Shown one piece after another: positions 1 to 64,000 of a stretch of DNA of 64,000 nucleotides; within the stretch, counting starts at the first letter, position 1; each line of letters opens with the position of its first letter. Both the position numbers and the translations under genes were made by a program. This DNA comes from Psammoneis japonica (lineage: Eukaryota). The DNA lies in the NCBI GenBank assembly GCA_008632985.1, contig QPGO01000061.1, positions 248,001 to 312,000 on the forward strand. Reading direction: 5' to 3'. The notes under the pieces were generated by a model. It saw only the letters and a program-made list of their open reading frames with translations, ran no database searches and was not told where the DNA came from.

Positions 1-2306
1 TTGCACTGAATGGCAAACTCGGCAACTTGGACTGGGAAGCTCTCCTTCGCAATCTTCAAGTCGATCCAAGTAGCACTTCCATCCTTCCATTGAAACAAGA
101 GTTCCCATCCTTTGGCAGTCTTGCGCCTCTTCCGAATGCCTTGCTCGGTCTCAAAGAACTCGGATTCAGGAACGTCCCCGTTGGTGCGGCAATCAACGAT
201 CTCGTCAAATGAGACATGCCGGTTTCCGTCCTTGTCGATCTGAGCAAACATGTTCATGGCGATGGAGTTAGCAGAGAGTGCAGCATGGTGCCCATCAGGG
301 TGCTCTGCCTCATGCATCCTTGCATCAAGGATGGGATTGTCATTGGCTGTTCCTGTCGGAATGCCATTGGCATCTCTCAACCTCTTCGTGACACGAGCAC
401 ACTCAGGACCATCATCATCTCTTGGAAGCGCAACTTCCATGTTAAGGTGTCCCCAGTCCGCCGCCTCCGGTGAGGCTTCCTTGTCTTTCTTGTCGTCATC
501 GTCATTTGTTGCCTCCTCTGAGGATGTGACACGATCACACTCATCGAGGAATTCATCGTCGTATCCAAGGCAGTCTTTCCAGTCTTTGGGACTGATCTTG
601 CGATCCTCGTCATCGGGGAAGTCTTGCTCCTTCAACCGGCGCTTGATCTCCTCGTCAAAACTGTCAAACTTCGCCTTTTTCTCTTGAGTGGCGGCTTCTA
701 AATTGGTGACTCGTTGAACAGAAGTTCTCGAAATGACACTGCCTGTCTGTGTCAAAACGTAACACGACATGAGACTCCCTGTTCTGTGAGACACACCAAG
801 CCACCCGCCGAGCTTCTCGTCCCCTGGACCGGCATTCTCCCTGTGCCAGACCCAATCATAAAATCCAAAGTCAAGGCACTCCGAGATGTCCACGGTCTCT
901 CCGAGAACGTTCTCCAGTGGTGCTCCAGCATCCAAATGATGTGCTCTAAGGAACGTGTGAGACATGGTCTCACATGTCCATGTAAATCCGCAGTCCCACA
1001 GTCGCCGCGGTGCTTGCTTCTTGACCATGATGCGGAACCACTTGCGTCCAACCTCACGTACAACCCCTTCTGCAGGATTCTGGTTGTGTCGATCGGGTTC
1101 GATGATGTGACAATCTGTGCCCTCCTTGCGCACGGTCTTCACGAACTCCGTGCCAGGTTTTGTTTGCTCCTTAGATCCATCCATCAGGAGTTTCTCTGGC
1201 ACGCCAAATTCCTGGCAAAACATCTTGAGAGCCTCACCAGCCTTGCTCTTCTTGTCCATGGGATAAATCGCAGCAAAGCATTGCTTGTTTGTAAAGATCT
1301 GGGCATGTCGATTGCCCTCTGGCGAAACCACCTTGCCATCAACCGTGTCGGTTGCCCATTCACCCCGTAACCTGGGCTTCGTGAACATCCGATCGGCCCG
1401 ATGGCATCAACCCATTGGCATCAACGCTGACCTGATGAGCTTTTGCGCAGTCTTCTTGAGCATGCTTGCTGCTTGCTTGAGTCCTGTGCACCATCGTTCA
1501 CTTGAGTCAGCAACCGACACATCACTGTGTCTCTCCTTGGACATGAATGTCTTCGGGAGTGCCAAGTCTTCAGGTCCTTCGCCGACAGTTTCCGTGGCAG
1601 AGATCTGGACTGTTGGCTCCGATTCCACATTAACGGCGGCTGTGAGCCTTGATTGGACTTGATCGACTCCACAAATGAATTGCTCATTGCAACAGTCCCC
1701 GGACTGAGGGTTGCTGCAGGCAGGATCAGCTTTGAACTCGTGTGTCAGATTGGCGTGGATCGTCGCAATTGACCGAACTAGCTCCATTTCCTCCTCCGCA
1801 GATCGTCGAGTTCCAATGGATTTGAACTCAACGGTCTGTGGATCCCAAGGTTGTTGGGAGGTCATCTGGATCTTGGGGCATTCGTGCAATTCCTGCTCTG
1901 CAGGAGTGCGAGTTGCCGCAACAATGTTGGTTCCCACAGCTTCAAGCGGCATCATGAAAGATCTGTCCTCTGTGAGGATGTGCAGTGGCGAATCGGAGCA
2001 GGGGTTGTCCTGAACCTTAACACCAAAGTGCCGCAGCTGGTTTGGGTCAACCAGTGAGTGCTCCATGGACTCCGGCATCCATGAGCCCTCGTGGAAGACC
2101 AGAATGAAAGTTGCTCCCAATGTCGGTGACGTCCACGCCGTGGCTGCCGAGACAATTGGGACACTCTTGATGGACTCGCATCCCTCGTTAAAAGGCGGTG
2201 CATCACATTCTCGTCCAGAACAACCTGAGAGGGTAAAGTTTTGACCAAAAACAGTGGTGTCAGCATGCGAATCCATTTCAAGGTGTCCATGCTGTGCCTT
2301 GCTCAT
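1..2306 (-). pseudogene. Degenerate pol (protease-integrase portion) of copia element
   Basis: DSHADT protease motif, NQLRHFGVKVQDNP and integrase motifs. The frame is broken near 1407 and Tyr is replaced by Cys/His at conserved positions. Confidence 0.8.
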
Positions 2307-2561
2307 GTCACGGATGTGGGTGATTCATGTGGTGTCAGACCGCATTGCCGAGACACGCCTTGTCGAGGCAATGACCTCGCAGATGCGTTCATCCCAGCCA
2401 TGTGGATGCTGCTCCTTTGATTGATGTGGCTGTCCCCCACCCCATTGCAGCAACCACAACAAGAAGTTTATGATGCAACAAAGCAGGGTCCAGCTCAGCA
2501 GTCATTTCTGCTTTCCTCTGCGCTTTTCGCTGCGACCACCGAATGCATCTCCGGCATTGTC

Positions 2562-3929
2562 TCAGTCTTTGCTGCCAGCCCTTGATTCATCGTCGCCAGA
2601 ATCGGCACTGGCATTAGTGTTGAGGGCGGAGATTTTGCGGTTCGCTTCTTTAAGCTGCAACGACAGCTTCCGATTCTTCTTCTTGAGTGACTTAACGGAT
2701 GCAGCACGGCGTTTGGTTGGTTTAGGTTGTTTGGCAATGCCCAGACGCACGCGCTTGTCGACAACCTTCTGTTTGTCCTCCTCACTCAACTGGTGCCAAT
2801 TTTTGTGGTGTCCAGTGTCAATGGATCCATCCTAATTGTAGATGGCACCACCCTCTCTTCCTCCTCCAGAGGCGACTGCGGCAATCGCACGACGATGCGC
2901 AATCGTCTCTGGAAGGGTGGCGACCTTGGCAGCAAGATGATTGGCCGCCGTGGTGAACGTGATGCCTCCTCCAAACTCATTCTGTGCCTTCAAGGTCTTA
3001 ACTGCTGCTTGCAGTGATTGGTGCTGCGTCTTCTCAAAAAGGATCCGTAATTTCTGGGCCTCGGTTTTCGGTTCGTTGTTCTCCTCGAAAATGCCAAACA
3101 TTTCTTGGAGCTTGTTGACAAACGATTCAAACGGCACAGCACGCTCACTCTTGCAATGGAGGGTGTTCTCCATGCGCTTGGCTTCAGAGACACGGCAGGA
3201 GGCATTTCCTTCTCCCTGGCAATGGTCACACAACGCCCCAAAGTCAACTCGTCCGTTCTGCTCATTCTTGTGGTCTTTCAACCATTGCTCACTGGGTGTG
3301 CCCGTGGCAAGGGACTCGATGAGCAAATGGGCCGTACGAGTGTCAGCCTCGAAAGCTGGGCCTTGGAGGGGTGCACATGCAATGCACTTCTGGACAAAAG
3401 TGTTGTGGCCTTGGGGTTCGGGTGCATCATTTTGACGTGTGCAACACACTGACGGCACGCCAGAGACTCCTGGCACAATGCCAAGCATGTTCGTCAAGCC
3501 GGTGCTCCACTTGACCCAATCCTTTTCGCTCTCTAACATCCCGGGTGACGCCTCTTTGCTGAGAGAGTCAGCAGTGGTCTTGGTCTGGGAACGGATCTTG
3601 GCACGACTGAGTGCCGTCTGGAGAGCAGCATGGAAAGTTGCCTGGTCAAGCCCATCCAGAGCAGGGTTCTCGCTCACACGACCAAAGTCCTGCACCCAAT
3701 GGACAAGAGCTTTGAGTCGACGACTGCGGGCCAAACCAAAATGAATGCGCCCTTCAGCAACCGTCCTCCTGGCGCATGATGACGCAAGAGAATCGACGTC
3801 CTCTTCCTTGAGGTCTTCCAGATCGTCAAAAGACGCAAAGTCCGCCATGAGCGAGACTCGTTGAGCTGGACCAACAAATCCGATCCATTCGAGTGCTGTC
3901 TCGATGGGATCCAGAGGAGCAGCCGCCAT
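2562..3929 (-). pseudogene. Degenerate gag of copia element
   Basis: ORF 2832-3929 (LKALVHWVQD, GEGNA, FTTAANHL) continues in frame past an internal TAG at 2832 into ORF 2562-2789. Confidence 0.75.
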
Positions 3930-4224
3930 GGTGGCACCTGTGCCAGCAGGAAAACAGAGTCATGTGAGAAATCACAAATTAAAAATGATGTCTCGGTCTG
4001 TGTTGACGACAACACATGGCCGTTGGAAGCATGGAGACTGGCCATGTCTCCTCACTGCTTGTGCACTCACTGATGCCAGGCGACGTCAATTGTCATGCAC
4101 CCTCCAATCGACCGGCATTCGTCGTCGTGACCCTGCCACATTGGTGTGATCATCTCTTCACAGTTGTTCAATGCTTTTCGTCAAACTGAACCTGAGTTGA
4201 CGACTTGGCTCTGACAAAGCGAGT

Positions 4225-4456
4225 AAATCTAGCTGCCGAATGGGCTCAGCCACTCACAGTCTTAGCACGACAGCGCGAATGCAACCGATAAGATGCTTCT
4301 AGGCCTGTTGCAACTACAACAACAGATGCAACAAGTGAAAACCATTCCGTGGTCATCGGCATTTTGGTCCGCACACCAGTCATAGTTTCTCCACAGCACC
4401 TCCTAGAGCACACCAGACAGTCCCTGATACATCGGATCACTCGGGCCTAAATGCAC
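4225..4456 (-). repeat. Putative 5' LTR of the left copia element
   Basis: Lies upstream of gag and begins TGTGCA on the minus strand at 4456. The partner LTR is outside the window, so the boundaries are unverified. Confidence 0.35.
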
Positions 4457-4573
4457 AAAAAAGTCAGCGTTGAGCGTTGATTTCACTCGCCAACGTCAAA
4501 GTTAGTTGTACAGTACAGTACTGTACAGTGCTACACAGCATGCCTCTTGTTCTGCGATCATTTTAACATCCGT

Positions 4574-6026
4574 ACAAGCTAAATAAATACGTCAGCGTTG
4601 AGCGTTGATTTCACTCGCCGTCGCCGAACGTCAAAGTTCCGTCGCCACTTTTTCAGTTCGCGTACTAGAGTATGTCCACTTTTCATGCGATTTTCCCGTC
4701 ACAAAAGCATTAGTTATGTGTTAAAAGGGACGGCATACAGCCTACGAACCTTTTTGCATTGAAATTTGCGATCCTTGAAGACTTTTCGTGAGCAGTGCCA
4801 AACTCTTGGAACAGTGCAGCAGCGCCGGGTGAACCGAATGGCACTGGCGATCGTCATTGTGGACTAGCGGCATTCACGCCAAGACCGCGAAAAAGAGGCT
4901 ATAGAACAATTCAGCATCAAAAAGTAAGTGCACAACATCACAGAGGCAATGAAGTTACTCCCAACCGCTGTCGCTGGGCTTGTGATGTCAGTTTTGTTGT
5001 CATTTTCGGCAACCGCAAAAAAGTTAAGAACAAATAAATATGACGGCTACAAAGAACTACTCGCAGCAGACGATGAGGCATATTGGTCAAGACTTTTGAG
5101 AAACATGGAAAGCATGAGCAGTCCTGTGTCGAACCCCCCCGGTATTCCCGAGGAAGCAGAATGCGTTGTAGACGAGGATTGCATTCCAGAGTTTCCTCCT
5201 ACACCTTCTCCTACACCTCCTCCTACGCCGGTCACTCCGGCACCGTCTCCGGATTGTAGCATAAATGAGGATTGCGCGAGATGTGAATCGAATCAAGATT
5301 GTGCTTATCTTAATAGTGGTAACGAAAACATCTGGTTTTGCGGAGAGTTTGTGGAGCCACTGGGTTATCGCGCATGTACTGCTGAGGCAGGTGGGGGGCC
5401 CACCCGTTACGAATGCACAGATGGCATGTGTGATGAAAACAAACCAATTGCAATTCGATGTTGCAAGATTGATTGCAGCGATACGTCACGACCGGGCAGA
5501 AGATGCAAGTAATCCTCGTGTTGCCAAAATGTGGAATGCCCGATTCGATGTGGGAAAGAATTTGGACCACGGTAATGTATTTTCCATCTTTGCGATCCCT
5601 TGCTAGCACGAACTAGAGATCCATCACTTCTTTTATTCAATGCAATATCTAACTTAAAGCAATTGAAAGAGTCGATTTGCTTGCTCTCGTAAATGCCCAT
5701 ACTTCTCGGATCACCCTCTATCTAGGCTTCAACAGTTCCCAGCATTGTAAAAGCGTCCTTCGCCTCTGGCAAACATGATTTATGCACAGCTTCATAGTTT
5801 TGAAGACAGGCACACAGTGGACGGCTCCTACCGAATACTGTAGAAATATGGATCTCCCATCATTTGGCTGTAATAATCCCATTTCAACTTTGCATCCAAA
5901 GTCGTTGCTCGCTCCGCAACCAAGGCACATCAGCTGCCACCCACAAACGATTCAATTCCGCTTGGCGGAGTTAACTCTTTGTGGAGGCCACATAGAAACT
6001 GATTGCTTTGTCGTTTTTCATGGAAC
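4574..6026 (+). repeat. Segmental duplication copy 1 (~1.45 kb)
   Basis: Near-identical to 8392-9835 from AAATAAATACGTCAGCGTTGAGCG to GTCGTTTTTCATGGAAC. Confidence 0.95.
4949..5512 (+). CDS. Secreted Cys/Pro-rich protein, copy 1 (premature stop relative to copy 2)
   Basis: Signal peptide MKLLPTAVAGLVMSVLLSFSATA, a WSRLLRNMESMSS motif, a PT-rich linker and a Cys-rich C-terminus. TAA at 5510 corresponds to TAC in copy 2; the homologous stop is at 5573-5575. Confidence 0.75.
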   Translation: MKLLPTAVAGLVMSVLLSFSATAKKLRTNKYDGYKELLAADDEAYWSRLLRNMESMSSPVSNPPGIPEEAECVVDEDCIPEFPPTPSPTPPPTPVTPAPSPDCSINEDCARCESNQDCAYLNSGNENIWFCGEFVEPLGYRACTAEAGGGPTRYECTDGMCDENKPIAIRCCKIDCSDTSRPGRRCK

Positions 6027-6029
6027 GCA

Positions 6030-7700
6030 GAATCGACTTGGGTCTTGGTCGGGACTCAATCACTGCTGCTCGAGTCCCACGAGCTCCCCGCTCTCGAACA
6101 TCCTCCTTGATTGTTTCGACCATGACGAACCCTTCATGCCAGGGTGTGAAGTCTCTGGCAACTTCTTGTGTGTCTCAATCTTGGGTGCTGACTCCCCAAA
6201 CAGAGTCACAAATGCCAGTCGACCCAAGCTCCAAAGGCAACCTCAACTTCAGTGGATGACATCACCGCCACTTCGAAGCACCCCACCAGAGTCTGTCAAG
6301 CACCTTCCAACTCTGCTTGGCTTGACTCAACAAATGCATTGTGGGTGCTTTTGTGGTGCTTTCACAGTCTGGCAACACCTTTTTGTTGGCACAGCAAAAA
6401 ACACAATCTTCCCAACAAAAGCACAGCATCTGAGTTGGTCAGCGAGCTTGCAGCCAGACTCTGCTTTCAACTGTCAAAGTCTCACCCAGTGCTCCAGGTG
6501 TCTCATGATTCTTGACTTTGGTCTTTCCAGGGTGCAGCTTTGGCTCTGCTGTCATCTTGTTGATGTGCTCTTCCATGGATCAAGTGAGCACAGCCTGCCC
6601 TCATTTGTCTCTTGAGCCTGCAATCAGCTCCAAGACATGCGCTGATTCCTCTGTTTTCTGGGATCTTGTCTTTCTTTGCTGCACAGTCCTTCAGCTGCCC
6701 AACCACATTGGGCCTCCCACAGATGAGTCCATCATCAACATGCACCAGCACTGGTGCTTTTAACCTGCCACTTTTGCTGCAACAACGCAGCACCCAAGGG
6801 TCAGCCTTGCTCTGATGCCACCCCAACTTTCACCCCAGTCCATGGCAACAAAGAAGTTGGCATGAGTGGATGCCTCACTTTGATGTTGTGCTGGCCATCT
6901 CAGCCAGCTTGGTCAATCATCAAGATGTGGCTCTCACTGTGGCATGTTTTGTGTGCATCTGGGCAAACTTGCAAAAACAATGTGTGAGCATGTGCATGAC
7001 TTCATGCTGTTGCAAGATTGCCTCCATTTCTGATGGCAGTCATTTTTGTCATTCATTGTCTGGTGCTTTTCACAAAGAGCTTTCAACAGTGTGACACACC
7101 AGTGCCTCGGGCCTCCCACAGATGAGCCGCCGCCAACACATGGTGCCAGCGGTGCTCTGCTGGTGATGGCACCTCCAACTTGCCATTTTCTTGTTGTGAT
7201 GACACAATGCACTGGTCCATGGGAACAAAGAAGTTGATGGCATGTGAGTGGGTGTGCTTCACTTCATTGTTTTGTGCTGGCTGTTGGCCAGCTTGATGCT
7301 CAAGCAAAACTTCAAGGTGGCATGTGGGGAGTTGGGCAGGAGAATGAGGTGATGGAGACAAATGGACAGCAGCAAAATTGCTGGGGTGCCAGCTGGGAAG
7401 CCACAGCAAAAGAACAAACTCTTCAGCATTGCAAAAAACATGTTGATCATGAGCGATGAGTGCGCGCAAAAGCAAGGCTTGTTCTGACCTCACATTTGCC
7501 CAGGGAGACTGACAACATTGTGCCACCTCCCTGGGCAGCATCTTGCTCCATGCATCCAAGTGCCAATGTGGACAACATGAAATCATCATGGAAAAGCCAT
7601 CCATCCAACAAGTGCAACACTGACATCACCTGTCATGCCGTCTCATGCAAAACACGTCAAAACAAAAAAGCAGTGTCAAGAGACCTCCAACAGGGTTGCT
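6030..7700 (-). mobile_element. Highly degenerate copia RT/RNase H relic
   Basis: ORF 6503-6826 reads GWHQSKADPW...VLVHVDDGLICG (copia RT YVDD motif with Y->H). The region is TpA- and CpG-depleted, with an internal diverged duplication (~6700-6920 vs ~7095-7300). Confidence 0.6.
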
Positions 7701-8391
7701 TCTTTTCTGTCACTCTCAGTCTCCTGCAACCATCATTTGCAGTGCACTGCCACCACATCAAACTTAAAAACAATTGAAACAGTCAATCCATCATGGGGGG
7801 GCAAGTCCGGTGCAATTTTGTGGACAGTGCGAGAATCAACGAGAGAGAGAGAGCAGAAGTTGTGTGATGCATCCAGCAATTTTGCACGCACCCAGACCCC
7901 ACGTGCACACACACAACAACAGAGATGTCACAACACAATGGTTGAAATGGCACACTGAATCATGAAATGTCTCAAAAAGAGATGGCGAAAAGGTGTCATT
8001 TTTTCTGCACAACAAGAGCCACAGTTTGATGCCTCCAACACCCAGCGAGAGTGTAAAAAAGTTAATGCTGACCTTTCGAGATGTGTTCGAAAAATCCTGT
8101 TTTTCATTTGGGGTTAGGTTTAGCTGTGAGGCGACTTCGGGCATCATGTTGCCATTCGACCACTGACAACACGGCTGACGAGGAGAAGCACAGCCATGTG
8201 GCTGGACCGACACACGACGAGCGATTACAGCGCCGTAACACAGTATCCGGACAAAACCTATAAACAATGTTCAAGCATGTATGACTATACTGTCGTGGAA
8301 TTGCCCCTTTTTCTGTTGGCGATCATACGAAACAGTCATTATCTTATGTATACTTTTCATAAAGAGCATTCAACAAAATATGACACATTCT

Positions 8392-9835
8392 CACAAGTTA
8401 AATAAATACGTCAGCGTTGAGCGTTGAGTTTCACTCACCGTCGCCGATAACGTCAAATTTCCGTCGCCACTTTTTCAGTTCGCGTACAGTACTAGAGAGA
8501 GTATGTCCACTTTTCATGCGATTTTCCCGTCACAAAAGCATTAGTTATGTGTTAAGCAACCTACGAACCTTTTTGCATTGAAATTTGCGATCCTTGAAGA
8601 CTTTTCGTGAGCAGTGCCAAACTCTTGGAACAGTGCAGCAGCGCCGGGTGAACCGAATGGCACTGGCGATCGTCATTGTGGACTAGCGGCATTCAGACCA
8701 AGACCGCGAAAAAGAGGCTATAGAACAATTCAGCATCAAAAAGTAAGTGCACAACATCACAGAGGCAATGAAGTTACTCCCAACCGCTGTCGCTGGGCTT
8801 GTGATGTCAGTTTTGTTGTCATTTTCGGCAACCGCAAAAAAGTTAAGAACAAATAAATATGACGGCTACAAAGAGCTACTCGCAGCAGACGATGAGGCAT
8901 ATTGCTCAAGACTTTTGAGAAACATGGAAAGCATGAGCAGTCCTGTAACAGGTATTCCCGAGGAAGCAGAATGCGTTGTAGACGAGGATTGCATTCCAGA
9001 GTTTCCTCCAACACCTACTCCTGCGCCTGCCACTCCGGCACCGTCTCCGGATTGTGATTTAAATGAAGATTGCGCAAGATGTGAATCGTTTGAAGATTGT
9101 GCTTATCTTGATAGAGACTTTAATCCAGAAACACGTCTCATCACAGTCGGGCAATGCGGAGAGTTTGTGGAGCCACTGGGTTATCGCGTATGCACTGCTC
9201 TAGAAGTCGGGGTCACCGAATACTTCTGCAAAATAGATGGCACTTGTGGTGAAATCCAAGCAGGCCCCGGGGATTGTTGCAAGATTGATTGCAGCGATAC
9301 GTCACAACCCGGAAGAAAATGCAAGTACTCCAGGTGTTGCAGAAATGTGAAATGCCCGATTCGATGTGGGAGAGAATTTGGACCACGGTAATGTATTTTC
9401 TACTTTTGAGATCCCTTGCTAGCACGAACTAGGGATCCATCACTTCTTTTATTCAATGCAATATCTGATTTTAATCATTTCATAAAGTCGATTTGCTTGC
9501 TCTCGTAAATACCCATACTTCGCGGATCACCCTCTAGGCTTCAATAGTTCCCAACATTGTAAAAGCGTCCTTCGCCTCTGGCAAACATTATTTATGCACA
9601 GCGCTTCATAGTTTTGAAGACACACAGTGGACGGCTCCTACCGAATACTGTAGAAATATGGATCTCCCATCATTTGGCTGTAATAATCCCATTTCAACTT
9701 TGCATCCAAAGTCGTTGCTCGCTCCGCAACCAAGGCAAATCAGCTGCCACCCACAACGATTCAATTCCGCTTGGCGGAGTTAACTCTTTGTGGAGGCCAC
9801 ATAGAAACTGATTGCTTTGTCGTTTTTCATGGAAC
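8392..9835 (+). repeat. Segmental duplication copy 2
   Basis: Near-identical to 4574-6026 outside the central coding segment. Confidence 0.95.
8768..9391 (+). CDS. Secreted Cys/Pro-rich protein, copy 2 (full length)
   Basis: Same signal peptide and RLL/SMS motif as copy 1, with a complete C-terminus ...CCRNVKCPIRCGREFGPR. Confidence 0.8.
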   Translation: MKLLPTAVAGLVMSVLLSFSATAKKLRTNKYDGYKELLAADDEAYCSRLLRNMESMSSPVTGIPEEAECVVDEDCIPEFPPTPTPAPATPAPSPDCDLNEDCARCESFEDCAYLDRDFNPETRLITVGQCGEFVEPLGYRVCTALEVGVTEYFCKIDGTCGEIQAGPGDCCKIDCSDTSQPGRKCKYSRCCRNVKCPIRCGREFGPR

Positions 9836-10226
9836 AAAGGGGTGTAGGCCACAGCAAGCATGGTGTGAGCACTTGCGAGAGATGGAGGTTGAGCCAATTG
9901 AGAACCCGACCGCCAATCACATGGGTGCCGCGAAAATTTCAAAACGCATAGTAGGTTTGCTGCCAAGCCAAACATAACGCGTCCACACAACATGCCGGCA
10001 ATCATTTCAACAGAAGCTCCTTCTACTATCGTAACGACCTGTAACACAAAGTCGCATTTGGAGATCCGAAACATTGAACTTTGCTCGCCCTAGAGTAGAT
10101 TTCATAAATCTACTGCAATCGCGTAGCACACAAAAAAGAAGAACCATGATATCCTCGTCTTCACCACTACGTAAACCCAGCATTATACTACTACACACAT
10201 TATATTCTTTCTCTCCAAAACGATTA

Positions 10227-12837
10227 CTAGAATCCCTTGAAAACGGCTTGATCCTTGGCCGACAGGGGCGGATCCTTTTGTTTGGTCTTGTCCTTGAGGT
10301 GTTCCCACGAATCAAAGTTGGACGAATCGAGCGGATCCTTGATTTTGGGTTTCCACGGTGCCGCGACTTGACGTCTCCTGTAGGCATCAAAGTCCAACGA
10401 TTCAAACCACTTGTGGGCAAAAATTTCTTTAATACCCTTGGCGAGCGATCCGAGACGATGATGAGGATCCTTCACGAGGAATTGACGGACAATGGAGTCG
10501 GCCTCGGCCGACATGACGCGCTTCGGTGGGGCATCAAACTTGGCATTGATAATGGCTCGAAAGAGTTCCATTTGTTCCATGCCGTCCTGATAAAACGGCG
10601 TGTAGCCAGTGATCATTTCGAAAATCAAAACACCAAGCGACCAATGATCGACGCCCTTGTCGTGGCCTAAATAGCATAGAGAGAATGGCAAAGCAGTGTA
10701 AGCAGCACTGGAACAGAAAACATTCACAACAATATAGGCAACCATGCAAAACGCACCTCGATTGAGAATCACTTCGGGCGCAATGTACAAGGGCGTCCCA
10801 CAGAGCGTAAAAGTCTTGCCTCTCACCACCTTGGCTGTGTGCAAATTACACGAGCACAACTCGAAATGTGAGACACTCTATATTACAAGACACACACAAC
10901 TCTCTCCATATTTTATAGTTCTCTCACCAAATCCCAAATCAATAATGACGGGATATCCGTCCTTATCGACAAGTACATTTTCGGGCTTCAAATCGCGATA
11001 CAAAATGTGTCGACGGTGCATGTAGCTCAATCCCTCGAGGATACCCGCGGCATAGAATTTGGCACTGCTCTCGGGTACACCGTCACGTTTGGACGTGTGT
11101 AAAACGGAATACAATTCTCCACCCTGTACCAATTTGAGCAAGATATAAATCAATGCTGGATCTTGAAAGGATGCCATCATTTTGATGATAAAGGGTGAAT
11201 CCAATTTTTGCATGATATTCTTCTCATTCACGACACCCTTGGCTTGAGATTGTTGGACGAGTTCGTATTTGGATTGAATCTTGAGTGCGTACGGCGTTTT
11301 CTTCTTTTTGTACGTGACCAACCATACTTGTCCAAATGTGCCGGCACCCAAAATGGTGTGCTTGTCGAGTTCCTTGGGTGACGATATATTGTGTAGGGCC
11401 GCCATGCTTGTGCTCGATGTCAAGGACTTGTCCAGACCCAACTTGGTCGTATCCACGACATCGCGTGCTTCCAACAGACGCAATTCACCCAACGTGGCAT
11501 TTTCCAATACCGTAATGGTATACTTGGCCTTGAGAGTCGCATCACCCTGAATGCCACCTTGATCGACCAATAGGGCGTCTTGTCCAACAAATCCACCCTT
11601 GCCAAAGGTCCCTTCGTATTCTTTAAAAGAGTCGGAAGTGACTTGGATTTTCCCCTCTCGCACCAAAAACAATGTCGCCGGGACTTGACGTCCTTCTTGC
11701 AAAAGAGTCGTTCCCTTTTTGTATTTCTTATCGACAATCAAATCGCCAAGGCGACCAATTCGGTCGATTCCAAATGCGAATTCGCAATCGTTTCAATCGA
11801 TCCCAACACACGCTTGTCTTGTGCCTTGAGAACCAACTGAGAGAGTGGTCCCACGACACTTTGAAAGGTATCACCATCGACCGTCCAACACACACCCGCC
11901 GTTTTGCCGTAGACATGGGCCGCACGTGGTTCCTTGGTGACCAGGGCACGTTCACCAAAGTAATCACCGGGACCCAAAACTTGGTTTTGAAATTTGGCAT
12001 CCCCACGGTAATATCCGTGATATCCACGGTTCCCTTGGCAATGATAAAAAAGGCTTCTCCCGCTTGTCCCTTTTTGACCAATGTTCCTTGGCTTCAAACG
12101 AACGGGGACACAATACCTTGGTTAGCTTGTTCAAATCGGCTTCATCCAAATCTTGCAAAAAATCAATTTGTTTTAGTATTTCATGTTTTTCCGTATCGGC
12201 CTTGGTGGTTTCTTGTTGAAGAATAAAACGAAACGTTTCTTGATCCAAACGCCATAGTGTACAGGCGGTTTCCGCAACACACGTTGCGCACGAGGAGACG
12301 TGTAGAGTAAACTGAGTTCCCAAAGGACGATCCCCGCGTGGCATGGCCCACGACCGTCCCATTGACTTGAAATTGGACTTGGCCCTTTTCAATGATATAA
12401 AAGTAATCACCGACATCACCCTGTTCGATAATGATTTTGGATTGTTCGACCGTAATGGCTTCAAAGGCTAAAATCATGGCTTTAGATGAATTTGGATGCA
12501 AAATGACATTTTTCGAAATGGCTTGTTGAATGAATTCTTCTTGTTGCGACGTTTTGGGATAGACGGGAGGTTGGTACGTGGCGGTGAATTGAAGGGGCTT
12601 GGCAAAGACATTTTTCAAATGATGTTTCGGAGGTTGTTGCTGAGAAGCTGATGCAGCAGTTTGTGCAGCAGCAGAAGGAGCAACACGCATGGACATGACT
12701 TGATCGACGGGAGACGATGTCGTTGCTTTTTTCTTAGTAGGCTCTTGTTTTGGCTGTTGCGTAGTATTAGTAGTTGTTGTATGCTGCTGCGTTGTGGCAG
12801 CAGACGTACCCGCGTCGGTGCTACAAAGGTTTCCCAT
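10227..12837 (-). CDS. Cyclic-nucleotide-dependent (PKG/PKA-like) protein kinase with tandem cNMP-binding domains
   Basis: MGNLCS N-terminus (possible myristoylation), cNMP motifs (EQGDVGDYFYII, DYFGERAL..EPRAA), kinase motifs GAGTFGQV, YRDLKPEN, DLGF, CGTPLYIAPE and an AGC tail. Introns at 10835-10927 and 10667-10756. About five single-base deletions between 11740 and 12325. Confidence 0.92.
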
Positions 12838-13009
12838 GGTTTACACAACACACAACACAACCATGAAACTGCGACTGTGATGGTGCTGTGGTGCTGTGAA
12901 AAAGATACCGTACGGCCTGCCTTGGCGGTTGTGTGTGTAAATTCTACGTGAGTTTTAGACTGTGGTAGTTGTCTACGCGGGATACACGTGAAAAAAGATC
13001 TCGGCGTCT

Positions 13010-13890
13010 GTGAGTTTGTGCGTTTGGCCGACCGACCGTGCGTCCTGTCACGTTGTGCGGTGCGGTGCGATGCATGAAGAGGAACATCTCAACTTGCATC
13101 TTTGGAGCGTCTTGTCTCCCCCGTGCTTGCCCTGTCATGGTGTCCTCTGTGTTGCACCACACAACCTCAAGAGAGGCATCACCCATCATTGCACCCCAGC
13201 TCATGAAGAGCCCTTGCTTGTTGTTTCCCGAGCAGCTCTGCCAAGCGGTTCTTTTTTCTGCAATGAGCAAGAGACATGACATGAGCAATGCCTCTCCAGC
13301 TCTGTGGCATGATGAGCATGCTTGTTGCCAGAAAAGAGAAGCTGAAAGCAGCACTCACTCAGTCTCCAACATGCTGAGAAAGATGTGTTTTTTGCTCTCT
13401 CCATGCCTCCACTTGTTCTTGTTGGAGGGGAGCAATTGACGGCTCCTTGTGGTGGCCAGCGGCCATGTCCCACACATCCCGCGCACTTGCAATGCGACAT
13501 GCCAAATGCCCAAGAGTGTTGCTGCCCTGCAGACACATTCACTGGGTCTGTTGTTCCCAGGCATTGTCATTGGCAACCCTGTTCCTTCCACCACCATGCC
13601 ATTGCTTTGTCTTTTTGTTGCTTTGAGCAAAGTTCACTCTCCAAAGCCCAACTTGACATTGCGTCAGGAAGCAGTGCTCCCTGACACCATGAGTCATCAA
13701 TCAAGAGCAAGAGTGACCCGACAAGTCATGGGGAAGAACTGTGTCTGGAACAATCTGTCTGGATTTTCTTCCATTGCGGAACGCAACCGCAGCCAGCAGT
13801 CCAAGAGAATCCTTGTGTCGTCCCCAGCAAAAACGATTGTGAACAACTGCTGCTTTGGCTCTCAGTGCCAAAGTGCGCAACAACAACAAC
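13010..13890. repeat. Degenerate TpA/CpG-depleted repeat-derived block
   Basis: Essentially no TA dinucleotides and strong CA/TG excess between two normal genes. Family not recognised. Confidence 0.55.
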
Positions 13891-14026
13891 TATGATGCGC
13901 TGCACAAGTTTGATGAAAAGTGTGGCTATAAACAGTTATCCAACTGCGACTGCTAGCAACATTGTAGCTCATCTATTGTCCACTAAAACGTGCGGAATTC
14001 TTCTCAACAATTTGTTTGTTGAAAAA

Positions 14027-15334
14027 TCAATCCTCTTTAAAAGGACGAACGTCCCGATTGACGTAGCTCTCGACCAGTTCCTTGTAAAACACAGAGATTG
14101 GTGCCTCAGAATCGTCCTTGTTTGGATCCGCATGGGTAATGTAATGGAGAAGCAATTGTCCCACGGTTGCAGCATCCGCACTGTCGTCCTCCTTGTCCTC
14201 CACTGCAACATTTTCATGGTCCATCCACGCTTGTTTGGTCTTGTCTAAAACTGGCTCTTGGCTGTAATTTCCATCAAAGTACTTTACAAAGTTTCGAGTA
14301 CGAATCGCTTTTTGAACATTGGTGGAAGTGTGGTGTTGAATCAACCGTTGGGTAATGTACGGGAGCATGCCATTGTCAATGTCCCAATCAAGCGAGACTG
14401 CCAATTGGGTGGCCATGGCAAAGCACGAATTGTGCAACACGTCCCAGACACCCGTTTCTGGCAATTGTAAGGAAGCAATTGCATCGGCAACATGTTGGAG
14501 CGTGTAGGTTCCCGTGGCAAAGGATTCGTCACGGGGAAACTTGCGTTTGCCATTGTAGAGATTGTCAAAGACATCCACGACAATTTCAACCGACGAAAAA
14601 TCGTCGTCATCTTCATTTGTATGATGATCCAATTGCCAATTGTCCTCATCAAAACGAAGCTGATATGCCAGCAAGGGACAAGACGCTTCGGCGGCGGCAG
14701 GAGTCGGATACAGGAGGGTATAAAAGTGTGCATTGACAAAAATGGCACCCTCATAGTCGTAATCACCGCACTTGGCAAGAATATCCTCATAGTCATTGTT
14801 CAGCAGGGTCAAACGACGGCCGCGGCGACGACGGCGATCGCACGTGGAAACGTCACTGCAGACTTCGGATTTTGCGCATGAAATGCAAGCGCCATTTTCC
14901 ACTTCCATATCATTAACTATAATAAAGACAAGAGCAAACAAAGTAAAATGTGAGAAAAAAACACTCGAGCCAGAAAACTCCCCAAAAATATGTTTATAGT
15001 AGGCGAGGTACTTACCACCTGAAACACACCAGAAAAGAACAAAAGCATTGAAGTGAGAAACAGTACAAGTCGCAATAAGCACACTCAGTTTTCTTGCATA
15101 CTTACAAGAGCCGTCGCTATCCTCAAAACGGTCATCCGAACAAGGACAGAAACCAATTTCGCATTCATCGCTCGGTGGTGAATCATTAGGAGGAGAAACA
15201 GGCCCATCGTTTGGCCCATCGTTTGGCCCATCGTTTGGCTCATCTGAACAGCCATGTACTACAGAAGAATCAAGGACAAGCAATGCCGCCAACACAAGCA
15301 GCAGCAGCGGCCTCTTAACAAAAAAAAGCATCAT
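14027..15334 (-). CDS. Secreted hypothetical protein (probably spliced)
   Basis: Long ORF with signal peptide (MMLFFVKRPLLLLVLAALLVLDSSVVHG), PNDG repeats, Cys clusters and an RRRL motif. GTAAGT donors near 15105 and 15015 suggest in-frame introns. Confidence 0.7.
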   Translation of the reverse strand: MMLFFVKRPLLLLVLAALLVLDSSVVHGCSDEPNDGPNDGPNDGPVSPPNDSPPSDECEIGFCPCSDDRFEDSDGSCKYARKLSVLIATCTVSHFNAFVLFWCVSGGKYLAYYKHIFGEFSGSSVFFSHFTLFALVFIIVNDMEVENGACISCAKSEVCSDVSTCDRRRRRGRRLTLLNNDYEDILAKCGDYDYEGAIFVNAHFYTLLYPTPAAAEASCPLLAYQLRFDEDNWQLDHHTNEDDDDFSSVEIVVDVFDNLYNGKRKFPRDESFATGTYTLQHVADAIASLQLPETGVWDVLHNSCFAMATQLAVSLDWDIDNGMLPYITQRLIQHHTSTNVQKAIRTRNFVKYFDGNYSQEPVLDKTKQAWMDHENVAVEDKEDDSADAATVGQLLLHYITHADPNKDDSEAPISVFYKELVESYVNRDVRPFKED

Positions 15335-16040
15335 GGTCCTGGGCGTCTCGGGGCCTCTCAATTCTTCAATGGGTACGGTACAGCTAAGAAAGAAGAAAGT
15401 GGGCGGGCAGATGTTGAGGTGATGTGCGTTTTTGCACAGGCTGCGAGGCTACCGGAGGTATGTAAATAGTAGCGAAGTATTTTTGCTATTGAAAAATCTC
15501 GACACCAAAAATACTTATCGAAAATCGGCTTTCGTCAGTCACTAAAACACACCCAGTTGCAGCGACTGACGAAAGCCTTTTTTCGATATCTTCAGTTGTA
15601 AGAGCTGTAGAGCAAGAGCAAAGTATAGAAACAAGGTGTCCCATAAGTAATTTATATAGTATACAATCCTGGATGAGATTTCGGAACTCCGGATTAAATG
15701 TCAAATTTATGATACGATTAATGTTTGTATATAAATATAAAAATCAATTAGAAAAAGGCGAATATAACCGTTATTTTTCTTTAAATAAATACCAAATTTT
15801 CAACGACAAACATTCGCTTTCCGCTCACTCCGACCGATACAACATGCGTTTGACCTTGTTCAGCTCGTCGAGAGCTTTCCACAGATGTCTTGGGGTCTGT
15901 GAGGCGATCCTGAAAAAAAGTTCGCTTCTATTCACATACCTCCGGTATGTACGGCTGACGGTGGATACTTTTTACGTGAAAGCTGTACTGAATTCTACGT
16001 CTGTGAAGTATTTGATATTTCTGGTCAGCTCTGTCGAATT

Positions 16041-16181
16041 CACTCCCCAGCGTTCGTAATATATAAAATGCTAAGACACAATAAATTTTAGATACATAAA
16101 ATATTTATTACCGACGTTTCTAAGTAATATAAAATTATATGAATTTACGCAGACCTGCAATCCTCCGAACGCTGGGGAGTG
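16041..16181. repeat. 16-bp perfect inverted repeat around an AT-rich spacer (possible tiny MITE)
   Basis: CACTCCCCAGCGTTCG at 16041-16056 and its reverse complement at 16166-16181. No clear TSD. Confidence 0.55.
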
Positions 16182-16498
16182 TGTCGCAGGCACTGACGTC
16201 GCAAAATTCGTACTCTATCAAATTGTATTCTTACACGAATAAAAGGAATATGTACAATGTTGTACACATTCCAGATGATGAGTCGAACAAATCAATTTCC
16301 AAACCAAACTCACTCCCAACTGGGAGGTCTGTAAGTGGTACGGGAAGAAGACACCAAACTCAATTGGGAAATGGGAACTCTATCACTACTCTAGCTAAGA
16401 GGGTCCAATGGGGTCCTTCAGTCTATCACATGGAAATAGAAGCGCTACTGCAGAGTGCTTTGAGAGTTCTCTCCAACAAAACCGAGGCAGTATCAGCA

Positions 16499-17662
16499 TC
16501 ACATTTCTCCCTCCTCACTGCTGCTGATGCTGTGCTCATCATCATCACAACACGTGCCTAATGATGACGACGACCACCACCACCAAGAGCTTCTTCCTTG
16601 ACAACAATGACCCGACTTGCAGTCACGATTGCGATAGCAAACGTCCCCATTCTCCATGCCCAAGGAACAAACGTTATTTATACAGTACGAGTCCAAACAC
16701 TCGGAATCCACATGGCACGCATGTCCAACCCTCCATCCGTTGGTGCCAAGGGGATAGACGTTTCGGTCGAGATGTGCCTCGAATCGTTTCATATACCAAC
16801 GTATACTGTGCGCATACGGTGAAAACAGCCACCACCAAAACAAAAAGAAACGGGGAGGCGATTGGCCCTCGCCATAATGGACAAGACCACCGGGATCATT
16901 GCCCAAGAGGAATGTTTGTCCACCATTGTCGGCTAGATTCAAAAAGGGTACTAAATCATACTTCAATATCGAGTCCGTCTTGTACTTGACTGTGTTGCGG
17001 AAACGATAGTATTTGTTGGAATCAATGAGACTACACTCGCCAACAATGGTTCCAGGTTGACCAAAGGTAATGACCGTGGGCTTGACATCATCGCTGTTGT
17101 CATCCCACCAAACGGCTGCCGCCAAGGCCGCCATAGATCCGCCGCGAGAATGACCCGTCAAGACAACCTCGCAATCACTGCATGTGGCAACACAATCACG
17201 AATGGCTTGTTGGAATGCCGTTCGAAACGATGTCTTTTGCAATCGCCGTACATATCCGGCTCGTGCCGTACAGCATTTTTCATTAGAACAAATTGGATCC
17301 AATCGCAAATCAAAATTGGGTAACCAATCCACAAGACTGTCGGTTCGTGTTCCTCGAAAGACGCCCCAACACACATCGGCTTCCTTTAACACCATGGCCT
17401 TGTCGGGTTCGTCCACAAACAAAATTGCATCATCCGGCTCGCTATTTTTGCCGAGAAAAATGTCGAGTGTCAATTCAATCGCACGTGCACTTGTTTCCAC
17501 CACGTGACGAGTCAACACAAAGTCGTTGTTGGTGGTGTTTGTACTGTTGTCATTCTTTGCGTGGATCAAATCAATCGACAAGAAACAATAGAATAGTATG
17601 AAAAGTAGTACTAGCTGTGCTGACGTTGCGATGGACAAGTTACAGCGGCAAAGGACCGGCAT
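16499..17662 (-). CDS. Class 3 lipase, secreted/membrane-anchored, with Cys-rich C-terminus
   Basis: VFRGT, VVLTGHSRGG (GxSxG), ITFGQP, D-LVP and AHS motifs, plus an N-terminal hydrophobic segment. Confidence 0.88.
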   Translation of the reverse strand: MPVLCRCNLSIATSAQLVLLFILFYCFLSIDLIHAKNDNSTNTTNNDFVLTRHVVETSARAIELTLDIFLGKNSEPDDAILFVDEPDKAMVLKEADVCWGVFRGTRTDSLVDWLPNFDLRLDPICSNEKCCTARAGYVRRLQKTSFRTAFQQAIRDCVATCSDCEVVLTGHSRGGSMAALAAAVWWDDNSDDVKPTVITFGQPGTIVGECSLIDSNKYYRFRNTVKYKTDSILKYDLVPFLNLADNGGQTFLLGNDPGGLVHYGEGQSPPRFFLFWWWLFSPYAHSIRWYMKRFEAHLDRNVYPLGTNGWRVGHACHVDSECLDSYCINNVCSLGMENGDVCYRNRDCKSGHCCQGRSSWWWWSSSSLGTCCDDDEHSISSSEEGEM

Positions 17663-17809
17663 GACAGCGCTTCTTTCTCATGGGCAACCTGTTGGCATGA
17701 TGTGCAACGTTTGCAATGGCTATTTTGCACCTTCATCCGGGTTTTCTTCAACCGTTTCCGAAAACGGTCGCTGCGCTCCTCCTCTGTCACCATTTTCACG
17801 CACCGAAAT

Positions 17810-20800
17810 CGCTTGCCTCACATCACCATTGTCACATTGTCAAGCCTTTGACTCTGGAATGCTGTTGACAATTTTCTGGTGGCTGCTGCTTTTGCAATGG
17901 TGTCTGACAAATGAATCGGTGTTCATTGGCACTCTTGACTGCACTTCTCTTTCATTTTGAGCGGGTCTGGTGCTGGTGCTGCCTCCGCCACAGCACAGTC
18001 TTTGTGGCCCCGCACTCCTGTGGCCTCTGCTCAGAATGACACCAAGGCAATCTCCAAACTCACATTGCCCTGCCTTTGTCAGGGGCAAAAGACCACTGAT
18101 CATGGAGCCCAGCCCTCTGTGCCCAGCCAGCCAAGAACCTGCAGGCGCAGGTGGTGCATTTGTGCCTGCGCTGATCACAGCATGCTCAAATCCTTTGATG
18201 GCAGCATGACATCGGCAGAGGCTGTGGGAAAAGAGATTATGATGTGTGACAGCAGCAGTGGGCACAGAGCTCAATTGCTGCTGTGTCATCTCTGCTGGGC
18301 ACACTTCAGAGTCTGTCTTGAGCTCTGTTGCCACGACCAGTCTGAGTGGCGAGTCTTGTGGGGCAAGCACGTGTCAACATGTGAAATCTTTTGTCAGATT
18401 GTTTTTTGCCTCAACTCCACCAACTTGAAAAGAGTCCAAGACAGCATGACAAAATGGCGTCAAATTCTTTGCAGAGTCCCACACACTGTTCAGCCTCGGC
18501 AACTTGTGCAACATGAGCACCAACCCTTTGCAGACACACAAGCAAGGACAGCCACACAATGAACCATGTGAGAACAGATTTGGAACAAGCTCAACAAGCT
18601 GATTCATTTTGCACATTGTTTGGTTTCATGCACTGTCCCATGACAAAGCATGCTGTGCACGCTGCTTCACACAGTCAAGCTGCTGCAGCTGTGCTGGGGG
18701 AGGGCACAAGAGAAAAAAGCATGTCATGAGTGCAAAACTTTCAACAGAGGCAGAGAGGATGCCGCCAAAAGCATTTGCAGAAAAGTTGGTTGAAAAAGCA
18801 TGGAGCAAATGGCTTCTGAAACAATGAGTTGTGACACATGAGTGACAACAAAGACCAGTTTGACACAAAAAAATGTGACAAATTCAGTGGCATCATCATC
18901 TCAGCCAACTTTTGCTTTCTGTTCCTGTCTCTTGTTGTGAGACAAAAAGACCATGACACAAATTACATGTGCACATTCATCAGATGCAACTGTGCCATCC
19001 ACAGTGGAAACAAGATGCTGGGTGGTTGTGGGTGTGTGTGTGCTGCGGTCATGAGAGCACCGCAAAAGTCAACAAAAACAACAGCACACTTCCTGACCTC
19101 TTGGCATGTCTAAACACAGCATGACAGTCAACAGCAAAAACAAATCCAACATGTTGTCCATCATGTTGAGCACTGTCTCTTGTCATTGTGTGACAATGCT
19201 CTCAACTTGATTGACCATGCAGCCATTGATGCACAAACAAGGACCAAGTGCCACAGTGTGGGAAGCGCTGTTTTTGTTCTTGTGCTCAGCATTGCATTGG
19301 ATGCAAGTCCAAGTTGCAACATCATGTGCTGCAAATTGTGCAGCTTTCCACGTGAAGTGATTTCCTCATGGGTTCTTCCCATTCCAAGTGAGGACAATGC
19401 CATGAAAGAGAGTGCAAATGTGCTGCACAGCATGTCAGGATCATTCAGTGTAAAACATTGAGCCAATGTGTCCAACAACAAGAAAAGGAGCCACAAAAGA
19501 GTGCACATGTGCAAAAGCAGTGGCAGTTTCTGCAAACAGACTGACAACATTCCATGGCAATCTCCATGATCTGTGTCATGTGACAGTCATCTGTCAAGGT
19601 GTCACCAGAGCAAATGTCGGTGCCATCAATGTTTTGATGCACCCCCCATGTTCAGGCACAGCTCTCTTGCCAACTTGCTTGTGCATTCTTGGAGTGCACT
19701 GCACACCATTGACTTGATGACCCTGGCCCTGACCCCGACCCCAAAAGTTGGGAGCTTCACAGAAACAATTTGACACAGCACAATGCTTGTTTCACCCGCC
19801 TCCAGCACCGTTGCCTCCAGAGATTTGGGTGCCTTTCTTCAGTGCCTCCAATCACCAACCTTCCAGTGGTCCACCATTCCATGATGAGAAAGAGAGCGGG
19901 ATTGTCTTCCAGATCACACACGCTGGCTGTGTTTGGGCGACAACCACTGGAGCAAGAGGGTTGCCATCTGTGTGGTGTGTGGCAGCATTGGGAGGGGTTG
20001 GGGACAATGAGGGAGACAATGTTCACATGGTGGACCAGTTGGTGTCACCTGTGGGAGGCAGCAGGGGAGCATGAGAAAAATGTGTGAGTTGGCAGTTGGC
20101 AGCACCCCACATCATTGTGGCTGTGCTTGGCACAAAATGATGAAAGAATCATCAGAGCACATGCTGCATTGAGGGCAGGAGGAACAGTGTCATGCATGCC
20201 AGTGGACCAGAATGCAGGGGCCACATTGGCACTCCTGACAGCATCTGAGGGAGGCAGTGGAGCATGGGGGGAAATGTGTGTGTTTGCAGTGTCAATTGTT
20301 GTTGATGTTGTTGGCACAAGACAACAACAGCAACAACAGCACCTGTTGTGCCAAGAGCATGAGCAACAGCATCAAGCATGCTGGTCAAAAGAAATGCAAG
20401 GATGGCTTGGCATTCATGACAGCATGTGTGAGAGGCAGTGGAGTGTGGAAATGACAGCATCAGCTTGCACCATCTCATTTTGCGTGCATCAGGTTGTTGA
20501 CAACAGAAGCAGCAACAACATTGCCTGTTGTGTCAGTGTTGTTTGCAACAGTGTCAGTGGGAACAGTGTCCTGGAAAGGCATTGGGGAAGAATCATGAGG
20601 CACCATCATTGTCAATCTGATGTGATGCGTGCCTTTTTTGTGGTTGCGAGAAAGGCCAAAAAGTGTTTTCATCTGGGGTCGGCTCTGGGCCACTTGACAT
20701 TTTGGGGGAGAGTGTGGTTCAGAATTTTTCCTGTCATTGTTGGCATTTGTGTGCAAGTGATGATGCAAAATTCAGTGATGTGATGACATGTAAAATCTTC

Positions 20801-21648
20801 ATGATGTGAGCGTTGCATCACCGCGACATAAAAAAAAACACATTCTCCACTTGCAAAGGGATGGCTGATGAGTTTGTCAGTTTGTTGCCCTGGGATGTTT
20901 GCAGTGCCCCGCTGATTGTGAACGCCTGCCCATCCCCCACTGACACTTCTGTCTGATGCCCAATTGCTCCCATCTGTGCATGCTCTGCTGCGGTGGCAGT
21001 GGCACATGCAGCAAAGCCCCCATTCTTCAAGTTGGCACTTTTCTTGTTGCTTTGGCACAATTGGGAATGCCTGCAACATTGCCATGGCAGAATCAACCTC
21101 ACCCCAAATCTGCGCACAAAAGATCCCAAAGAGCATGTGTGTTGTTTGCCATGTTGGGAAGATCTCTGTTTTGCTTCTTGTTGTCTGTTGCTTGTCATGT
21201 CTTTTCAGCTGTCCTCTTTCAATTGCTTCAAGAGAAAATGCTGACAGTGTCGGCAGATCAGCACGCAAGTTGAATCCAGTGCTTCCGTTCCTCAAATTCA
21301 ATGAAATGGAAACCCAGTTGCACAAGGACGGATTCAACGATGCCCGCCAGAAAGCTGTGGAGAATCCAGAAAACCGGCATGATCACAAGCGCTTTCAAAT
21401 TTTCAAGGAACTGGCCAGTTGCAGCAAGTTGGCATGTGTGGGAGGACCGTGTTGCACTGGCAAAAGCAAAATTGCTTGCGCAATCACCATTTTTCAGCAA
21501 GAGGACTGTGTCACATGCTTGATTGGTGGGAACAACCAGCGGGAATTTGAGTTGGATCTTCTGACAAAAAGACAAAATGCCAGATCCTGAGCGGCTCACA
21601 TTTCATTGCAAATGCTTGCATGGTGGAAATGGCGCCAAGCTTCTTTTC
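17810..21648. repeat. Degenerate TpA/CpG-depleted repeat-derived block
   Basis: Almost no TA or CG. A short segment at ~18570 (CAGATTTGGAACAAG.TCAACAAGC) recurs at ~34358. Confidence 0.6.
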
Positions 21649-21924
21649 TGATAGAAATTGAAGGCAAATGGCAAGAATTCAAACAATGACTCCTCACTGC
21701 TGTCTAAACAGCAGATGAGTCTCTGCTCAGAGACCATCACAGGAGCCGAAAGACGTGTGAGTCGGTGTGATCGGGCTACTGTCATCATTCTTGTGAGCCT
21801 TGTGGCTCGAAAGCAAACTACATCGCACGCGAACGCGCGGAACTAAAGCACACAAAACTGTGCACGGTGAGCTAAATGGCGTGCAACATTTCGCGCGCAC
21901 CCAAATCCTGTTCAAATCCTGTCA
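21649..21924 (-). repeat. 3' LTR
   Basis: TGATAGAAAT...CCTGTCA, colinear without gaps with 28451-28726. Confidence 0.95.
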
Positions 21925-21929
21925 CTCCC

Positions 21930-24900
21930 CAGTTTGCTTGAGGAGCCACAGAAACAGATTCGACTTTGGATGGAATGAAGTTCCAGAACATGAGGGGGCG
22001 GAGAAGGTCCCAGATTTGGGAGTGACCCCAATGCTTGCTGAGAATGTCAGCAGGGTTGCGGGAGCCTTCGATGAAGTGGAGCTCAAGGCAACCAGAGGCA
22101 ATTGCCTCATGCACACGGTGGAATGACAGTGCGGTGTGTCACTTGTGCAACTTGGAGTGCGGGATGGTGGCACTGTCTACAACTGACTTGTTGTCACCGA
22201 ACATGCAACTGACATTGCGGATCGGGACGCCAAGGCAGCGCAGGGTGATGCGCAGGTCGACAATCTGCTCGACACAAGTCCTTGCGGCAACAAATTCAGA
22301 CCCGCAGGTCGCAGTCTCCATGGTGGCTTGCTTCTTAGAGAACCAATCAGCCGGGAATTTGTTGAGGAAGTGGAGCATTCCCATGACAGAGCGTCCGGTG
22401 AGCATGCAATGGTGCAAGTTTGCATCGATGTAGTGGGTGGCAGTGACGAACTTGCCAAGGGGCGGTGGAGCGTCCTTCGGGACCATCTCTTCTGCTTCAC
22501 CGCACACGGAATGCATCCATTCATGGGCCGGAGCAGGGAGATCTGAGTGGTCGGGATCTTCCGTGCGAACGCGAAGAGCGCCATGTCGCATCTTGGAGAG
22601 GTGCCCACAGACGCGTTTGGCACGATCCAAGTGGCCTTGACGGGGTGCAGCTCGGAAGCTAGAGAGTGACATGACGGCCGTGGCAATGTCAATTCGACCA
22701 AGGGACACTGCCCATTGGAGTGAACCAACAAGAAACTGGAACTTGTGAATGCCATCGGGCCCCAGCAGTTCGGAAGTGTCCAGTTCGGGGTGGTCACCCT
22801 TCTCCAGAGGTGACAGGGCGTTGGTGGCAGGTTTCTCCCCAAACAGTCGGGCGCAGCTGTCGACCATGCACTCGATGCACTTGCGCGGAGACAGGCACAA
22901 GGTGCCGTCGGGATCCCGGGATAAGTCACAACCCAGATGGAACTCAATGGGTCCCGCACCCTTGAGCTTGAACTTGTGCTTTTCCGTGAGAGTGTCGACA
23001 AAAGATTGAGGGTCCTTCATGGCAATGGCGAGGTCATCCACATAAACGGCAATGTGTTCACAGTGGTCGCCGTTCCTGCGCATCCAAATGTCGGGTTCGG
23101 CGCGGCAGGGGAAGAAGCCTTCAGCTCGCAGGCAGTCGGCGAAGTGCTCGTGCCAGCGGAGACCGGAGCTGCGCAGTCCATGCATTTCCTTGTGGATGAC
23201 AAGGATGTGTCCTTCAAGTTTGCCAAATTCGGGTCCGGCTGCAATGTAGAGCTTCTCCTTGGTGGTGGCTTCAAGGTGGGCATTGCCAATGTTGGTGGCC
23301 CATGTCTCCAACTCGTTGAGTTTGGCCAGGAAAATCATCAGCCGAAGGCCATGGAGGGAGACCACTCCGGAGTAGACACTGTCGATGGGTGCGTCCGTGA
23401 GGTGCCCATCGGCTGCGAGTCGTGCCTTGTGGCGACCGTCATGTTTCACATCGCACACCAGGTGCACTCGGATCTTCTTGTGTCCCGCAGGAGGAGTGGA
23501 AGACTCGAAGGGCCCGCAGTCATGGAAGACTTCGCATTCCTCGAGTTGGTCCATCTCGAGATTAGTTGCGTCTCCCCATTTGCGGTTGCCGTTGTGTTCG
23601 TCTGGTGACATGGCGTGTTTGCAGTTCCGGGGAATTTCGTGTCCGCACTTGCAGCGAGGTGCAGTGCAGAAGGAGCGAAGCTTGGCTTGGTTGGCCATGC
23701 GAAATGGCTTCTTCTGGCGCCTCGCGATGGTGCGTCGGAACCGCTTCCAGCCATCAGTGTCGAGAAGTCCATTCTCTCGTGCATGGATGGCGCAGGTGAC
23801 GGGGTCGTCCTTGGCGATGATGGCAAGAGGCTCGGACGTGATCTCCCCACTTTCCCATTCAAGCACAATGTTGTAGCTTGAGCCTTTCCAGGTTGGGTCA
23901 TGAGGCTTCAGAGGTCCTTCGTGTGACACGATGCATCGAAATTTCCAAACAGCAGTGTCTTCGTCTTCTTGCTCAATGTGATTCATGATGTCGTTGCAGG
24001 CAAGGACTTCCTTGCATTCGTCATTGTTGACAGAGCAGACGAACCCAGTGAGCTCGGGATTGCCGTTCACTTTCCATTCGTGGTCTTCGATGGCCTTGAC
24101 GATGCGAGCTCTGTGGCGTTGTCCGTCCTCTTGTGGCTGCATGAGGAAGGTGCGTCCGATGATGTCTTGCGGATCGAAAACTGGCATCTTGGGTGTCCTG
24201 ATCTCCCCATCAGGAGAATCGACGGGGTTGTCGTCATGGCGAGATTTGATGATGGGTTCAGGTGGCTCCCCATCAGGAGGATCAAGATGCAGGTTTTGAA
24301 TGGCAGGATCGGTGGCAGCGGATCGTACGTTGGACCGGCAGAGGATCTTCTGTGTCTCGTCAGAGAGAATCTTGAAGGTCATCTGGTGGCCGACGTGCTC
24401 AGCAATGCCAACAAAGCGTCCACACAACTCACGGGATTCGGGCGGCCAATCGGAGTCATCGAGGTGGAAGTGCACGGGTTCCCACCAGTGAAAGCGAAGC
24501 AATGGGCTGATGTCCGGGGTGGAGCCAGTGAGAGTCTCGAGGGGCGTGCACCAGTGGAGACGCGGGGACGCTGTGTGGTTGAGTGTGAAGCACACGCACA
24601 TGAGCGCCAGCAGCCATGTGTGGGCAGGCGAACCGAAACAATCCATGACAGTGTTCGCCATGTGCTTCACGGTCTGGTGTCGACGCTCGGCAAAGTTTTG
24701 GTGTTGCTGGTGAGGCTCACTTTGCCAGCTGGAGATGAAGAGGGCTCGCAGGATCCCGAGCACCTTGTTGCTGATCTCAACTTGAGCACGGTCGCCAATG
24801 AGTTTGGATGGGGCACCACGCTCCCGGATCTGATCCTCGAGTGTGTTGACAAACTCTTTGTCTGTCTTGGTGCTGTAGACGTCAGTGACGGCAGACTCGG

Positions 24901-26719
24901 TGCCAACAAACAGTTGGGCGCTGGTGCAACCAGAGTCGACGGCCGGGGTGTCGGCATGAACGGTGTCAGTGGCGACAGGCTCATTGCGGCGGTGCACATT
25001 AAGGGCGGGGTTGGGTGATTTGCAGGCCTTCCTAAGGTGTGTGCCGGCGGGCATGCGGACGCACTGCGTGGTGCAGTCAAAAGTGCGACGGACCGCATCG
25101 GCAGGGAGGAAGCCAAAGCAAGGCCAAAGAGACTCGAAGGGGGGGTCCTTGGGCTGCACAGTGCGCTCCGGGGGCGGAACGTCGTCGTCCTTGGGGTCAA
25201 TCGCGTGCAGATGACACTCGCAGAACACGTCGTTGTTCGGAATGAGGTGATCATCGAGGGCGGACGCGTGATCGGCAGACAAGGAAGCGGACATGATGGT
25301 CTCGTTGACAACGACACGATGACGGCAGTTGCCGCATTCGTCAAATGGGTTGGCAGTGGGATCATCCTGCAGGTCAGAGATCGCGTCGCACCACTGGTCG
25401 TCATCAGTGACAGAGTGATCGAGGATGGAAGGATCCCATGTGTCATCACCGGTGAGGATGACATGGGGCAGGGTGTCCCATTCGGCATCAGTGCAAGGTC
25501 GCATGGCAACACAAGGCAGGCCGCCCTTGATGTCAATGGGGATGACACAGCCATCAGGAGTGGCAACACGTTGCAAGCCATTGGGCACCTTGACAGAGCG
25601 ATCGTTGACATCCTGTTTGCACCATTCGAGCTGGCCGCAGGAATGAATGGTCTTGCCCTTGCCCGTGTGTGTGCACTGATGGAGGATGGCGATGACAGGA
25701 CCACGCTGGGTCTCAATGACGGCACCAGCGGTGACAACAGGGATGTCCACCAATTGATGGTCGTCAATGCCCTGAACGTCGACTTGGCGAGAGGTGCGTG
25801 CAATGACGTGAACGTCGTCGCCAGCAATGCCGCCGTTGGCCCCACGATCGACTAGAGCACCAGTGCGTGTGGAGCGATGAGCAGAGGCAGAGCAAATGAC
25901 ATTGTGGTTGTCAACGCGGCGGTGAGTGCGGCCGTCAAGTTCCATGTCATTGGAAGGAGCTGGCGGAGCAGAGGGAGCGGCGGATGGCACCGGTCGACCA
26001 GCGTTGGGGGCTTGGTTAGGAGACAACAGACGTTGCAGATCACCGGGTGGCAGTGGCTTGCGCTTGGTGAGGTGCGCCAGGATGGGATCATCCAAAGTGG
26101 CACCCACATTTGGAGCGGGGTCACCAGAGTCAGCAGGAGTCGTGTTGGACAAGTTGACATCACCGTCGCTCCCAAGGCATTGGTCGTGAAGGTTGGCCGC
26201 AATGGACTCATGGCAGTTGCTGGCTCGCGGGTTGTGGGGAGGCGGACGAGAATGCTCAAGGATGATCACCTTGGAGGAATGGGGCAACGAATCCCAAATC
26301 TGTTGGTGGTCGGGAGGGAGACGTTTCCATTGGTCACCGGTGAGGCTGGGACCACGGGTGCAGGCAGCATTGGCCTGAAGGACGTCAATGTCACTGTCAA
26401 TGTCGTAGAACACATCGTCGGATGGTTCCTCGGAGCAGACGTCATGTGCGTGTGTGGCACGTTGGGGAGCTCGAGGTGTCGTCTTGGGTTGAAATGCACT
26501 GTCGCACTGAGCCGCCGCGGAGAGGAGCAAGCCACAGCATTGGTCGCATGTGAGGCTCTTGCCACTCTGCGTACGATGCTGATCAGCTTGGTTCTTGACA
26601 GCACGGAGTTCCTCGACAGGGTGTGCGGCATTCTCGAGCATGACGCGCTTCTGTCCTTCAGAGAAGTGGTCACTGGCCGGGATGAGTGCCTCGCACTTGC
26701 GCAACTCAGACCTTTCCAA
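21930..26719 (-). pseudogene. gag C-terminus plus pol (protease, integrase, RT, RNase H)
   Basis: 1526-aa ORF with LVDRGANGG, VATDT, SEPHQQHQNFAERR, DVKHDGRHKARL, YVDD, DANL and ETAT(C)GSEF. A nonsense TGA at 22139-22141 (KLHK*HTALSFH, expected R) is followed by NPADILSKHW. Confidence 0.93.
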
Positions 26720-27543
26720 GCACCATCACCAAGACGTGCGGTGGTGAGGTGCGTGAGCAAGGTGGAGGACTCGACAGATGCGTGGGTGGAGGCGAGCGCA
26801 TGCTCAGACAAGGCGCGGCAGACGGTCTGGGCGTCAGAAGACCCCACATTTTCGCGAATGAGAGCCTTGCCCTTGTCGGTGAGAAGAATGCGTTCGAAGA
26901 CGGCGAACATGCACTTTTGCTGTGCAGCAAAGAGCAGTTTGTCTTCGGGGCTGGTCGGTTTGTACGACGAGTCTAGAATGCACTCGACGTCTTGGGCATG
27001 GGCTTGTGCCACAAGTGAGGTGTGCCAAGTGTGCCACTGCTTGTCGGATTTGAGAGCCGTGAAAGTGGTGGGGTCACGCTTGATGCCTCGCTTGAAGTCT
27101 CGCACTGGGTCGCGTGCCTTGGTCGGGTTGGTGACATGCGGAGGTGCGAGGGGTGAGCTGCCGATGGACACAGAAGACATGTGGTCGGGGCTGAGGCGGC
27201 AGGCAAGGAACTCGTCATGCGTGAACAACGAGGAGTCATTGGCAATGTCAAGACCTTTGTGTGCTTTGACAATGCACAGACTAACTAGAGCTGCTAACAT
27301 GTTCTTATAACCACGGGGCAAAGGGATCACATTGGTGCCGTTGTCACACTCAAGCGAGTCGATTTGGGACGGCATGAACGTGAACAGTTCTTGATGCGAG
27401 TCCGTGCCGTCTTGGGCCAAAGCCGAACGAAGAGGGCTCCCAGCACCTTGGGCAAGCACGGTTCCAACAACGTGCTCGAAACCATCGGTTTGTGGCTGAC
27501 GAGTGAGAACCATGGCAGACAAAAGTGGTGTCAGGACAAGCAA
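26700..27543 (-). pseudogene. gag N-terminal part
   Basis: FKRGIKRDP, W..WH, Q.CMFAVF..IL.TDKGK and DAQ motifs typical of diatom copia gag. The frame changes near 26712. Confidence 0.8.
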
Positions 27544-28450
27544 TTCTTGTTGGGAAGTGAAGGTGGACTTGAAGCTTGGGTGAGAACAGACTTGACTTGA
27601 AATGGACTTGACTTGAAATCTTGAACTACCTTAAAATCAGAAGTCGCCAGGCTTTGCTGTCCCGTTCGTTGTCAAGTGCTAAACTTCCCATCCGGTCCGT
27701 AGAGTTGTGCCGGCACGTCCGAACCCGCAGCCAGCGGCGCTTTGGGTTGCTTGCGAGCGGAGCAGCGGGTTGTAAACCCCTGCAGGCAAGCTGACCAGAG
27801 GTGGACAAGACCCCCGAACCGTTCTTATTTTGTGTCGGTTGGATTTCCCGATCAGGCTGGCCAGTTGACGCAGGCGTTGGGCACTGTGGACGAACGAACA
27901 AACGCGGGAAAACACCCTTGCCCCAACGCAGGCTGCAATCACGGCTGCTTGCTCTCACAGTTGTCCTCATGGACCTGGCAGAACTGCAGAGCACCAGTGG
28001 TCCGGGGTGGATCAGGTGCAATGGACTCGGTGTGCTTGTGGAGTGGTGGCAAAACCGCAGTCCGAAGAGTGGGCACAAGTTCTTGGCCGTGAAGACATGC
28101 ACACATGCACATGTCTTCAGCAACGAAGACACTTGGACATGTGGGGTTCTTGACCGTCAACCGATGAATGGGCACATCGAGGGATGAGGATCAAGGACAG
28201 ACTTGGATGTGACCGTTGACGCATGTCTTCAGTGATCAAAGGTGGCACAATCAATCCAGACATCCAGCGGCAAGGAGACTTGACGGTGACGTTAAATTCC
28301 TGCCGATGCCTGGCATTGAACACGCGCAGACTTGCCGATGTGTGTAGAGTGCACATGGAGGTCCACGCAGAATTGAAGTGGCGTTGCCGGCAAATCAACG
28401 ACGACGATGGCGGTTGCTCAATGGGTTGACAATGAGCAAGACTGTCAATC

Positions 28451-28726
28451 TGATAGAAATTGAAGGCAAATGGCAAGAATTCAAACAATGACTCCTCACT
28501 GCTGTCTAAATGGCAGATGAGTCTCCACTCAGAGACCGTTGCAGGAGCCGAAAGATGTGCAAGTCAGTGTGGTTGGGCTGCTGTTGTCATTCTTGTGAGC
28601 CTTGTGGCTCGAAAGCAAACTGCATCGCGCACGAACGCGCGGAACCAAAGCACACAAAACTGTGCACGGTAAACTAAACAGCGCGCGACATTTCGCGTGC
28701 ACCCAAATCCTGTTCAAATCCTGTCA
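28451..28726 (-). repeat. 5' LTR
   Basis: Partner of 21649-21924, followed by TSD TTTTC. Confidence 0.95.
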
Positions 28727-31427
28727 TTTTCTTTGCGCTTGATGAACTCATGCAGAGACACAATCATGCCCAAATTGACTTGCCAAAAATGGACATTGAG
28801 GGGTTCGAATTTGGCACTTTTTGACACTTTCTACATGGGTGCGCCAGCAACGGCGCACACTCCCAATGCAGATCCTTGTCAAAATTCACCACCGGACTCA
28901 ATTTGCAGAATTGTTTCCTTCCAGATTAGAGGACTTCAAACTCGAGGCAGATCTCATCTACACTGCTCAGGCTCTGTTTGATCTCGGCCATGTTGTGCCC
29001 AAATGCAACGACAATTGGATGTGCCTTTGTTGTTCAGAACTGATGTTGGTGAGGCTCCATTGCCAAACTGACAATGGAAAGTTGATGAAGAGAATCAAAG
29101 ATGGAGAAGTTAAATTCATTGGGATGAATCCTTGAGGTGTGGTGCAGGCGGCAGCACATGCACTGCATCTGACTCGAAAAGGTGTTGTTGCTGTGCAGAA
29201 GGTAAAATCACACAAAGCATTGTTGTGCATTCATTTGTTGCATTTGGAGTCAGGCTGAGCAAGCTTCGGCAAACAGTTCTGAGTCAGGCTTGAAAGAGAT
29301 CTTTTGGATCTTTGCGAGCTGTCTCTCACATGATGCAGGTGAGCACATTGCACTGGCTTCCCCAAGAATGTTGTGTGCCAAGGCTTTTCATTCTTGGTGG
29401 CTGGCAGTGTGCCAGCAGAGGCAAGCCGCCAATTTAAATCATGCACAGTGTGACAAATTGCTTGCTGCAGTCATGCATTGACCACACAAGGCAGTGTGCA
29501 CACTTGTGCTGCACATCTGTGAACCCTGGTTGGTTTGCTCTAAAGTCCAAAGCCTTTGCCTGTGTCTGGCGGGAAATGCTTGAGATGTCAGCAGATTGCA
29601 AGGATCATGTTGTGTCAATTTTTGTGGGGAACAATTTTTCCAGCTGTTTGAGCTCCTCAAGGTGGGTGAACTGAGTGCATTTTAGATTTTTCAAGAAAAT
29701 GGTTTTGTGCCAGCTCTGGACAGTCCTCATCACATGGGTTGTTTTGTCTTAGATGGAAATTTCTTCATTCATGTTGTGTGGGCGGTTTCATCAGGCAGAC
29801 CTTGCCACATGCCGGGTTGGTGGCCAGGAACACATGTCAGAGCATTGTCTGAGTTGCACGGAGTCAATGGTGGTGTTTGGTTGGGTGGCACAGTCTGGCC
29901 CACCAAGAGGCATGGTGCAGCCACCATTGATCTGTGACAAACAACAGGATGTGCAGGCACATGCACAGCCGCCGCAGCACCCCACACAGAGATGCCTTGT
30001 TCAGCCCCAATCAGATCAGTTGCCGGCTGGCCACCCAGCCATTTCTGGTCCCATCACATGGGATGCAGTGACTTTGAATCATCACAAATGCCAACTTCAA
30101 TTGTGAGGTGCACTTTTTTTATTTTAATTTTTTCTGAACTCTGCAACGTGACTCAAACAACAAAGAAGTCACCACTTGACATTTTGTTTGCCAAAAAACT
30201 TGTCGCACAAAATGCCGTCAGATGCAAAGGTCACAACTGCTGCAAAGCCAAAGGTTGAGAATGTTTGCATTTGCAATTGAGGTGATCTTCTTTGCTTGTT
30301 TGAGGTGCCAATGGTTTTTCTGAAGTCCAAGTGCCACTTCCAGTTGCTCGCATGCCTGCAAAAGCAGGGCACCAACAAACGATTAAAGTTCCACACACTT
30401 CCACTGCCAATTTCCATGAGAGACACATGAGGGCAAGCATGGCCCAACTGTCCAGTCTCTCTCTCTCTCTCTTTTGGCACCTGACAGATTGGACAAAGCA
30501 GCCAATGGTGGGGGCTTGTCAGCACCGAAACAACAAATGCAGACGTGTTCCAGTCCCAGGTGACACACAAAACGACAATCGATTTTGAATATAAATTATG
30601 TATCTATTAGTGTATGGAGTATTTTCATATAAAATACTTAAGCGGATTGGCTTTTATAGGCGTCTAGAGTATGAATAATTATGAAGAATTAAATAGTTTT
30701 TTGTGGGGTGTCAAATTCCTCATGGGATATGTATCATAAACTTCCTCAGTAGACTCAATGCTGATTGTACGTGTGTAGTCTTTATACATAAATTTCTTTG
30801 TAAGTAGAAAATATACTAAAAAGCATTGTAGAAAGATTTATTTAGTTAACATCCAAATAACGGCAATAATTTCGCCGAAAATCATCCGTTGTGTTACGAT
30901 TCGTTTGTCGCAATGAAAAACATTTGTGGCACAATAACAATGATTTTGCAACACTCACACGAGTCTTGTTAGTGTTGCAAAACATTAGAATTTGAATAAA
31001 TCTATACTTTTGGTGGTGAAAAACCGTTCGTAAGTCAGAGACCGCGCAAAAATCGCGCAAATGTCGTTTTTGTGCACGATTTGGGTCACGTGCGGCTGGG
31101 ACACACGGCATTTTGTCGCATTTGGCGACATTTTCTTAAATGAATTGATGATTTGTCGCGAAAAGACGCGAATTGCGACAAAATGTCCGGGTTGGCGATA
31201 AACGGGACAGAAACATTGTTTGGTTAAGTTACAAAATGATTGATGTCATTAACAACCAACCTGCACTTTGGCGATGTCGTTTCAATGAGTGGGGTGATTA
31301 ACAGAATTTGGCGATCGATGTCATCGACGAAATTTCATCTGACAAAATTTGTCGGATGCGACAAAATTTGTCATGTGAGACAAATTTTGTCGGATTTGTC
31401 GGACGTCCGACAAAATTTGTCGGCATC

Positions 31428-31628
31428 CGACAAGACACGACACGACAAGACACGACACGACACGACAAGACACGACACGACACGACAAGACACGACAAGA
31501 CACGACACGACACGACATGTCACGACACGTCACGACACGTCACGACACGACACGTCACGACACGTCACGACACGTCACGACACGTCACGACACGTCACGA
31601 CACGTCACGACATGTCACGACACGACGA
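31428..31628 (+). repeat. Tandem array (CGACA/AGACA 5-mers, then ACGACACGTC 10-mers)
   Basis: Directly visible. Confidence 0.95.
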
Positions 31629-31970
31629 CTCACGAACGAAACACCCACACCCCCCGCCGCACACGCCAACCGCTAACGTCTCTGTTGACACTGTGTCTCT
31701 TTTGCACGATGATGCAAAGCGACGATCATGCCGCTCTCGGCGGTCTCCAATTTTTTGATTTCGAAATTTTGCACCATTGTTCCATGTCCCCGAACATCAT
31801 GCTCTCGTCAACACCGGGACAACATCGTACGCTTCTACACAGTGGAACGGAATGCACCGGCATGCATTGCTGCACTGCACCTTTTGTCAGCAGGCAGCTG
31901 GGGCCTGGCTCTCCACTGGTCTAGCGAGCGGCAGGCGAATCTCGTGGAGACAGTGTTGCAAACGTCCGTC

Positions 31971-32086
31971 TGTCGGCGTTTGTCGGCTCTTGTCGGCTCT
32001 TGTCGGCGTTTGTCGTACATTGTCGGCATTTGTCGGGGTTTGTCGGGGTTTGTCGGGGTTTGTCGGGGTTTGTCGGGGTTTGTCGG
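31971..32086 (+). repeat. Tandem 10-mer array TGTCGGNNTT
   Basis: Directly visible, including consecutive TGTCGGGGTT units. Confidence 0.95.
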
Positions 32087-32402
32087 ATGCAACAAAATTT
32101 GTCGTACGTCGACAAAATTTGTCGCATCCGACAAAATTTGTTGCACGTACAACAAAATCGCCAAAACATCAATTGACAAGTGCAGTCTTCGCCGAAAGTT
32201 AAATTCATCACAAAGCACTGCAGTTGACACAACGTTTGTGTTTAGGACATGCCATCGCCAATTAAATGATGATTTTGTCTCATTCATCGCCAACGATTGA
32301 AATTTGTCTCAAAGGGCATTTTTCACGACAAATCGTCCAATTCATTTGTGGGAATGTCGCAATTGGCGACAAAATGCCGTGTGTCCCTGGAACACGTCTG
32401 CA

Positions 32403-35210
32403 GAGGAAAGAGCGAGCAAGTGTGTGGCTCAAGAAGGACAAAGTGAGTGGCAAGGTGACGAGTCAATTCTTTCAGTGAGCAGCGCCATTTTCTCTTCAAA
32501 GAAGGAACCTCACATGAAGAAAAAAATCAGCAAAAATGAGAAACAATGAAAAGCCATCAAAGCAATTGAAGAGATGATTGAGTTCTGGGATGCAATGAGA
32601 ATCTTCCACAATGGGGTGATCACAGATTGTGAGAGCATGAGCAGCTGTTTTGTTTGGCAGGAGAACAGAGTGGAAACATGATGGGATGGCTTGTTGCTTG
32701 GTCTCAAGGCCACCCTTTGCAGCTGCAAGGACACTGCTCTGTCAGACAAGGGGCTGCTGTGATGAAAGCTCTTTCCAACAATGGGAGCAACCTTTTTGTT
32801 TTCTGCATGGAGAAGGCACACTGGGAGATGATGGGCCATGGTGCATTCTTTCTTGAATGCTGCCAAAGAACATGACAGACCCATCTCCATTTGATTGCCC
32901 AAGCACATGTGGAAGAGTGTGTTGTCCAAAAAGTTGTCAGTGCTTGAGCAGAGGCCAAACTCGACAAACACAGAAAGCACAAAGCGTGCCACAAAACACA
33001 AGGCAGTGCTTCAACTGCTTTTTGCCAAGAGCTCAAGGCAAAATCTGAAAAAGGCAACAACAGAGCATGCATGAAAAAAGAGCAAGAGATCAAGGTTGTG
33101 GAAGTGATGCAATGGACAGCAAGAAGAAGGCAAAGCAACAGACAACAATCACAGCAAATGATGGCAATGCTTGAAATGCAAGCAAGAGAAAATTCTGTTT
33201 TGAGAAACAGCTTCTGCTGCTGTTTTTCATTTGCCTCCAAGTGATGCCCAGGCAGCATTGAGAAAAGTGTGCCCAGCAAACTCAGCATGCAACAATTTGA
33301 GGTCAATGTGGATTTTGTGTGACAGCACCAGAAATGGGTGGCTAGACGGCAACCAATCTGATGAGGATTGAACACATGCCTGTCCATCCTGCTGTTTGTT
33401 GTGGATCTGTGGGCGCAGCTGCAGGCTGTGCTGAGGTGTGGCTCCAACTGATGGGGCCAATTTTTCAACCCTTGCCCATGCTTCACATCATTGTGAGGCA
33501 CTGGCATCACTGCCCACAAACCTTTGTCTGTGCACTGCAGCAAGCCATGACCTCTCTCACGGAAACTCCATGTGTTCATGTGTGATGGACATGTGTGCTC
33601 CCTTGCAGTGCATCCTTCTAACTTCAGCACTGGGCCACAGCTTGACGGCAACTGTCATCAGCACACCCTTGTGTTTGTGTGCATGGCGGAGTGGGTGGTG
33701 TTCCTTGCCATGCAATGCCTGCCTCACAAGGCTGCCACACAGAACATGGGAATTCCCCAACATGGCACCCATGTCTTGGGGAACACTCTCCAGCCTCTCT
33801 GCTGCTCGCCTCCATCCCACCCCACACTCCTCCATCACCACATGTCAAGGGGTTGTGTCAAAAATTGAGGCTTTCCCATCAATGTTGTTGCACTGTGTCA
33901 AGGGCGGGTTCTCATGTCAAAGCAAGTCACCTGACTTGGGCTTCCATTGTGTCACCCAAGAATGTCAGTTGCCCATGTTCTGCAACTGTTTGACACAATC
34001 TCACAAAGACAGATTGCCTTGACACAAACAGAATGATGTCACAATTGCAGTGTCAGCCAATTTGACTGCACTCATCTGGTGCGTCACATGTGCATCACAT
34101 CTGCACTTTTAAATGGGCACCATTTGTGATTTTTCCATTTTGCATTTGCTTGTTGTGCAAAATCTGATGTGTTGCACATTGAGATGCAGAGTTGTTTTGT
34201 TCAAAGCATCAGCCTGTGATTGAGGGACAAAAACGTTGATGGACATCATTCTTGAAAGGTGGATGGACAGTTGGCATGTCCATTTGTGGCAAATTTTGTT
34301 TCCGTCCATGCAGCACACAAACACAAGCAAGAACAGCCACAATGAACTGTCTGAGCACAGATTTGGAACAAGGTCAACAAGCCAGTTCCAAAGTCATTCT
34401 CCAATGACAGAGTGTTGTTGCTCTTTTGTGGGCAACAAGCTGTGTGACATGCGGAGCCTTTTTTCTTGCATCACTTGGCAAGAGCTGACTGCCAAAAGGG
34501 AGTGGGTTGGAATGGACATGATTGTGGCCATGAGAAGTCAGAGAAAATGGGTTGCACAAGACAGCTGATGTTGGAAATGACAAAGTTCTCATCAAACTTC
34601 CCTTGAACAAAAGCACACTCTTGCCATGGTGGGGTCCTTGTTTCAGCAGAATCGTCCACTCAAGGTGGCAACCAGCCCCTGTCTTGGGCAAGTGAAGGCA
34701 CCTGCAAGGGAGAACCTTGACATGTGGTCAAGAGAACTCCCTTGCCTTGCCTTGCACATCATGTGGCATGCATTTCCTGAGTGTGCTGAGGTGTTTCTTG
34801 TTGTGGATGGTGCATGGATGACTTGTCATGTGTCACACAGCACTGACAGCTTGGAAGCATGCAGAGCACTCATCAGAGATCTCTGTGGTGCTTTCTTTCT
34901 GGTCATTCTGCTGTTCTTGTTGTTGGGCAATGCGCTCCACTGGTCCCACACCCCAAGTCTCGGTTCATTGAGGCTTTTCATTTTGACATCACACTGAGCC
35001 TGTTACACACCGGGCATTGCCATGTCTGGAGTTGGAGTTGCCGTGGGCTCACGACCGGGTGTGTTAGACGCATGGTGGGTGGTGGGAGTGGGCATGGGGC
35101 GAGCCTGCATTTTCGAGGGGCCATCCTGGTCTCACACCTAGAACAGTGATTTGTCAGTGTTTCTCTCTCTAGAGCACAGTCATTTGCAACAACAAGCACA
35201 CAAGGATTTG
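32403..35210. repeat. Degenerate TpA/CpG-depleted block
   Basis: Near absence of TA and CG. Family not recognised. Confidence 0.55.
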
Positions 35211-35421
35211 TGCAAACTATTTCAAGATGAATGATTTATGAACAATGCAAAAATGTGAAGCTGTCTGAGCTTCCAGATGAAAAGTAGATACGATGTAAAC
35301 CACCACAATGTTTGTGCACCATCCAAAAACATAGCAATGCAATGTGCCATGCGCACAGTGGCTCCAAGAAATGACGCACTTTTCTTCGATTCTGCCATGT
35401 GCTGCATCTGCATGCAGGGAC

Positions 35422-37503
35422 CTAAACGTAACTTGTCGATGTCTCATTGAACTCACACGCTGCACCGAAGTAAGGAGGAGCGCACTGACAGTACTCCGAA
35501 AACTGTTCGCACACACCACCGTTCAGACAACCAACGCCTGTGGTTTCGAGCTCCTCGCAAGGAATCGGACGCTCGCAAAGCACTCCATCATACCCTGGAG
35601 AACATTCGCACCGTTTGGTAGTTAGATTGCAGAACTCATTGTGCGGATCGTTGAAGCACGTGTGGTACTCCTTGTCGCAGTTGGAACACATGAGAGCCGA
35701 ATGAACAGGCTGGCTTTCGTCTGTCCGATCGAATTCACTGTCATCCAGTGAATTGCAAATCATCCGAAACCACTTGAGGCGTCGAGGCATTGGGGCATCT
35801 AATGGATCCCCATAGCTCACTCCCTGGGTCGCAAAGTACGGGGACATTTCACCCGATAGATAAGCATGGAATTCGTGGGTGAGGAAGTTGGCGAGATCCG
35901 ACAAGGAAAAGTCACCCGTCTCAAGTTCATCCTTTATTGCTACAAAATCAGCAACGTCTGCCATCACCCAACGCCGCCCAATGAAGAGAAGAAGGGTCAG
36001 CTTGGCCACGTGTTCCGCAGAAGTAGCATTTTCGAATATGTTTGCGACTCGACCGTAGTACGCGGGCTTGTGGTGAACTATAGCGAGTTCTCCCTCATCA
36101 TTTCGAAGGAGCCGAAAGGTTTTCGGTGCCACTCCACGCCCACCAAAGGTCGGAGGAAACTGCGCCTTGCGTGTATCGAGAACAAGTTCTTCGCATGGAT
36201 CGTCAAAATTGCAGTTCAATCCGAAGAAACCGTCTTTGCAGAAACATTTATTGTTTACACAAGTGCCTTGGTCGCTGTTGCAGGGATTGCCTCGAATCTT
36301 GCTGTCGCAATCATTGCACATCAACATGAAGGGATCGGCTCTACTTGGTAACCCAGTGATGCGATTCAACGTCAACCAGTTCGAACTCACTTCAGTCACG
36401 TCATAGGCGAGCGTCTTTGGTGACCGGGCTACCCACGTACCACAGGGGTTCCTCACATTCTTATCCTTCTCGTCGTGCCAGTAACTCAAGGTCCAAGCCT
36501 CTTGCGATCCACAGTAGGCAATCATGGCCCTACCGGTGCGTTGATCCACATAGCTTACCCTACCATTGAACTTGAGGTTGGTCCTCACGTACAAGCCCGA
36601 AAAGGTCATCATGATGGGTTGGAAATGATCTCCAAACTGGACGAGCACCGACTTGCAGAGAAACGTCCCCGACTGTTGTCGATACACAACAATCGCATAT
36701 CCAACCAAGAGGACAGACGTCAGCAAGATAAAGGCCGACCGTTTCATGGCATAGGTGCGAGGATGCTTGTTCGCCTTGACCTTGAGGTTTGCGACTTTGC
36801 CACATTCTTGTTGCAGTTTTGGCGTCACGAACCCACGTTTTGCCAAGGAAAAGGCAACATCATCAATATTGTAGATGAATTGCAGAGCTGCAAAGTTTAG
36901 AAATAGAGTAAGGACTCGTCGACTCTGCATTACAAGCAGCCAGATGACGACGAGCATACCAGCACCAACGACAAACTGCGTAGTGCACGAGAGCATCCAC
37001 TTGGTTCGCGAAGCATGCGGGTAATCTTGAGTCAGCGCCCTGTCATATCCCTGATTGAACATGACTATAGCATTGATGATGTCTTCTTGAGTCGCTACCG
37101 CCAAGATCAAGGCGAGACCTTGAGCGGCCGTAACCTGCGGTGTCACTCCGTAAGGAATCCGAATCTTGTTTTCAGGCGCCATCCAATCGATCAGATCGTA
37201 CAGATTCAAGACCACAAACGAGAGCTGGAAGCCAAAGAGAACCAATGCAAACGCAAACGAATGACTCCGGAAATTGGAAATAAAGAGCAGACTGTAACTG
37301 TCTTCTGTAAGAGCATCCACCATGTCGTCGTCATCTTCAACAAGCTTCTCCATTGCTTTTGCGCCGATGCTCAACGTCTCGTCCGAATCGGCGCTCTCGC
37401 TTAACCCTTGTCCTTCCTGCAGGTCAGTTTCTGAGCAGTACGCAGAGTCCATCTCCCGGGACATTCCATCGTCTGTTATCATGATGCTGTTTTCTTCCGC
37501 CAT
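35422..37503 (-). CDS. Multi-pass membrane protein with C-terminal EGF-like domains
   Basis: Intact long ORF with several hydrophobic helices (LFLNFAALQFIYNIDD) and EGF-like motifs CFCKDGFFGLNC, CECSPGYDGVLC and CQCAPPYFGAAC. Confidence 0.85.
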   Translation of the reverse strand: MAEENSIMITDDGMSREMDSAYCSETDLQEGQGLSESADSDETLSIGAKAMEKLVEDDDDMVDALTEDSYSLLFISNFRSHSFAFALVLFGFQLSFVVLNLYDLIDWMAPENKIRIPYGVTPQVTAAQGLALILAVATQEDIINAIVMFNQGYDRALTQDYPHASRTKWMLSCTTQFVVGAGMLVVIWLLVMQSRRVLTLFLNFAALQFIYNIDDVAFSLAKRGFVTPKLQQECGKVANLKVKANKHPRTYAMKRSAFILLTSVLLVGYAIVVYRQQSGTFLCKSVLVQFGDHFQPIMMTFSGLYVRTNLKFNGRVSYVDQRTGRAMIAYCGSQEAWTLSYWHDEKDKNVRNPCGTWVARSPKTLAYDVTEVSSNWLTLNRITGLPSRADPFMLMCNDCDSKIRGNPCNSDQGTCVNNKCFCKDGFFGLNCNFDDPCEELVLDTRKAQFPPTFGGRGVAPKTFRLLRNDEGELAIVHHKPAYYGRVANIFENATSAEHVAKLTLLLFIGRRWVMADVADFVAIKDELETGDFSLSDLANFLTHEFHAYLSGEMSPYFATQGVSYGDPLDAPMPRRLKWFRMICNSLDDSEFDRTDESQPVHSALMCSNCDKEYHTCFNDPHNEFCNLTTKRCECSPGYDGVLCERPIPCEELETTGVGCLNGGVCEQFSEYCQCAPPYFGAACEFNETSTSYV

Positions 37504-37869
37504 GGTGCTTCTTCCGTCGACATTTTTGGAATTTTGGCTTGTGAGCTTTGACACCTTTTCTGGCCGTTATTGTTTAGGAACACCTTGAACTTCGAACCTT
37601 GACACATCCACACGTGCCTACAGTACAGCAGGGGCCCTGCCATCATCCACTGCATTCCTTCCTGTGTAACTGCACACATGAAAATCTTTACAGAAACGCA
37701 CACATTTGCTCTGCGCGCATCGTGTCTCGAACGAGGACACAAGTCTACGACAAACATGCACTCTACTGCCTGTGAGCTCTCTAGCTCTAGAGAGTGGCAG
37801 CAGCTGGCAGAGAGTCGTCTCTAACTGCCAGCTAGTGCAGGCGTCCCCGCCCAGTGCAGTGGGGAGGAT

Positions 37870-40800
37870 GGCGCTGGTCTGTCTCTTTACAAACACCAAG
37901 GGATGGGAGCCAATTTTGCAACATGTTTTGGGCTGCCCAGCTGTTCTCTTTTGACAGACATGGGGGAGGCAGATCAAGTCAACACACCATGACCACACTT
38001 GGTCATGTTTTGAAAACAGAAAACTTGAGTTTCTTGAGTGGATTGTTTTTTTTTTTGTCACAAATGCAAGCCAGCCACAGGGGCTCTGGGAGTGAAGGCC
38101 AAGGCAAAAATGGAGCAGCACATGAGCAACATTGACGTGGACCATTCAAGGGCAAAGTTTCTTCTTTCCTTGCTCTGCCATGAGGGGCCACTTTGTGTTG
38201 ATGTGTTGGTGCATCATTTGGGGTCATCACCTGCAGCCCGTGGATGGCCATGGGACAAAAAGCATGCCCACATGAAAGACGAATTGCTGCACATTGCCAC
38301 AATCCACTCATTTTTTGTTCTCCTCTCCTGAGCCCTTTCAGGCATTCCTTTCCACAAAATTGCCCCAATTTTCTTGGTTTTTCCCAAAAAGGCAAGGTGA
38401 CAACTCCCCTTTGCCCTGGCCATTTTGGGAGTCCCAAAATGGGCAAAACCAAACTGAGCCAAAAATTCTGTCCTTTGTTCAATGTTCTCTTTTGCACCCC
38501 CCCAAGAGGTGTGCTGTGCAGCTCTGGGTGGGATCTCATGCTGCTGCTGCGCTGTGACATGAGAGTGTTTGGACTCACAAGCACACATTTCTGTGTGTGT
38601 TTTTCCACAGAATTGTTTCACGCTCCTTGCTTTGTGAAGCCAAAGGCATTTTGTTGTGGCCATTTGTTGTGAGAGCAACAGCTGGCTGACAAAGCAGAAA
38701 TGACATGACTCAAGTGTGGTGGAGTTTGCACATTTGCAAAATTGCCTCTGTTTCTGTTGGCAACAATTGACACATTCATCACCTGACAACTTCTTTGCTG
38801 CAGCAGATCTCATTTGCAGAATTCTGCAGACCCAGTGTCACATGCTGGTCCCACTCAGAGCTGGAACACACTGCTGCCATTTCTTGAGAAGAAGGGGTGT
38901 CACCTTCTTTGCAGAAGACATGGCAGGAGAAAAGCAAATTCTTAAAAAACCTCAAACTTCACCCTTTCCCCCCTTCTCCTGTTTCTTCTGTTGAGGCTGA
39001 AACAAACTCCTCTTCTTCGCCAGCTGGCAAAACAAGGGTGCTTCACACACTTTCCTCATCACTTGAGTTGAAGCACTCTGGTGCTGTTGTGCTTTCTCCT
39101 TGCAACCTGAATGAGCCACTTTGTGCAATCATCAACAATGTTGTTCCATCTCCTTGTGTTGGGAAATTGGGGTGAGAGGCAGTTTTTGCAGGACAGGTGG
39201 ACAATGTTGCAGTGTGAGACACACTGACAACTGTGGTCAATGTGGTGAATTTGCACTCTTGACTCGGGTCAAGTTGTGGGTCTTGTGCTCACTTTCAGCT
39301 TCTGCACCTGCATCAGAGGCAGCAATGCTGCAGTGGTCTCCACTTTCCTTTGTAAAATTTTTAATGTGCGTTGCCAAAATTGTTGACAAGCAGAATTGAA
39401 AAATTGCCAGCAAAAGTGCTCCACAAAATGAAGCTGTTTCTTGCATTTCATCTGATGTCTCATTGACTTTTCTTGCACAAGCTTCAATCAAATGCATGTG
39501 ATGTTGAATTTGATTGGGATCAAAATCCATTTTTTGTGATGCATGGTTGGGTTTCCTTTTGATCACAATCAATTTGAACTTGGTTTTAACTTTGTCCTCC
39601 TCACTCACGTGCGTGTGTCTTTTTGCATGTGTGCAGTTTGCAGCACTTCACGCACGCATGTGACCCACCTTCATTTTTCTTCATGTTTCCCAGATTTGTG
39701 CAGCCCGTTGGTCCATGGCATTTTCAGTGTGTGCCCCACATGCACAATTTTCTGCACACTTCACAACAGCGCACCCTCTCCCCAAAGTTTGAAAAATGAG
39801 AGTGTGTGCTGTTGTGATTCACGCGGATCCCACGTGTGGTCGCAAATCTGCAAATCGACAACCGGCCATGGCAGTGAAAGACTTCACCCCATTGGCCGAT
39901 GACAGCAGCTCAACACATGGTGAAACCTGCCATCCTTCTGGTTGGTCAAGATGGGGTTTTATTCGGGTGCAGCTTGAATTTCATGATCGTGAGTGTGCTG
40001 TCACGAATCTGCCACATCCAGAATGCTGAGCTCTGGCGTGTTGTTTTGTGCTGTGTGCATGCACATCACAAACTTGCTTTTCTGCAGCATTGGCACAATC
40101 GCGCATGTCAGAGTTTTGCACCCAGAATCATCACAAGTTGCCACAAATTGCACTGTTCAAACAAGGCATGCACAAAAAGAGGTTCATTGGTTTTTGATGC
40201 ATTCGCTGACAACATGTCCATCTTCTCCAATTTCCATGTCCAGATCCAGAAAGACTGCAGGCGGCACTTGTTCCTGCAGCTCTCAGAATCACCGCATGAA
40301 AAGTTCTTTGCCACATGTGACACTCTTCAAAAAAGGCATGTGCAAAAAGAGCTTCATTTGTTTTTGATGTGTTCACTTACATTGCACCCGTCTTCTCCAA
40401 TTTCTACATCCAGATCCAGAAAGACTGCAGAGGCAGAGAGTGGGGAGGCAACCCATTGGAGGTTGCCTGAGTTGTTGGGCTCATTTTAAAAGGCTTCCCA
40501 AGTCTCTCTGCTGTTTGTGGTCAAGAGCAGGGGGGTCGACTGCAACAACCGCAGCAGCTGCCAATTCCATGTCGATGGGTCAGGAACCGGCAGCAGAAGC
40601 TCCCGAATCGGCGGTGGCGGATGCACCTGTGAGTCTACATTGCGGTTTCAATTGGTTGCTGTTGTTGTCCTGCACACTCTCACAAAGCATTTTGCATTTG
40701 TTTGCAATGAATGAGGTGGATCAGAGCAATGTCACTTCACCTGGTCCAGAATCAGCTTTGTGGGGTTGGGAACCGGCAGCAGAAGCAACCAAATCTGCCA

Positions 40801-42940
40801 CGGTGGATGCACCAGCAAGTCTACATTGCGGTTTCAATTGGTTGCTGTTGTTGCCCTGTGCACTCTCACAAAGTGTTTTGCACTTCTTTGCAATGAACAA
40901 GGTGGATCAGAGCAGCGCTGCTTCACCTGGTCCAGAATCAGCTTCGTGGGGTCGGGAACCGGCGGCAGAAGTGACCAAATCTGCCACGGCGGATGCACCA
41001 GCAAGTCCACATTGCAGTTTCAATTGGTTGCTGTTGTTGTCCCATGCACTCTCACAAAGCATTTTTCACTTCTTTGCAATGATTTGCCATTGTGAACAGA
41101 GTGTGGCTCATTCAAAGGCATTGCATTTGGGTTGCTTGCTGTGTCTCAGTGTCAAGATTGCACTCTCAACTGCATTGATTTCTTGCATGGACAGCTCTTC
41201 TTCTTTTTTTTGGGTTTGAGAAGGTTGTGTCAGGGGAGGAGCGGCATTGGGTTGTGTCGTGTTTTGATTGCCAGCAGCATTGGCTGGGGGTTGCGTGCCA
41301 TGGTTTTTGGCTGCTCGGCTGCTTGGGTTGCTTCTGTGGCAGTGGAGCTTGCCTCTGCTTGCTCTTTTTGGGTGAGGGCATGCAGGCATCTTCTTCAAGG
41401 TGGAGTTGCCTTTTCACTTCCTTTGTTGCGACATGTTTGTGCATGCCAAGGCAGATGCAGAAGATCTTGAAGGACACCACGTTCTCCAGGCAATGCATGA
41501 GCCCACATCCTGCAAGGCGACAATGGGTCATTTTCGTCATGCCTTTTCCTTGCTCCATGTGGCAGTGCAAGTGGATTTCAAAGAGGTCCAAGCTTGCACT
41601 TACAAAGGCAGTGGTGCGTGCTCCTCTTTTGCTGCAGTGAGCTCTGGCTCCACCATTTTGTGCATCAGATTTGCACCTTTCTCTTGGAATTCAGTCATTG
41701 CCTCTTTGAATTCATTGACAAGCCTTTGTCTCTGTCTGCATCAAGCGCAAACAACAAAACAGAACGCATGCAACACAAATGATTTTAAGTTGCAGGTTTT
41801 GCAGCAGGAATGGAGGGTGGGCACTCTCACAGGGAAAATGGTTGGCTGTTTCACAGTGAATGGTGTTGCCTCACAGGACAGTGGTGGGCTCCACAGCAAT
41901 GAAGTTTGTCTTTCACAGTTAACAAATTGTCACCACGTGCACAACCAATGAGGTTTGAAACCACAAAATTTTTAACTGTGACAGATTAAAAAGTTCGCCA
42001 TGAGAAAGTCAGTCTGCTCACTGTGTTGCATGCTCTGATGTGGTTGAAACATGATGACAGTGGTTCACAGCATTGAGAATGCATTTGTGGCAAGCCACAT
42101 GGCAAGTTTGGGGTTGCAAGTTTTGCACAGAAGGAAAAACACAGATCAAGTGCTGGAAATGCAAGAGGTTGGGTGCGTGAAAAGCGCTGTCCTTTGCTCA
42201 ACATGATGACAATGATCACTCGTTGGTGGAGTCAGACAATGCTGGCCTGAGGAACAAGTGGAGCAGTTGAAGTGGCACTGAACAGCATGGTTTCCAAGTG
42301 TTGTTCTCCTGTGCTTCATGCACGTGAGGCTGATCAATTGACGGCTTGTGCTGAGTGCGAAGGAGAGCGTGTTGGGGGAGTTGGGACAATGGCATCAGGA
42401 AAGTGTTTGCAAGCCACATGGTGAGTTTGGGGTTGGTGAGACTAAGTGTGTGTCAGTTGGTGAGCCATGAAAATCTGACACTCATGATGATTTCTTGCTG
42501 AAAAGTGGCAGACAGAAAAAACTTTTTGAAAGATTGTGTGTGCGCCAACAAGTGCAGCCGCCCTGTGCCATGCTGCACAGGAGTGTGTCTTTTCCCAGAT
42601 TTCAAGCTCATGCTCTGCTTTTGCAAGAAAGCACATCAAATGAATTGATTGAGAGTAGACTGACAAAAAGGGTCAACATGGCCTCCTGAAAAAGTGGCTG
42701 CAACCATCTCAGTCACGCGCTGTGTGTGTCGACAGAGGACTTGTTTCCCGCCTGAGCTGGGAGGGGATCTGATGGGAGAAACACACTGCTTTCTGCTGCT
42801 ACTACCTCAGAGAAAGTTGGCAACAATGGCGTCCATGATGACATGCACCAGGAACAACATCAAGATCGTTTCGAACGGACAGCCCTTTCTCTGGATTGAC
42901 ATCGTGTTGATGACTTTTTTGAAAATTTGCCTCTTCATGA
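37870..42940. repeat. Degenerate TpA/CpG-depleted block
   Basis: Near absence of TA, with internal tandem duplications. Confidence 0.6.
40577..41081 (+). repeat. 186-bp tandem repeat, ~2.7 copies
   Basis: Units start at 40577, 40763 and 40949 (GGGT..GGAACCGGC.GCAGAAG). Confidence 0.9.
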
Positions 42941-43227
42941 GGTCCGGGTAGCTGAATACATTCATAACTTATTTAGTAGTTCATTATCGGATAAACAACA
43001 TAAATGGGCAATTGCCGTTGAAAATCAAATCTTGCGTGGTGTGACTTCGATGCGATGGGTGTTTACTTCTACCGGTAGCTAGCTACCGGTAGCTAGTTCA
43101 GCACGGACACCCCGTAAAAAGTAAGAGCCGCCGTTGTTGATAGCACAGCAACCCAGTTATTGCTTCCGCGACTTCGTTACGACCAACAACCTGCTCTCTA
43201 TCATATCTTATTTGGATTGTCAAAATC

Positions 43228-44252
43228 ATGCCTAACTGCAATGGAGAAGGGTGTGGCATTGCATGCCGGTAAGAAATTGTGTGCTGAAGGTAACCTTTTC
43301 CATCACCGCTCACCGCTCCACTTTCTGCGCCTCACATTTCTGTCAATTTTCTTTCTTGCAGTTTCATCCTTTTCTTTCTCGGTTTCGTTGGTCTAATCTT
43401 TACGATTGGATCTCTTTTGTCTTGTGAATTCTACAAGTTCGAAAACGACCTTGGTGGTTGGATCCCAGGCCAGTCCGGAGAGGGCACGATTGGTTTGTTT
43501 CGTGCCGAGATTGAAAACGGCGAGTGCCAGACGTATCCGGACGGAGCGGACTTTGACGGATGGATGGTTGGAGCACGAGCCACGGGTCTTGTGGCTGGTA
43601 TTCTCAGCATCATTGCCTTGTGCTTTTTGGTGTTTGAATGTGTTTGTTGCAAAGTCTGCGGAAGCAAGATTTGCCTCAATCTCATGTTGGGATGTGCCTT
43701 TGTGAGCCAGGCTTGTACCTTTTTGGTTTGGGGAACGGAAGACTTCTGGTGAGTCCTTGTTGATAGTGAAAACGTTGCTTTGCTGTCTCACATGCATCTT
43801 GCGAATACAAATGAAAGATAGAAACGATTGATTTGGCTGGAACTCTGTCGCTACCGAAATTGCTATTTCACCCATCCTCACTCTTACACCCATTCACTTA
43901 CTTTTCTTTCAAAAACAGCGGATCTGGCGGCACAAATTGCTCTATTGGAAACGGTGCAATCTTTTCTATTGTAGCCTTGTCCATGTACTTGATTTCTTCT
44001 TGTGTCGTTTGCTGCGCACCCAAACCGGAACCCCTCATAAAGGGTTGCTGCAAGAAGAAGGAAAAGAAAGAGACCGATAATGCCTATGGTGCAAACGAAG
44101 AAGAACCCAAAAAGGAACCCGAACAAGTAGAACCCGAAAAGGAAGAACCCGCGAGGGTAGAACCCGAGCCCGCTCCGGTTCAACAAGAGCCGCCGCTTGA
44201 TCCAGATGCCGGTCCGGCCGAGGAAGGAGTCGAAATCGATCATTTGCTTTAG
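43228..44252 (+). CDS. Four-TM (claudin-like topology) membrane protein with acidic Pro-rich tail; 3 exons
   Basis: Exons 43228-43268, 43362-43748 and 43919-44252 join in frame through GT-AG introns. IGLF motif and Cys-rich TM ends. Confidence 0.8.
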
Positions 44253-44989
44253 AGCGATAGTCGATCGGCGAGAAGGAGCCCATGATGCAAAAGCTATGCA
44301 AGTTGTATGTTTGATGTGTGGTTAAAAAAACGAAATAGGGGGAGTGACATGTTAGACTGTAGCATTGAGGAATTATCTTGATATAATAGATAGACGTGGT
44401 TGGTGTGACGTGGAGTTGCTTGCCTTACATGTGTAGCGTTTAGAATTTAGTGAAGGGAATTGTGTATGCGTATCATGGACTCATCGGAGTGTATGGTACA
44501 CTACAACAAGCAATGTAAGATATTGTATGGTGTCGCTATACCGCGCAGGACTTACAGGACATGCCACTTTTAGCTTTGGCTGCAAAGTCACCGCAAAAAC
44601 TCGTTCAAACTAAAAATGTGCATTGTAACTTCTCAGGAAATGCATTGAAACCTCATCCCATCAGGTGTATTTTTCGTCGCCATGAACCATGAGACATGAG
44701 ACTACGGTAGACGCTACTCTAGCACTGTAGCTACTCTCTCCTCTCTCTCTCTCTAGCTCTAGCTACTTCTACTCTCTCCAGATAGACGTACGCTACGCGG
44801 ACGAAATAAACTGCATTGCATGTCCGTCTGGCCGTTGACACCTTGAACACGACTGAAATATCTTTGGGTGGCGTTCAAGACCCAACCGCGCACCCGCGCA
44901 CTGGTATCTTTGGGCCTCACATTTTTCATGCGTGTTCGCAACGACGTGCTTCTCATTTTTTTATCTCGATTGATTTCGATTCGTGCACC

Positions 44990-46892
44990 ATGACGATGAC
45001 GAGTCGTTTCTTGTTTCACTCACGCACGTCTGCATTCGTAAAGAAAAGCGTCAGCCACCGTTGCTTGTCTTCTTCCATTCTTCCTTCATGGGCCACGGTA
45101 GATCCAACGTCCTTGGGAGAAACGAGCACTCCGTATGCGGTTCAAAATTTAGTGGATGGACATTGGGTGTCTGACTCCAAGACCTTGTCGATTCCTCATC
45201 CCACCAATAAAGCAAGCATGATATTTTTACCATCCCCGACACGTCGGCGGATGAATTGGGACCGTATTACGAATCGTTGCGCAAAGTACCAAAGTCGGGT
45301 ATGCACAATCCACTCAAAAACAACGAGCGGTATTTGGAATACGGGGAAATAACAAGAAAGGTGTGTTTGTGTGTGTGTGTTTTGTTTGTTTGTTTATACT
45401 GTGATTGAAATTAGATTTACTTCAAAAGTACTTACCTCACGGCTTACTTTATCCTATTATTCGATACATAGGCCGGAAACGCCTTGGCTCAACCCGATGT
45501 GGCGGAATTCTTTACGCAATGCATTCAGGCTTGTGTTCCCAAATCGCACGCACAAGCCATGGGTGAAGTCAAGGTGACGGCTGCCTTTTTGCACAATTTT
45601 GCGGGTGACAATGTCCGGCGTCTAGCCAAGTCGTTTGGAGTGCCTGGAGATCATTATGGTGAGTGTATATAGTGTTTGAAAAAAGAGTGAACGTGTTTGT
45701 ACATTATTTTTAGATTTTGTGCGTTCTGACCCAGGCCATGCCACAATTAATTTGCCTCAACTATCTTTCTTTTCATATTCATTCTGTAGGTCAATTCACA
45801 ACCGGTCACCGTTGGCCATATGGTCCGGTTGCCATTGTTACTCCCTTTAACTTTCCTTTAGAAATTCCAGTCTTACAGCTCATGGGTGCCTTGTACATGG
45901 GCAACAAACCCGTGTTGAAGCCCAGTGAACCGGTCGCCTTGGTGATGGAACAATACTTGCACTTGTTGCACGATTGTGGCATGGACATGGCCGATGTGGA
46001 TTTTCTCAATGGCAAGGGACCGGTCGCACAAGATCTCATTGTCAAGACACCGGTTCGGTTGACGCAATTTACCGGTTCCTCTCGTGTCGGTGAAATCTTG
46101 TCACAGGCAACACACGGCAAGGTCAAGGTGGAGGATGCCGGCTTTGATTGGAAAATATTGGGTCCGGATGTACAAGAAATGGATTATGTCGCATGGCAGT
46201 GTGATCAAGATGCCTATGCCACCACGGGACAAAAGTGTTCGGCGCAGAGTATTCTGTTTGTCCATGACAATTGGGAAAAGGAGGGATTGCTCGATTTGTT
46301 AAAGGCCAATGCTTCCAAGCGGCGTTTGAGTGATTTGACGGTGGGACCCGTCATGACGCATACAACCGAAAACATTCTCAATCACGTCCAGCAATTGTTG
46401 GAAATTCCCGGATCCAAACTCTTGTTTGGAGGCAAGGAATTAAATGACCACAGAATTCCATCCAAGTACGGCGCAGTGGAACCCACCGCGGTATACGTTC
46501 CTCTTGATGCCATGTTGGAAAACGACGAGTATTTCAAACTGGCCACGACAGAACTCTTTGCTCCCTTTCAAGTCATCACCACGTACAGCGACGAATCCAA
46601 AGTGCTGGATGCCTGTGAACGCATGTCCCATCACTTGACGGCGGCCGTCGTGTCGTCGGATGTGGAGTTTCAAACGAAAATCTTGGCCAATACCGTCAAT
46701 GGAACAACCTATACCGGACGACGTGCTCGTACCACGGGTGCGCCACAGAATCATTGGTTTGGACCCGCCGGAGACCCGCGTGGTGCCGGAATTGGTACAC
46801 CCGAAGCGATTCAATACGTTTGGAGCTGTCATCGTGAAATCATCAATGACGATGTGGTGCCTGTTGATTGGGTTCAACCAAAGGCAACATAA
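44990..46892 (+). CDS. P5CDH: Delta-1-pyrroline-5-carboxylate dehydrogenase (ALDH12 family), mitochondrial
   Basis: RWPYGPVAIVTPFNFPLEIP, FTGSS, EDAGFDWKILGPD, GQKCSAQS and TTGAPQNHWFGP. Exons 44990-45360, 45472-45658 and 45790-46892. One missing base in an A-run near 45210. Confidence 0.93.
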
Positions 46893-47231
46893 GAAAGTGT
46901 GGAACATGTTGCGAGACGATTTTTGTAGTAGCAGGCAGTGATTATTTGCGATGCGCAGTAGTTTAGTTTTTCGTAAGCTCTTCATAATAACCTTACTAGA
47001 GAATATTAGAATAGGACGACCACGATGACAAAGCGCTAGCTCTCTACTATTAGCTAGCTAGCTACTATGATAGAGTAGAGCCAGCCGTAGTAGATAGTAA
47101 TAGCATCAGGAGGTGTGTCGTGTGCGCGTTTTCGACGATGAGGTGCGCGGCCTTCTGGTTGCTGCATATTGCTCTGTGGCTTGCTGTTACTGCTGTTACT
47201 CGTATTGTTGTTGTTGCTACAAAAGGAAAGC

Positions 47232-48002
47232 ATGAACGAGGTTGCTGCACTGGTCAGAAAAGCGATTGCATGGAGATTCTCCATAGCATGTCTTGTCGCG
47301 TTTGTTCTTTTGGTTCAATTCAATGCCTGCAGTCTAGATCGCATCAGAAATTCCAATAAGAAAGTAACAGCAAAAGTCATACCCAGAGGCGTTGTATCCA
47401 ATGCATTGCAAGAAGAGAAAAAGGCGCAAGATTTTCCTCGTAAAAATTGGATCAATGTTTTGAATCGAGCATCACTCCGCCGCGGAGCCGAAGTGGGAGT
47501 CTGGAAGGGTGAATTTTCGGAACTCGTACTCAAGGGCTGTCCGTCGATTACGGAATACATGTTGGTCGATCCGTGGGCACATTTGGATGATTGGAACAAA
47601 CCCTTTAATGTCGAGCAAAAGGAATTTGACAGCATTTACGATTTGGCCATGATTCGGACCAAGAACCATCCACAACACGGAAGCAAGGTGACGGTGCTGC
47701 GGGGACGATCGCGACAAGTGGCTCCTCGCGTCGAGGACGAATCGCTCGATTTTGTGTACATTGATGGCGATCATACCCTCAAGGGGGCTGTGATTGACAT
47801 GACCTTGTGGTATCCCAAAGTCAAGGTGGGTGGATTGGTTTTTGGAGATGATTTTGCAGAGGAAGAAACGGAAAAGACACAGGATACGCCAACCATGGTA
47901 AAGCCCGTGGTTCTTGCTTTTGCAGAAGCAGTTGGTGCTACTGTGTTTGACATGGGAGGACGACAGTGGGGTTTTGAAAAGCCACCCCCCTTTGGCAAGT
48001 GA
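47232..48002 (+). CDS. Class I SAM-dependent methyltransferase (Methyltransf_24-like) with N-terminal anchor
   Basis: GAEVGVWKG, LVDPW, LDFVYIDGDH and KVGGLVFGDDF motifs. Start codon uncertain. Confidence 0.85.
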   Translation: MNEVAALVRKAIAWRFSIACLVAFVLLVQFNACSLDRIRNSNKKVTAKVIPRGVVSNALQEEKKAQDFPRKNWINVLNRASLRRGAEVGVWKGEFSELVLKGCPSITEYMLVDPWAHLDDWNKPFNVEQKEFDSIYDLAMIRTKNHPQHGSKVTVLRGRSRQVAPRVEDESLDFVYIDGDHTLKGAVIDMTLWYPKVKVGGLVFGDDFAEEETEKTQDTPTMVKPVVLAFAEAVGATVFDMGGRQWGFEKPPPFGK

Positions 48003-48643
48003 TTAGAGTAACCAAACAACAAACAAACACGACCAAGTATAAAGTCTAGATCAACAATGGCATACAGTTGAATCTGCAGTAGCATTATGGAGGTCATGGC
48101 GTTAACAAACACCAACGGAAGCAAATATCCACCAACTTTAACTTGATGAAAAGAAGGGAGTATGTGGGGGCGGTTAATACATATTGAGTTCAATTAAGGT
48201 TGAGCACGGAGGGCACAGTAGTGGATCTCAGAGCTGCAAGACTGTACAGACGAGAAGGCCGCTCGCCGCATCCTGTCCAAAGTGCCTGCCTTTAAGGTTC
48301 AGATTGGTCAGTTTGAAGTGGAACTGCAATGTACAGAATGGGAATCAGTGGATGATTTTGAGTTTCAAAAGTGAAAATGACCTGGCTGTCGTATTGGAAG
48401 GCTTGCGTTGGCGTTGAGCGAGAGAGTGAGCAAGCCTCTGCTTTGGAGCACGGTTCCCAGTGCTTGTGGATGTCACGGCTTCTCAGACTCCTTACTGGTT
48501 AGCAGATAACTTCTGTGGTAGATTCATACATTCAATCCCTCGTTCGTACTGCATGTGAAGGAATGTAGTTTGGTAGCCCATGTGTTTAAGTCCTACAGGT
48601 AACCTCAAAGAAAAAAGGACGGACTACCTTATAAGGTGTGAAA

Positions 48644-51455
48644 CTAAGATATCGGAGCGCCCACGAGACTGGCACAAGAGCATGGACCCGCGGATGATAG
48701 AATAACCTTGTCTTCCCACATGGCCTCACCACTCTCACCGGTTTTGAGTTGTTTCGACACGGCATCCCACGTTTTGCGCTTTTTCACTTGTTTAGAAGAA
48801 AAAGTCTCTCCAGTCAAGCCCTCAATATAGACGCGCTCTCCAACGACGGCACCATCTGGCGGGGTCACCAAAAACACTTTTTTGTCCGTCTTAGCGGCAA
48901 GAACCATGCCGTTGCTGCTGAAGCCAAGAATCTTGTAGGCTTCCAAATTACACACCACCAAGACAAGTTTGTCTTGCATCTCATCCAACTCGTAGTGACC
49001 TCGCAAACCAGAAACAATCTGGCGAGGACCCGTTTCTTCCCCAACATCAATTTCCTCACAGTAGAGCTTGTCGGCTTCGGGATGTTCCCATACCTTGTTA
49101 ATCTTACCCACGCGAATATCCATTTTGGTAAATTCTGCTTGATCGCTTTGACCAGCCTTGCTAGCGGCAATGGCCTTGGCTTTCTTTTGCTTTTTCTTTT
49201 GCTGTGCTTCCGCAAGAGACAAGGCTTTCTTCTTGGCGGCTTCTTCAGCATCGAGACGCTCTTCTTCCGAAAGGAGCTTGGTATACAGCACATCACCGAC
49301 CTGAACCTTGACTCCCACCACCAAATTACGTTGTCCCTGCAACTCTGCCAAGCTCACAGGAGCCGTGCCTAATTTACGGAATATCTCGCTTGCGCCCGTT
49401 GGCACAAAGGGCAAGAGGAAATGGGTGAGTGCATATAAATTGCTTCGAGTGTGGCTCGCACCACGATACGACGCGCCTCGGCATGTTCATCGCCCTTTTT
49501 CAACCACGGAGCTTCCTTGGTCAGATAGCCATTGACATCCCGAAAGCTCTGAATGGCAATCGTGGCACCCGCCTCTAGTTCAAAATTGTCCATCTTGTGA
49601 CTATACGACTCAATCACGGCACCCAAGTCGACGGGCAATTCTTGCGGAGCAGGCACGTCGGGAACAAGGCCGTCGCAACACTTGTTGCAAAGGTTGGTTG
49701 CCTGGTGAACCAAGTTGCCAAGCACATCACAAAGATCTGAATTGTGCATGTCATGCAGTGAATCCTCATCAAAGGATAATTCTCTGCCATGCGGAGCTTC
49801 CTTGCACAATCACCTGATTGAAAATGGTGTGAGTGTGACAAAATGGCAATGCCAAGCAATCACACACCAACAGCACTTGCCTCCTCACCAGGACATTTAT
49901 CCAGCATGTCGCGAGGATCCACAATGTTGCCCAAGCTCATGGACATTTTCTTTCCCTTGCTGTCATTGATGACCCATGTGCGAACACCATCTTGGGCAGT
50001 GGGACACCCGCAGACATTGACAGATGCGGCCAAATGATGGCATGGAACCAAAGGATGTCCTTTCCAACAATGTGCACATTGGCGGGCCAAAACCTCTTCA
50101 AGTCGACTCCCTCCTCCAATCCAAAGTGATCGACACCAGTCAGACAGTTGGACAGCACATCCACCCACACATGCATGACGTGATTGTCATCAAAGCCCTC
50201 TGGAACAGGAGTGCCCCATTCAAAACTTGTCCATGAAACACTCAAATCAAGAAGCTCATCTTGAGCGAGATGGAACAAGATGTGGTTTCGATGGGTCTGA
50301 GGATGAACAAAGTCCGGACTGGCTTCAATGCACTTGACCAAACGACCATGACAGGCAGACATTTTGAAAAAGCAACTCTCTTCTTCCACCTGTTTGAGCG
50401 GTGCTCCAGATGTTTTGTCCTTGCAGTCCGAGAGCTGTGCTTCCGAATCCGTGACAAAGGTTTCTTCACAGACATTGCACCAACCCTTGCAGTGATGAAG
50501 GCAAATGTCACCCTTGTCCGCAACATGCTTCCACAATTCCTTGGTGGTGTGTTTGTGATGATCTGACGTGGTGCAGATGCAATCATCATTGGAAATCAAA
50601 GTGCATTGATTCAAACACTGAAAGCCAGCCACGTGCTGAAAAAAGAAATTGAAGAACACTCAAGTCAAAATCACAGCGCTCACATCATGCACCTGGGACG
50701 CGTTCCAGCCCTAGGTGGGACTCCGTGTGACATTGGGCCCGTAGAATTCTACGTGCGAGCTCCGTAGTACGAGAATTTAATTAATGGATATATTTATCTT
50801 CAACATCAAATAAACGGCAAAGTTTGTGGTACAATTATGCATCTTACCACTCGACGTTTTTGCAATTGCACCTGCCCTACGCGATCTTAAGACAGTATAG
50901 AATCGCGCTGTAACAAAATGTCAAAGTTTTTGGACGGATCGCTCAATAAGTGTACCGTAAAATGACACAAAATATCAAAAAATCACGTAGAATTCTACGT
51001 GCGCGACATACGACGAGATTCAAAAAACTATCGATGTCACAGTTCAGTAGTACGAGGTCCCACCTAGACCTGGAACACGTCCTGGGACAATCACAACAGA
51101 GCACAAAAGCACACCTGACTGCAGAGATCAACAGGTTCCTTTCCTTCTCCGGCAGCCGTGTTGGCAATCTTTTGTCCGTGTTCATCGGAACCCATGACAA
51201 AACACGTGCCGTTGGTGCCCTTGAGACGTGCAAAGTGGGCCAAGGCATCAGTTGTGGCGGCTTGCATGCATGACCCATGTGATCAGGACCATTGGCACAG
51301 TTGATGGCCGCAGCAATGCAGAAGGCATCTTCACTGCCACCAGGCTGTTTGCCACCTGCCTTGGCACTGCAACCACAATCAATCATCTCCTCATCCTTGA
51401 CGGTGAAACAATCGTAAGATTCTGATTTCTCCTCTGCTGCTGTGTTGTTGCTCAT
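48644..51455 (-). pseudogene. MARS: Methionyl-tRNA synthetase pseudogene with C-terminal tRNA-binding (EMAPII/Trbp111-like) domain
   Basis: HMGH (HIGH) motif, GSDEHGQKIA, GKDILWFH, KMSMSLGN (KMSKS), DIRVG..HPEADKLY..RQIVSGL. Frameshifts and Tyr->Cys/His substitutions are present, and a MITE sits inside intron ~50636-51114. Confidence 0.9.
50697..51081. mobile_element. MITE with GACGYGTTCCAG..CTAGGTGGGA TIRs, 4-bp TSD CTGG
   Basis: TIRs at both ends and CTGG at 50693-50696 and 51082-51085. Related to 56741-57136 in opposite orientation. Confidence 0.9.
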
Positions 51456-52299
51456 GGTTCTTGCTTGTTTGTGCCCTCTCTCTTTGGCACTCTTGGAAAA
51501 TTTATGAGGTGTGACTGTCGGTTCACAAACGGAAGCAACCTCGCATGCAATTTTGCCATGGGTGAGGTGCTGAGTCACCAGCATGTGGGACTCACCACTT
51601 CATGTTTGCGCACACTTGACTCAGCCCTGGGCCCTCATTTTTCTTCAAGGAAAACCCCGCAATGCTGCTCATGAAAACACCAGTGGCACACATGCTTCAC
51701 TGGTCAAAAAGACATTTCTGTCCAATGGCACCAAGCAGGCAGCATTTCTGGTGACTTTTTTAACACAGAAATGTTGCAACTTTGCTTTGCATCAAAGTCA
51801 TGCTCGTGTGGTGCAACAAAGCACTGGAAGACTCATGATCTTGTCATCATTGTCAGAGAGTTGAAGCAGCACAGCATTGTCATGGTGAGGTGCTCTCATG
51901 ACAACCACAAATGCATGTTCCTTTTGCAGCTGCAAGTTCAACAGCAATGCTCCATGTTTCATGCAATGCAGAGCATCCATTTTCAGTGGTGGCGCTGCAG
52001 AGACAGCACACAGCAGTGAGCTGCTGACGTGCATCTCATTCCTTGCTGTCTGTCAACTGTGTGTAGAGCTTCAATGCAGAAATGTTGCAAGAGGGATCTT
52101 CTGAGCTTTGCATCAAACACAAGCTTGTGCCATGTGACAAATGCAAAAAGACATCTCAAGCGCCAATTGTGGAAGTTGAGCAAACACAAGGTTGCACTTG
52201 CAAATGAGAACAGACAATCCCGTGGCTGTTTCATGTCACACTGGGATGGTTCAACAATGGGACAAACAACACAAGCATCATTTGCAGCTTTGTCACCAG

Positions 52300-53500
52300 C
52301 AAACCAACAATGATTGTGTCTGAGATTTTCTGTCATGCTGCAAAAGTGCGGGGCACCAGGACAGCTGCTTGGAATTTTGAATGGGTCATCACCAAAATCT
52401 GACAAGCAATGCTGCCCACTCTGTCAAGCTCCAAAAAAGACCAACAGGCTGCATCTTTGTCTGTGACTTTCACCACCCCAAGCTGCACTCCACCTTGATT
52501 GACAGCGCAACTTCACCACTGCCTGCGGAATCAACCCAACCAATGTCACATTGGACTCATTTGAAAAGTCACATGAAACCAGATCGTGCACCTGCGCAGC
52601 AACACAATGTGATTCCAAAACACCTGAAGTTGCTGTTGCTAAAGTTCTGCACCATGGCAAGGTGTTCACCCACCAATTGCAGACCAAGCCTGCATCCAGC
52701 CCCAGCAGACCTCCTGCCAAAATGCCCCAGATTTTGAAGATGTGCACCAATGTGCTGCTTTTCACATTGACAGCACCCAACAGAAACAAGACACTGTTTC
52801 TTCACCAACTGCACATGATGCGCTGCACCACCACACCCATTGATCTACCTTCTGATGACTCAGCAGCAGCAGCGGCACCAACTTGCAACCCCACCCAGTC
52901 TCTTTGTGTCGCAACAGAGCACCTCTTGTGGCACTGATGTCTGGGACACCCCAGCAACCCCTGCCTTTGCAAGGCCTGCAAGTGCGTTAAAAGAGCACCC
53001 ACTTTTGCCCACAAGAGAACCCCATCCTCAATGCATGCCCTGCACACATTCAACAGGTGAAACAAGTCAAGAATCCCACTTGACCCAACAACACTCAAAA
53101 TGCCACACAACATGCAACCCCACCAAGGACTCATCGTTGACTTTGCACCCACTGGATGGTCTTCCAAAATTGCTGAATGAGCTGCAGACTGTGTTGGTGT
53201 GAATGGAGAAACATGTTGAACCATGCAGTTTGTGATCATTGCACACACATGCTCCATGAAAGGGAGCCAGTTGAATTGGCTTCAGTGATTCCTGCACCAG
53301 CATTTCCCAAATTGTTGGGACAAACATGCAGTTGTGGACCAAGGTGGCAAGCTGTGCCAAAACCCCAAGGTTTGCAAACTCTTTGAAGACAATTTTGAAC
53401 TTGTGCTGTTTTGGTGCTGGTGCCTCCAACCAATGTGGGCCGGTTGAACACACACACCTCAGGCTCAAAATGGAGTTCACACGCTCCTCATCTGAGCCAA
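52300..53500 (-). mobile_element. Highly degenerate Ty3/gypsy-like RT relic
   Basis: Fragments ACIEDG (YIDD-like), KRCSVATQRDWVG (KCEW..ETDWLG-like) and LGAVN appear in the expected order. TpA/CpG-depleted. Confidence 0.4.
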
Positions 53501-55002
53501 CCTCCTGATCTGTTTTTGGCCTCATGACTTTGACCTTTTCATCTGCACATCAAGAAAGCCACACCATCTCAAGACCAAGAAGCAGCTCCTGTCACCAAGA
53601 AAACTGGCAAACAAGAGGACTTTTTCAATGCTGCAAACTTTTGGATGCTGAGCACAGATTTGCCTGCCTGGCTGCCACAAAGCTGAAGTCAAGACCAACT
53701 CAAAGGGGGGCACTCTGCTTGGACATCTCCCCAATGCTGACATGTGCCTTTGGGTTCACCAGGCACTGAGTTGAGTGTCTAGATTGCTGACCACAACTGA
53801 GTGTTTGTTGCTCACTTTTGTCTTGGTCGTGCGCTGTCATTTGGCCACCCCATTTCTCTTGAGTTCTCTTGTCACGTGTCAAGCACATTGCTTTGCATGA
53901 ATTTGAGTTGAGAGTTGAAAGGAGAGTCTTTGGGAAAACAAGACATTGTGCCTTGTGCTCAAATGCAATTGCAAGAACAACACTCATCAAGGTTCAGATT
54001 GATCGCTCGCATTGTTGTCAACATTTGACCATTTCCTCCTGAGGGGCTGCAAAAGACTGCATCTTGCATTTGATTCTGACATTTTGCACATTCAAAGCAC
54101 GCAGTCATTGTTCAAAGACGCGCTTCTTAAAAGATCAATTTTGCACTGAAGCACGTCTAAATTAAATGCAAAACAACAAAGATGCTCAGTTTGGGGCAGC
54201 AGACACATCAGGTGCAGATGCTGGGTCATCTTGCTGGCATGAAACATCAGTTAGGGCCCAATTGATCCTGTGAAACAGGGCAAAGTCATCACAAAAATTG
54301 GTCCACTGCTGCACAGCCAGAGCTCCACACATTTTGGTCCATCTGTCGCCAGTTTGTGCCAACATGTTGAGGGAAATGAACAAGGAGGCCAGAGTGTCCA
54401 TGTCCCAATTGACAAATCATCTGAGACAAAAAAACAATGTCTGCTCCTCATGCAGAGCAACAAGAGACAACAACAAAGCACATGGTGGCTCGCAAACACA
54501 GTTGTTGAAGAGGCAGACCAACTGAGTCTTGTGTGATTTTTTAATTTTTCATTTCCAATGAATGCAAAAACACATTCGTTGGGAGGAAACTGTCAATGGG
54601 ATTCTGACCAAGATTTGTGTTCAGTGGTTGATTCGATTTGACAGGATTTGAGTGGGATTTGCTCTGTGCGTGATTTTCTTGAGTGCTGTTTTGGTGTGTG
54701 TCACCCACAGGTTTGTGTGCTTTTAGCTCCTTGCACTCTTGCAAGAAGCAGCTTTGCTTTCCAGCCACCCAGATTGCAAGAATGATGACAAAGGCCCAAA
54801 TTCATGATGCATGTCCATCGGCTCCTGCAACAGTCTCTCTGCACCGAGGCTCATCTGCCATTTGGACAGCAGCAAGGAGCGTCATTTTCTTCCACCCCAT
54901 TTTGTCTTCTTTGTTTTCTGTCATGACTCTTGTTTTTGAAACATTTGTGTCCTCTCCTTGCTTTTCACTGTGATGTTGTCTCACAAAAAGTTGTGCCTTT
55001 AA

Positions 55003-55449
55003 CACCGCATCCACGGATTCACCAGGCAACACTCGGGTACGGCAAAAAGTGTGCATTTGGTCAAAATCGATTGTTGAGTGCAAATGGTGGTATCTTTAGG
55101 GTCCCTTTAGTGAGCCGATGACGCACATTTCTCATCTGACCATCACAGGTCGTCTTACGGGGGATGTCAAAACGTCGTGCTTTAATGTGTGAATTTTCAA
55201 TTTTATATAACCTTAATGGCTGAATACATTATATAACGATTAATCCTCGAGACGCGTCAAAGCACGACGTTTTGACACCCCCCATAAGACGGACCTGTGA
55301 TGGTCAAATGAGAAATGTGCGTGTTCGGCTCACTAAAGAGACCCTAAAGACACCACCATTTGCACTCAATGATCGATTTTGACCAAATGCACACTTTTTG
55401 CCACACCCGACTTTTGCCAATTTTGCCTGGTGAATCCGTGGATGCGGTG
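55003..55449. mobile_element. piggyBac-like MITE with ~180-bp inverted arms
   Basis: CACCGCATCC...GGATGCGGTG flanked by TTAA (54999-55002, 55450-55453). Arms at ~55003-55184 and ~55259-55449. Confidence 0.85.
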
Positions 55450-56740
55450 TTAAAACTTTGTGAAGATCCTCTGCAACATCTGCAATTGCACATTGTCTTG
55501 TCATGGCTTTTGAAAGATTCAAAAGTGCACAGAGCCGTTGTTTCTTGCTCCTTTGTGCTGTTGGACTTCAGCAGCATGGGGGGTGTTGACTGTGCCCAAA
55601 ACAGCACTGTGGAGTGAAACAGGCCTCCACAAGAAGTGAGCACTGCTCCCTTTGATGTGGGTGCCTTTTTTGAGGCACTTCATGCTTGGCAAGAAGATGT
55701 GTGTGCCATGCTTTGGTCACAGGATCCAGCAGATGGAGCACCAACTCCAAGAGCTGCAGCTTGCATCAGCTCTGGTGAGTGGGAGATGGCAAAGCTGTCA
55801 CTTCCCTTTCTTGTCTGTCTTCCACTGCTTGTTCTGGTGGGGTGGGGGGCAGTGTGGGGCTGTCTTCAAAATCTGTGGCTCCCATGGTGTGCCGCTGGCT
55901 TTGAACATGCTGTTTTCTGCTCTGAGCTGCAGAGGGGTGCTGTCTCATGCAAAAGGATGTGGAGTTTTGTGTGCTTGATGATGAGTGGAAAACCAGGGTT
56001 GTTTGTGCACTCAGAGAAAGTGTGCTCTGGCAGCAAGTGGGAGAAAAGCATGTGTGCTCATGTGCCAGCTCCCATGGTGCCACTTGGTTTTGAGCACACC
56101 AACTTCTGCTCCAAGTGGTTGTGAGTCCATGCACCTTTCTTTGCATGTCCCCAGGTTCAAGGCATCCCAACTTCCAACCTTTTCTTTTCTTTGAGGTGCT
56201 CACCCAGCACATGTGTGTGCTCTTGTGCACACATGACAGATGTCATGCTGACACAGCATGTGTGCACCCTTGCACTCAATCAAGGGGCAACACTTCCCCA
56301 GCCAGAAGAGTGGCATGGAGTTTGGCCACTGTGTGTGGAATGATGAGTGGAAAGCCAAGGTTTGCTCATTCAGAAAGTGTGCTCTGGTGGCAGAGCCATT
56401 GGGAGAAAAGCAGCATGCAAGCACAATGCACGCCAGCTCTCAATGTGTCGCGCTGGCTTTTGGCTCACTGATTTCTGCTCTGAGCAAGCACTGGGGATTG
56501 GCCTTGCACATGTTGAGACCATGTGTCATGTCACACCCACCATTGATGGCGACACACTCTCATTTTTTGCCAGGACATTTTGATGACTGCCACAGTGTCT
56601 CAAACTTGGGCACGGAGGTTGATTTTTTGCAAAAAAAAAAAAGGCAGCACCTGCACGATTTCTGTGGCGTCCCCACCCACAACAACAGCGAAACCCAGCG
56701 CAAAGGCAACAAATGCACATGGTGTGTGGGGGGCGTCTCC

Positions 56741-57136
56741 GACGCGTTCCAGTCCTAGGTGGGAGCTCGTAGTACTGACGTGTGACAACAATAATTTTTA
56801 TCATCCGTCGTATGTTTCGTACGTAGATTTCTACGTGTGATGTTTAAAAAAAATTGTCCAGACTCGCTGTTTTGCGAAGCCCCAGACGTTTTATATAACA
56901 AATTTATAGAAACAATAATGCGCCAGTTACATTCTTCAATGTCTGAAGAATGTAACTGGCTAAGTAAAAAATGATGTACTTCAATCATGTGCGAGTTTGT
57001 GCGTTCGCAAAATTGCCTCATTTTCTGTTGGCGATCATTGACATTTTAATTACCGTATAATTTTACTACGGAGCTCGCACGTAGAAGTCTACGGGCCCAA
57101 TGTCACACGGATTCCCACCTACGTCTGGAACGCGTC
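56741..57136. mobile_element. MITE with GACGCGTTCCAG TIRs, 4-bp TSD CTCC
   Basis: CTCC at 56737-56740 and 57137-57140. 57064-57122 is the near-exact reverse complement of 50711-50769. Confidence 0.9.
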
Positions 57137-57504
57137 CTCCATCTGTCCAGTGCTGGCCATAGAATCTTGTGTGTGGGGCCCTCTCTCTACTGGCAGCTAG
57201 CTAGCCACTGCTGGCTAGCTGCTGGTGCTAGCTCTGCTGGCAGTAGAGCAGAGTGGGAGCCACGGCGGGCGACAGGCAGGTGGCGTGGTGCGTGCGTGGC
57301 TGGTTGGTTGGTTGGCGCGTCTGTACTTCCCCACTACAGCTCAAATCGCGCTCTCGCGTCCATACCGCGTCCACACAAAAAATGCAAGGCAGAGCCGCTA
57401 AAGCTAACACCCAGCCCACATTGAGGTATCAAGAAGAGGCAACGAAAACACACGAAACGCCACTATACACCCTTTTTTTTTGCTTTTGCATCACACAATA
57501 TACC

Positions 57505-57876
57505 ATGCCAAAGGTAGAAAAGAAAAAGCGACGACAAGAGACAAAGAAAAAAGAAAGCGGAGGCATGGATGAAATTGATAAACTCTTTCAAGACAAGAAG
57601 GAAAAGGAAATAATACAGAAACAAAAACAAAAACAACAAAAGAAGAAACAACAGAAACGAACTACTAAATTGGAATACAATCGCAACGATTTAAAGCAGA
57701 TCCAATCATCCTCTCAATGGATGGACGATGGTTTGGGTGGTAAATTCAATCACGAGGGTTATACGGGACGGGAGCTCAAGGATGGGACCAAGGTGTACAA
57801 GGCACACTTGTTTAACAAACCCAATTTTGGCAATACCAAGGACTGTCCATTCGATTGTAATTGTTGTTTTATTTAG
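57505..57876 (+). CDS. DUF1764-family small basic protein
   Basis: EIDKLF, Lys-rich middle, DG..VY and C-terminal GNTKDCPFDCNCCF. Confidence 0.85.
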   Translation: MPKVEKKKRRQETKKKESGGMDEIDKLFQDKKEKEIIQKQKQKQQKKKQQKRTTKLEYNRNDLKQIQSSSQWMDDGLGGKFNHEGYTGRELKDGTKVYKAHLFNKPNFGNTKDCPFDCNCCFI

Positions 57877-57879
57877 AGT

Positions 57880-59013
<1,134 letters not shown>

Positions 59014-59463
59014 CTAGTTCTTTTGTTGTTCCTACAACAGACAAAAGGCTCATGAATAACTGCTTGATGCGTCGTCGCGTCGGAGGGAAAAAAAGGCAAA
59101 AAAATGAGTGGCTGTTTTCTGCCGTCTGTCATGCGCCACTCGGACCGTTCGTTTTGCGCGTGAAATCCGCGCTCGTATTGTTAGGATTTTTTGGATTGAA
59201 ATCGGAGAGTTTGCAAAGATTGAAATGGTACCACCGACATGCTACTCTCTCTCTTAGAGAATGTGGCAAAATCTACAAGCTTTCTAGCATGGTTGGCGGA
59301 GCAGAGGTTCATTAGTGATCGTGAAGTGTGTGGTGGTGTGACGCAGCATGTGAGTGGTAAATGCCTTTGTGTTGACTGGACCAAAACAATGCTTTTAACT
59401 AAAAAGAAGACGAAATCTTATCATTAAAAACAAACACCCCCACAATGCCTCACGTTGTTTCTT

Positions 59464-60735
59464 TTAAATGCTCGCGAATCCAAAGGCTTGGTACAAAAAC
59501 TCAATGGTGACCAACTGGATGGTTGCGCTGGGAGCAAACCTTGCCCTGCCGTGTGTGGAGAGAGACACAATAGAATCGATTGGTGCCTGGATGAGTGTCT
59601 CTCTATCGAGAATATAGGAAATGCGATACAACTGTAAAAAAAACACGAAACATTTCACTCACCAAATAGGAACAAATCCTCTCCACAGAGACAAAACACC
59701 ACCTTCTTGTACCGTTTTGACGGCACAATCCACAAACCCATCATAGAGTTTCTTGTCGGTGGGTTGGTTCATGAGGTTGGTACGGATCCGATCAAAGGGA
59801 CTCACCGTACAAGTCATGATGAATCCAGCTACACCTGCCGAACAAAACACCGTCTTGATGTCCTTTCGGTCCCTGCATGCGACAAGAGTTTTTTCGAGAC
59901 GAAAAGTGCAACATAATGAGACGTCGCATTCGAAAATACATCATAAACTCTCGTTTTATATATATTCACTTTTTTATTACACTCACCACCCGGTTGCTTC
60001 GGCAACGTAACCCTTGGAAATGTCGTAACAGCCCATTTTGGTGGCATTCAAAACACAAGCACGCATGACATTGGCTTGTACACCACGGTAAAAACCAGCC
60101 ACGCCTTGTTGACGGTACATTTCGGAAATCAATGTCGTCAAGGCCACACTCTCACCCTGATTGGCTTGTGACAATGTTTTGAGTACGTCAAAGGGATTGC
60201 CTGTGAAGAATGGTGGCGAAAAAATAGTAATAAATCATGAGATTCCTATTCGAGAGCATCAACGATCGTGTGGCAGAATGAATCAGAGCAGAGCGTATTC
60301 TTACCAACGACACTCCCAACTCCACCCGTGATAGCTCCAGCTGTAAACTTGAGATAGAACGGAGCGTCCTTTCCAGAGGCGCCAAGAGCTGAAAAGAGGA
60401 TGAGACAGGAGTCAGACGCGGAGTACTAGTACGAGATTCATACACACTACATGCATATACTCACCATCTCGTACAGGCGCATACGCTCCTAGCTTGATAC
60501 TGGCATACGATCCTTCTCGTCCCCACGCCCAGACAATGCCCTTCCAAAAGGCTGACGGTCCTTCCTTGGAAAAGGTACTCCCCACAACACGTACCAAACC
60601 ATCTCCCGAAACTTGCATGCGTGTCTTGACCGTTTCAATGGGATGGGTAAAGTTGACAGTAAACACACACGAGGCGCCCCCCAATGCAATCGATTGCAAC
60701 AGCGATGGCTTGGACAATGATTCGGACGACGACAT
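59464..60735 (-). CDS. Mitochondrial carrier (SLC25; UCP/dicarboxylate-oxoglutarate-like), multi-exon
   Basis: Three carrier signatures [17 protein letters not shown] and [10 protein letters not shown], plus [14 protein letters not shown]. Four apparent GT-AG introns. Confidence 0.9.
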
Positions 60736-61448
60736 GATGAGAAAGAAGCTGTGGCTACTGTATAAAGAGCCGAGAAATAATTGTGAAAAAGATTCACGGC
60801 AGCAAGAGAAGAAAGGCTCGGCAGAAGGGGCGTTGCCAATGGTCGTCGTCGGAAGATATAAGATGGATAAGAGCTCGCTGTCGGAAGCGGTCGGAAGCAG
60901 GGGCGCGCTGGCAATCCAGCGACAAGATACCCATCATTTATTATTCATCTATAAATATTTTCAGTCCACAATCCAAACTTGCCACCGGCGAGAGGCAAGC
61001 TTTCCCGCCAAAAAACGCGCGACAAAAGTGCGCGGTGATGTTCATGTGATGAGAACTCAAAACAGAGAGAGCATAGACGGAACCCGGACGCTGAATTGCT
61101 GTGACCCTCCGGAGCCAGAATTTTTTTTACCACGACAAAACCACGGCCTCTGACGACCTCCTCTTTTCATATTACCGCTGTTCAACAAGACGCTTGCTCT
61201 CCCCGACACCACTTGCGCTCTTAACAATACATACTAAGAGCCTTACATTGGGTAAGTAATGTCATTTATTTTGTGCTTTCCACGGGCTCAGGAAGCATCG
61301 ACACTAACCTGTTTTTCTTCTCTTCAGCTGCCCATTACAGCTCGTCCATCACGCCCCACTCGAAGACGTATATCTCCATTGCCGTCAACAGTAGCCCGTC
61401 ACCACTGGCGCATCCATTAGCTTTGTTATTCCTCTACCTCTGGTAGTG

Positions 61449-62984
61449 ATGACGGACGAATCATCCACACCCTCACCCAAGCGCAAGCGAGATCCTCAGA
61501 GGAACCATTACAATGGCGTCCGACTGTACCCTTGCATCTGCCGTGACAAAGACGAATGCAAACAAAGTATGAAGGACTTTATTGATGCTTCTGATCGAAA
61601 GCGGTGCGGTTATTATCACCTTCCTTGTGCCAGCAAGAGGAGGCCGTATGGAAGTGGCAATGTGAAGAGCAACAGCATGATAGAGGTGTCCTACCGCCAC
61701 CTTTTTGGGAACTCTTGTACACCGCCTAAATCTCCCGGCAACTATGAATACATTGGTTTCAACCATTTCCATCCTTCTATTTTAAAGGATGACAATGGGG
61801 GTCCTTTGGAGAATGTGGATTCAGAGACAGCGGAATTACTCAACTTCCACCGAAGCGACATTAAGGATGGGAACGAGGACAAGACTACGTACTACCCGGC
61901 ACCGACCTACACAAAGACCAATTACCTTCGAGATGCTAAGTCAGCCCGTGCATCATTGGATCCTATTGGATCATACCTTGATGATGATGGTGACACAAGG
62001 GAATTACCTCGTCCGCCACCAATTATCCGGAAAGTAGTAGCAGCGCAACGGCGTGCGGCATTTGATCCAGACGAAGCAGGAAAGGAGAACGTTCGGTTAA
62101 GAGAAGAGCTTGAGAGAGTGAATCAGTTACTTAATAATACATCACATGCCGCCAATGAACTAAAAGCACAGCTGAAAGACAAGGCCAAACAGTTGGAAGA
62201 CTGCGTGGCGCGGGAAGACGAGATTGCAGAGATGGGTGGACTGAGCCGGGAGAACCTGACAAGCAGCAAGTGGCATGAAGACCATAGCAAAATGGCAAAA
62301 CATCTCTGGGGTGTCGGATCATTTAAGGAAACAATGTGCTACATCACAAAAGTTTGGTTTCCTGATGTAGAGGAAAAACATGGAAAGGGAAAGGAGCACT
62401 TTACCGAGGCGGAAGAGGTTCTTATATGCATGATGACGATACATCGAGATTATCGGGTCGCAACGTTGGGATCGATTTGGCATCGCGATGGCAACAGTTG
62501 GTTTCCAAGAGTGGCACAGAAGTGGATGCCTCGCCTTGGTCAAGTTGGGCTTTACATGTCAATACTTGATTTGGACTTGATGCTGGATTACATACCAGCG
62601 CATGTCGCATCGTGTAACAACGTGCCTCATTCTAGCACCAGCGATCCACCTCAATACACATCATACATCACGGCGACCGTGCCTAGAAAGTTCAAAGACA
62701 AGGGGCATGAAAGAATCGCGGCGATTGTTGATGGCAAAATATTTATGACAGACACCGTGCGAGTCTGTACTGCTATTGATCGCTTGCTGTACAGCGAGAA
62801 AACTGATTCAAGCGGCGGCCTTTTAATGACGTGGTCAGCTCCAACCAGTTTAGTATTTGAGCACACTGGTCTCTACTTTGGGCGATGCCCTGAGAACAGA
62901 TTAATAGATTGTGGGGAACGGTTGACCCTGGCCAAATTTTGTTTGCGAACGAGCCATACTAGTGCTAGTTCTGGTAAAAGATGA
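61449..62984 (+). CDS. DDE transposase N-terminal part (PIF/Harbinger-ISL2EU-like), truncated
   Basis: N-terminal Cys cluster, coiled coil, HTH-like segment, AIVDG, LYSEK and YFGRCPE motifs. The later catalytic motifs are missing. Probable 5' UTR intron ~61252-61328. Confidence 0.6.
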   Translation: MTDESSTPSPKRKRDPQRNHYNGVRLYPCICRDKDECKQSMKDFIDASDRKRCGYYHLPCASKRRPYGSGNVKSNSMIEVSYRHLFGNSCTPPKSPGNYEYIGFNHFHPSILKDDNGGPLENVDSETAELLNFHRSDIKDGNEDKTTYYPAPTYTKTNYLRDAKSARASLDPIGSYLDDDGDTRELPRPPPIIRKVVAAQRRAAFDPDEAGKENVRLREELERVNQLLNNTSHAANELKAQLKDKAKQLEDCVAREDEIAEMGGLSRENLTSSKWHEDHSKMAKHLWGVGSFKETMCYITKVWFPDVEEKHGKGKEHFTEAEEVLICMMTIHRDYRVATLGSIWHRDGNSWFPRVAQKWMPRLGQVGLYMSILDLDLMLDYIPAHVASCNNVPHSSTSDPPQYTSYITATVPRKFKDKGHERIAAIVDGKIFMTDTVRVCTAIDRLLYSEKTDSSGGLLMTWSAPTSLVFEHTGLYFGRCPENRLIDCGERLTLAKFCLRTSHTSASSGKR

Positions 62985-63018
62985 AGTAAGTAAACGTAAT
63001 ACAAATTACGAGCTGCAG

Positions 63019-64000
63019 TCAGCTAGACTCTTTTCCCTCTGCGATTTTTTGTAGATCCGCCACTTTCTTCTTTGCTCTGTTATCCCGAGCTGTTTCTTTT
63101 CTCTTTCGAGCGGCTAATTTCTTTTCTTCAAATTCTTCAAAGTGAGATTTGTTAGCCGGATGCAGATTTGGATCCGGGGCATGGTATGGGGCATAGAGAT
63201 TGGCACGCCCTTGCGAGTAGTTGATGGCATGATGCAGATACGGGAAATGACCACTGGGTATAACATCTCGAACATACGCATCATCAATTACTCGCGTGAA
63301 GACGCCTTCGCTCGACCATCGAAGCGATTTGATTCCTTCATCCTCACCCACCTCAGCAATGTCATAGTGCTTCCCAACAAGGTGTTTTGGGCAGATCATC
63401 TCATTGCCATTAGGATACAAGCAAGATGTGTTGTTGAAATTCTTGTCCCCGCATACTTGATCATCTTCTTCAATTTTTAGCAGACGGTCCTTTTGGCGGA
63501 TTATGGACGGGTCCGTCACGTGCGTCAGTTGCTTCAACAAACGATCGCGGCAAGGCTTTGTAATTTCAGCATAGTGAGAGAGGAGCGTCCTTGGCAGGTT
63601 TCCTGCCTTCACTTCTTGGTGCAAGCGCTCTAGCATCTCCAATTGCTGACGCTTTGAGTCGAGAGACTCATTCGGCCCGCCCTTGCCTTCGAGCTTTTCC
63701 TTGTTCATGTTTCTTATCTTGTCCAAAGTCACCCGATGAGCGAAGTCTCGCTCTGTCTCTGTCAGTTCGGCCCTCTTTCTAGCCTTTGCAACCATTGCCT
63801 CTGTATTGGCGCATATTTGTATTGTCGGAGTTCCATCGTCGGCTTCATTTTGAGCTGCCATCTCAATGTTTTCATCTTCGTGATACCTTTCTCTGGAACC
63901 GTGCGTCTCAAAGAATGCCAGAGTCGCTCTTCCCTCAGCTTTTACCTCCTTCTCCACTTTGCTAGACTCAAAAGCTCCGGCCTCAAAAGGGATGGGATAC
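63019..64000 (-). CDS. DDE transposase C-terminal part, open to the window edge
   Basis: VCGDKNF...CP...EV...IKSLRWSSEGVFTRV resembles the ADKGF...R..VE..F.R motifs of DDE_Tnp_4 nucleases. Confidence 0.55.
   Translation of the reverse strand, partial: YPIPFEAGAFESSKVEKEVKAEGRATLAFFETHGSRERYHEDENIEMAAQNEADDGTPTIQICANTEAMVAKARKRAELTETERDFAHRVTLDKIRNMNKEKLEGKGGPNESLDSKRQQLEMLERLHQEVKAGNLPRTLLSHYAEITKPCRDRLLKQLTHVTDPSIIRQKDRLLKIEEDDQVCGDKNFNNTSCLYPNGNEMICPKHLVGKHYDIAEVGEDEGIKSLRWSSEGVFTRVIDDAYVRDVIPSGHFPYLHHAINYSQGRANLYAPYHAPDPNLHPANKSHFEEFEEKKLAARKRKETARDNRAKKKVADLQKIAEGKESS

Follow-up and report, generated by a model that had tools for sequence, protein, structure and literature searches.

Signatures of probable TpA-directed hypermutation in discrete domains of a diatom genome

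In ascomycete fungi, RIP subjects chromosomal transposons to a permanent, saturating transition hypermutation that is limited to defined segments, inactivates the affected copies and can be detected by means of dinucleotide indices, features that recur in the DNA described here. The adenosine deaminases TadA and ADAT2-ADAT3 could supply a related chemistry, as they convert A to I, which is read as G. Their tRNA target, A34, comes after U33, which places it in a 5'-U/T-A context. Fungal Tad2-Tad3 has been reported to edit mRNA (PMC11087585, PMC4817773), and amphioxus ADAT2 to act on DNA (PMC10354150). RIP depends on a RID-type methyltransferase. In diatoms, DNMT4 is described as related to RID (PMC9998398).

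A signature of TpA to TpG/CpA changes was not found for diatoms in the literature searched, and the only report found there is a 2026 bioRxiv preprint on the chlorarachniophyte Bigelowiella natans. The remark of an earlier, sequence-only reading that it knew of no such description in diatoms agrees with that literature; the process as such has now been described in this second lineage. In mutation-accumulation lines of B. natans, two viral regions integrated into the genome are reported to have acquired 231 single-nucleotide mutations (10.64898/2026.01.13.699255), all but one of which were A:T to G:C changes, with all of those located on TpA (Mettrop et al., 10.64898/2026.01.13.699255).

Here, we describe a 64-kb stretch of Psammoneis japonica DNA (the window) in which discrete chromosomal domains have very probably undergone a mutational process that turns TpA into TpG/CpA and, more slowly, removes CpG. 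The host genes of the window place the organism among the diatoms. The DNA hit in this way consists of retrotransposons, old repeats and a portion of a host gene that is now dead. In the proposed process, A:T to G:C changes would occur at the A of either strand until almost no TA remains, while CpG would be converted to TpG/CpA in the same domains at a slower pace. The case is built on one 64-kb window, for which no de novo event was observed, and is comparative inference throughout.

Tyrosine codons and LTRs of a copia-type element

The element under study is 7.1 kb long and comprises the following features:

21649..28726, minus strand: Ty1/copia-type LTR retrotransposon, hypermutated; TA o/e 0.13, CG o/e 0.84
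21647..21924: LTR as given by the repeat search, 278 nt, 90% identity to its partner; the element proper starts from the TG at 21649
28449..28726: second LTR, with its CA end at 28726
22139..26719, minus strand: pol reading frame, 1526 aa, with Tyr to Cys/His changes
26671..27513, minus strand: gag-side portion of the polyprotein, read in a different frame from pol, identified by tblastn

The element contains 43 TA and 458 CG, with TG and CA at o/e 1.41 and 1.57; TA o/e is 0.35 in both window flanks. Its termini, TG...CA, are flanked by a 5-bp target-site duplication (TTTTC at 21644-21648 and 28727-28731), and the insertion is nested in an older block low in TA and CG. It gives a Pfam RVT_2 match (E 4.6e-22) and has 1602 homologues (best identity 69%). 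In the tblastn search, residues 1-283 of the query aligned in frame -2 and residues 296-1850 in frame -1, with a single frame break near 26660-26671 between the gag-side part and pol, which renders this copy defective. The pol frame is still open largely because TA loss takes away TAA and TAG; likewise, the reading frames of hit copies in general stay open because these stop codons are destroyed and never created.

The 1526-aa ORF has exactly 7 Tyr (0.46%), as the sequence-only reading had approximately counted, next to 59 Cys (3.9%) and 84 His (5.5%). The medians of 120 relatives among the matches listed are 3.87% Tyr, 0.96% Cys and 3.54% His, with a lowest Tyr content of 2.86%. In an alignment with 45 full-length relatives, 37 of the 657 conserved columns are Tyr, at which pol shows Cys (19), His (9), Phe (3) or Tyr (6). 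Thus, 28 of 37 are now Cys or His, with TGY or CAY codons as had been proposed, and the intact relatives carry Tyr, not Cys or His, at these sites. All 19 other residue types are retained at 81-100% of their conserved columns in pol; among the 49 columns with conserved Arg, 6 are now His, Cys or Trp. The Cys:His ratio of 25:14 (60% threshold) reflects changes on both strands, and the preceding base is C in 6 of the 7 remaining Tyr codons. TA occurs at 1.5, 0.9 and 1.5 per kb in the three codon phases of pol, compared with medians of 12.2, 12.3 and 16.2 per kb in 20 relatives of a second copia element in the window. TA loss is equal across the three phases and has passed no selective filter.

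The two LTRs, necessarily identical when integrated, now differ at 27 of 278 positions, so that mutation occurred in place, after insertion. All 27 differences are transitions: 12 form 6 CA-vs-TG pairs, 4 oppose TA to TG/CA, 9 oppose CG to TG/CA and 2 are of other types, leaving 25 of 27 in dinucleotides derived from TA or CG; 3 TA and 11 CG are common to both LTRs. Judged from this comparison, the LTRs probably carried a normal complement of at least some 17 TA when they were inserted, and each would have lost ~29% of its CpG. Very roughly, the per-site rate may be ~200-fold that of other sites at TpA and ~70-fold at CpG. The earlier impression that the element was almost free of TA is confirmed, but the many CG it was said to keep were retained only in part, given this CpG loss and the replacement of conserved Arg.

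A host duplicate served as control:

4566-6026 versus 8385-9835: host tandem duplicate, 1.5 kb, 88% identical, normal TA content

Its copies show 109 differences (50 transitions, 59 transversions) and no CA/TG pairs; repeats within another TA-poor block have 5-6 such pairs each. A polarised excess of TA to TG/CA changes is hence evident in the LTR differences and the Tyr columns of three genes, with the control duplicate lacking the pattern.

TA-poor blocks and the MetRS pseudogene

Sharply bounded TA-poor blocks make up about 33.8 of the 64 kb. Besides the element, they include:

1..4189, minus strand: second copia-type element, unrelated to the first, truncated by the window edge, hypermutated; TA o/e 0.13, CG o/e 0.74
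6027..8021: TA- and CG-poor block; TA o/e 0.03, CG o/e 0.25
13057..13837: block of 781 bp with 0 TA, flanked by a host gene on either side; CG o/e 0.37
17710..21648: older TA- and CG-poor block; 1-kb windows with TA o/e 0.03, CG o/e 0.17-0.19
28727..30501: older block, resuming beyond the nested LTR element
32249..35070: TA- and CG-poor block; TA o/e 0.03, CG o/e 0.21
37889..42857: TA- and CG-poor block; TA o/e 0.06, CG o/e 0.28
51130..54997: TA- and CG-poor block; TA o/e 0.05, CG o/e 0.23
55386..56692: TA- and CG-poor block; TA o/e 0.01, CG o/e 0.16

The blocks hold 137 TA in 33,762 bp (4.1 per kb), against 1263 TA in the remaining 30,238 bp (41.8 per kb), and this contrast, together with a longest TA-free gap of 1340 bp, for which the normal TA rate gives a P of about 5e-25, excludes chance. 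TA o/e is 0.22 or less in 32 of 64 1-kb windows, the blocks end abruptly, over about 10-50 bp, and they have also lost CpG (CG o/e 0.16-0.84). Block 6027..8021 begins exactly at the end (6026) of the duplicated host segment. No family was recognised for block 17710..21648, which is nearly single-copy. Internal repeats of 186 and 123 nt in block 37889..42857 have copies that differ by CA/TG pairs, and an LTR-like fragment lies at 54706-54886 within block 51130..54997. The second copia element has 242 homologues, part of them with PF07727, and its 10 conserved Tyr columns read Tyr (2), His (4), Cys (2) and Phe (2). A palindrome in the window escapes TA loss.

The flanks of surviving TA differ between TA-poor and TA-normal DNA, with counts of 0 versus 176 for ATAT, 1 versus 197 for ATAC, 10 versus 214 for GTAC, 14 versus 120 for CTAG and 66 versus 142 for TTAA. 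Efficiency depends on the base immediately 3' of the A that is hit, in the order T > C > G > A, a hierarchy whose baseline is host DNA and may differ from the ancestral composition of the elements.

A methionyl-tRNA synthetase (MetRS) pseudogene straddles the edge of such a domain:

49630..51494, minus strand: MetRS pseudogene, 5' two-thirds, hypermutated including introns (Pfam PF09334 E 1e-30, tblastn)
48647..49629, minus strand: MetRS pseudogene, 3' third, TA and CG normal
50690..51080: MITE-like insert with ~30-nt terminal inverted repeats in the hypermutated MetRS intron, TA-normal

The start of the pseudogene constitutes the low-coordinate end (51130-51494) of block 51130..54997, and the hypermutation boundary lies in an exon near 49690, sharp at about 10-90 bp. 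In the TA-poor part, the 14 Tyr columns read Cys (10), His (2), Met (1) and Phe (1), with no Tyr left, and Arg is kept at 2 of 10 columns. The TA-normal part keeps Tyr at 2 of 2 and Arg at 5 of 5 columns and has a 2-bp frame slip near 49440. Three unrelated genes thus show Tyr to Cys/His replacement, at 28/37 columns in pol, 6/10 in the second copia element and 12/14 in TA-poor MetRS (TA-normal MetRS, 0/2). As the MITE-like insert is TA-normal, it is either later than the TA-erasing process or exempt from it.

Collectively, the TA changes postdate insertion, hit both strands and stop within tens of bases at the domain edges, and coding, synonymous, intronic and non-coding positions are affected alike. 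The sequence-only reading had named three observations that would speak against its proposal of region-targeted TpA to TpG/CpA hypermutation, and all three checks favour the proposal: intact relatives encode Tyr at the sites concerned, the polarised excess is present, and contigs of a public sequencing run agree with the TA-poor sequence where it is single-copy (see below). Its designation of repeats as the target needs amendment, because part of a host-type MetRS copy is hit, while the host tandem duplicate, the MITE-like insert and the palindrome are spared. We lean towards the view that the domains represent silenced chromatin with CpG methylation that transposons have nucleated, rather than duplicated DNA of any kind, although simple heterochromatin spreading would not predict so sharp an edge in the MetRS exon.

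Alternative explanations

Hypermutation could instead be triggered by homology as in fungal RIP, such that only a duplicated stretch is mutated and the MetRS edge marks the end of a partial duplicate. The targets indeed include the second copia family and the very high-copy LTR family of the first element, to which 12,339 contig pieces of the public sequencing run align, and the sharp MetRS edge fits a duplication breakpoint and is hard to obtain via chromatin spreading. However, in the 1.5-kb host tandem duplicate the spectrum is ordinary and TA is normal, and the old TA-poor blocks exist today in little more than one copy (depth about 1-3.5 times, which divergence could explain), making a homology trigger unlikely.

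It is rather improbable that the coding region owes its lack of TA largely to inheritance from a hypermutated progenitor that kept multiplying, alone or helped in trans, with most Tyr to Cys/His changes older than this copy. Other family copies carry TA where the window has TG/CA in 2 of the 35 within-element rows among those listed (23604, 90% of depth; 23454, 11% of depth), such a difference is conceivable at no more than 83 of the 219 listed sites, compared with about 170 lost TAs, and subfamily-like differences are common to copies. Part of the internal TA loss was therefore possibly inherited from a mutated progenitor. On the other hand, the LTRs would have had a normal TA content at insertion, synonymous and non-synonymous phases lose TA equally, and in this copy the frame is broken and only 9 of the 37 conserved Tyr columns have escaped a change to Cys or His. 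Moreover, if the flank rule largely sets the choice between TG and CA, copies saturated independently of each other would converge on one sequence.

Editing of retroelement RNA or cDNA before integration, ADAR-like or APOBEC-like, would suit a retrotransposon, and such deaminases favour 5' U/T according to the Discussion of the B. natans preprint (10.64898/2026.01.13.699255). It is nevertheless very improbable, since the LTRs diverged after integration, both strands are hit and the changes extend to an intron-bearing host pseudogene and non-coding old blocks; the hypermutated intron of MetRS contradicts it, as do the two LTRs. We give equally little credence to a sequencing or assembly artefact, for example systematic miscalls at modified bases in methylated repeats that would make TA and CG appear as TG/CA in the consensus. 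Transition miscalls from modification would be expected at the two affected dinucleotides. However, contigs from the public run, at a depth of about 60, show 0, 0, 0, 0, 3 and 2 differences from single-copy TA-poor DNA over 1650, 392, 232, 1382, 1132 and 1295 nt, respectively (exact-word contigs). Those covering 17001-21676 show 0-3 differences each (depth about 60-210) and those over 28706-30000 show 2, in agreement with the TA-poor sequence where it is single-copy, with the run representing one sample and possibly the source of the assembly itself. In addition, the same Tyr to Cys/His pattern is seen in 10 of 120 homologues that come from other database records, and the changes are saturating and flank-dependent. 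Finally, despite a mild TA deficit everywhere (o/e 0.45-0.77 in host DNA), it is barely conceivable that the elements always avoided TA by selection or ancestral composition, for instance for nuclease escape or stop-codon avoidance, as this notion is contradicted by the LTRs, which differ mutually, and by the relatives, whose Tyr content is normal and among which 79 environmental ones have TA o/e 0.38-0.87 (1 of 1539 1-kb windows below 0.25). The changes also reach the LTRs, which are non-coding, as well as introns and a pseudogene. Judged by these relatives, the TA-poor state is not the ancestral composition of the elements.

Candidate chemistry and comparison with known systems

For chromosomal hypermutation, the most likely chemistry, tentatively, is enzymatic adenine deamination by a TadA/ADAT2-like candidate, which would turn the adenine of a 5'-T-A step into hypoxanthine. 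Modification or misrepair of thymine is less probable, and error-prone synthesis more doubtful still; an adenine deaminase and Pol eta were the candidates of the sequence-only reading. The outcome is inactivation of the copies, by Tyr to Cys/His replacement and, through CpG loss, Arg to Cys/His/Trp replacement.

The first element resembles diatom copia-like LTR retrotransposons, which we take to be those named CoDi, in its TG...CA LTR ends, 5-bp target-site duplication, RVT_2 domain and marine homologues numbering in the hundreds, and differs from them in that this copy is defective, with a frame break and 28 of 37 Tyr replaced. APOBEC3 and ADAR in animals similarly provide retroelement defence through deaminase-driven hypermutation, but target cDNA or RNA on a single strand prior to integration, whereas both strands are hit here after integration, an intron-bearing pseudogene included. 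With respect to TadA/ADAT2-ADAT3, the 3' preference (T > C > G > A) differs from the UAG suggested by the fungal example. Deamination of methylated CpG accounts for similar CpG to TpG/CpA and Arg to Cys/His/Trp changes in the same blocks, but cannot remove TpA and, by the LTR estimate, proceeds several-fold more slowly here than TpA loss. RIP has the opposite polarity, making TpA from CpA (C to T) where the process described here destroys TpA (A to G), and differs further in that the 1.5-kb host duplicate is spared here.

The closest parallel is B. natans, although the present host is a diatom, not a chlorarachniophyte, and belongs to a different supergroup branch. De novo events were seen there, whereas the process is known here from comparison alone. 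Depletion is saturating here (o/e 0.00-0.13), compared with a reported Rho of 0.45 in the NCLDV region, and covers about half of the 64-kb window, where its targets are LTR retrotransposons as well as a portion of a host-type gene. CpG loss is co-extensive here, while the main text of the preprint contains no mention of CpG, flanking context or diatoms. Both cases share the TpA target, the TG/CA products, the involvement of both strands, the confinement to discrete regions of non-host origin and a long-term depletion of TpA with a gain of CpA and TpG, and the TpA-poor coding sequences of B. natans are reported to be enriched in reverse transcriptase and DDE domains.

Tyrosine loss and the TA-poor blocks of the window

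The features on which the analysis centers are two unrelated retrotransposons, which lie in sharply bounded segments, referred to as TA-poor blocks, whose TA has largely been turned into TG or CA; the rest of the window is referred to as TA-normal DNA.

21649-28726, minus strand: Ty1/copia LTR retrotransposon (flagged element)
21647-21924 and 28449-28726: its long terminal repeats (LTRs)
22139-26719, minus strand: its pol frame
1-4189, minus strand: second copia-type retrotransposon, cut by the window edge

The flagged element carries the features of the Ty1/copia type, with TG...CA ends, direct LTRs of 278 nt that are 90% identical, a perfect 5-bp target-site duplication (TTTTC) on both sides and an RVT_2-type reverse transcriptase within a gag-pol polyprotein. 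This copia-type domain (reported as PF07727; E 4.6e-22) was the sole Pfam match in the pol frame; at Pfam's default threshold, no integrase domain was recovered. The element runs collinear with P0001, a database homologue of 1859 aa, across residues 1-1850, apart from one frame break near 26665, and is nested within an older block poor in both TA and CpG. As the sequence-only reading had noticed, it is nearly free of TA yet retains many CG: its 7,078 bases contain 43 TA, compared with ~338 predicted from base composition (observed/expected ratio, o/e, 0.13), and 458 CG (o/e 0.84), with an excess of TG (o/e 1.41) and CA (o/e 1.57) and a GC content of 0.56 versus 0.47-0.48 in the flanks.

The 1526-residue pol frame contains exactly the seven Tyr residues that the same reading had estimated, along with 59 Cys and 84 His. 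A search with its residues 560-1526 returned 1602 homologues (best identity 69%); among the 120 listed, the medians are 3.87% Tyr, 0.96% Cys and 3.54% His, with a Tyr minimum of 2.86%. When aligned with the first 45 stored homologues of more than 1700 aa, the frame yielded 657 conserved columns (at least 80% agreement), including 37 at which the relatives encode Tyr. At these, the window reads Cys in 19 cases, His in 9, Phe in 3 and Tyr in 6, and the codons at the Cys and His columns are TGY or CAY, precisely as had been claimed for the Tyr positions of copia motifs. For all non-Tyr residue types, 81-100% of the conserved columns are retained.

The region is present in one public sample (coded runs X1-X3). 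Contigs from X1 (word depth ~60) agree with the single-copy TA-poor DNA, departing from it at 0, 0, 0, 0 and 3 positions over 17001-21676 and at 2 over 28706-30000; these five differences are CpG-type or other transitions, and none affects a TA site. This agreement rules out consensus slips, with the reservation that the sample may be the assembly's own source and is thus not fully independent. The flagged element belongs to a very high-copy LTR family: 12,339 contig pieces match it at a likeness of at least 90%, and the summed depth over the element, which is not a copy number, reaches ~60,000-166,000 as opposed to ~60 in the flanks. At 54706-54886, a TA-poor block contains an inverted fragment with ~74% identity to the flagged element's LTR, probably what is left of a solo LTR from a related family.

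Across the window, TA depletion is switch-like, because the o/e values of the 64 1-kb windows fall into two groups (at most 0.22 in 32, at least 0.44 in 26, intermediate in 6 boundary windows). The ten TA-poor blocks, 33.8 kb in total, contain 137 TA (4.1 per kb) versus 1263 (41.8 per kb) in the other 30.2 kb, a 10-fold drop accompanied by a 1.39-fold gain of TG/CA. The longest stretch without TA measures 1340 bp, and the block edges are sharp to 10-50 bp, the resolution permitted by TA spacing. One kind of block comprises the GC-rich copia elements that retain most CpG, namely 1-4189 (CG o/e 0.74) and the flagged element; the other is unclassified and also depleted of CpG (CG o/e 0.16-0.37), with TG/CA up to ~1.8-2.0. 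Depletion is confined to ten discrete segments of mostly foreign or mobile DNA, two of them copia elements, the exception being part of a pseudogene for methionyl-tRNA synthetase (MetRS). The host genes, which lie in TA-normal DNA, encode an rRNA dimethylase, an aldehyde dehydrogenase, a lipase and methyltransferases. The first of these identifies the organism as a diatom, since its named best matches all come from diatoms (Fragilariopsis, Chaetoceros, Nitzschia, Thalassiosira, Cyclotella and Pseudo-nitzschia; 67-78% identity), followed by Saprolegnia at 54%. Two further segments stand out by their structure: a TA-normal, 457-bp palindromic stretch between two TA-poor blocks (54998-55454; self-match 82%, arms 91% complementary), and an array of ACGAC/GTCAC-type units, each 10 nt long (31378-31662), in a 1-kb window with a CG o/e of 1.57, the only CpG-enriched spot of the window.

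Because TA loss deletes TAA and TAG and can never make them, reading frames in the blocks stay open. TAA and TAG occur at 1.9 and 1.1 per 1000 positions inside the blocks versus 9.7 and 8.4 outside, and long ORFs are found in all six frames: 13 ORFs of 150 aa or more overlap the flagged element on both strands, and the blocks together contain 151 stop-to-stop frames of 80 aa or more. The long pol frame is therefore no sign of activity. A Pfam scan of 150 of these 151 frames (leaving out 29442-29681, minus strand) revealed no transposon domain in the older blocks, and its sole clear match was MetRS; weak matches to EF-hand, IL23, LAMTOR5 and Pox_A14 fell under the cut-offs and were disregarded.

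The second element represents another copia-type family, with 242 homologues (best identity 59%), some of which carry PF07727. Ten Tyr columns conserved in 40 homologues read His (4), Cys (2), Phe (2) or Tyr (2) in the window. A scan of JGI/ENA metagenome contigs, with an alignment of its relatives as the query, confirmed 179 environmental relatives, the best 80 of which (79 loci) show TA o/e values of 0.38-0.87 and CG o/e values mostly around 1.0, with only one of 1539 1-kb windows below a TA o/e of 0.25. None of these 80 is strongly depleted of TA, the lowest being locus L010 (o/e 0.38). TA poverty is not a family trait; as to the natural prevalence of the process, the metagenome result says little, because the selection favors intact copies. 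L010 shows milder TA depletion and CpG loss at its contig start (1-2000; TA o/e 0.20-0.39 in 500-bp windows), and its final 338 bases (7501-7838) are TA-poor (o/e 0.05); it may be a partly mutated copy. Among the 120 listed homologues of the second element, ten (P0411, P0416, P0427, P0435, P0439, P0462, P0475, P0480, P0498 and P0503), all from the source 'jgi', have less than 1.7% Tyr and carry Cys or His at most of 12 conserved Tyr columns, with Arg retained. P0462, for instance, has eight Cys, three His, one Phe and no Tyr at these columns, and P0503 six His, three Cys, one Phe and no Tyr, as against Tyr at 10-12 of the 12 in five normal controls. The same footprint is therefore present in other copia families in public data, although these proteins could come from this very species.

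Strands, flanks and a boundary within an exon

Conserved Tyr codons (TAY) have become TGY or CAY at 28 of 37 columns in pol, 6 of 10 in the second element and 12 of 14 in the TA-poor part of the MetRS copy, corresponding to A:T->G:C changes that turn TpA into TpG or CpA depending on the strand, with a second component at CpG also present. At a conservation threshold of 60% (51 columns), pol has Cys at 25, His at 14, Tyr at 7, Phe at 4 and Trp at 1. Since Cys arises from A->G on the coding strand and His from A->G on the template strand, both strands have been hit (25:14), in line with the earlier suggestion that the two replacements represent one event on opposite strands. Per kb, pol contains 1.5, 0.9 and 1.5 TA in codon phases 1-2, 2-3 and 3-1, and the second element 2.8, 2.1 and 5.0; the corresponding medians of 20 environmental relatives are 12.2, 12.3 and 16.2. 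There is no selective filter on TA loss.

The bases flanking TA strongly influence its survival, measured against host DNA, a mere proxy for the ancestral composition of the elements.

Survival of TA by flanking bases. Counts are pooled over both strands; the ratio is that of the frequencies in TA-poor and TA-normal DNA.
Context TA-poor TA-normal Ratio
TTAA 66 142 0.42
CTAA/TTAG 32 94 0.30
CTAC/GTAG 24 163 0.13
CTAG 14 120 0.10
GTAC 10 214 0.04
ATAG/CTAT 3 131 0.02
ATAC/GTAT 1 197 0.005
ATAT 0 176 0

Per strand, this hierarchy amounts to a preference for the 3' neighbor of the targeted A in the order T > C > G > A, which is equivalent to a 5' preference of a targeted T (A > G > C > T) and hence cannot separate A- from T-chemistry. 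The choice between His and Cys shows a non-significant trend with the 5' base (four His and three Cys after A; ten His and 22 Cys after other bases). Six of the seven surviving Tyr codons of pol follow a C, a context in which survival is above average, and this accounts for them about as well as selection preserving the YVDD tyrosine; the latter explanation was rejected.

The MetRS copy captures the transition between the two states within a single gene.

49940-50659: MetRS domain (E 1e-30; Pfam scan of the block ORFs)
~51494 to 48647, minus strand: whole MetRS gene copy with a GT...AG intron (tblastn with homologues from a representative search)
50690-51080: MITE-like insert of ~390 bp

The copy is a pseudogene, since it contains several frame slips. 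Its 5' two-thirds, including the intron, are poor in both TA and CpG, and its 3' third is normal. Scored against 30 homologues, the TA-poor part has no Tyr left at 14 conserved columns (ten read Cys, two His, one Met and one Phe) and retains Arg at two of ten (otherwise Cys 2, His 3, Trp 1, Gln 1, Thr 1), compared with two of two Tyr and five of five Arg in the TA-normal part. The switch lies near 49690, inside an exon: an ex-Tyr codon is found at ~49690, CpGs resume at ~49683 and the first TA follows at ~49597. TA loss and CpG loss end at a common boundary. This half-mutated pseudogene offers a specific place to ask what sets a domain boundary. The MITE-like insert in its mutated intron has terminal inverted repeats of ~30 nt and normal TA and CG contents; it either arrived after the mutagenesis or escapes it.

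Mutation in place and alternative explanations

The two LTRs of a retrotransposon are identical at integration and thus record what has happened since. In the flagged element, they differ at 27 of 278 positions, exclusively by transitions: 12 differences fall in six CA-versus-TG dinucleotides, four represent TA versus TG/CA, nine CG versus TG/CA and two are of other types; three TA and 11 CG are common to both copies. Each CA-versus-TG pair requires one mutation per copy, starting from TA or CG. In a simple two-copy model based on these small numbers, ~29% of CpG would have been lost per LTR and about one CA/TG pair would be expected from CpG, so that about five of the six would be derived from TpA. 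The LTR would therefore have held at least ~17 TA at insertion, a normal content, ~70% of which have since been lost per copy. Relative to a background of two differences in the ~200 remaining LTR positions, the per-site rates would be elevated, very roughly, ~200-fold for TpA and ~70-fold for CpG.

A host tandem duplicate in TA-normal DNA (4566-6026 versus 8385-9835; ~1.5 kb, 88% identical) served as a control. Its copies (compared over 4700-6026 and 8519-9835) show 109 differences, 50 transitions and 59 transversions, without a single CA/TG pair, as opposed to the all-transition divergence of the LTRs; together with the Tyr columns of the three genes, this contrast shows a polarised TA->TG/CA excess. 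The TA-poor block 6027-8021 starts exactly where the first copy ends. In another TA-poor block, tandem repeats of 186 nt (40577-41134) and 123 nt (40138-40430) yield five to six CA/TG pairs per comparison and, since their copies differ mainly by such pairs, were duplicated before hypermutation. As far as it can be read from sequence, the TA loss is mutation in place, after insertion, an explanation we favor over inheritance.

Among the alternatives, a homology-dependent trigger as in RIP, responding to duplication, is possible but less likely than targeting by silenced chromatin: high-copy families have been hit, and the 1.5-kb, 88%-identical host duplicate has been spared. It is rather unlikely that part of the internal TA loss of the flagged element was inherited from an already mutated progenitor. 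Overall, the element differs from its other copies overwhelmingly by transitions (51 A>G, 60 T>C, 39 C>T and 44 G>A changes, compared with 21 transversions). Among the 35 within-element rows covered, drawn from 40 of the 219 rows in the table of copy differences, TA in other copies faces TG/CA here in only two, along with 12 cases of CG elsewhere versus TG/CA here and two CA-versus-TG doubles. Other copies could carry A/T at no more than 83 of the 219 sites, compared with ~170 TAs lost. These counts would suit a mutated progenitor; on the other hand, the LTRs apparently had a normal TA content when they inserted, and all codon phases have lost TA equally, which argues against it. We favor the explanation that every copy reached saturation on its own, the outcome being largely dictated by the flank. 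Editing of RNA or cDNA by ADAR- or APOBEC-type enzymes was rejected in view of the post-integration LTR divergence, the involvement of both strands and the mutated intron-bearing pseudogene, as was GC-biased gene conversion, which would affect all A/T and opposes the CpG->TpG direction.

Proposed process and comparison with known systems

Collectively, the comparative evidence supports region-restricted TpA->TpG/CpA hypermutation of chromosomal DNA, now in a diatom. Of the separate A:T->G:C mutator of repeat DNA proposed by the sequence-only reading, the mutator itself is supported, with copia elements among its targets; its restriction to repeats is not, since part of a host-type MetRS copy has also been hit. 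It is tempting to speculate, as a quite possible if not yet probable explanation, that a chromatin-directed enzymatic DNA mutator erases TpA in silenced, CpG-methylated domains, as a mirror image of RIP and possibly as an old, SAR-wide defence. Such a mutator would be guided to a silenced, CpG-methylated chromatin domain and would erase TpA by A:T->G:C changes in all domain contents, be they transposons, old repeats or trapped host genes; the enzyme behind it may be a natural, putatively TpA-specific DNA adenine deaminase.

To our knowledge, permanent hypermutation of transposons has long been held to be essentially fungal and based on C->T chemistry. Its A->G counterpart at TpA has so far been reported in one preprint on one rhizarian alga, and a saturated footprint on LTR retrotransposons over half a diatom window suggests that it is neither a one-strain curiosity nor limited to integrated viruses. 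The footprint points to a putative natural adenine-editing activity on chromosomal DNA that strictly requires a 5' T and has a readable preference on the 3' side; it would be of interest both for genome defence and as a naturally occurring equivalent of engineered adenine base editors. In practical terms, gene callers will report long false ORFs on both strands of TA-free DNA, and dating by LTR divergence will overestimate ages many-fold. Conversely, maps of TA and CG o/e may provide a cheap means to chart putatively silenced domains in diatom genomes.

The process differs from fungal RIP in that the latter changes C to T at CpA, so that TpA is gained and AT content increases, whereas here TpA is destroyed and GC content rises; the opposite effect of RIP on TpA was already pointed out in the sequence-only reading. 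RIP also requires a cytosine methyltransferase homologue of the RID type. The diatom methyltransferase DNMT4 is reported to be a relative of this fungal enzyme, with no function assigned so far (PMC9998398); it could be relevant to the CpG component, but not to TpA. Enzymes of the ADAT2/Tad2 family are described as editing mRNA at UA sites in fungi (PMC11087585, PMC4817773) and, in the case of amphioxus ADAT2, as acting on DNA (PMC10354150).

Full-text literature searches retrieved a single work describing the TpA->TpG/CpA signature (10.64898/2026.01.13.699255) and none for diatoms, consistent with the earlier statement that no such process was known in this group. The diatom case joins this kind of hypermutation, first described in 2026. 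In that work, 231 of 302 nuclear single-nucleotide mutations in mutation-accumulation lines of Bigelowiella natans fell in integrated giant-virus and virophage regions; all but one of the 231 were A:T->G:C, every A:T->G:C change among them hit TpA, and the mutations arose in a subset of the lines, at a rate of ~6e-7 per site per generation (10.64898/2026.01.13.699255). Reverse transcriptase and DDE domains were over-represented among TpA-poor coding sequences, and the authors proposed an ADAT2-like adenosine deaminase; the accessible text makes no mention of diatoms, stramenopiles, CpG or flanking context (10.64898/2026.01.13.699255). Common to both cases are A:T->G:C changes, the conversion of TpA to TpG/CpA and the confinement to discrete regions, with de novo events (on the order of 1e-7 to 1e-6 per site per generation) seen in B. 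natans and a comparative footprint here. If our proposal is correct, the signature shared with this chlorarachniophyte could mark an old, widespread arm of SAR genome defence. To the picture established in B. natans, the diatom adds a saturated loss of TA, targets that include LTR retrotransposons and a host-type pseudogene mutated in part, a co-extensive but slower loss of CpG, and a strong flank hierarchy.

Follow-up and report, generated by a model that had tools for sequence, protein, structure and literature searches.

Transition-only divergence of a retrotransposon LTR pair as a probable record of block-wise TpA and CpG hypermutation in a diatom

The two long terminal repeats (LTRs) of a retrotransposon in a 64,000-nucleotide stretch of diatom DNA (the window) are best read as a single visible sign of hypermutation that strikes TpA and CpG block by block. 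Very probably, the pair is a record of hypermutation that the diatom applies at the level of DNA, after integration, to discrete transposon-rich blocks. The changes have a direction and a target specificity, they are confined to blocks, they strike DNA outside retroelements as well, and they have left neither transversions nor indels in the LTRs. The rate is high: most TAY sites were erased before even one transversion arose in 552 LTR bases. In the proposed scheme, the two self-complementary dinucleotides would both be destroyed through transitions, with CpA/TpG as their common end state.

Fungi are known to defend themselves against transposons by point mutation, always through the deamination of cytosine. 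To our knowledge, no organism is known to have a system in which A:T>G:C transitions eliminate TpA from integrated DNA. Such elimination would require another chemistry, either an adenine deaminase that naturally acts on DNA or a mark on thymine or adenine that is mutagenic, and the process, if true, would bear directly on base editing. Full-text searches of the main texts of open literature yielded no account of hypermutation directed at TpA, and by term search two papers on diatom transposons (PMC2806351; bioRxiv 10.1101/2025.10.24.684338) mention neither hypermutation nor deamination nor a bias in dinucleotides.

The Retrotransposon and Its Class

The element is a single insertion of a Ty1/copia retrotransposon, similar to the CoDi elements of diatoms, that occupies the minus strand at 21,649–28,726 (Table 1). 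This assignment follows from the TG...CA LTRs, the target-site duplication (TSD), the RVT_2 domain in the gag-pol frame and the purine-rich tract. The LTRs are direct repeats with the termini TGATAG...CTGTCA and have the 5-bp TSD TTTTC on both sides. The closest relatives of the RVT_2 domain are 58–69% identical, and full-length polyproteins reach up to 60% identity over 986 aa. Besides RVT_2, no Pfam domain, integrase included, was detected in the mutated polyprotein at an E-value of 0.01. Fifty ORFs of at least 80 aa overlap 21,000–29,500, and the frame of the element is open though not functional because TA is nearly absent.

Table 1. Features of the window discussed in the text (Ts, transitions; Tv, transversions; o/e, observed/expected ratio; X1, public run)
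Feature	Position	Strand	Basis or remark
TSD TTTTC, left copy	21644..21648	.	same pentamer at 28727-28731
3' LTR, 276 bp, TG...CA ends	21649..21924	-	repeat family D4; X1 contig bridges 21000-21676
Purine-rich tract adjoining LTR, polypurine-tract-like, sets orientation	21925..21945	-	read by eye; assignment inferred
Open frame of 1528 aa, gag-pol remnant	22142..26725	-	only 7 Tyr (hand count, translation)
Reverse-transcriptase domain, Pfam RVT_2, copia type	22904..23491	-	PF07727, E = 4.6e-22, residues 1079-1274
5' LTR, 276 bp	28451..28726	-	alignment; X1 contig bridges 28706-29500
TSD TTTTC, right copy	28727..28731	.	flank comparison
Diverged third LTR-like fragment	54699..54880	-	71-74% base identity; 87% in purine/pyrimidine space
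Older hypermutated block holding the insertion	17722..21648	.	one TA (18238) in 17722-18600
Older hypermutated block, other side of the insertion	28732..30589	.	three TAs in 29800-30589
Unaffected tandem gene duplicate, neutral control	4566..6032, partner 8385-9841	+	Ts 44, Tv 52; TA o/e ~0.6
Catalytic-domain part of host methionyl-tRNA synthetase (MetRS)	49899..50711	-	zero TA in 813 bp

Both LTR/flank junctions are spanned by contigs from the public run X1 (two bridging contigs, one on each side), which may be the window's own source sample and is not independent support for its sequence. The copia element lies within an older hypermutated block and was thus inserted into DNA that had been mutated already. 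The preliminary description had taken the element to be young and its LTR-based age to be an overestimate. By neutral measures it is indeed young, since the 276 bp of LTR contain no transversion and 94% of the conserved non-Tyr columns of its polyprotein are intact.

Differences between the LTRs

Aligned with MAFFT, the two LTRs fill 276 gapless columns. A script count of the mismatches gives 27 transitions, 0 transversions and 0 indels, exactly the number that had been estimated by manual alignment. The mismatches were sorted into classes by hand from the script's difference table. Six are CA/TG doublet swaps, which take up 12 positions (columns 61–62, 76–77, 90–91, 110–111, 135–136 and 229–230). 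At nine sites, one LTR has CG and the other TG or CA (columns 88, 106, 116, 124, 179, 181, 234, 237 and 248), and at four sites one has TA and the other TG or CA (columns 130, 172, 196 and 221). The preliminary description had listed the same classes, as six, several and four, respectively. The remaining two mismatches, columns 122 and 223, lie beyond pyrimidine–purine (YR) steps. Columns 221 and 223 belong to a GTGAGC/GTAAAC pair that is at odds with the half-site rule described below.

The pattern is not due to chance. Of the 27 mismatches, 25 fall within YR steps, to which 52% of the LTR positions belong (p = 7.5e-6), and the Ts:Tv ratio of 27:0 compares with 44:52 in the unaffected tandem duplicate of the same window, aligned as 4566–6026 with 8385–9835 (Fisher p = 4.9e-8). 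Three more unaffected repeat pairs have ratios of 34:26, 0:4 and 6:11, which confirms that neutral host DNA lacks the bias. These controls bear on ordinary ageing, by which an old element would have diverged in a genome whose neutral mutations are strongly biased towards transitions. A divergence of 10% between LTRs is usual in old elements. However, the four unaffected pairs sum to a Ts:Tv of 84:93 (~0.9) within the same window, the LTRs have neither transversions nor indels, and the conserved residue persists in 321 of 342 non-Tyr columns, all of which makes ageing extremely unlikely.

That the mutations arose after insertion, as had been proposed, is borne out by the matching TSD and by derived states in both LTRs. 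With other family copies as reference, the 3' LTR is derived at columns 179, 234 and 237, and the 5' LTR at columns 106, 116, 122, 124, 172 and 181. Other copies carry CG at seven of the nine CG-polymorphic sites (columns 106, 116, 124, 179, 181, 234 and 237) and TA at column 172; the CG at columns 106, 116, 124, 179 and 181 and the TA at 172 come from loose contig ends aligned by eye. LTR position 21,882 is C in 92% of family copies, and 21,885 is G in 100%. The TA-polymorphic sites are losses of TA, and derived states of both kinds, TA loss and CpG decay, are present in each LTR. Since at least seven of the 27 mismatches are CpG decay, with C>T chemistry, rather than TA loss, two processes are superposed, and the share of CpG decay in the LTR differences is about one third.

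Direction of Change

The direction of the TA changes was read from proteins and from outgroup DNA. For the proteins, 986 polyprotein residues were aligned with 84 homologues of at least 38% identity. At a consensus of at least 0.7, three of 20 Tyr columns keep Tyr, while nine have become Cys, six His and two Phe; the non-Tyr columns are unchanged at 321 of 342 (94%). At a consensus of at least 0.9, Tyr is kept in none of six columns and other residues in 112 of 117. Columns of the potential products are stable: His is kept at 10/10, Gln at 10/10, Trp at 9/9 and Cys at 2/3 (Cys at a threshold of 0.5), and CA and TG are therefore not turning into TA or CG. In a separate set of 120 RT homologues, Tyr is kept at 2 of 12 columns. 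The composition of the protein has shifted to match, with Tyr at 0.61% in the window protein versus 4.12% in homologues, His at 5.78% versus 3.26% and Cys at 3.75% versus 1.29%. At a threshold of 0.5, Tyr has changed to His (sense T>C) seven times and to Cys (A>G) ten times, so both strands were hit, as the preliminary description had held.

A metagenome scan yielded three loci at 66–68% identity with normal TA (o/e 0.68–0.92) and normal Tyr, which served as outgroups. Two of these relatives, L001 and L003, have TA o/e of 0.75 and 0.92. Counted in translation, the RT stretch has 14 and 13 Tyr in the outgroups and three in the window. Of the 40 TA sites of L001, 28 stand opposite CA or TG in the window, as do 30 of the 50 of L003; TA is retained at three sites in each comparison, and there is no case of outgroup CA or TG opposite window TA. 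Two homologue searches (near and shorter lengths) returned no same-family protein copy above 75% identity.

The direction is thus TA to CA/TG, on both strands, as follows from the loss of Tyr columns and from outgroup TA opposite window CA/TG without the reverse. The preliminary description had let the Tyr evidence supply the direction, and that evidence proved strong. In the RT region, outgroup CG is opposite window TG or CA at 5 and 12 sites and the reverse holds at 18 and 12, so that there is no net CpG loss against the metagenomic outgroups, and the direction of the CpG change is taken instead from the family copies and the old blocks. In this copy of the element, the loss of TA is far more complete than that of CpG: TAY codons are mutated at 17 of 22 places, versus 4 of 38 for conserved CGN Arg codons changed to His or Cys.

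These results bear on the possibility that C>T change alone, RIP-like or driven by methylation, made the pattern, with CG ancestral at the swaps, CA or TG ancestral at the TA sites, and a course from CG to TG/CA to TA. The CG found in other copies at seven of the nine CG-polymorphic LTR sites speaks for it, as does a CpG o/e down to 0.21 in old blocks. According to PMC9998398, DNMT4, which is related to the fungal RIP enzyme RID, is present in many diatoms and its function is unknown. However, C>T change alone predicts that TpA is enriched, whereas no dinucleotide is as depleted as TpA (0.04 to 0.13); His and Cys have replaced conserved Tyr (TAY) while His, Gln, Trp and most Cys columns stay; and window TA never stands opposite outgroup CA or TG. 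As a sole process it is refuted by the Tyr columns, the TpA depletion and the outgroup DNA, and we rate it as very improbable, but its CpG component survives.

Copies of the Family

Run X1 contains 60% of the sampled 31-mers of 21,000–29,500, and 40% are missing. In it, 14,095 contig pieces align to the element at 80% likeness with a summed depth of ~1e5, versus 68 in the flanks, and the family therefore has thousands of copies. The flank at 21,000–21,567 has single-copy depth (68.5). At variable places of the family, A>G was counted 131 times, C>T 129, G>A 122 and T>C 109, and all transversions together 71. Four nearly equal transition classes are the expected product of CA/TG swaps between copies.

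Details of family places cover 40 of the 572 variable places listed, and the depth-weighted family majority may itself be derived at saturated sites. All four swaps listed in the open frame (22,236/7, 22,524/5, 22,548/9 and 22,977/8) fall on codon positions 1–2 of codons for which most outgroup sequences have Tyr, and at 22,977/8 no TA-bearing copies are left. At 22,878, the window has TGC where 90% of the family depth has TAC and the outgroup Tyr fraction is 0.93, and at 22,148 it has TTG versus TTA in 88% of the family. CpG has been lost in the window alone at 22,870, 23,145, 23,595 and 22,544, where more than 98% of the family keep it. One other family copy has ATATATACGG where the window (28,349 onward) has GTGCACATGG.

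A sequencing or assembly artefact, for example base-calling errors at modified bases, would agree with transposons being the methylated part of diatom genomes and with the 40% of 31-mers (21,000–29,500) that X1 lacks. It is nevertheless hardly credible. Where the surrounding sequence is identical, one LTR has CA and the other TG, a contrast that no systematic error can bring about, and variation of the same type occurs in thousands of contigs. The X1 contigs, from what may be the same sample, match the hypermutated flanks with 2 mismatched letters in 677 and 1 in 795.

Hypermutated Blocks and Host Genes

Over the whole window, o/e is 0.33 for TpA, 0.70 for CpG and 1.5 for CpA and TpG, but the deficit is distributed in blocks. 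Old blocks (18,922 bp) have o/e values of 0.04 for TA, 0.21 for CG and 1.86 for CA/TG; young blocks, which are the element and 1–4000 (11,078 bp), have 0.13, 0.79 and 1.45; and genic and near-genic DNA (25,500 bp) has 0.59, 0.98 and 1.20. In the old blocks that enclose the insertion, 500-bp windows range from 0.00 to 0.06 for TA and from 0.03 to 0.40 for CG at 18,001–21,500, and from 0.08 to 0.10 for TA and from 0.20 to 0.24 for CG at 29,001–30,500. Elsewhere, 5993–8054 holds two TAs, and 12,983–13,891 and 49,898–50,712 hold none. The block borders are sharp, down to single TAs. Non-coding DNA near genes is normal, such as 15,501–16,500 with TA at 0.84–0.88, so this is not a genome-wide bias.

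A self-comparison of the window in purine/pyrimidine space gave few further repeat pairs, and the old blocks of the window are accordingly not related among themselves. No transposon domain came up when 49 ORFs, a large part of which lie in hypermutated blocks, were compared with Pfam.

The window carries ordinary eukaryotic genes: cGMP-dependent kinase, class 3 lipase, aldehyde dehydrogenase, MetRS and Dim1, an rRNA dimethylase. Among named relatives, those closest to Dim1, at 67–78% identity, are from diatoms (Fragilariopsis, Thalassiosira, Nitzschia, Pseudo-nitzschia and Cyclotella). The dinoflagellate spliced-leader motif has no match in the window with up to three mismatches. A dinoflagellate host, considered on account of the 5hmU at TpA in that group, was rejected on these two results.

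One of these host genes was itself struck. By hand count in an alignment to solved MetRS, the catalytic part has Cys or His at seven of nine Tyr positions, and it also has Arg>Cys and Arg>Trp changes, while the C-terminal tRNA-binding part (48,647–49,486) is normal. A repeat inside the gene (~50,696–51,081, related to 56,741–57,137) is rich in TA, differs from its relative by transversions only, and appears to be a later, unmutated insertion. Its state suggests that mutation comes in episodes, or that it depends on length or chromatin.

Half of a host MetRS gene is affected, and the process therefore acts on DNA. The same observation counts against differences that were made before or during integration, or were imported, through ADAR-like A>I RNA editing, reverse-transcription error or gene conversion. 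The thousands of family copies with the same transitions would offer many donors for ectopic gene conversion, and ADAR prefers A after U, in line with editing. However, both LTRs are copied from a single template and are identical at integration, so editing or reverse-transcription error would have left them alike. Sense T>C and A>G are about equal (seven His and ten Cys), and the same signature is present in single-copy DNA outside retroelements, namely the flanks at depth 68 and half of the MetRS gene. As for import, crossover between elements is excluded by the matching TSD, and gene conversion moves mutations but does not create them. Taken together, such an origin is very unlikely, and the earlier dismissal of RNA editing and reverse-transcription error, which had been argued from the LTRs, is strengthened by MetRS and the single-copy flanks.

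Context Preference

RTAY is preferred over YTAR as a target. RTAY TAs (ATAT, ATAC/GTAT and GTAC) number 0 in old blocks versus 348 in normal DNA, and TAs with one half-site, either a purine before or a pyrimidine after, number 19 versus 551. YTAR TAs (TTAA, CTAA/TTAG and CTAG) number 33 versus 175, with TTAA at 20 versus 55. Between the RTAY and YTAR extremes, the Fisher p is 1.5e-15. The Tyr codons of the polyprotein agree. All five surviving codons are preceded by a pyrimidine, while none of the nine preceded by a purine survive (five are His, four Cys). The eight mutated codons that are preceded by a pyrimidine became Cys in six cases and His in two. From the survivor contexts and the outcomes at Tyr codons, a half-site rule can be drawn, in which T>C takes place at 5'-R-T-A; read from the opposite strand, this is A>G at 5'-T-A-Y.

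The order of His and Cys along the polyprotein is not clustered (11 runs, P = 0.88), and there is accordingly no sign in these outcomes of processivity over long single-strand tracts. GATC was considered as a target, as three transitions lie in GATC, but it was rejected because old blocks contain 102 GATC sites where 102.1 are expected.

Most of the six swap sites in the LTRs probably began as TA, an origin not itself seen, given the relative saturation of TA and CG and the position of all four open-frame swaps on Tyr codons. None of the six sits in an RTAY context, and a TA origin needs one disfavoured product at each. A simple model of independent sites, based on how many sites have taken no hit, one hit or two, predicts about two swaps, versus six observed. 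Either some sites are far hotter than others, or the LTRs are not independent, through a coupling that is not understood. The third LTR-like fragment is too mutated to polarise the swap sites.

Comparison with Known Systems

The process functions like RIP, in that integrated transposons are inactivated by point mutation, yet the direction of change is not that of RIP. Shared with RIP of Neurospora and other fungi are the action on DNA after integration, on both strands and by transitions only, the sharp-bordered blocks, the damage to adjacent or duplicated host genes and the inflated sequence-based ages. RIP changes C to T (CpA>TpA in Neurospora), by which TpA goes up and GC goes down. Here, in contrast, TpA is destroyed and A:T becomes G:C, and only the CpG component runs in the direction of RIP. 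Nor is a dependence on homology evident. The ~1.5-kb tandem duplicate is untouched despite stretches of 99–100% identity, and the short repeats at 50,696–50,769 and 57,064–57,137 are unaffected as well, whereas the flanks of the element are affected although they are now single-copy by X1 depth. Finally, the host is a diatom and not a fungus.

Decay of methylated CpG, as in vertebrates and in transposons of basidiomycetes, is similar in its CG>TG/CA changes, its excess of CA/TG and its occurrence in silenced repeats. In the window, the CpG deficit with matching TpG/CpA excess is found in repeats and not in genes. However, such decay cannot account for the disappearance of TpA, which in the window has gone further, and at a higher rate, than that of CpG.

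APOBEC3 and ADAR likewise cause hypermutation of retroelements that is of a deaminase type, context-dependent and restricted to transitions. They act before integration, on cDNA or RNA, and therefore leave a one-strand pattern, identical LTRs and unharmed DNA outside retroelements. Here, the LTRs differ, and both strands and host DNA are struck.

The natural target of the tRNA adenosine deaminases (TadA and ADAT2/3) is A34 in U-A-C, and early adenine base editors derived from TadA preferred Y-A-C. One ADAT2/3, from a trypanosome, is in addition able to use DNA as a substrate, with C as the deaminated base. The U-A-C context resembles the T-A-Y half-site deduced here, which may serve as a lead only; we know of no natural adenine deaminase that acts on chromosomal DNA. 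In E. coli, very-short-patch repair counters the deamination of 5mC, by which T:A is changed to C:G and TA-containing words are depleted, as in the scarcity of CTAG. That effect is weak and genome-wide, an equilibrium tied to one methylase site, and thus differs from the block-wise near-erasure of TpA in the window.

Possible Mechanism

In the proposed explanation, two processes would act side by side. The faster one would turn TpA into CpA/TpG and hit each strand independently, with 5'-R-T-A (T>C), the same as 5'-T-A-Y (A>G), as its half-site, such that RTAY would be erased first and YTAR, above all TTAA, last. The slower one would turn CpG into TpG/CpA, which is the signature of methylated-cytosine deamination, and may be the ordinary decay of methylated cytosine. 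Methylation of transposons in diatoms is described in PMC9998398. Applied to the LTR pair, the four TA sites would be single hits of the faster process and the nine CG sites single hits of the slower one, and each of the six CA/TG swaps would be a site at which one LTR was struck on one strand and its partner on the other, in most cases probably at an original TA. The outcome would be a permanent inactivation of transposons; all six near-invariant Tyr of the polyprotein are lost in this copy.

The clean transition spectrum favours base conversion at TpA over error-prone repair. We tentatively prefer enzymatic deamination of adenine at T-A-Y beside ordinary 5mC decay. The chemistry, which we infer, would be the conversion of adenine to hypoxanthine by a deaminase recruited to silenced transposon chromatin. 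A genome defence that mirrors RIP chemically, with an enzyme that deaminates chromosomal adenine at T-A-Y on either strand, targets transposon chromatin beside 5mC decay and wipes out TpA together with almost all Tyr codons of a transposon, is possible though doubtful.

The same phenomenon could have another chemistry, in which the thymine of R-T-A is oxidised to 5-hydroxymethyl- or 5-formyl-uracil by a TET/JBP-type enzyme and mispairs with G, or a symmetric N6-methyladenine mark at TpA is deaminated. The TET/JBP-type oxygenase would be one that oxidises 5mC at CpG as well. Either a single enzyme class or a symmetric mark followed by deamination would explain why palindromic YR steps are lost while the non-palindromic CA/TG is the sink. 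In dinoflagellates, 5hmU is known at TpA. On the other hand, oxidised thymines also give rise to transversions and repair scars, of which the LTRs have none, and no report of diatom 5hmU or of TpA-type 6mA was found in the literature searched. This alternative chemistry is somewhat unlikely. Deamination of adenine at T-A-Y is kept as the working preference.

Implications

Several uses of sequence data would be affected. Dating by LTR divergence would be inflated by at least an order of magnitude in diatom genomics. ORFs in such blocks are no proof of function, since TAA and TAG stops vanish. Repeat finders that rely on base identity miss old copies, as illustrated by one copy that rises from 71–74% to 87% in purine/pyrimidine space. 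Host genes beside or within targeted blocks, such as MetRS, can be destroyed.

The phenomenon may extend beyond this element. In public metagenome data, five of 269 copia homologues are poor in Tyr (0–1.9%) and rich in His and Cys (6.3–12.1%). They belong to other families (50–59% identity) and have Tyr>His/Cys changes elsewhere in the protein, including the YVDD motif, which suggests that the effect reaches more than one family and perhaps more than one species.

Hypermutated DNA in and beside genes

Further features of the window are listed below. A TA-free stretch lies within or adjoining the gene for a cGMP-dependent protein kinase, which encodes cNMP-binding and kinase domains. No Pfam domain was found in the ORFs of this stretch, which may be an intronic transposon relic. 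Elsewhere in the window, part of a gene is tandemly duplicated; the duplicated segment codes for a Pro/Thr-rich repeat. The two duplicates are 99–100% identical in parts and of normal composition, and the 2-kb hypermutated block between them (5994-8053) has just two TAs.

Features of the window
Feature	Position	Strand	Details
Second young-class block	1-4000		TA observed/expected (o/e) 0.07-0.27; CG o/e 0.56-0.89; GC 52-53%
Tandem duplication	4566-6032; 8385-9841		
cNMP-binding and kinase domains of the cGMP-dependent protein kinase gene	10230-12840	minus	
TA-free stretch	12984-13890		907 bp
Microsatellite-like array	31378-31662		CGACA/CGTCA pentamers
Tandem repeats in old block	40577-41134; 40138-40430		186-bp unit, three copies; 123-bp pair
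Methionyl-tRNA synthetase (MetRS) gene	49899-51600	minus	bacterial type
Short repeat, about 390 bp	50696-51081; 56741-57137; 38683-38872		

The bacterial-type MetRS gene is likely to be a pseudogene, or else a duplicate that has been damaged. Its catalytic part is devoid of TA and has Tyr replaced by Cys or His, and its N-terminal part (about 51066-51600) lies within a TA-poor block and seems to be frame-shifted. The anticodon-binding part (49372-49809) is likewise poor in TA, with six TAs across 49487-49898. The part that binds tRNA (48647-49486) appears normal. About half of the gene is ruined.

Open reading frames and Tyr-poor proteins

The copia element and its flanks (21000-29500) contain 50 ORFs of at least 80 aa in 8.5 kb, with long ORFs throughout the six frames, because TAA and TAG are almost gone. 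Within hypermutated blocks, a long ORF is thus not evidence for coding. The block at the window edge has three long ORFs on the minus strand, all of them Tyr-poor (0–0.85% Tyr). A Pfam search of these ORFs found no transposon domain, the sole match being a sub-threshold EF-hand. This block may be another hypermutated element, truncated by the window edge.

The Tyr-poor signature is also present outside the window. Five copia polyprotein fragments from other families in public databases (P0332, P0212, P0381, P0159 and P0288) contain 0–1.9% Tyr and 6–12% His plus Cys, and among them, for example, HVDD or CVDD stands in place of the YVDD motif.

Repeats

The copies of the tandem repeats, which lie in an old block, differ mostly by transitions (transitions:transversions 34:7, 15:7 and 16:8). 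The short repeat, present in at least three places in the window, looks like a small mobile element that is younger than the surrounding hypermutation: two copies are TA-rich, with differences that are solely or mainly transversions (0:4, 6:11), and the third, which sits in an old block, has been mutated by transitions. The pentamer array is very high in CpG (o/e 1.4-1.8) and low in TA, and is flanked by an inverted repeat (31088-31147 and 32338-32397).

Follow-up and report, generated by a model that had tools for sequence, protein, structure and literature searches.

Within the window, i.e. the whole 64,000-nt stretch of DNA that was analysed, the methionyl-tRNA synthetase (MetRS) copy is probably a dead, redundant paralogue, from a diatom or a close relative, which lies across the left edge of a silenced 7.1-kb domain, the chromosomal DNA of which was subject to TpA hypermutation and CpG decay. 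Both dinucleotides were lost, in a direction which can be read from the gene, up to a step-like boundary; the gene carries the lesions of a pseudogene, a second copy is present in the same sample, a Copia element elsewhere in the window was mutated after its integration, and MITEs inside the domain are unmutated. The case points to a mutator which acts on the chromosome by region and not by gene or repeat family. All features are listed in Table 1.

Table 1. Positions of the features in the window (position 1 is the first letter of the 64,000-nt stretch).
Feature	Position	Strand	Basis or characteristics
Copia LTR retrotransposon	21647..28726	-	LTRs 21647-21924 and 28449-28726; RVT_2
Cytosolic-type MetRS pseudogene	48644..51455	-	Pfam and tblastn
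MetRS exon 3 with stop codon	48644..49809	-	Unmutated below ~49605
Left boundary of hypermutated domain	49605..49700	.	TpA and CpG loss step jointly
TpA- and CpG-depleted domain	49626..56750 (7.1 kb)	.	Two-state segmentation; interrupted solely by two TpA-normal MITEs
MetRS intron 2 or lesion	~49810..49889	-	Ortholog-consensus gap and three-frame translation
MetRS exon 2	49890..50635	-	Hypermutated; 1-nt deletion at 49973; KMSMS loop
MetRS intron 1	50636..51114 (479 nt)	-	GT..AG borders fit the ortholog alignment; contains a MITE
MITE in MetRS intron 1	50696..51082	.	31-nt terminal inverted repeats; second arm copy at 57064-57137
MetRS exon 1	51115..51455	-	Single TpA, at 51415; frameshift at ~51264-51267
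LTR-like fragment in adjacent block	54706..54886 (181 nt)	.	74% identity to one Copia LTR and 71% to the other
Palindromic MITE, TpA-normal	54998..55454	.	Perfect 32-nt terminal inverted repeats, 127-nt arms
High-copy TpA-normal repeat	56756..57137	.	Has a MITE arm; present right edge of the domain

The gene was identified by Pfam matches of its pieces to tRNA-synt_1g, Anticodon_3 and tRNA_bind; catalytic core, anticodon-binding domain and C-terminal tRNA-binding (EMAPII-like) domain are recognisable. No second MetRS copy was found within the 64-kb window. With a diatom MetRS as tblastn query, six pieces in the frames -3, -2, -1, -3, -2 and -1 were required to cover the gene. The frame switch between the first two pieces (A and B) corresponds to the exon 1 frameshift directly past the HIGH-motif region, where a second MetRS copy (see below) has one letter fewer and two more than the window. 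This indel is found in 0 of the sequencing depth of run X1, thus the frameshift of the window is present in this DNA run, too. Behind 49973, the second copy has an extra T, which is likewise found in 0 of the X1 depth. At ~49810-49889, seven ortholog-conserved codons are missing (7-column gap versus the consensus), the window has 79 nt compared to 20 in the second copy (joint from 49809 to 49889 with 20 letters between), and three-frame translation gives an in-frame TGA immediately ahead of exon 3. The KMSKS loop reads KMSMS due to a Lys to Met change at 49940, which is an invariant column. The exon 3 frame is broken by a 2-nt insertion near 49433; this frameshift is possibly an assembly error, since the sole X1 contig covering it is without those 2 letters. 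A continuous frame with intact HIGH and KMSKS motifs, as expected for a functional class I enzyme, is absent. The copy in the window is a pseudogene, given two X1-supported frameshifts, the loss of seven conserved codons and the change of KMSKS to KMSMS, whereby X1 perhaps represents the sample behind the window assembly and its agreement is then not fully independent. The frameshifts and the pseudogene state had not been remarked in a preceding interpretation made from the letters and their translations (sequence-only reading).

The second copy is represented by a 2545-nt contig of run X2, which spans the entire MetRS gene without both introns (at intron 1 it jumps 50635-51121). It differs from the window by 7.0% (89/1271) in the 3' part, 10.6% (79/746) in exon 2 and 12.6% (53/419) in exon 1. 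It has the letters which undo the frameshifts at 49973, ~51264-51267 and 49433, whereas X1 sides with the window at the first two. Among the differences listed, six fall on well-conserved sites, and at five of these the ortholog consensus is found in the second copy. A frame-intact MetRS copy exists in the same sample and the copy in the window is redundant, just as the sequence-only reading had presumed. None of the X2 contigs seen was identical to the MetRS copy in the window, and at least two other MetRS copy types occur in X1. Survival of the 3' third as a stand-alone tRNA-binding protein was also considered, and was dropped due to weak and partly contrary support. For the listed differences, 14 codon changes between window and second copy are non-synonymous versus 13 synonymous, and the well-conserved sites among them show 5 derived changes in the window copy versus 1 in the second copy.

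Expected TpA numbers were calculated from the normal rate in the window (1153 TpA in 27,375 bp). TpA density is normal from the stop codon (48644) to 49602/49604. Between there and 50711, just two TpA are left, at 49777 and 49898; 30 lie inside the intronic MITE stretch 50712-51065, and one further is found at 51415, short of the start codon at 51455 (ATG). Without the MITE, the gene sequence within the domain (1443 bp) has 3 TpA versus ~60.8 expected (Poisson P = 1.6e-22). Intron 1 is TpA-free in its own sequence outside the MITE, and the introns in general and the DNA upstream of the gene are likewise TpA-free.

The mutation direction in MetRS was determined from protein orthologues and from 32 listed coding differences of ~250 in X2; the conservation reference comprised 40 diatom MetRS, taken from 86 full-length matches among 120 listed. 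Ortholog-conserved Tyr residues are retained in 0/14 cases in the 5' part (11 Cys, 3 His) compared to 4/4 in the 3' part (P = 3e-4). For conserved Arg, the numbers are 2/12 and 8/9 (P = 0.002); in the 5' part, Arg was replaced by Cys (4), His (3), Trp (1) and Gln (1). These changes at 9 of the 12 conserved Arg, together with a CpG observed/expected ratio (o/e) of 0.08-0.48 in depleted DNA, correspond to the pattern of CpG decay at 5-methylcytosine. Thr was changed to Ala five times, of which four are directly behind a T. In 285 ortholog-conserved columns of the 5' part, 69 mismatches were counted, 44 of which can be reached via TA>TG/CA or CG>TG/CA alone; in the 204 conserved columns of the 3' part this applies to 2 of 21 mismatches (P = 1e-5). 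Mismatches without such a context are equally frequent in both parts (25/285 versus 19/204, P = 0.87). Invariant columns are altered in 32/146 cases in the 5' part and in 2/74 in the 3' part. On the opposing side, 25 of the 69 conserved-site mismatches of the 5' part have no explanation by TA or CG context. With these results, hypermutation of the gene at 48644-51455 as proposed by the sequence-only reading was confirmed: its five quoted peptides are all found in the minus-strand translation, and the Tyr to Cys/His, Thr to Ala (after T) and Arg to Cys/His/Trp changes also appear against the 40 diatom MetRS. The comparison to orthologues further agrees with the predicted TA/CG-context bias, and the normal state of TpA and Tyr, placed from ~49620 to the stop, extends to 49602/49604 for TpA with all four Tyr kept.

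The same reading had assumed a gradient along the gene. Instead, TpA and CpG change in a step at 49605-49700. This interval still has 9 CpG (o/e 1.15), after which the o/e drops to 0.39, and the first inferred mutated sites past the boundary are 49704, 49725 and 49791; the edge inside MetRS is resolved to < 100 bp. A common border of TpA and CpG loss within an exon argues for targeting by chromatin domain and not by sequence family, duplication or transcript. The domain beyond the border has a TpA o/e of 0.01-0.05, a CpG o/e of 0.21-0.48 and a CA+TG o/e of 1.76-1.88. Two-state segmentation of the window gave ten such depleted segments with sharp edges, which add up to 35,100 of 64,000 bp (55%) and have a TpA o/e of 0.01-0.06, a CA+TG o/e of 1.66-1.88 and a CpG o/e of 0.08-0.48.

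The depletion and its border might be artificial, when modified bases in silenced DNA are systematically miscalled in a long-read assembly, with TA and CG both read as TG/CA, or when a chimeric contig switches copy at 49.6 kb. Indeed, window and X1 differ mostly by small gaps (14 gaps versus 6 letters in 47000-48050), as in long-read assembly, the 49433 frameshift is absent from X1 and, among the matches listed, no read spans 49.6 kb. However, 3.3 kb of the depleted sequence (51151-54482) recur in an X1 contig, assembled from exact 31-letter words, with just 4 letters changed and 3 gaps; the depleted sequence is therefore real DNA. The frameshifts at 49973 and ~51264 are also present in X1. 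Neither the absent codons nor the K-to-M change nor the unmutated MITEs nested in the domain would result from miscalls, and a sharp-edged depletion is shared by a total of 35.1 kb in the window. The 3' third, at 7% and 16% difference to the other copies known, was not borrowed from them, and an assembly haplotype switch between known copies, raised before as an objection, is unlikely. Overall, an artefact is considered highly improbable.

Upstream of the gene, the domain continues into an adjacent block. CpG o/e values in succession are 0.89, 0.39-0.44, 0.19-0.21 and 0.08; CpG loss is partial within the gene part (0.39-0.44) and deeper upstream (0.19-0.21). With the 5' two-thirds of the gene as the end of a continuous domain, and with CpG decay which deepens upstream, the data are best read as spread from the adjacent block. 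This block could not be shown to be a repeat. A putative transposon origin would rest on the 181-nt LTR-like fragment, which is its sole recognisable transposon remnant, and on the nested MITEs. A Pfam search with 13 ORFs of ≥ 110 aa in 51.6-56.8 kb gave 0/13 matches at the cut-off (one sub-threshold match to Pox_A14, 20.3 bits at a cut-off of 27.7), tblastn with three Copia polyproteins gave no match in the block, and a transition-blind (purine/pyrimidine) self-comparison of the window gave no repeat joining it to the other depleted blocks. Most of the block has near single-copy depth in X1. Run X2 is without cover at 51771-53605 and at most of 54340-56541, and these blanks are uninformative on expression.

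The MITEs were the other source of spread suggested by the sequence-only reading, and this part of its proposal does not hold. The intronic MITE has 30 TpA in 375 bp (o/e 0.96) at a CpG o/e of 1.5 and is a high-copy element with a summed X1 depth of ~148,000. The palindromic MITE is probably present on just one haplotype, as an X1 contig jumps 54999-55453 at a depth of 35.9 versus ~66 alongside. The repeat at the right edge has a summed X1 depth of 27,000-75,000. As the MITEs in the domain are TpA-normal, they are either younger than the hypermutation or exempt from it, and they are not the source of the mutation. Unmutated young MITEs inside the domain would also fit, indirectly, with an episodic process.

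The Copia element provides the timing. Its RVT_2 domain sits in an open 1528-aa frame, in which 39 conserved Tyr positions are now 21 Cys, 9 His, 6 Tyr and 3 Phe; no Tyr-poor member was found among 120 listed Copia relatives (minimum 3.03%), a set which thus gives no sign of the process being common elsewhere. Its LTR pair shows 27 differences over 278 positions, all of which (27/27) are transitions, CpG transitions included. In a purine/pyrimidine alphabet, both LTRs are 100% identical over 284 nt with zero transversions and zero indels. The 27 differences represent 21 events, namely 9 CG versus TG/CA, 6 CA-versus-TG doublets, 4 TA versus TG/CA and 2 others, i.e. 19/21 at TA or CG. LTRs are identical at integration and these have since diverged by such changes, which places the mutation in the chromosome and after integration. 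The element has lost TpA at a CpG o/e of still ~0.86; in a young element this indicates that TpA loss and CpG decay are separable processes.

These data bear on A-to-I hyper-editing of RNA by an ADAR-like enzyme, fixed in the genome by reverse transcription as a retro-copy. A>G changes with a 5' U have the classical look of hyper-editing and a Copia element passes through RNA, but both MetRS introns, the non-transcribed upstream DNA and a further 5 kb are equally depleted, the two LTRs diverged only after integration, and the depleted tract ends mid-exon. To our knowledge, ADAR enzymes are confined to animals. This explanation is extremely improbable. The sequence-only reading had concluded from a retained intron that the mutation is genomic and not related to a retro-copy; this is sustained by the introns at 50636-51114 and ~49810-49889, by TpA-free introns and upstream DNA and by the LTR divergence.

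A duplication-triggered mutator similar to fungal RIP, marking just the stretch which was duplicated at the time, is very unlikely as well. The MetRS gene is duplicated, with at least two other copy types in X1, and a Copia element is a repeat by nature. Yet, the unmutated 3' third is also duplicated, since it has counterparts at 7.0% (second copy) and ~16% (third copy type) difference, so that the earlier suggestion of only the duplicated part being marked fails. RIP damages both copies, whereas the second MetRS copy is frame-intact and has the consensus at 5/6 listed sites. A direct repeat pair of 1.46 kb and 88% identity (4566-6026 and 8385-9835) is TpA-normal, the adjacent depleted block is not repeated elsewhere in the window and is mostly near single-copy depth, and the direction is opposite, as fungal RIP makes TpA. 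As to a preference for foreign or selfish DNA, the picture is mixed: the Copia element and Copia remnants were hit, but so were the copy of a host gene and 5 kb of DNA without recognisable family.

Concerning the sequence context, a candidate target 5'-TAY-3' is indicated by three analyses. First, surviving TpA occur as YTAR in 71/138 cases in depleted DNA versus 196/1152 in normal DNA (P = 1e-17). Second, conserved Tyr codons after a pyrimidine became Cys in 20 and His in 3 cases, compared to 12 Cys and 9 His after a purine (P = 0.04). Third, the tetranucleotides YTGY+RCAR gained 19.3 per kb versus 10.5 per kb for YCAY+RTGR. Exceptions to TAY are Tyr codons with preceding G and third-position T, which became His in 3/3 cases, and a purine at +1 in 2/4 single TA events between the LTRs. 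A rule based on adenine at -2 for the surviving contexts was rejected, since it predicts His after a pyrimidine where Cys was found in 20/23. Bias of CA versus TG by strand was inconsistent between the domains (P = 0.0068 to 0.88); asymmetry of the transcription or replication strand was dropped in favour of a local +1 rule.

TpA is self-complementary, and A>G on one strand equals T>C on the other. Due to this palindromic step, A:T to G:C changes cannot separate adenine deamination from a change at thymine. The same domain-limited process could hence use another chemistry, either modification of the thymine in R-T-A (e.g. to 5-hydroxymethyluracil by a JBP/TET-like enzyme), which mispairs with G, or error-prone repair of heterochromatin. 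For the context rule, 5'-R-T*-A is an equally valid notation. Nevertheless, nothing here favours a thymine change over adenine deamination, and the sole measured precedent, as far as its preprint describes it, proposes an ADAT2-like adenine deaminase as candidate. Other chemistry is regarded as rather unlikely.

In the preferred explanation of a chromosomal, domain-directed process, DNA inside the domain has itself undergone near-complete TpA to TpG/CpA hypermutation. In the likeliest chemistry, an enzyme would deaminate the adenine of 5'-T-A-Y-3', on whichever strand it lies, to inosine, which is then read as G. Additional, slower CpG to TpG/CpA decay would proceed as expected for cytosine methylation. 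Targeting would follow position, i.e. a silenced domain with a presumed chromatin or methylation basis, and not gene, repeat family or duplication; by this, promoter, exons 1-2 and introns were rewritten and the last 1 kb remained untouched. The upstream block was probably silenced first, and from there silencing would have extended into the spare gene copy.

It is conceivable, although we would tend to expect otherwise, that diatoms possess a chromatin-directed defence by DNA adenine deamination at 5'-TAY, of the same kind as that of a chlorarachniophyte and possibly old and widespread in SAR. If so, diatom transposons would be irreversibly erased within a short time, and any host gene invaded by a silenced domain would be killed. 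More than half of some genome regions would be rewritten. Stop codons would never be created by such deamination, therefore dead elements would keep long open frames. Were the process general in diatoms, it would change the reading of transposon load, gene loss and base composition, would affect gene callers, to which hypermutated elements still present long open frames free of Tyr, and would be of use where DNA adenine deaminases are sought in nature.

Several known systems can be compared. Fungal RIP turns CpA into TpA by C to T mutation; it needs a duplicate and hits both copies. RIP reportedly leaks into neighbouring single-copy genes, e.g. avirulence genes of Leptosphaeria maculans. The process described here would likewise be an irreversible mutational genome defence with a dinucleotide signature on transposons, whose spill-over can kill adjacent genes. 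In contrast to RIP, TpA is destroyed, CpA/TpG are gained, and neither the second copy nor the 3' third, although duplicated, was hit. The decay of CpG in methylated transposons by deamination of 5-methylcytosine similarly turns CG into TG/CA in silenced DNA, but accounts for just the smaller part of the changes. The tRNA adenine deaminases TadA and ADAT2-ADAT3 act on A34, which lies behind the invariant U33. An adenine after U/T matches the obligatory 5' T found here, and the preference for a pyrimidine at +1 is broadly compatible, e.g. with the anticodon loop of Arg ACG. An activity of this family on DNA under the direction of chromatin is not known from any alga. DNA activity of TadA/ADAT2-ADAT3 has been reported, as summarised in the preprint 10.64898/2026.01.13.699255.

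The closest relative is found in the chlorarachniophyte Bigelowiella natans. Mutation-accumulation lines of this species showed de novo A>G/T>C hypermutation of defined regions at TpA only, which hit integrated viral regions of tens of kb or less (Mettrop et al., 10.64898/2026.01.13.699255). According to the same preprint, TpA-poor, CA/TG-rich clusters in B. natans show an enrichment of genes for reverse transcriptase and transposase, and an ADAT2-like adenine deaminase is proposed as a candidate. No report of TpA-directed hypermutation in diatoms was found in the literature searched; for a mutator of silent DNA directed at TpA, this 2026 rhizarian preprint is so far the single report, and it gives neither an enzyme nor a targeting rule as established. 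Both cases share a hit on TpA alone, giving TpG or CpA depending on the strand, delimited regions, and presumably silent DNA as target. Three characteristics of the B. natans type are present in the window: all LTR changes are transitions, TpA becomes TpG/CpA, and the affected regions are delimited beside normal DNA. As far as the preprint describes its system, the differences are as follows. B. natans is a rhizarian and the lineage studied here is a diatom-like stramenopile; a viral region of B. natans has a TpA o/e of 0.45, compared to saturation at 0.01-0.06 here; and the mutation rate was measured there, while the process is known here from sequence alone. Here, 55% of the window is covered, CpG decay occurs within the same borders, and the depletion enters a copy of a host housekeeping gene. 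The pyrimidine preference at +1 was inferred here, and the words 'trinucleotide', 'flanking' and 'diatom' do not occur in the main text of the preprint. Compared to the content of the preprint, the present case adds a host gene whose known ancestral state proves that TA was changed to TG/CA, and to saturation, a TpA/CpG border within an exon, and a candidate strand-specific TAY motif.

The window DNA is nuclear, belongs to a diatom or a close relative, and contains a single copy of a methionyl-tRNA synthetase (MetRS) gene. Its C-terminal 280 residues matched 451 proteins at an e-value ≤ 0.001 (8000 candidates scored; top identity 68%), and nine of the ten matches with a named organism were diatoms. 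TpA density is normal between the stop codon and 49602/49604. Above this point, the gene's own sequence holds three TpA (49777, 49898 and 51415) in 1443 bp compared to ~60.8 expected (P = 1.6e-22). The hypermutation noticed in the sequence-only reading is thus confirmed as an observation, and the peptides quoted there are all present in the translation. A gradient along the gene, also claimed, was not found, since the border is a step with the final normal TpA at 49602/49604.

Positions of the main features and of the lesions in MetRS
Feature	Position	Strand	Remark
Cytosolic-type methionyl-tRNA synthetase	51455 to stop 48644	minus	catalytic core, anticodon-binding domain, C-terminal tRNA-binding domain
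MetRS lesion: frameshift	~51264-51267	minus	just after HIGH-motif region
MetRS lesion: 1-nt deletion	49973	minus	
MetRS lesion: seven ortholog-conserved codons absent	~49810-49889	minus	in-frame TGA there
MetRS lesion: 2-nt insertion	near 49433	minus	without support in the sole contig of the DNA run there
MetRS lesion: KMSKS to KMSMS		minus	ortholog alignment
MITE, 387 bp	50696-51082		intron 1 of MetRS; 30 TpA, o/e 0.96
Palindromic MITE	54998-55454		inside domain; TpA-normal
High-copy repeat related to intron-1 MITE	56756-57137		present right edge of domain; TpA-normal
Copia element	21647-28726	minus	1528-aa frame still open, with RVT_2 domain

For the ortholog alignment, the six pieces in differing frames over which MetRS is spread in tblastn were compared to 40 diatom MetRS, i.e., the first 40 of 86 matches with a size of 740-900 residues among 120 matches listed. 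All columns with ≥ 70% consensus and a window residue (489) were scored. Mismatches outside the TpA and CpG contexts are alike in both parts of the gene and those within these contexts are concentrated in the 5' part, which therefore combines normal divergence with a context-specific layer. Within the 5' part, Thr has become Ala at five sites, four of which are located immediately after a T.

Conserved columns in the two parts of MetRS, compared to 40 diatom orthologs
Measure	5' part (above 49620)	3' part	P
Conserved columns	285	204	
Conserved Tyr kept	0/14 (11 Cys, 3 His)	4/4	
Conserved Arg kept	2/12 (4 Cys, 3 His, 1 Trp, 1 Gln, 1 Leu)	8/9	
Mismatches reachable by TA>TG/CA or CG>TG/CA alone	44/69	2/21	1e-5
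All other mismatches	25/285	19/204	0.87
Invariant columns changed	32/146	2/74	
Mismatch rate, window	24.2%	10.3%	
Mismatch rate, orthologs	mean 5.8%, max 11.6%	mean 8.2%, max 17.2%	

The MetRS of the window is a pseudogene. Contigs from three sequencing runs of one sample (X1, a DNA run; X2; X3) were compared with the window over 47000-58000. The window DNA itself is present in X1, where a contig of 3335 nt corresponds to 51151-54482 with four other letters and three gaps. X1 sides with the window at 49973 and ~51264, where none of its depth has an indel; the 2-nt insertion may be an assembly error, X1's only contig there being without it. Although X1 may be the assembly's own source, a base-calling or assembly artefact is most unlikely, given that the depleted sequence and two frameshifts were recovered in X1 and that the 3' third of MetRS differs by 7% and ~16% from other copies. 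A 2545-nt contig of X2 covers the whole gene minus both introns and contains the letters undoing all three frameshifts; it differs from the window by 7.0% in the 3' part (89/1271), 10.6% in exon 2 (79/746) and 12.6% in exon 1 (53/419). As most non-genic DNA is uncovered in X2 and X1 has no intron-less joint, we infer that X2 is transcript-derived, an intron-less gene copy being the alternative. In either case, a frame-intact second MetRS copy exists in the same sample, and the gene of the window is redundant, as had been supposed.

The two copies have 27 differing codons between 48671 and 49111 (13 synonymous, 14 nonsynonymous; among 32 differences listed there). At sites conserved in ≥ 80% of the orthologs, the derived state occurs five times in the window copy and once in the other among these 32 listed differences. 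Since derived changes lie mostly in the window copy, its 3' third is drifting too, by ordinary changes only. Over 48.6-49.1 kb, X1 has three contig types of similar depth and one type for the neighboring gene; this tentatively suggests that the two copies are not alleles but paralogs at separate loci. The 3' third is duplicated as well, yet untouched, which contradicts the earlier suggestion that only the duplicated part is marked. Together with the intact second copy and a TpA-normal 1.46-kb repeat pair of 88% identity, the unmutated 3' third also makes a RIP-like, duplication-triggered mutator very unlikely.

Using a two-state segmentation of TpA density, 35,100 of 64,000 bp (54.8%) were classified as depleted, i.e., TpA-poor and CA/TG-rich, in ten segments with sharp edges. 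Normal segments have a TpA observed/expected ratio (o/e) of 0.47-0.63 and a CpG o/e of ~0.9-1.0. The 5' part of MetRS is the left end of a depleted domain (49626-56750; TpA o/e 0.01-0.05), which is interrupted by two TpA-normal insertions only, both MITEs. Nine CpG remain in 49605-49700 (o/e 1.15), CpG o/e is 0.39 from 49701 on, and the first inferred mutated MetRS codons are at 49704, 49725 and 49791. Thus, TpA loss and CpG loss have a common border within 100 bp, which would fit a chromatin-domain edge. CpG o/e is 0.39-0.44 in the gene and drops in a second step upstream of it to 0.19-0.21 and then to 0.08. This deeper loss would fit an older silenced block, whose state spread later into the spare gene. 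None of the 13 ORFs of the block adjoining MetRS reached the Pfam cut-off, the Copia proteins had no match in the block, and no repeat of it was found elsewhere in the window, also in a transition-blind alphabet; one 181-nt piece has 71-74% identity to the Copia LTRs. Of the origins proposed from the sequence, spread from the adjoining block remains the best reading, considering the continuous domain and the deeper upstream CpG loss.

Two MITE families are found in or at the edge of the domain, and every copy is TpA-normal. An X1 contig skips 54999-55453 at about half the neighboring depth, which suggests that the palindromic MITE is present on one haplotype only, i.e., a very recent heterozygous insertion. 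The family of the intron-1 MITE and its high-copy relative has a summed X1 depth of ~27,000-148,000. The TpA-normal insertions are younger than the hypermutation, unless exempt from it; hence, a MITE, considered as an origin in the sequence-only reading, cannot be its source. The tiny run X3 comprises 0.36 million letters, with contigs 58-222 nt long; every piece listed for it lies on MITE copies (50726-51076 and 56761-57091), and this run might be a small-RNA or otherwise repeat-enriched library.

Tyr makes up 0.46% of the Copia frame, compared to a median of 3.89% and a minimum of 3.03% among 120 relatives listed. In a column comparison with 30 relatives of > 1800 aa from these 120, the 39 conserved Tyr columns hold 21 Cys, 9 His, 6 Tyr and 3 Phe, and conserved Arg is kept in 42 of 49 columns. 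The frame is open because, by the genetic code, no stop codon can arise from TA>TG/CA, and TAA and TAG are eliminated by it. Hypermutated dead elements will pass as intact genes to gene callers. The Copia LTR pair differs at 27/278 positions, corresponding to 21 events: nine pair CG with TG/CA, six have CA opposite TG, four pair TA with TG/CA, and two are of other types. No transversions or indels were found between the LTRs (100% identity over 284 nt in a purine/pyrimidine alphabet). LTRs are identical at integration and these are now transition-diverged; therefore, the change occurs in the chromosome after integration. With mutations also present in introns and upstream DNA, the mutation is genomic, as stated in the sequence-only reading, and a retro-copy of hyper-edited RNA is scarcely conceivable. 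The TpA change is fast relative to ordinary mutation and ahead of CpG decay.

Three analyses point to 5'-T-A-Y-3' as the putative target, the A becoming G on either strand wherever this context occurs. Surviving TpA is in YTAR at 71/138 sites in depleted DNA versus 196/1152 in normal DNA (P = 1e-17), and ATAN and NTAT are nearly absent among the survivors in depleted DNA. For the 44 mutated conserved Tyr codons pooled from MetRS (14) and Copia (30), the counts of Cys versus His are 20 versus 3 after a pyrimidine and 12 versus 9 after a purine (P = 0.04), as would be expected if the opposite strand is targeted only with its own +1 pyrimidine. Gains were +19.3 per kb for YTGY+RCAR versus +10.5 per kb for YCAY+RTGR, the counterpart losses being 20.2 TpA and 12.6 CpG per kb. 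There are exceptions: where G precedes a Tyr codon ending in T, the outcome was always His (3/3), and of the four single TA events in the Copia LTR pair, two have a +1 purine. Were thymine the altered base, the rule could equally be expressed as 5'-R-T*-A, and another chemistry, acting on thymine, may be responsible, although this is less likely. Our best reading is in-situ DNA hypermutation which would be targeted by position to silenced domains. Its chemistry is most likely deamination of adenine at TAY, and CpG decay of the methylation type is probably superimposed; the MetRS copy would be a redundant paralog caught astride the domain edge.

Several further stretches were observed in the window. 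The 1.46-kb direct repeats (4566-6026 and 8385-9835) flank a fully TpA-depleted block (6001-8050), and their ORFs belong to no Pfam family; they could be long terminal repeats of an element mutated only inside, or the block a depleted insertion in a tandem duplication. Two depleted segments enclose a TpA-normal AT-rich island (30576-31300; GC 0.36, CpG o/e 1.55), and the adjoining 31001-32000 has 99 CpG (o/e 1.56) plus low TpA. Positions 1-4200 are partially depleted (TpA o/e 0.13, CpG 0.74) with long open frames and a diverged Copia-like remnant (tblastn matches 693-1910, ~26% identity); here, the process may be seen at an intermediate or older stage. Tandem repeats of ~186 nt in a depleted segment (40138-41082) are 84-87% identical, or 95-98% once transitions are disregarded; hence, these copies diverged almost only by TA/CG-type transitions.

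Fungal RIP is a functional analogue which leaks into neighboring genes, but it runs in the opposite direction and is duplication-dependent. In a literature search, a 2026 preprint on TpA hypermutation in Bigelowiella natans (10.64898/2026.01.13.699255) was the only precedent found, and no diatom report was found. According to its main text, two integrated viral regions had 231 mutations in mutation-accumulation lines, of which 230 were A>G or T>C; these were all on TpA, the rate in the two regions was ~1000x background, only some lines were hypermutated, and an ADAT2-like deaminase was proposed. As far as this text describes it, the window shows the same kind of event in a different lineage but, unlike B. 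natans, is saturated, has CpG decay within the same borders and reaches into a host gene. The window also has an inferred +1 preference; the words 'trinucleotide', 'flanking' and 'diatom' do not occur in the preprint's main text. The window case is a further example of this recently described kind of hypermutation, and the locus is valuable as a natural control for its direction, timing and targeting.
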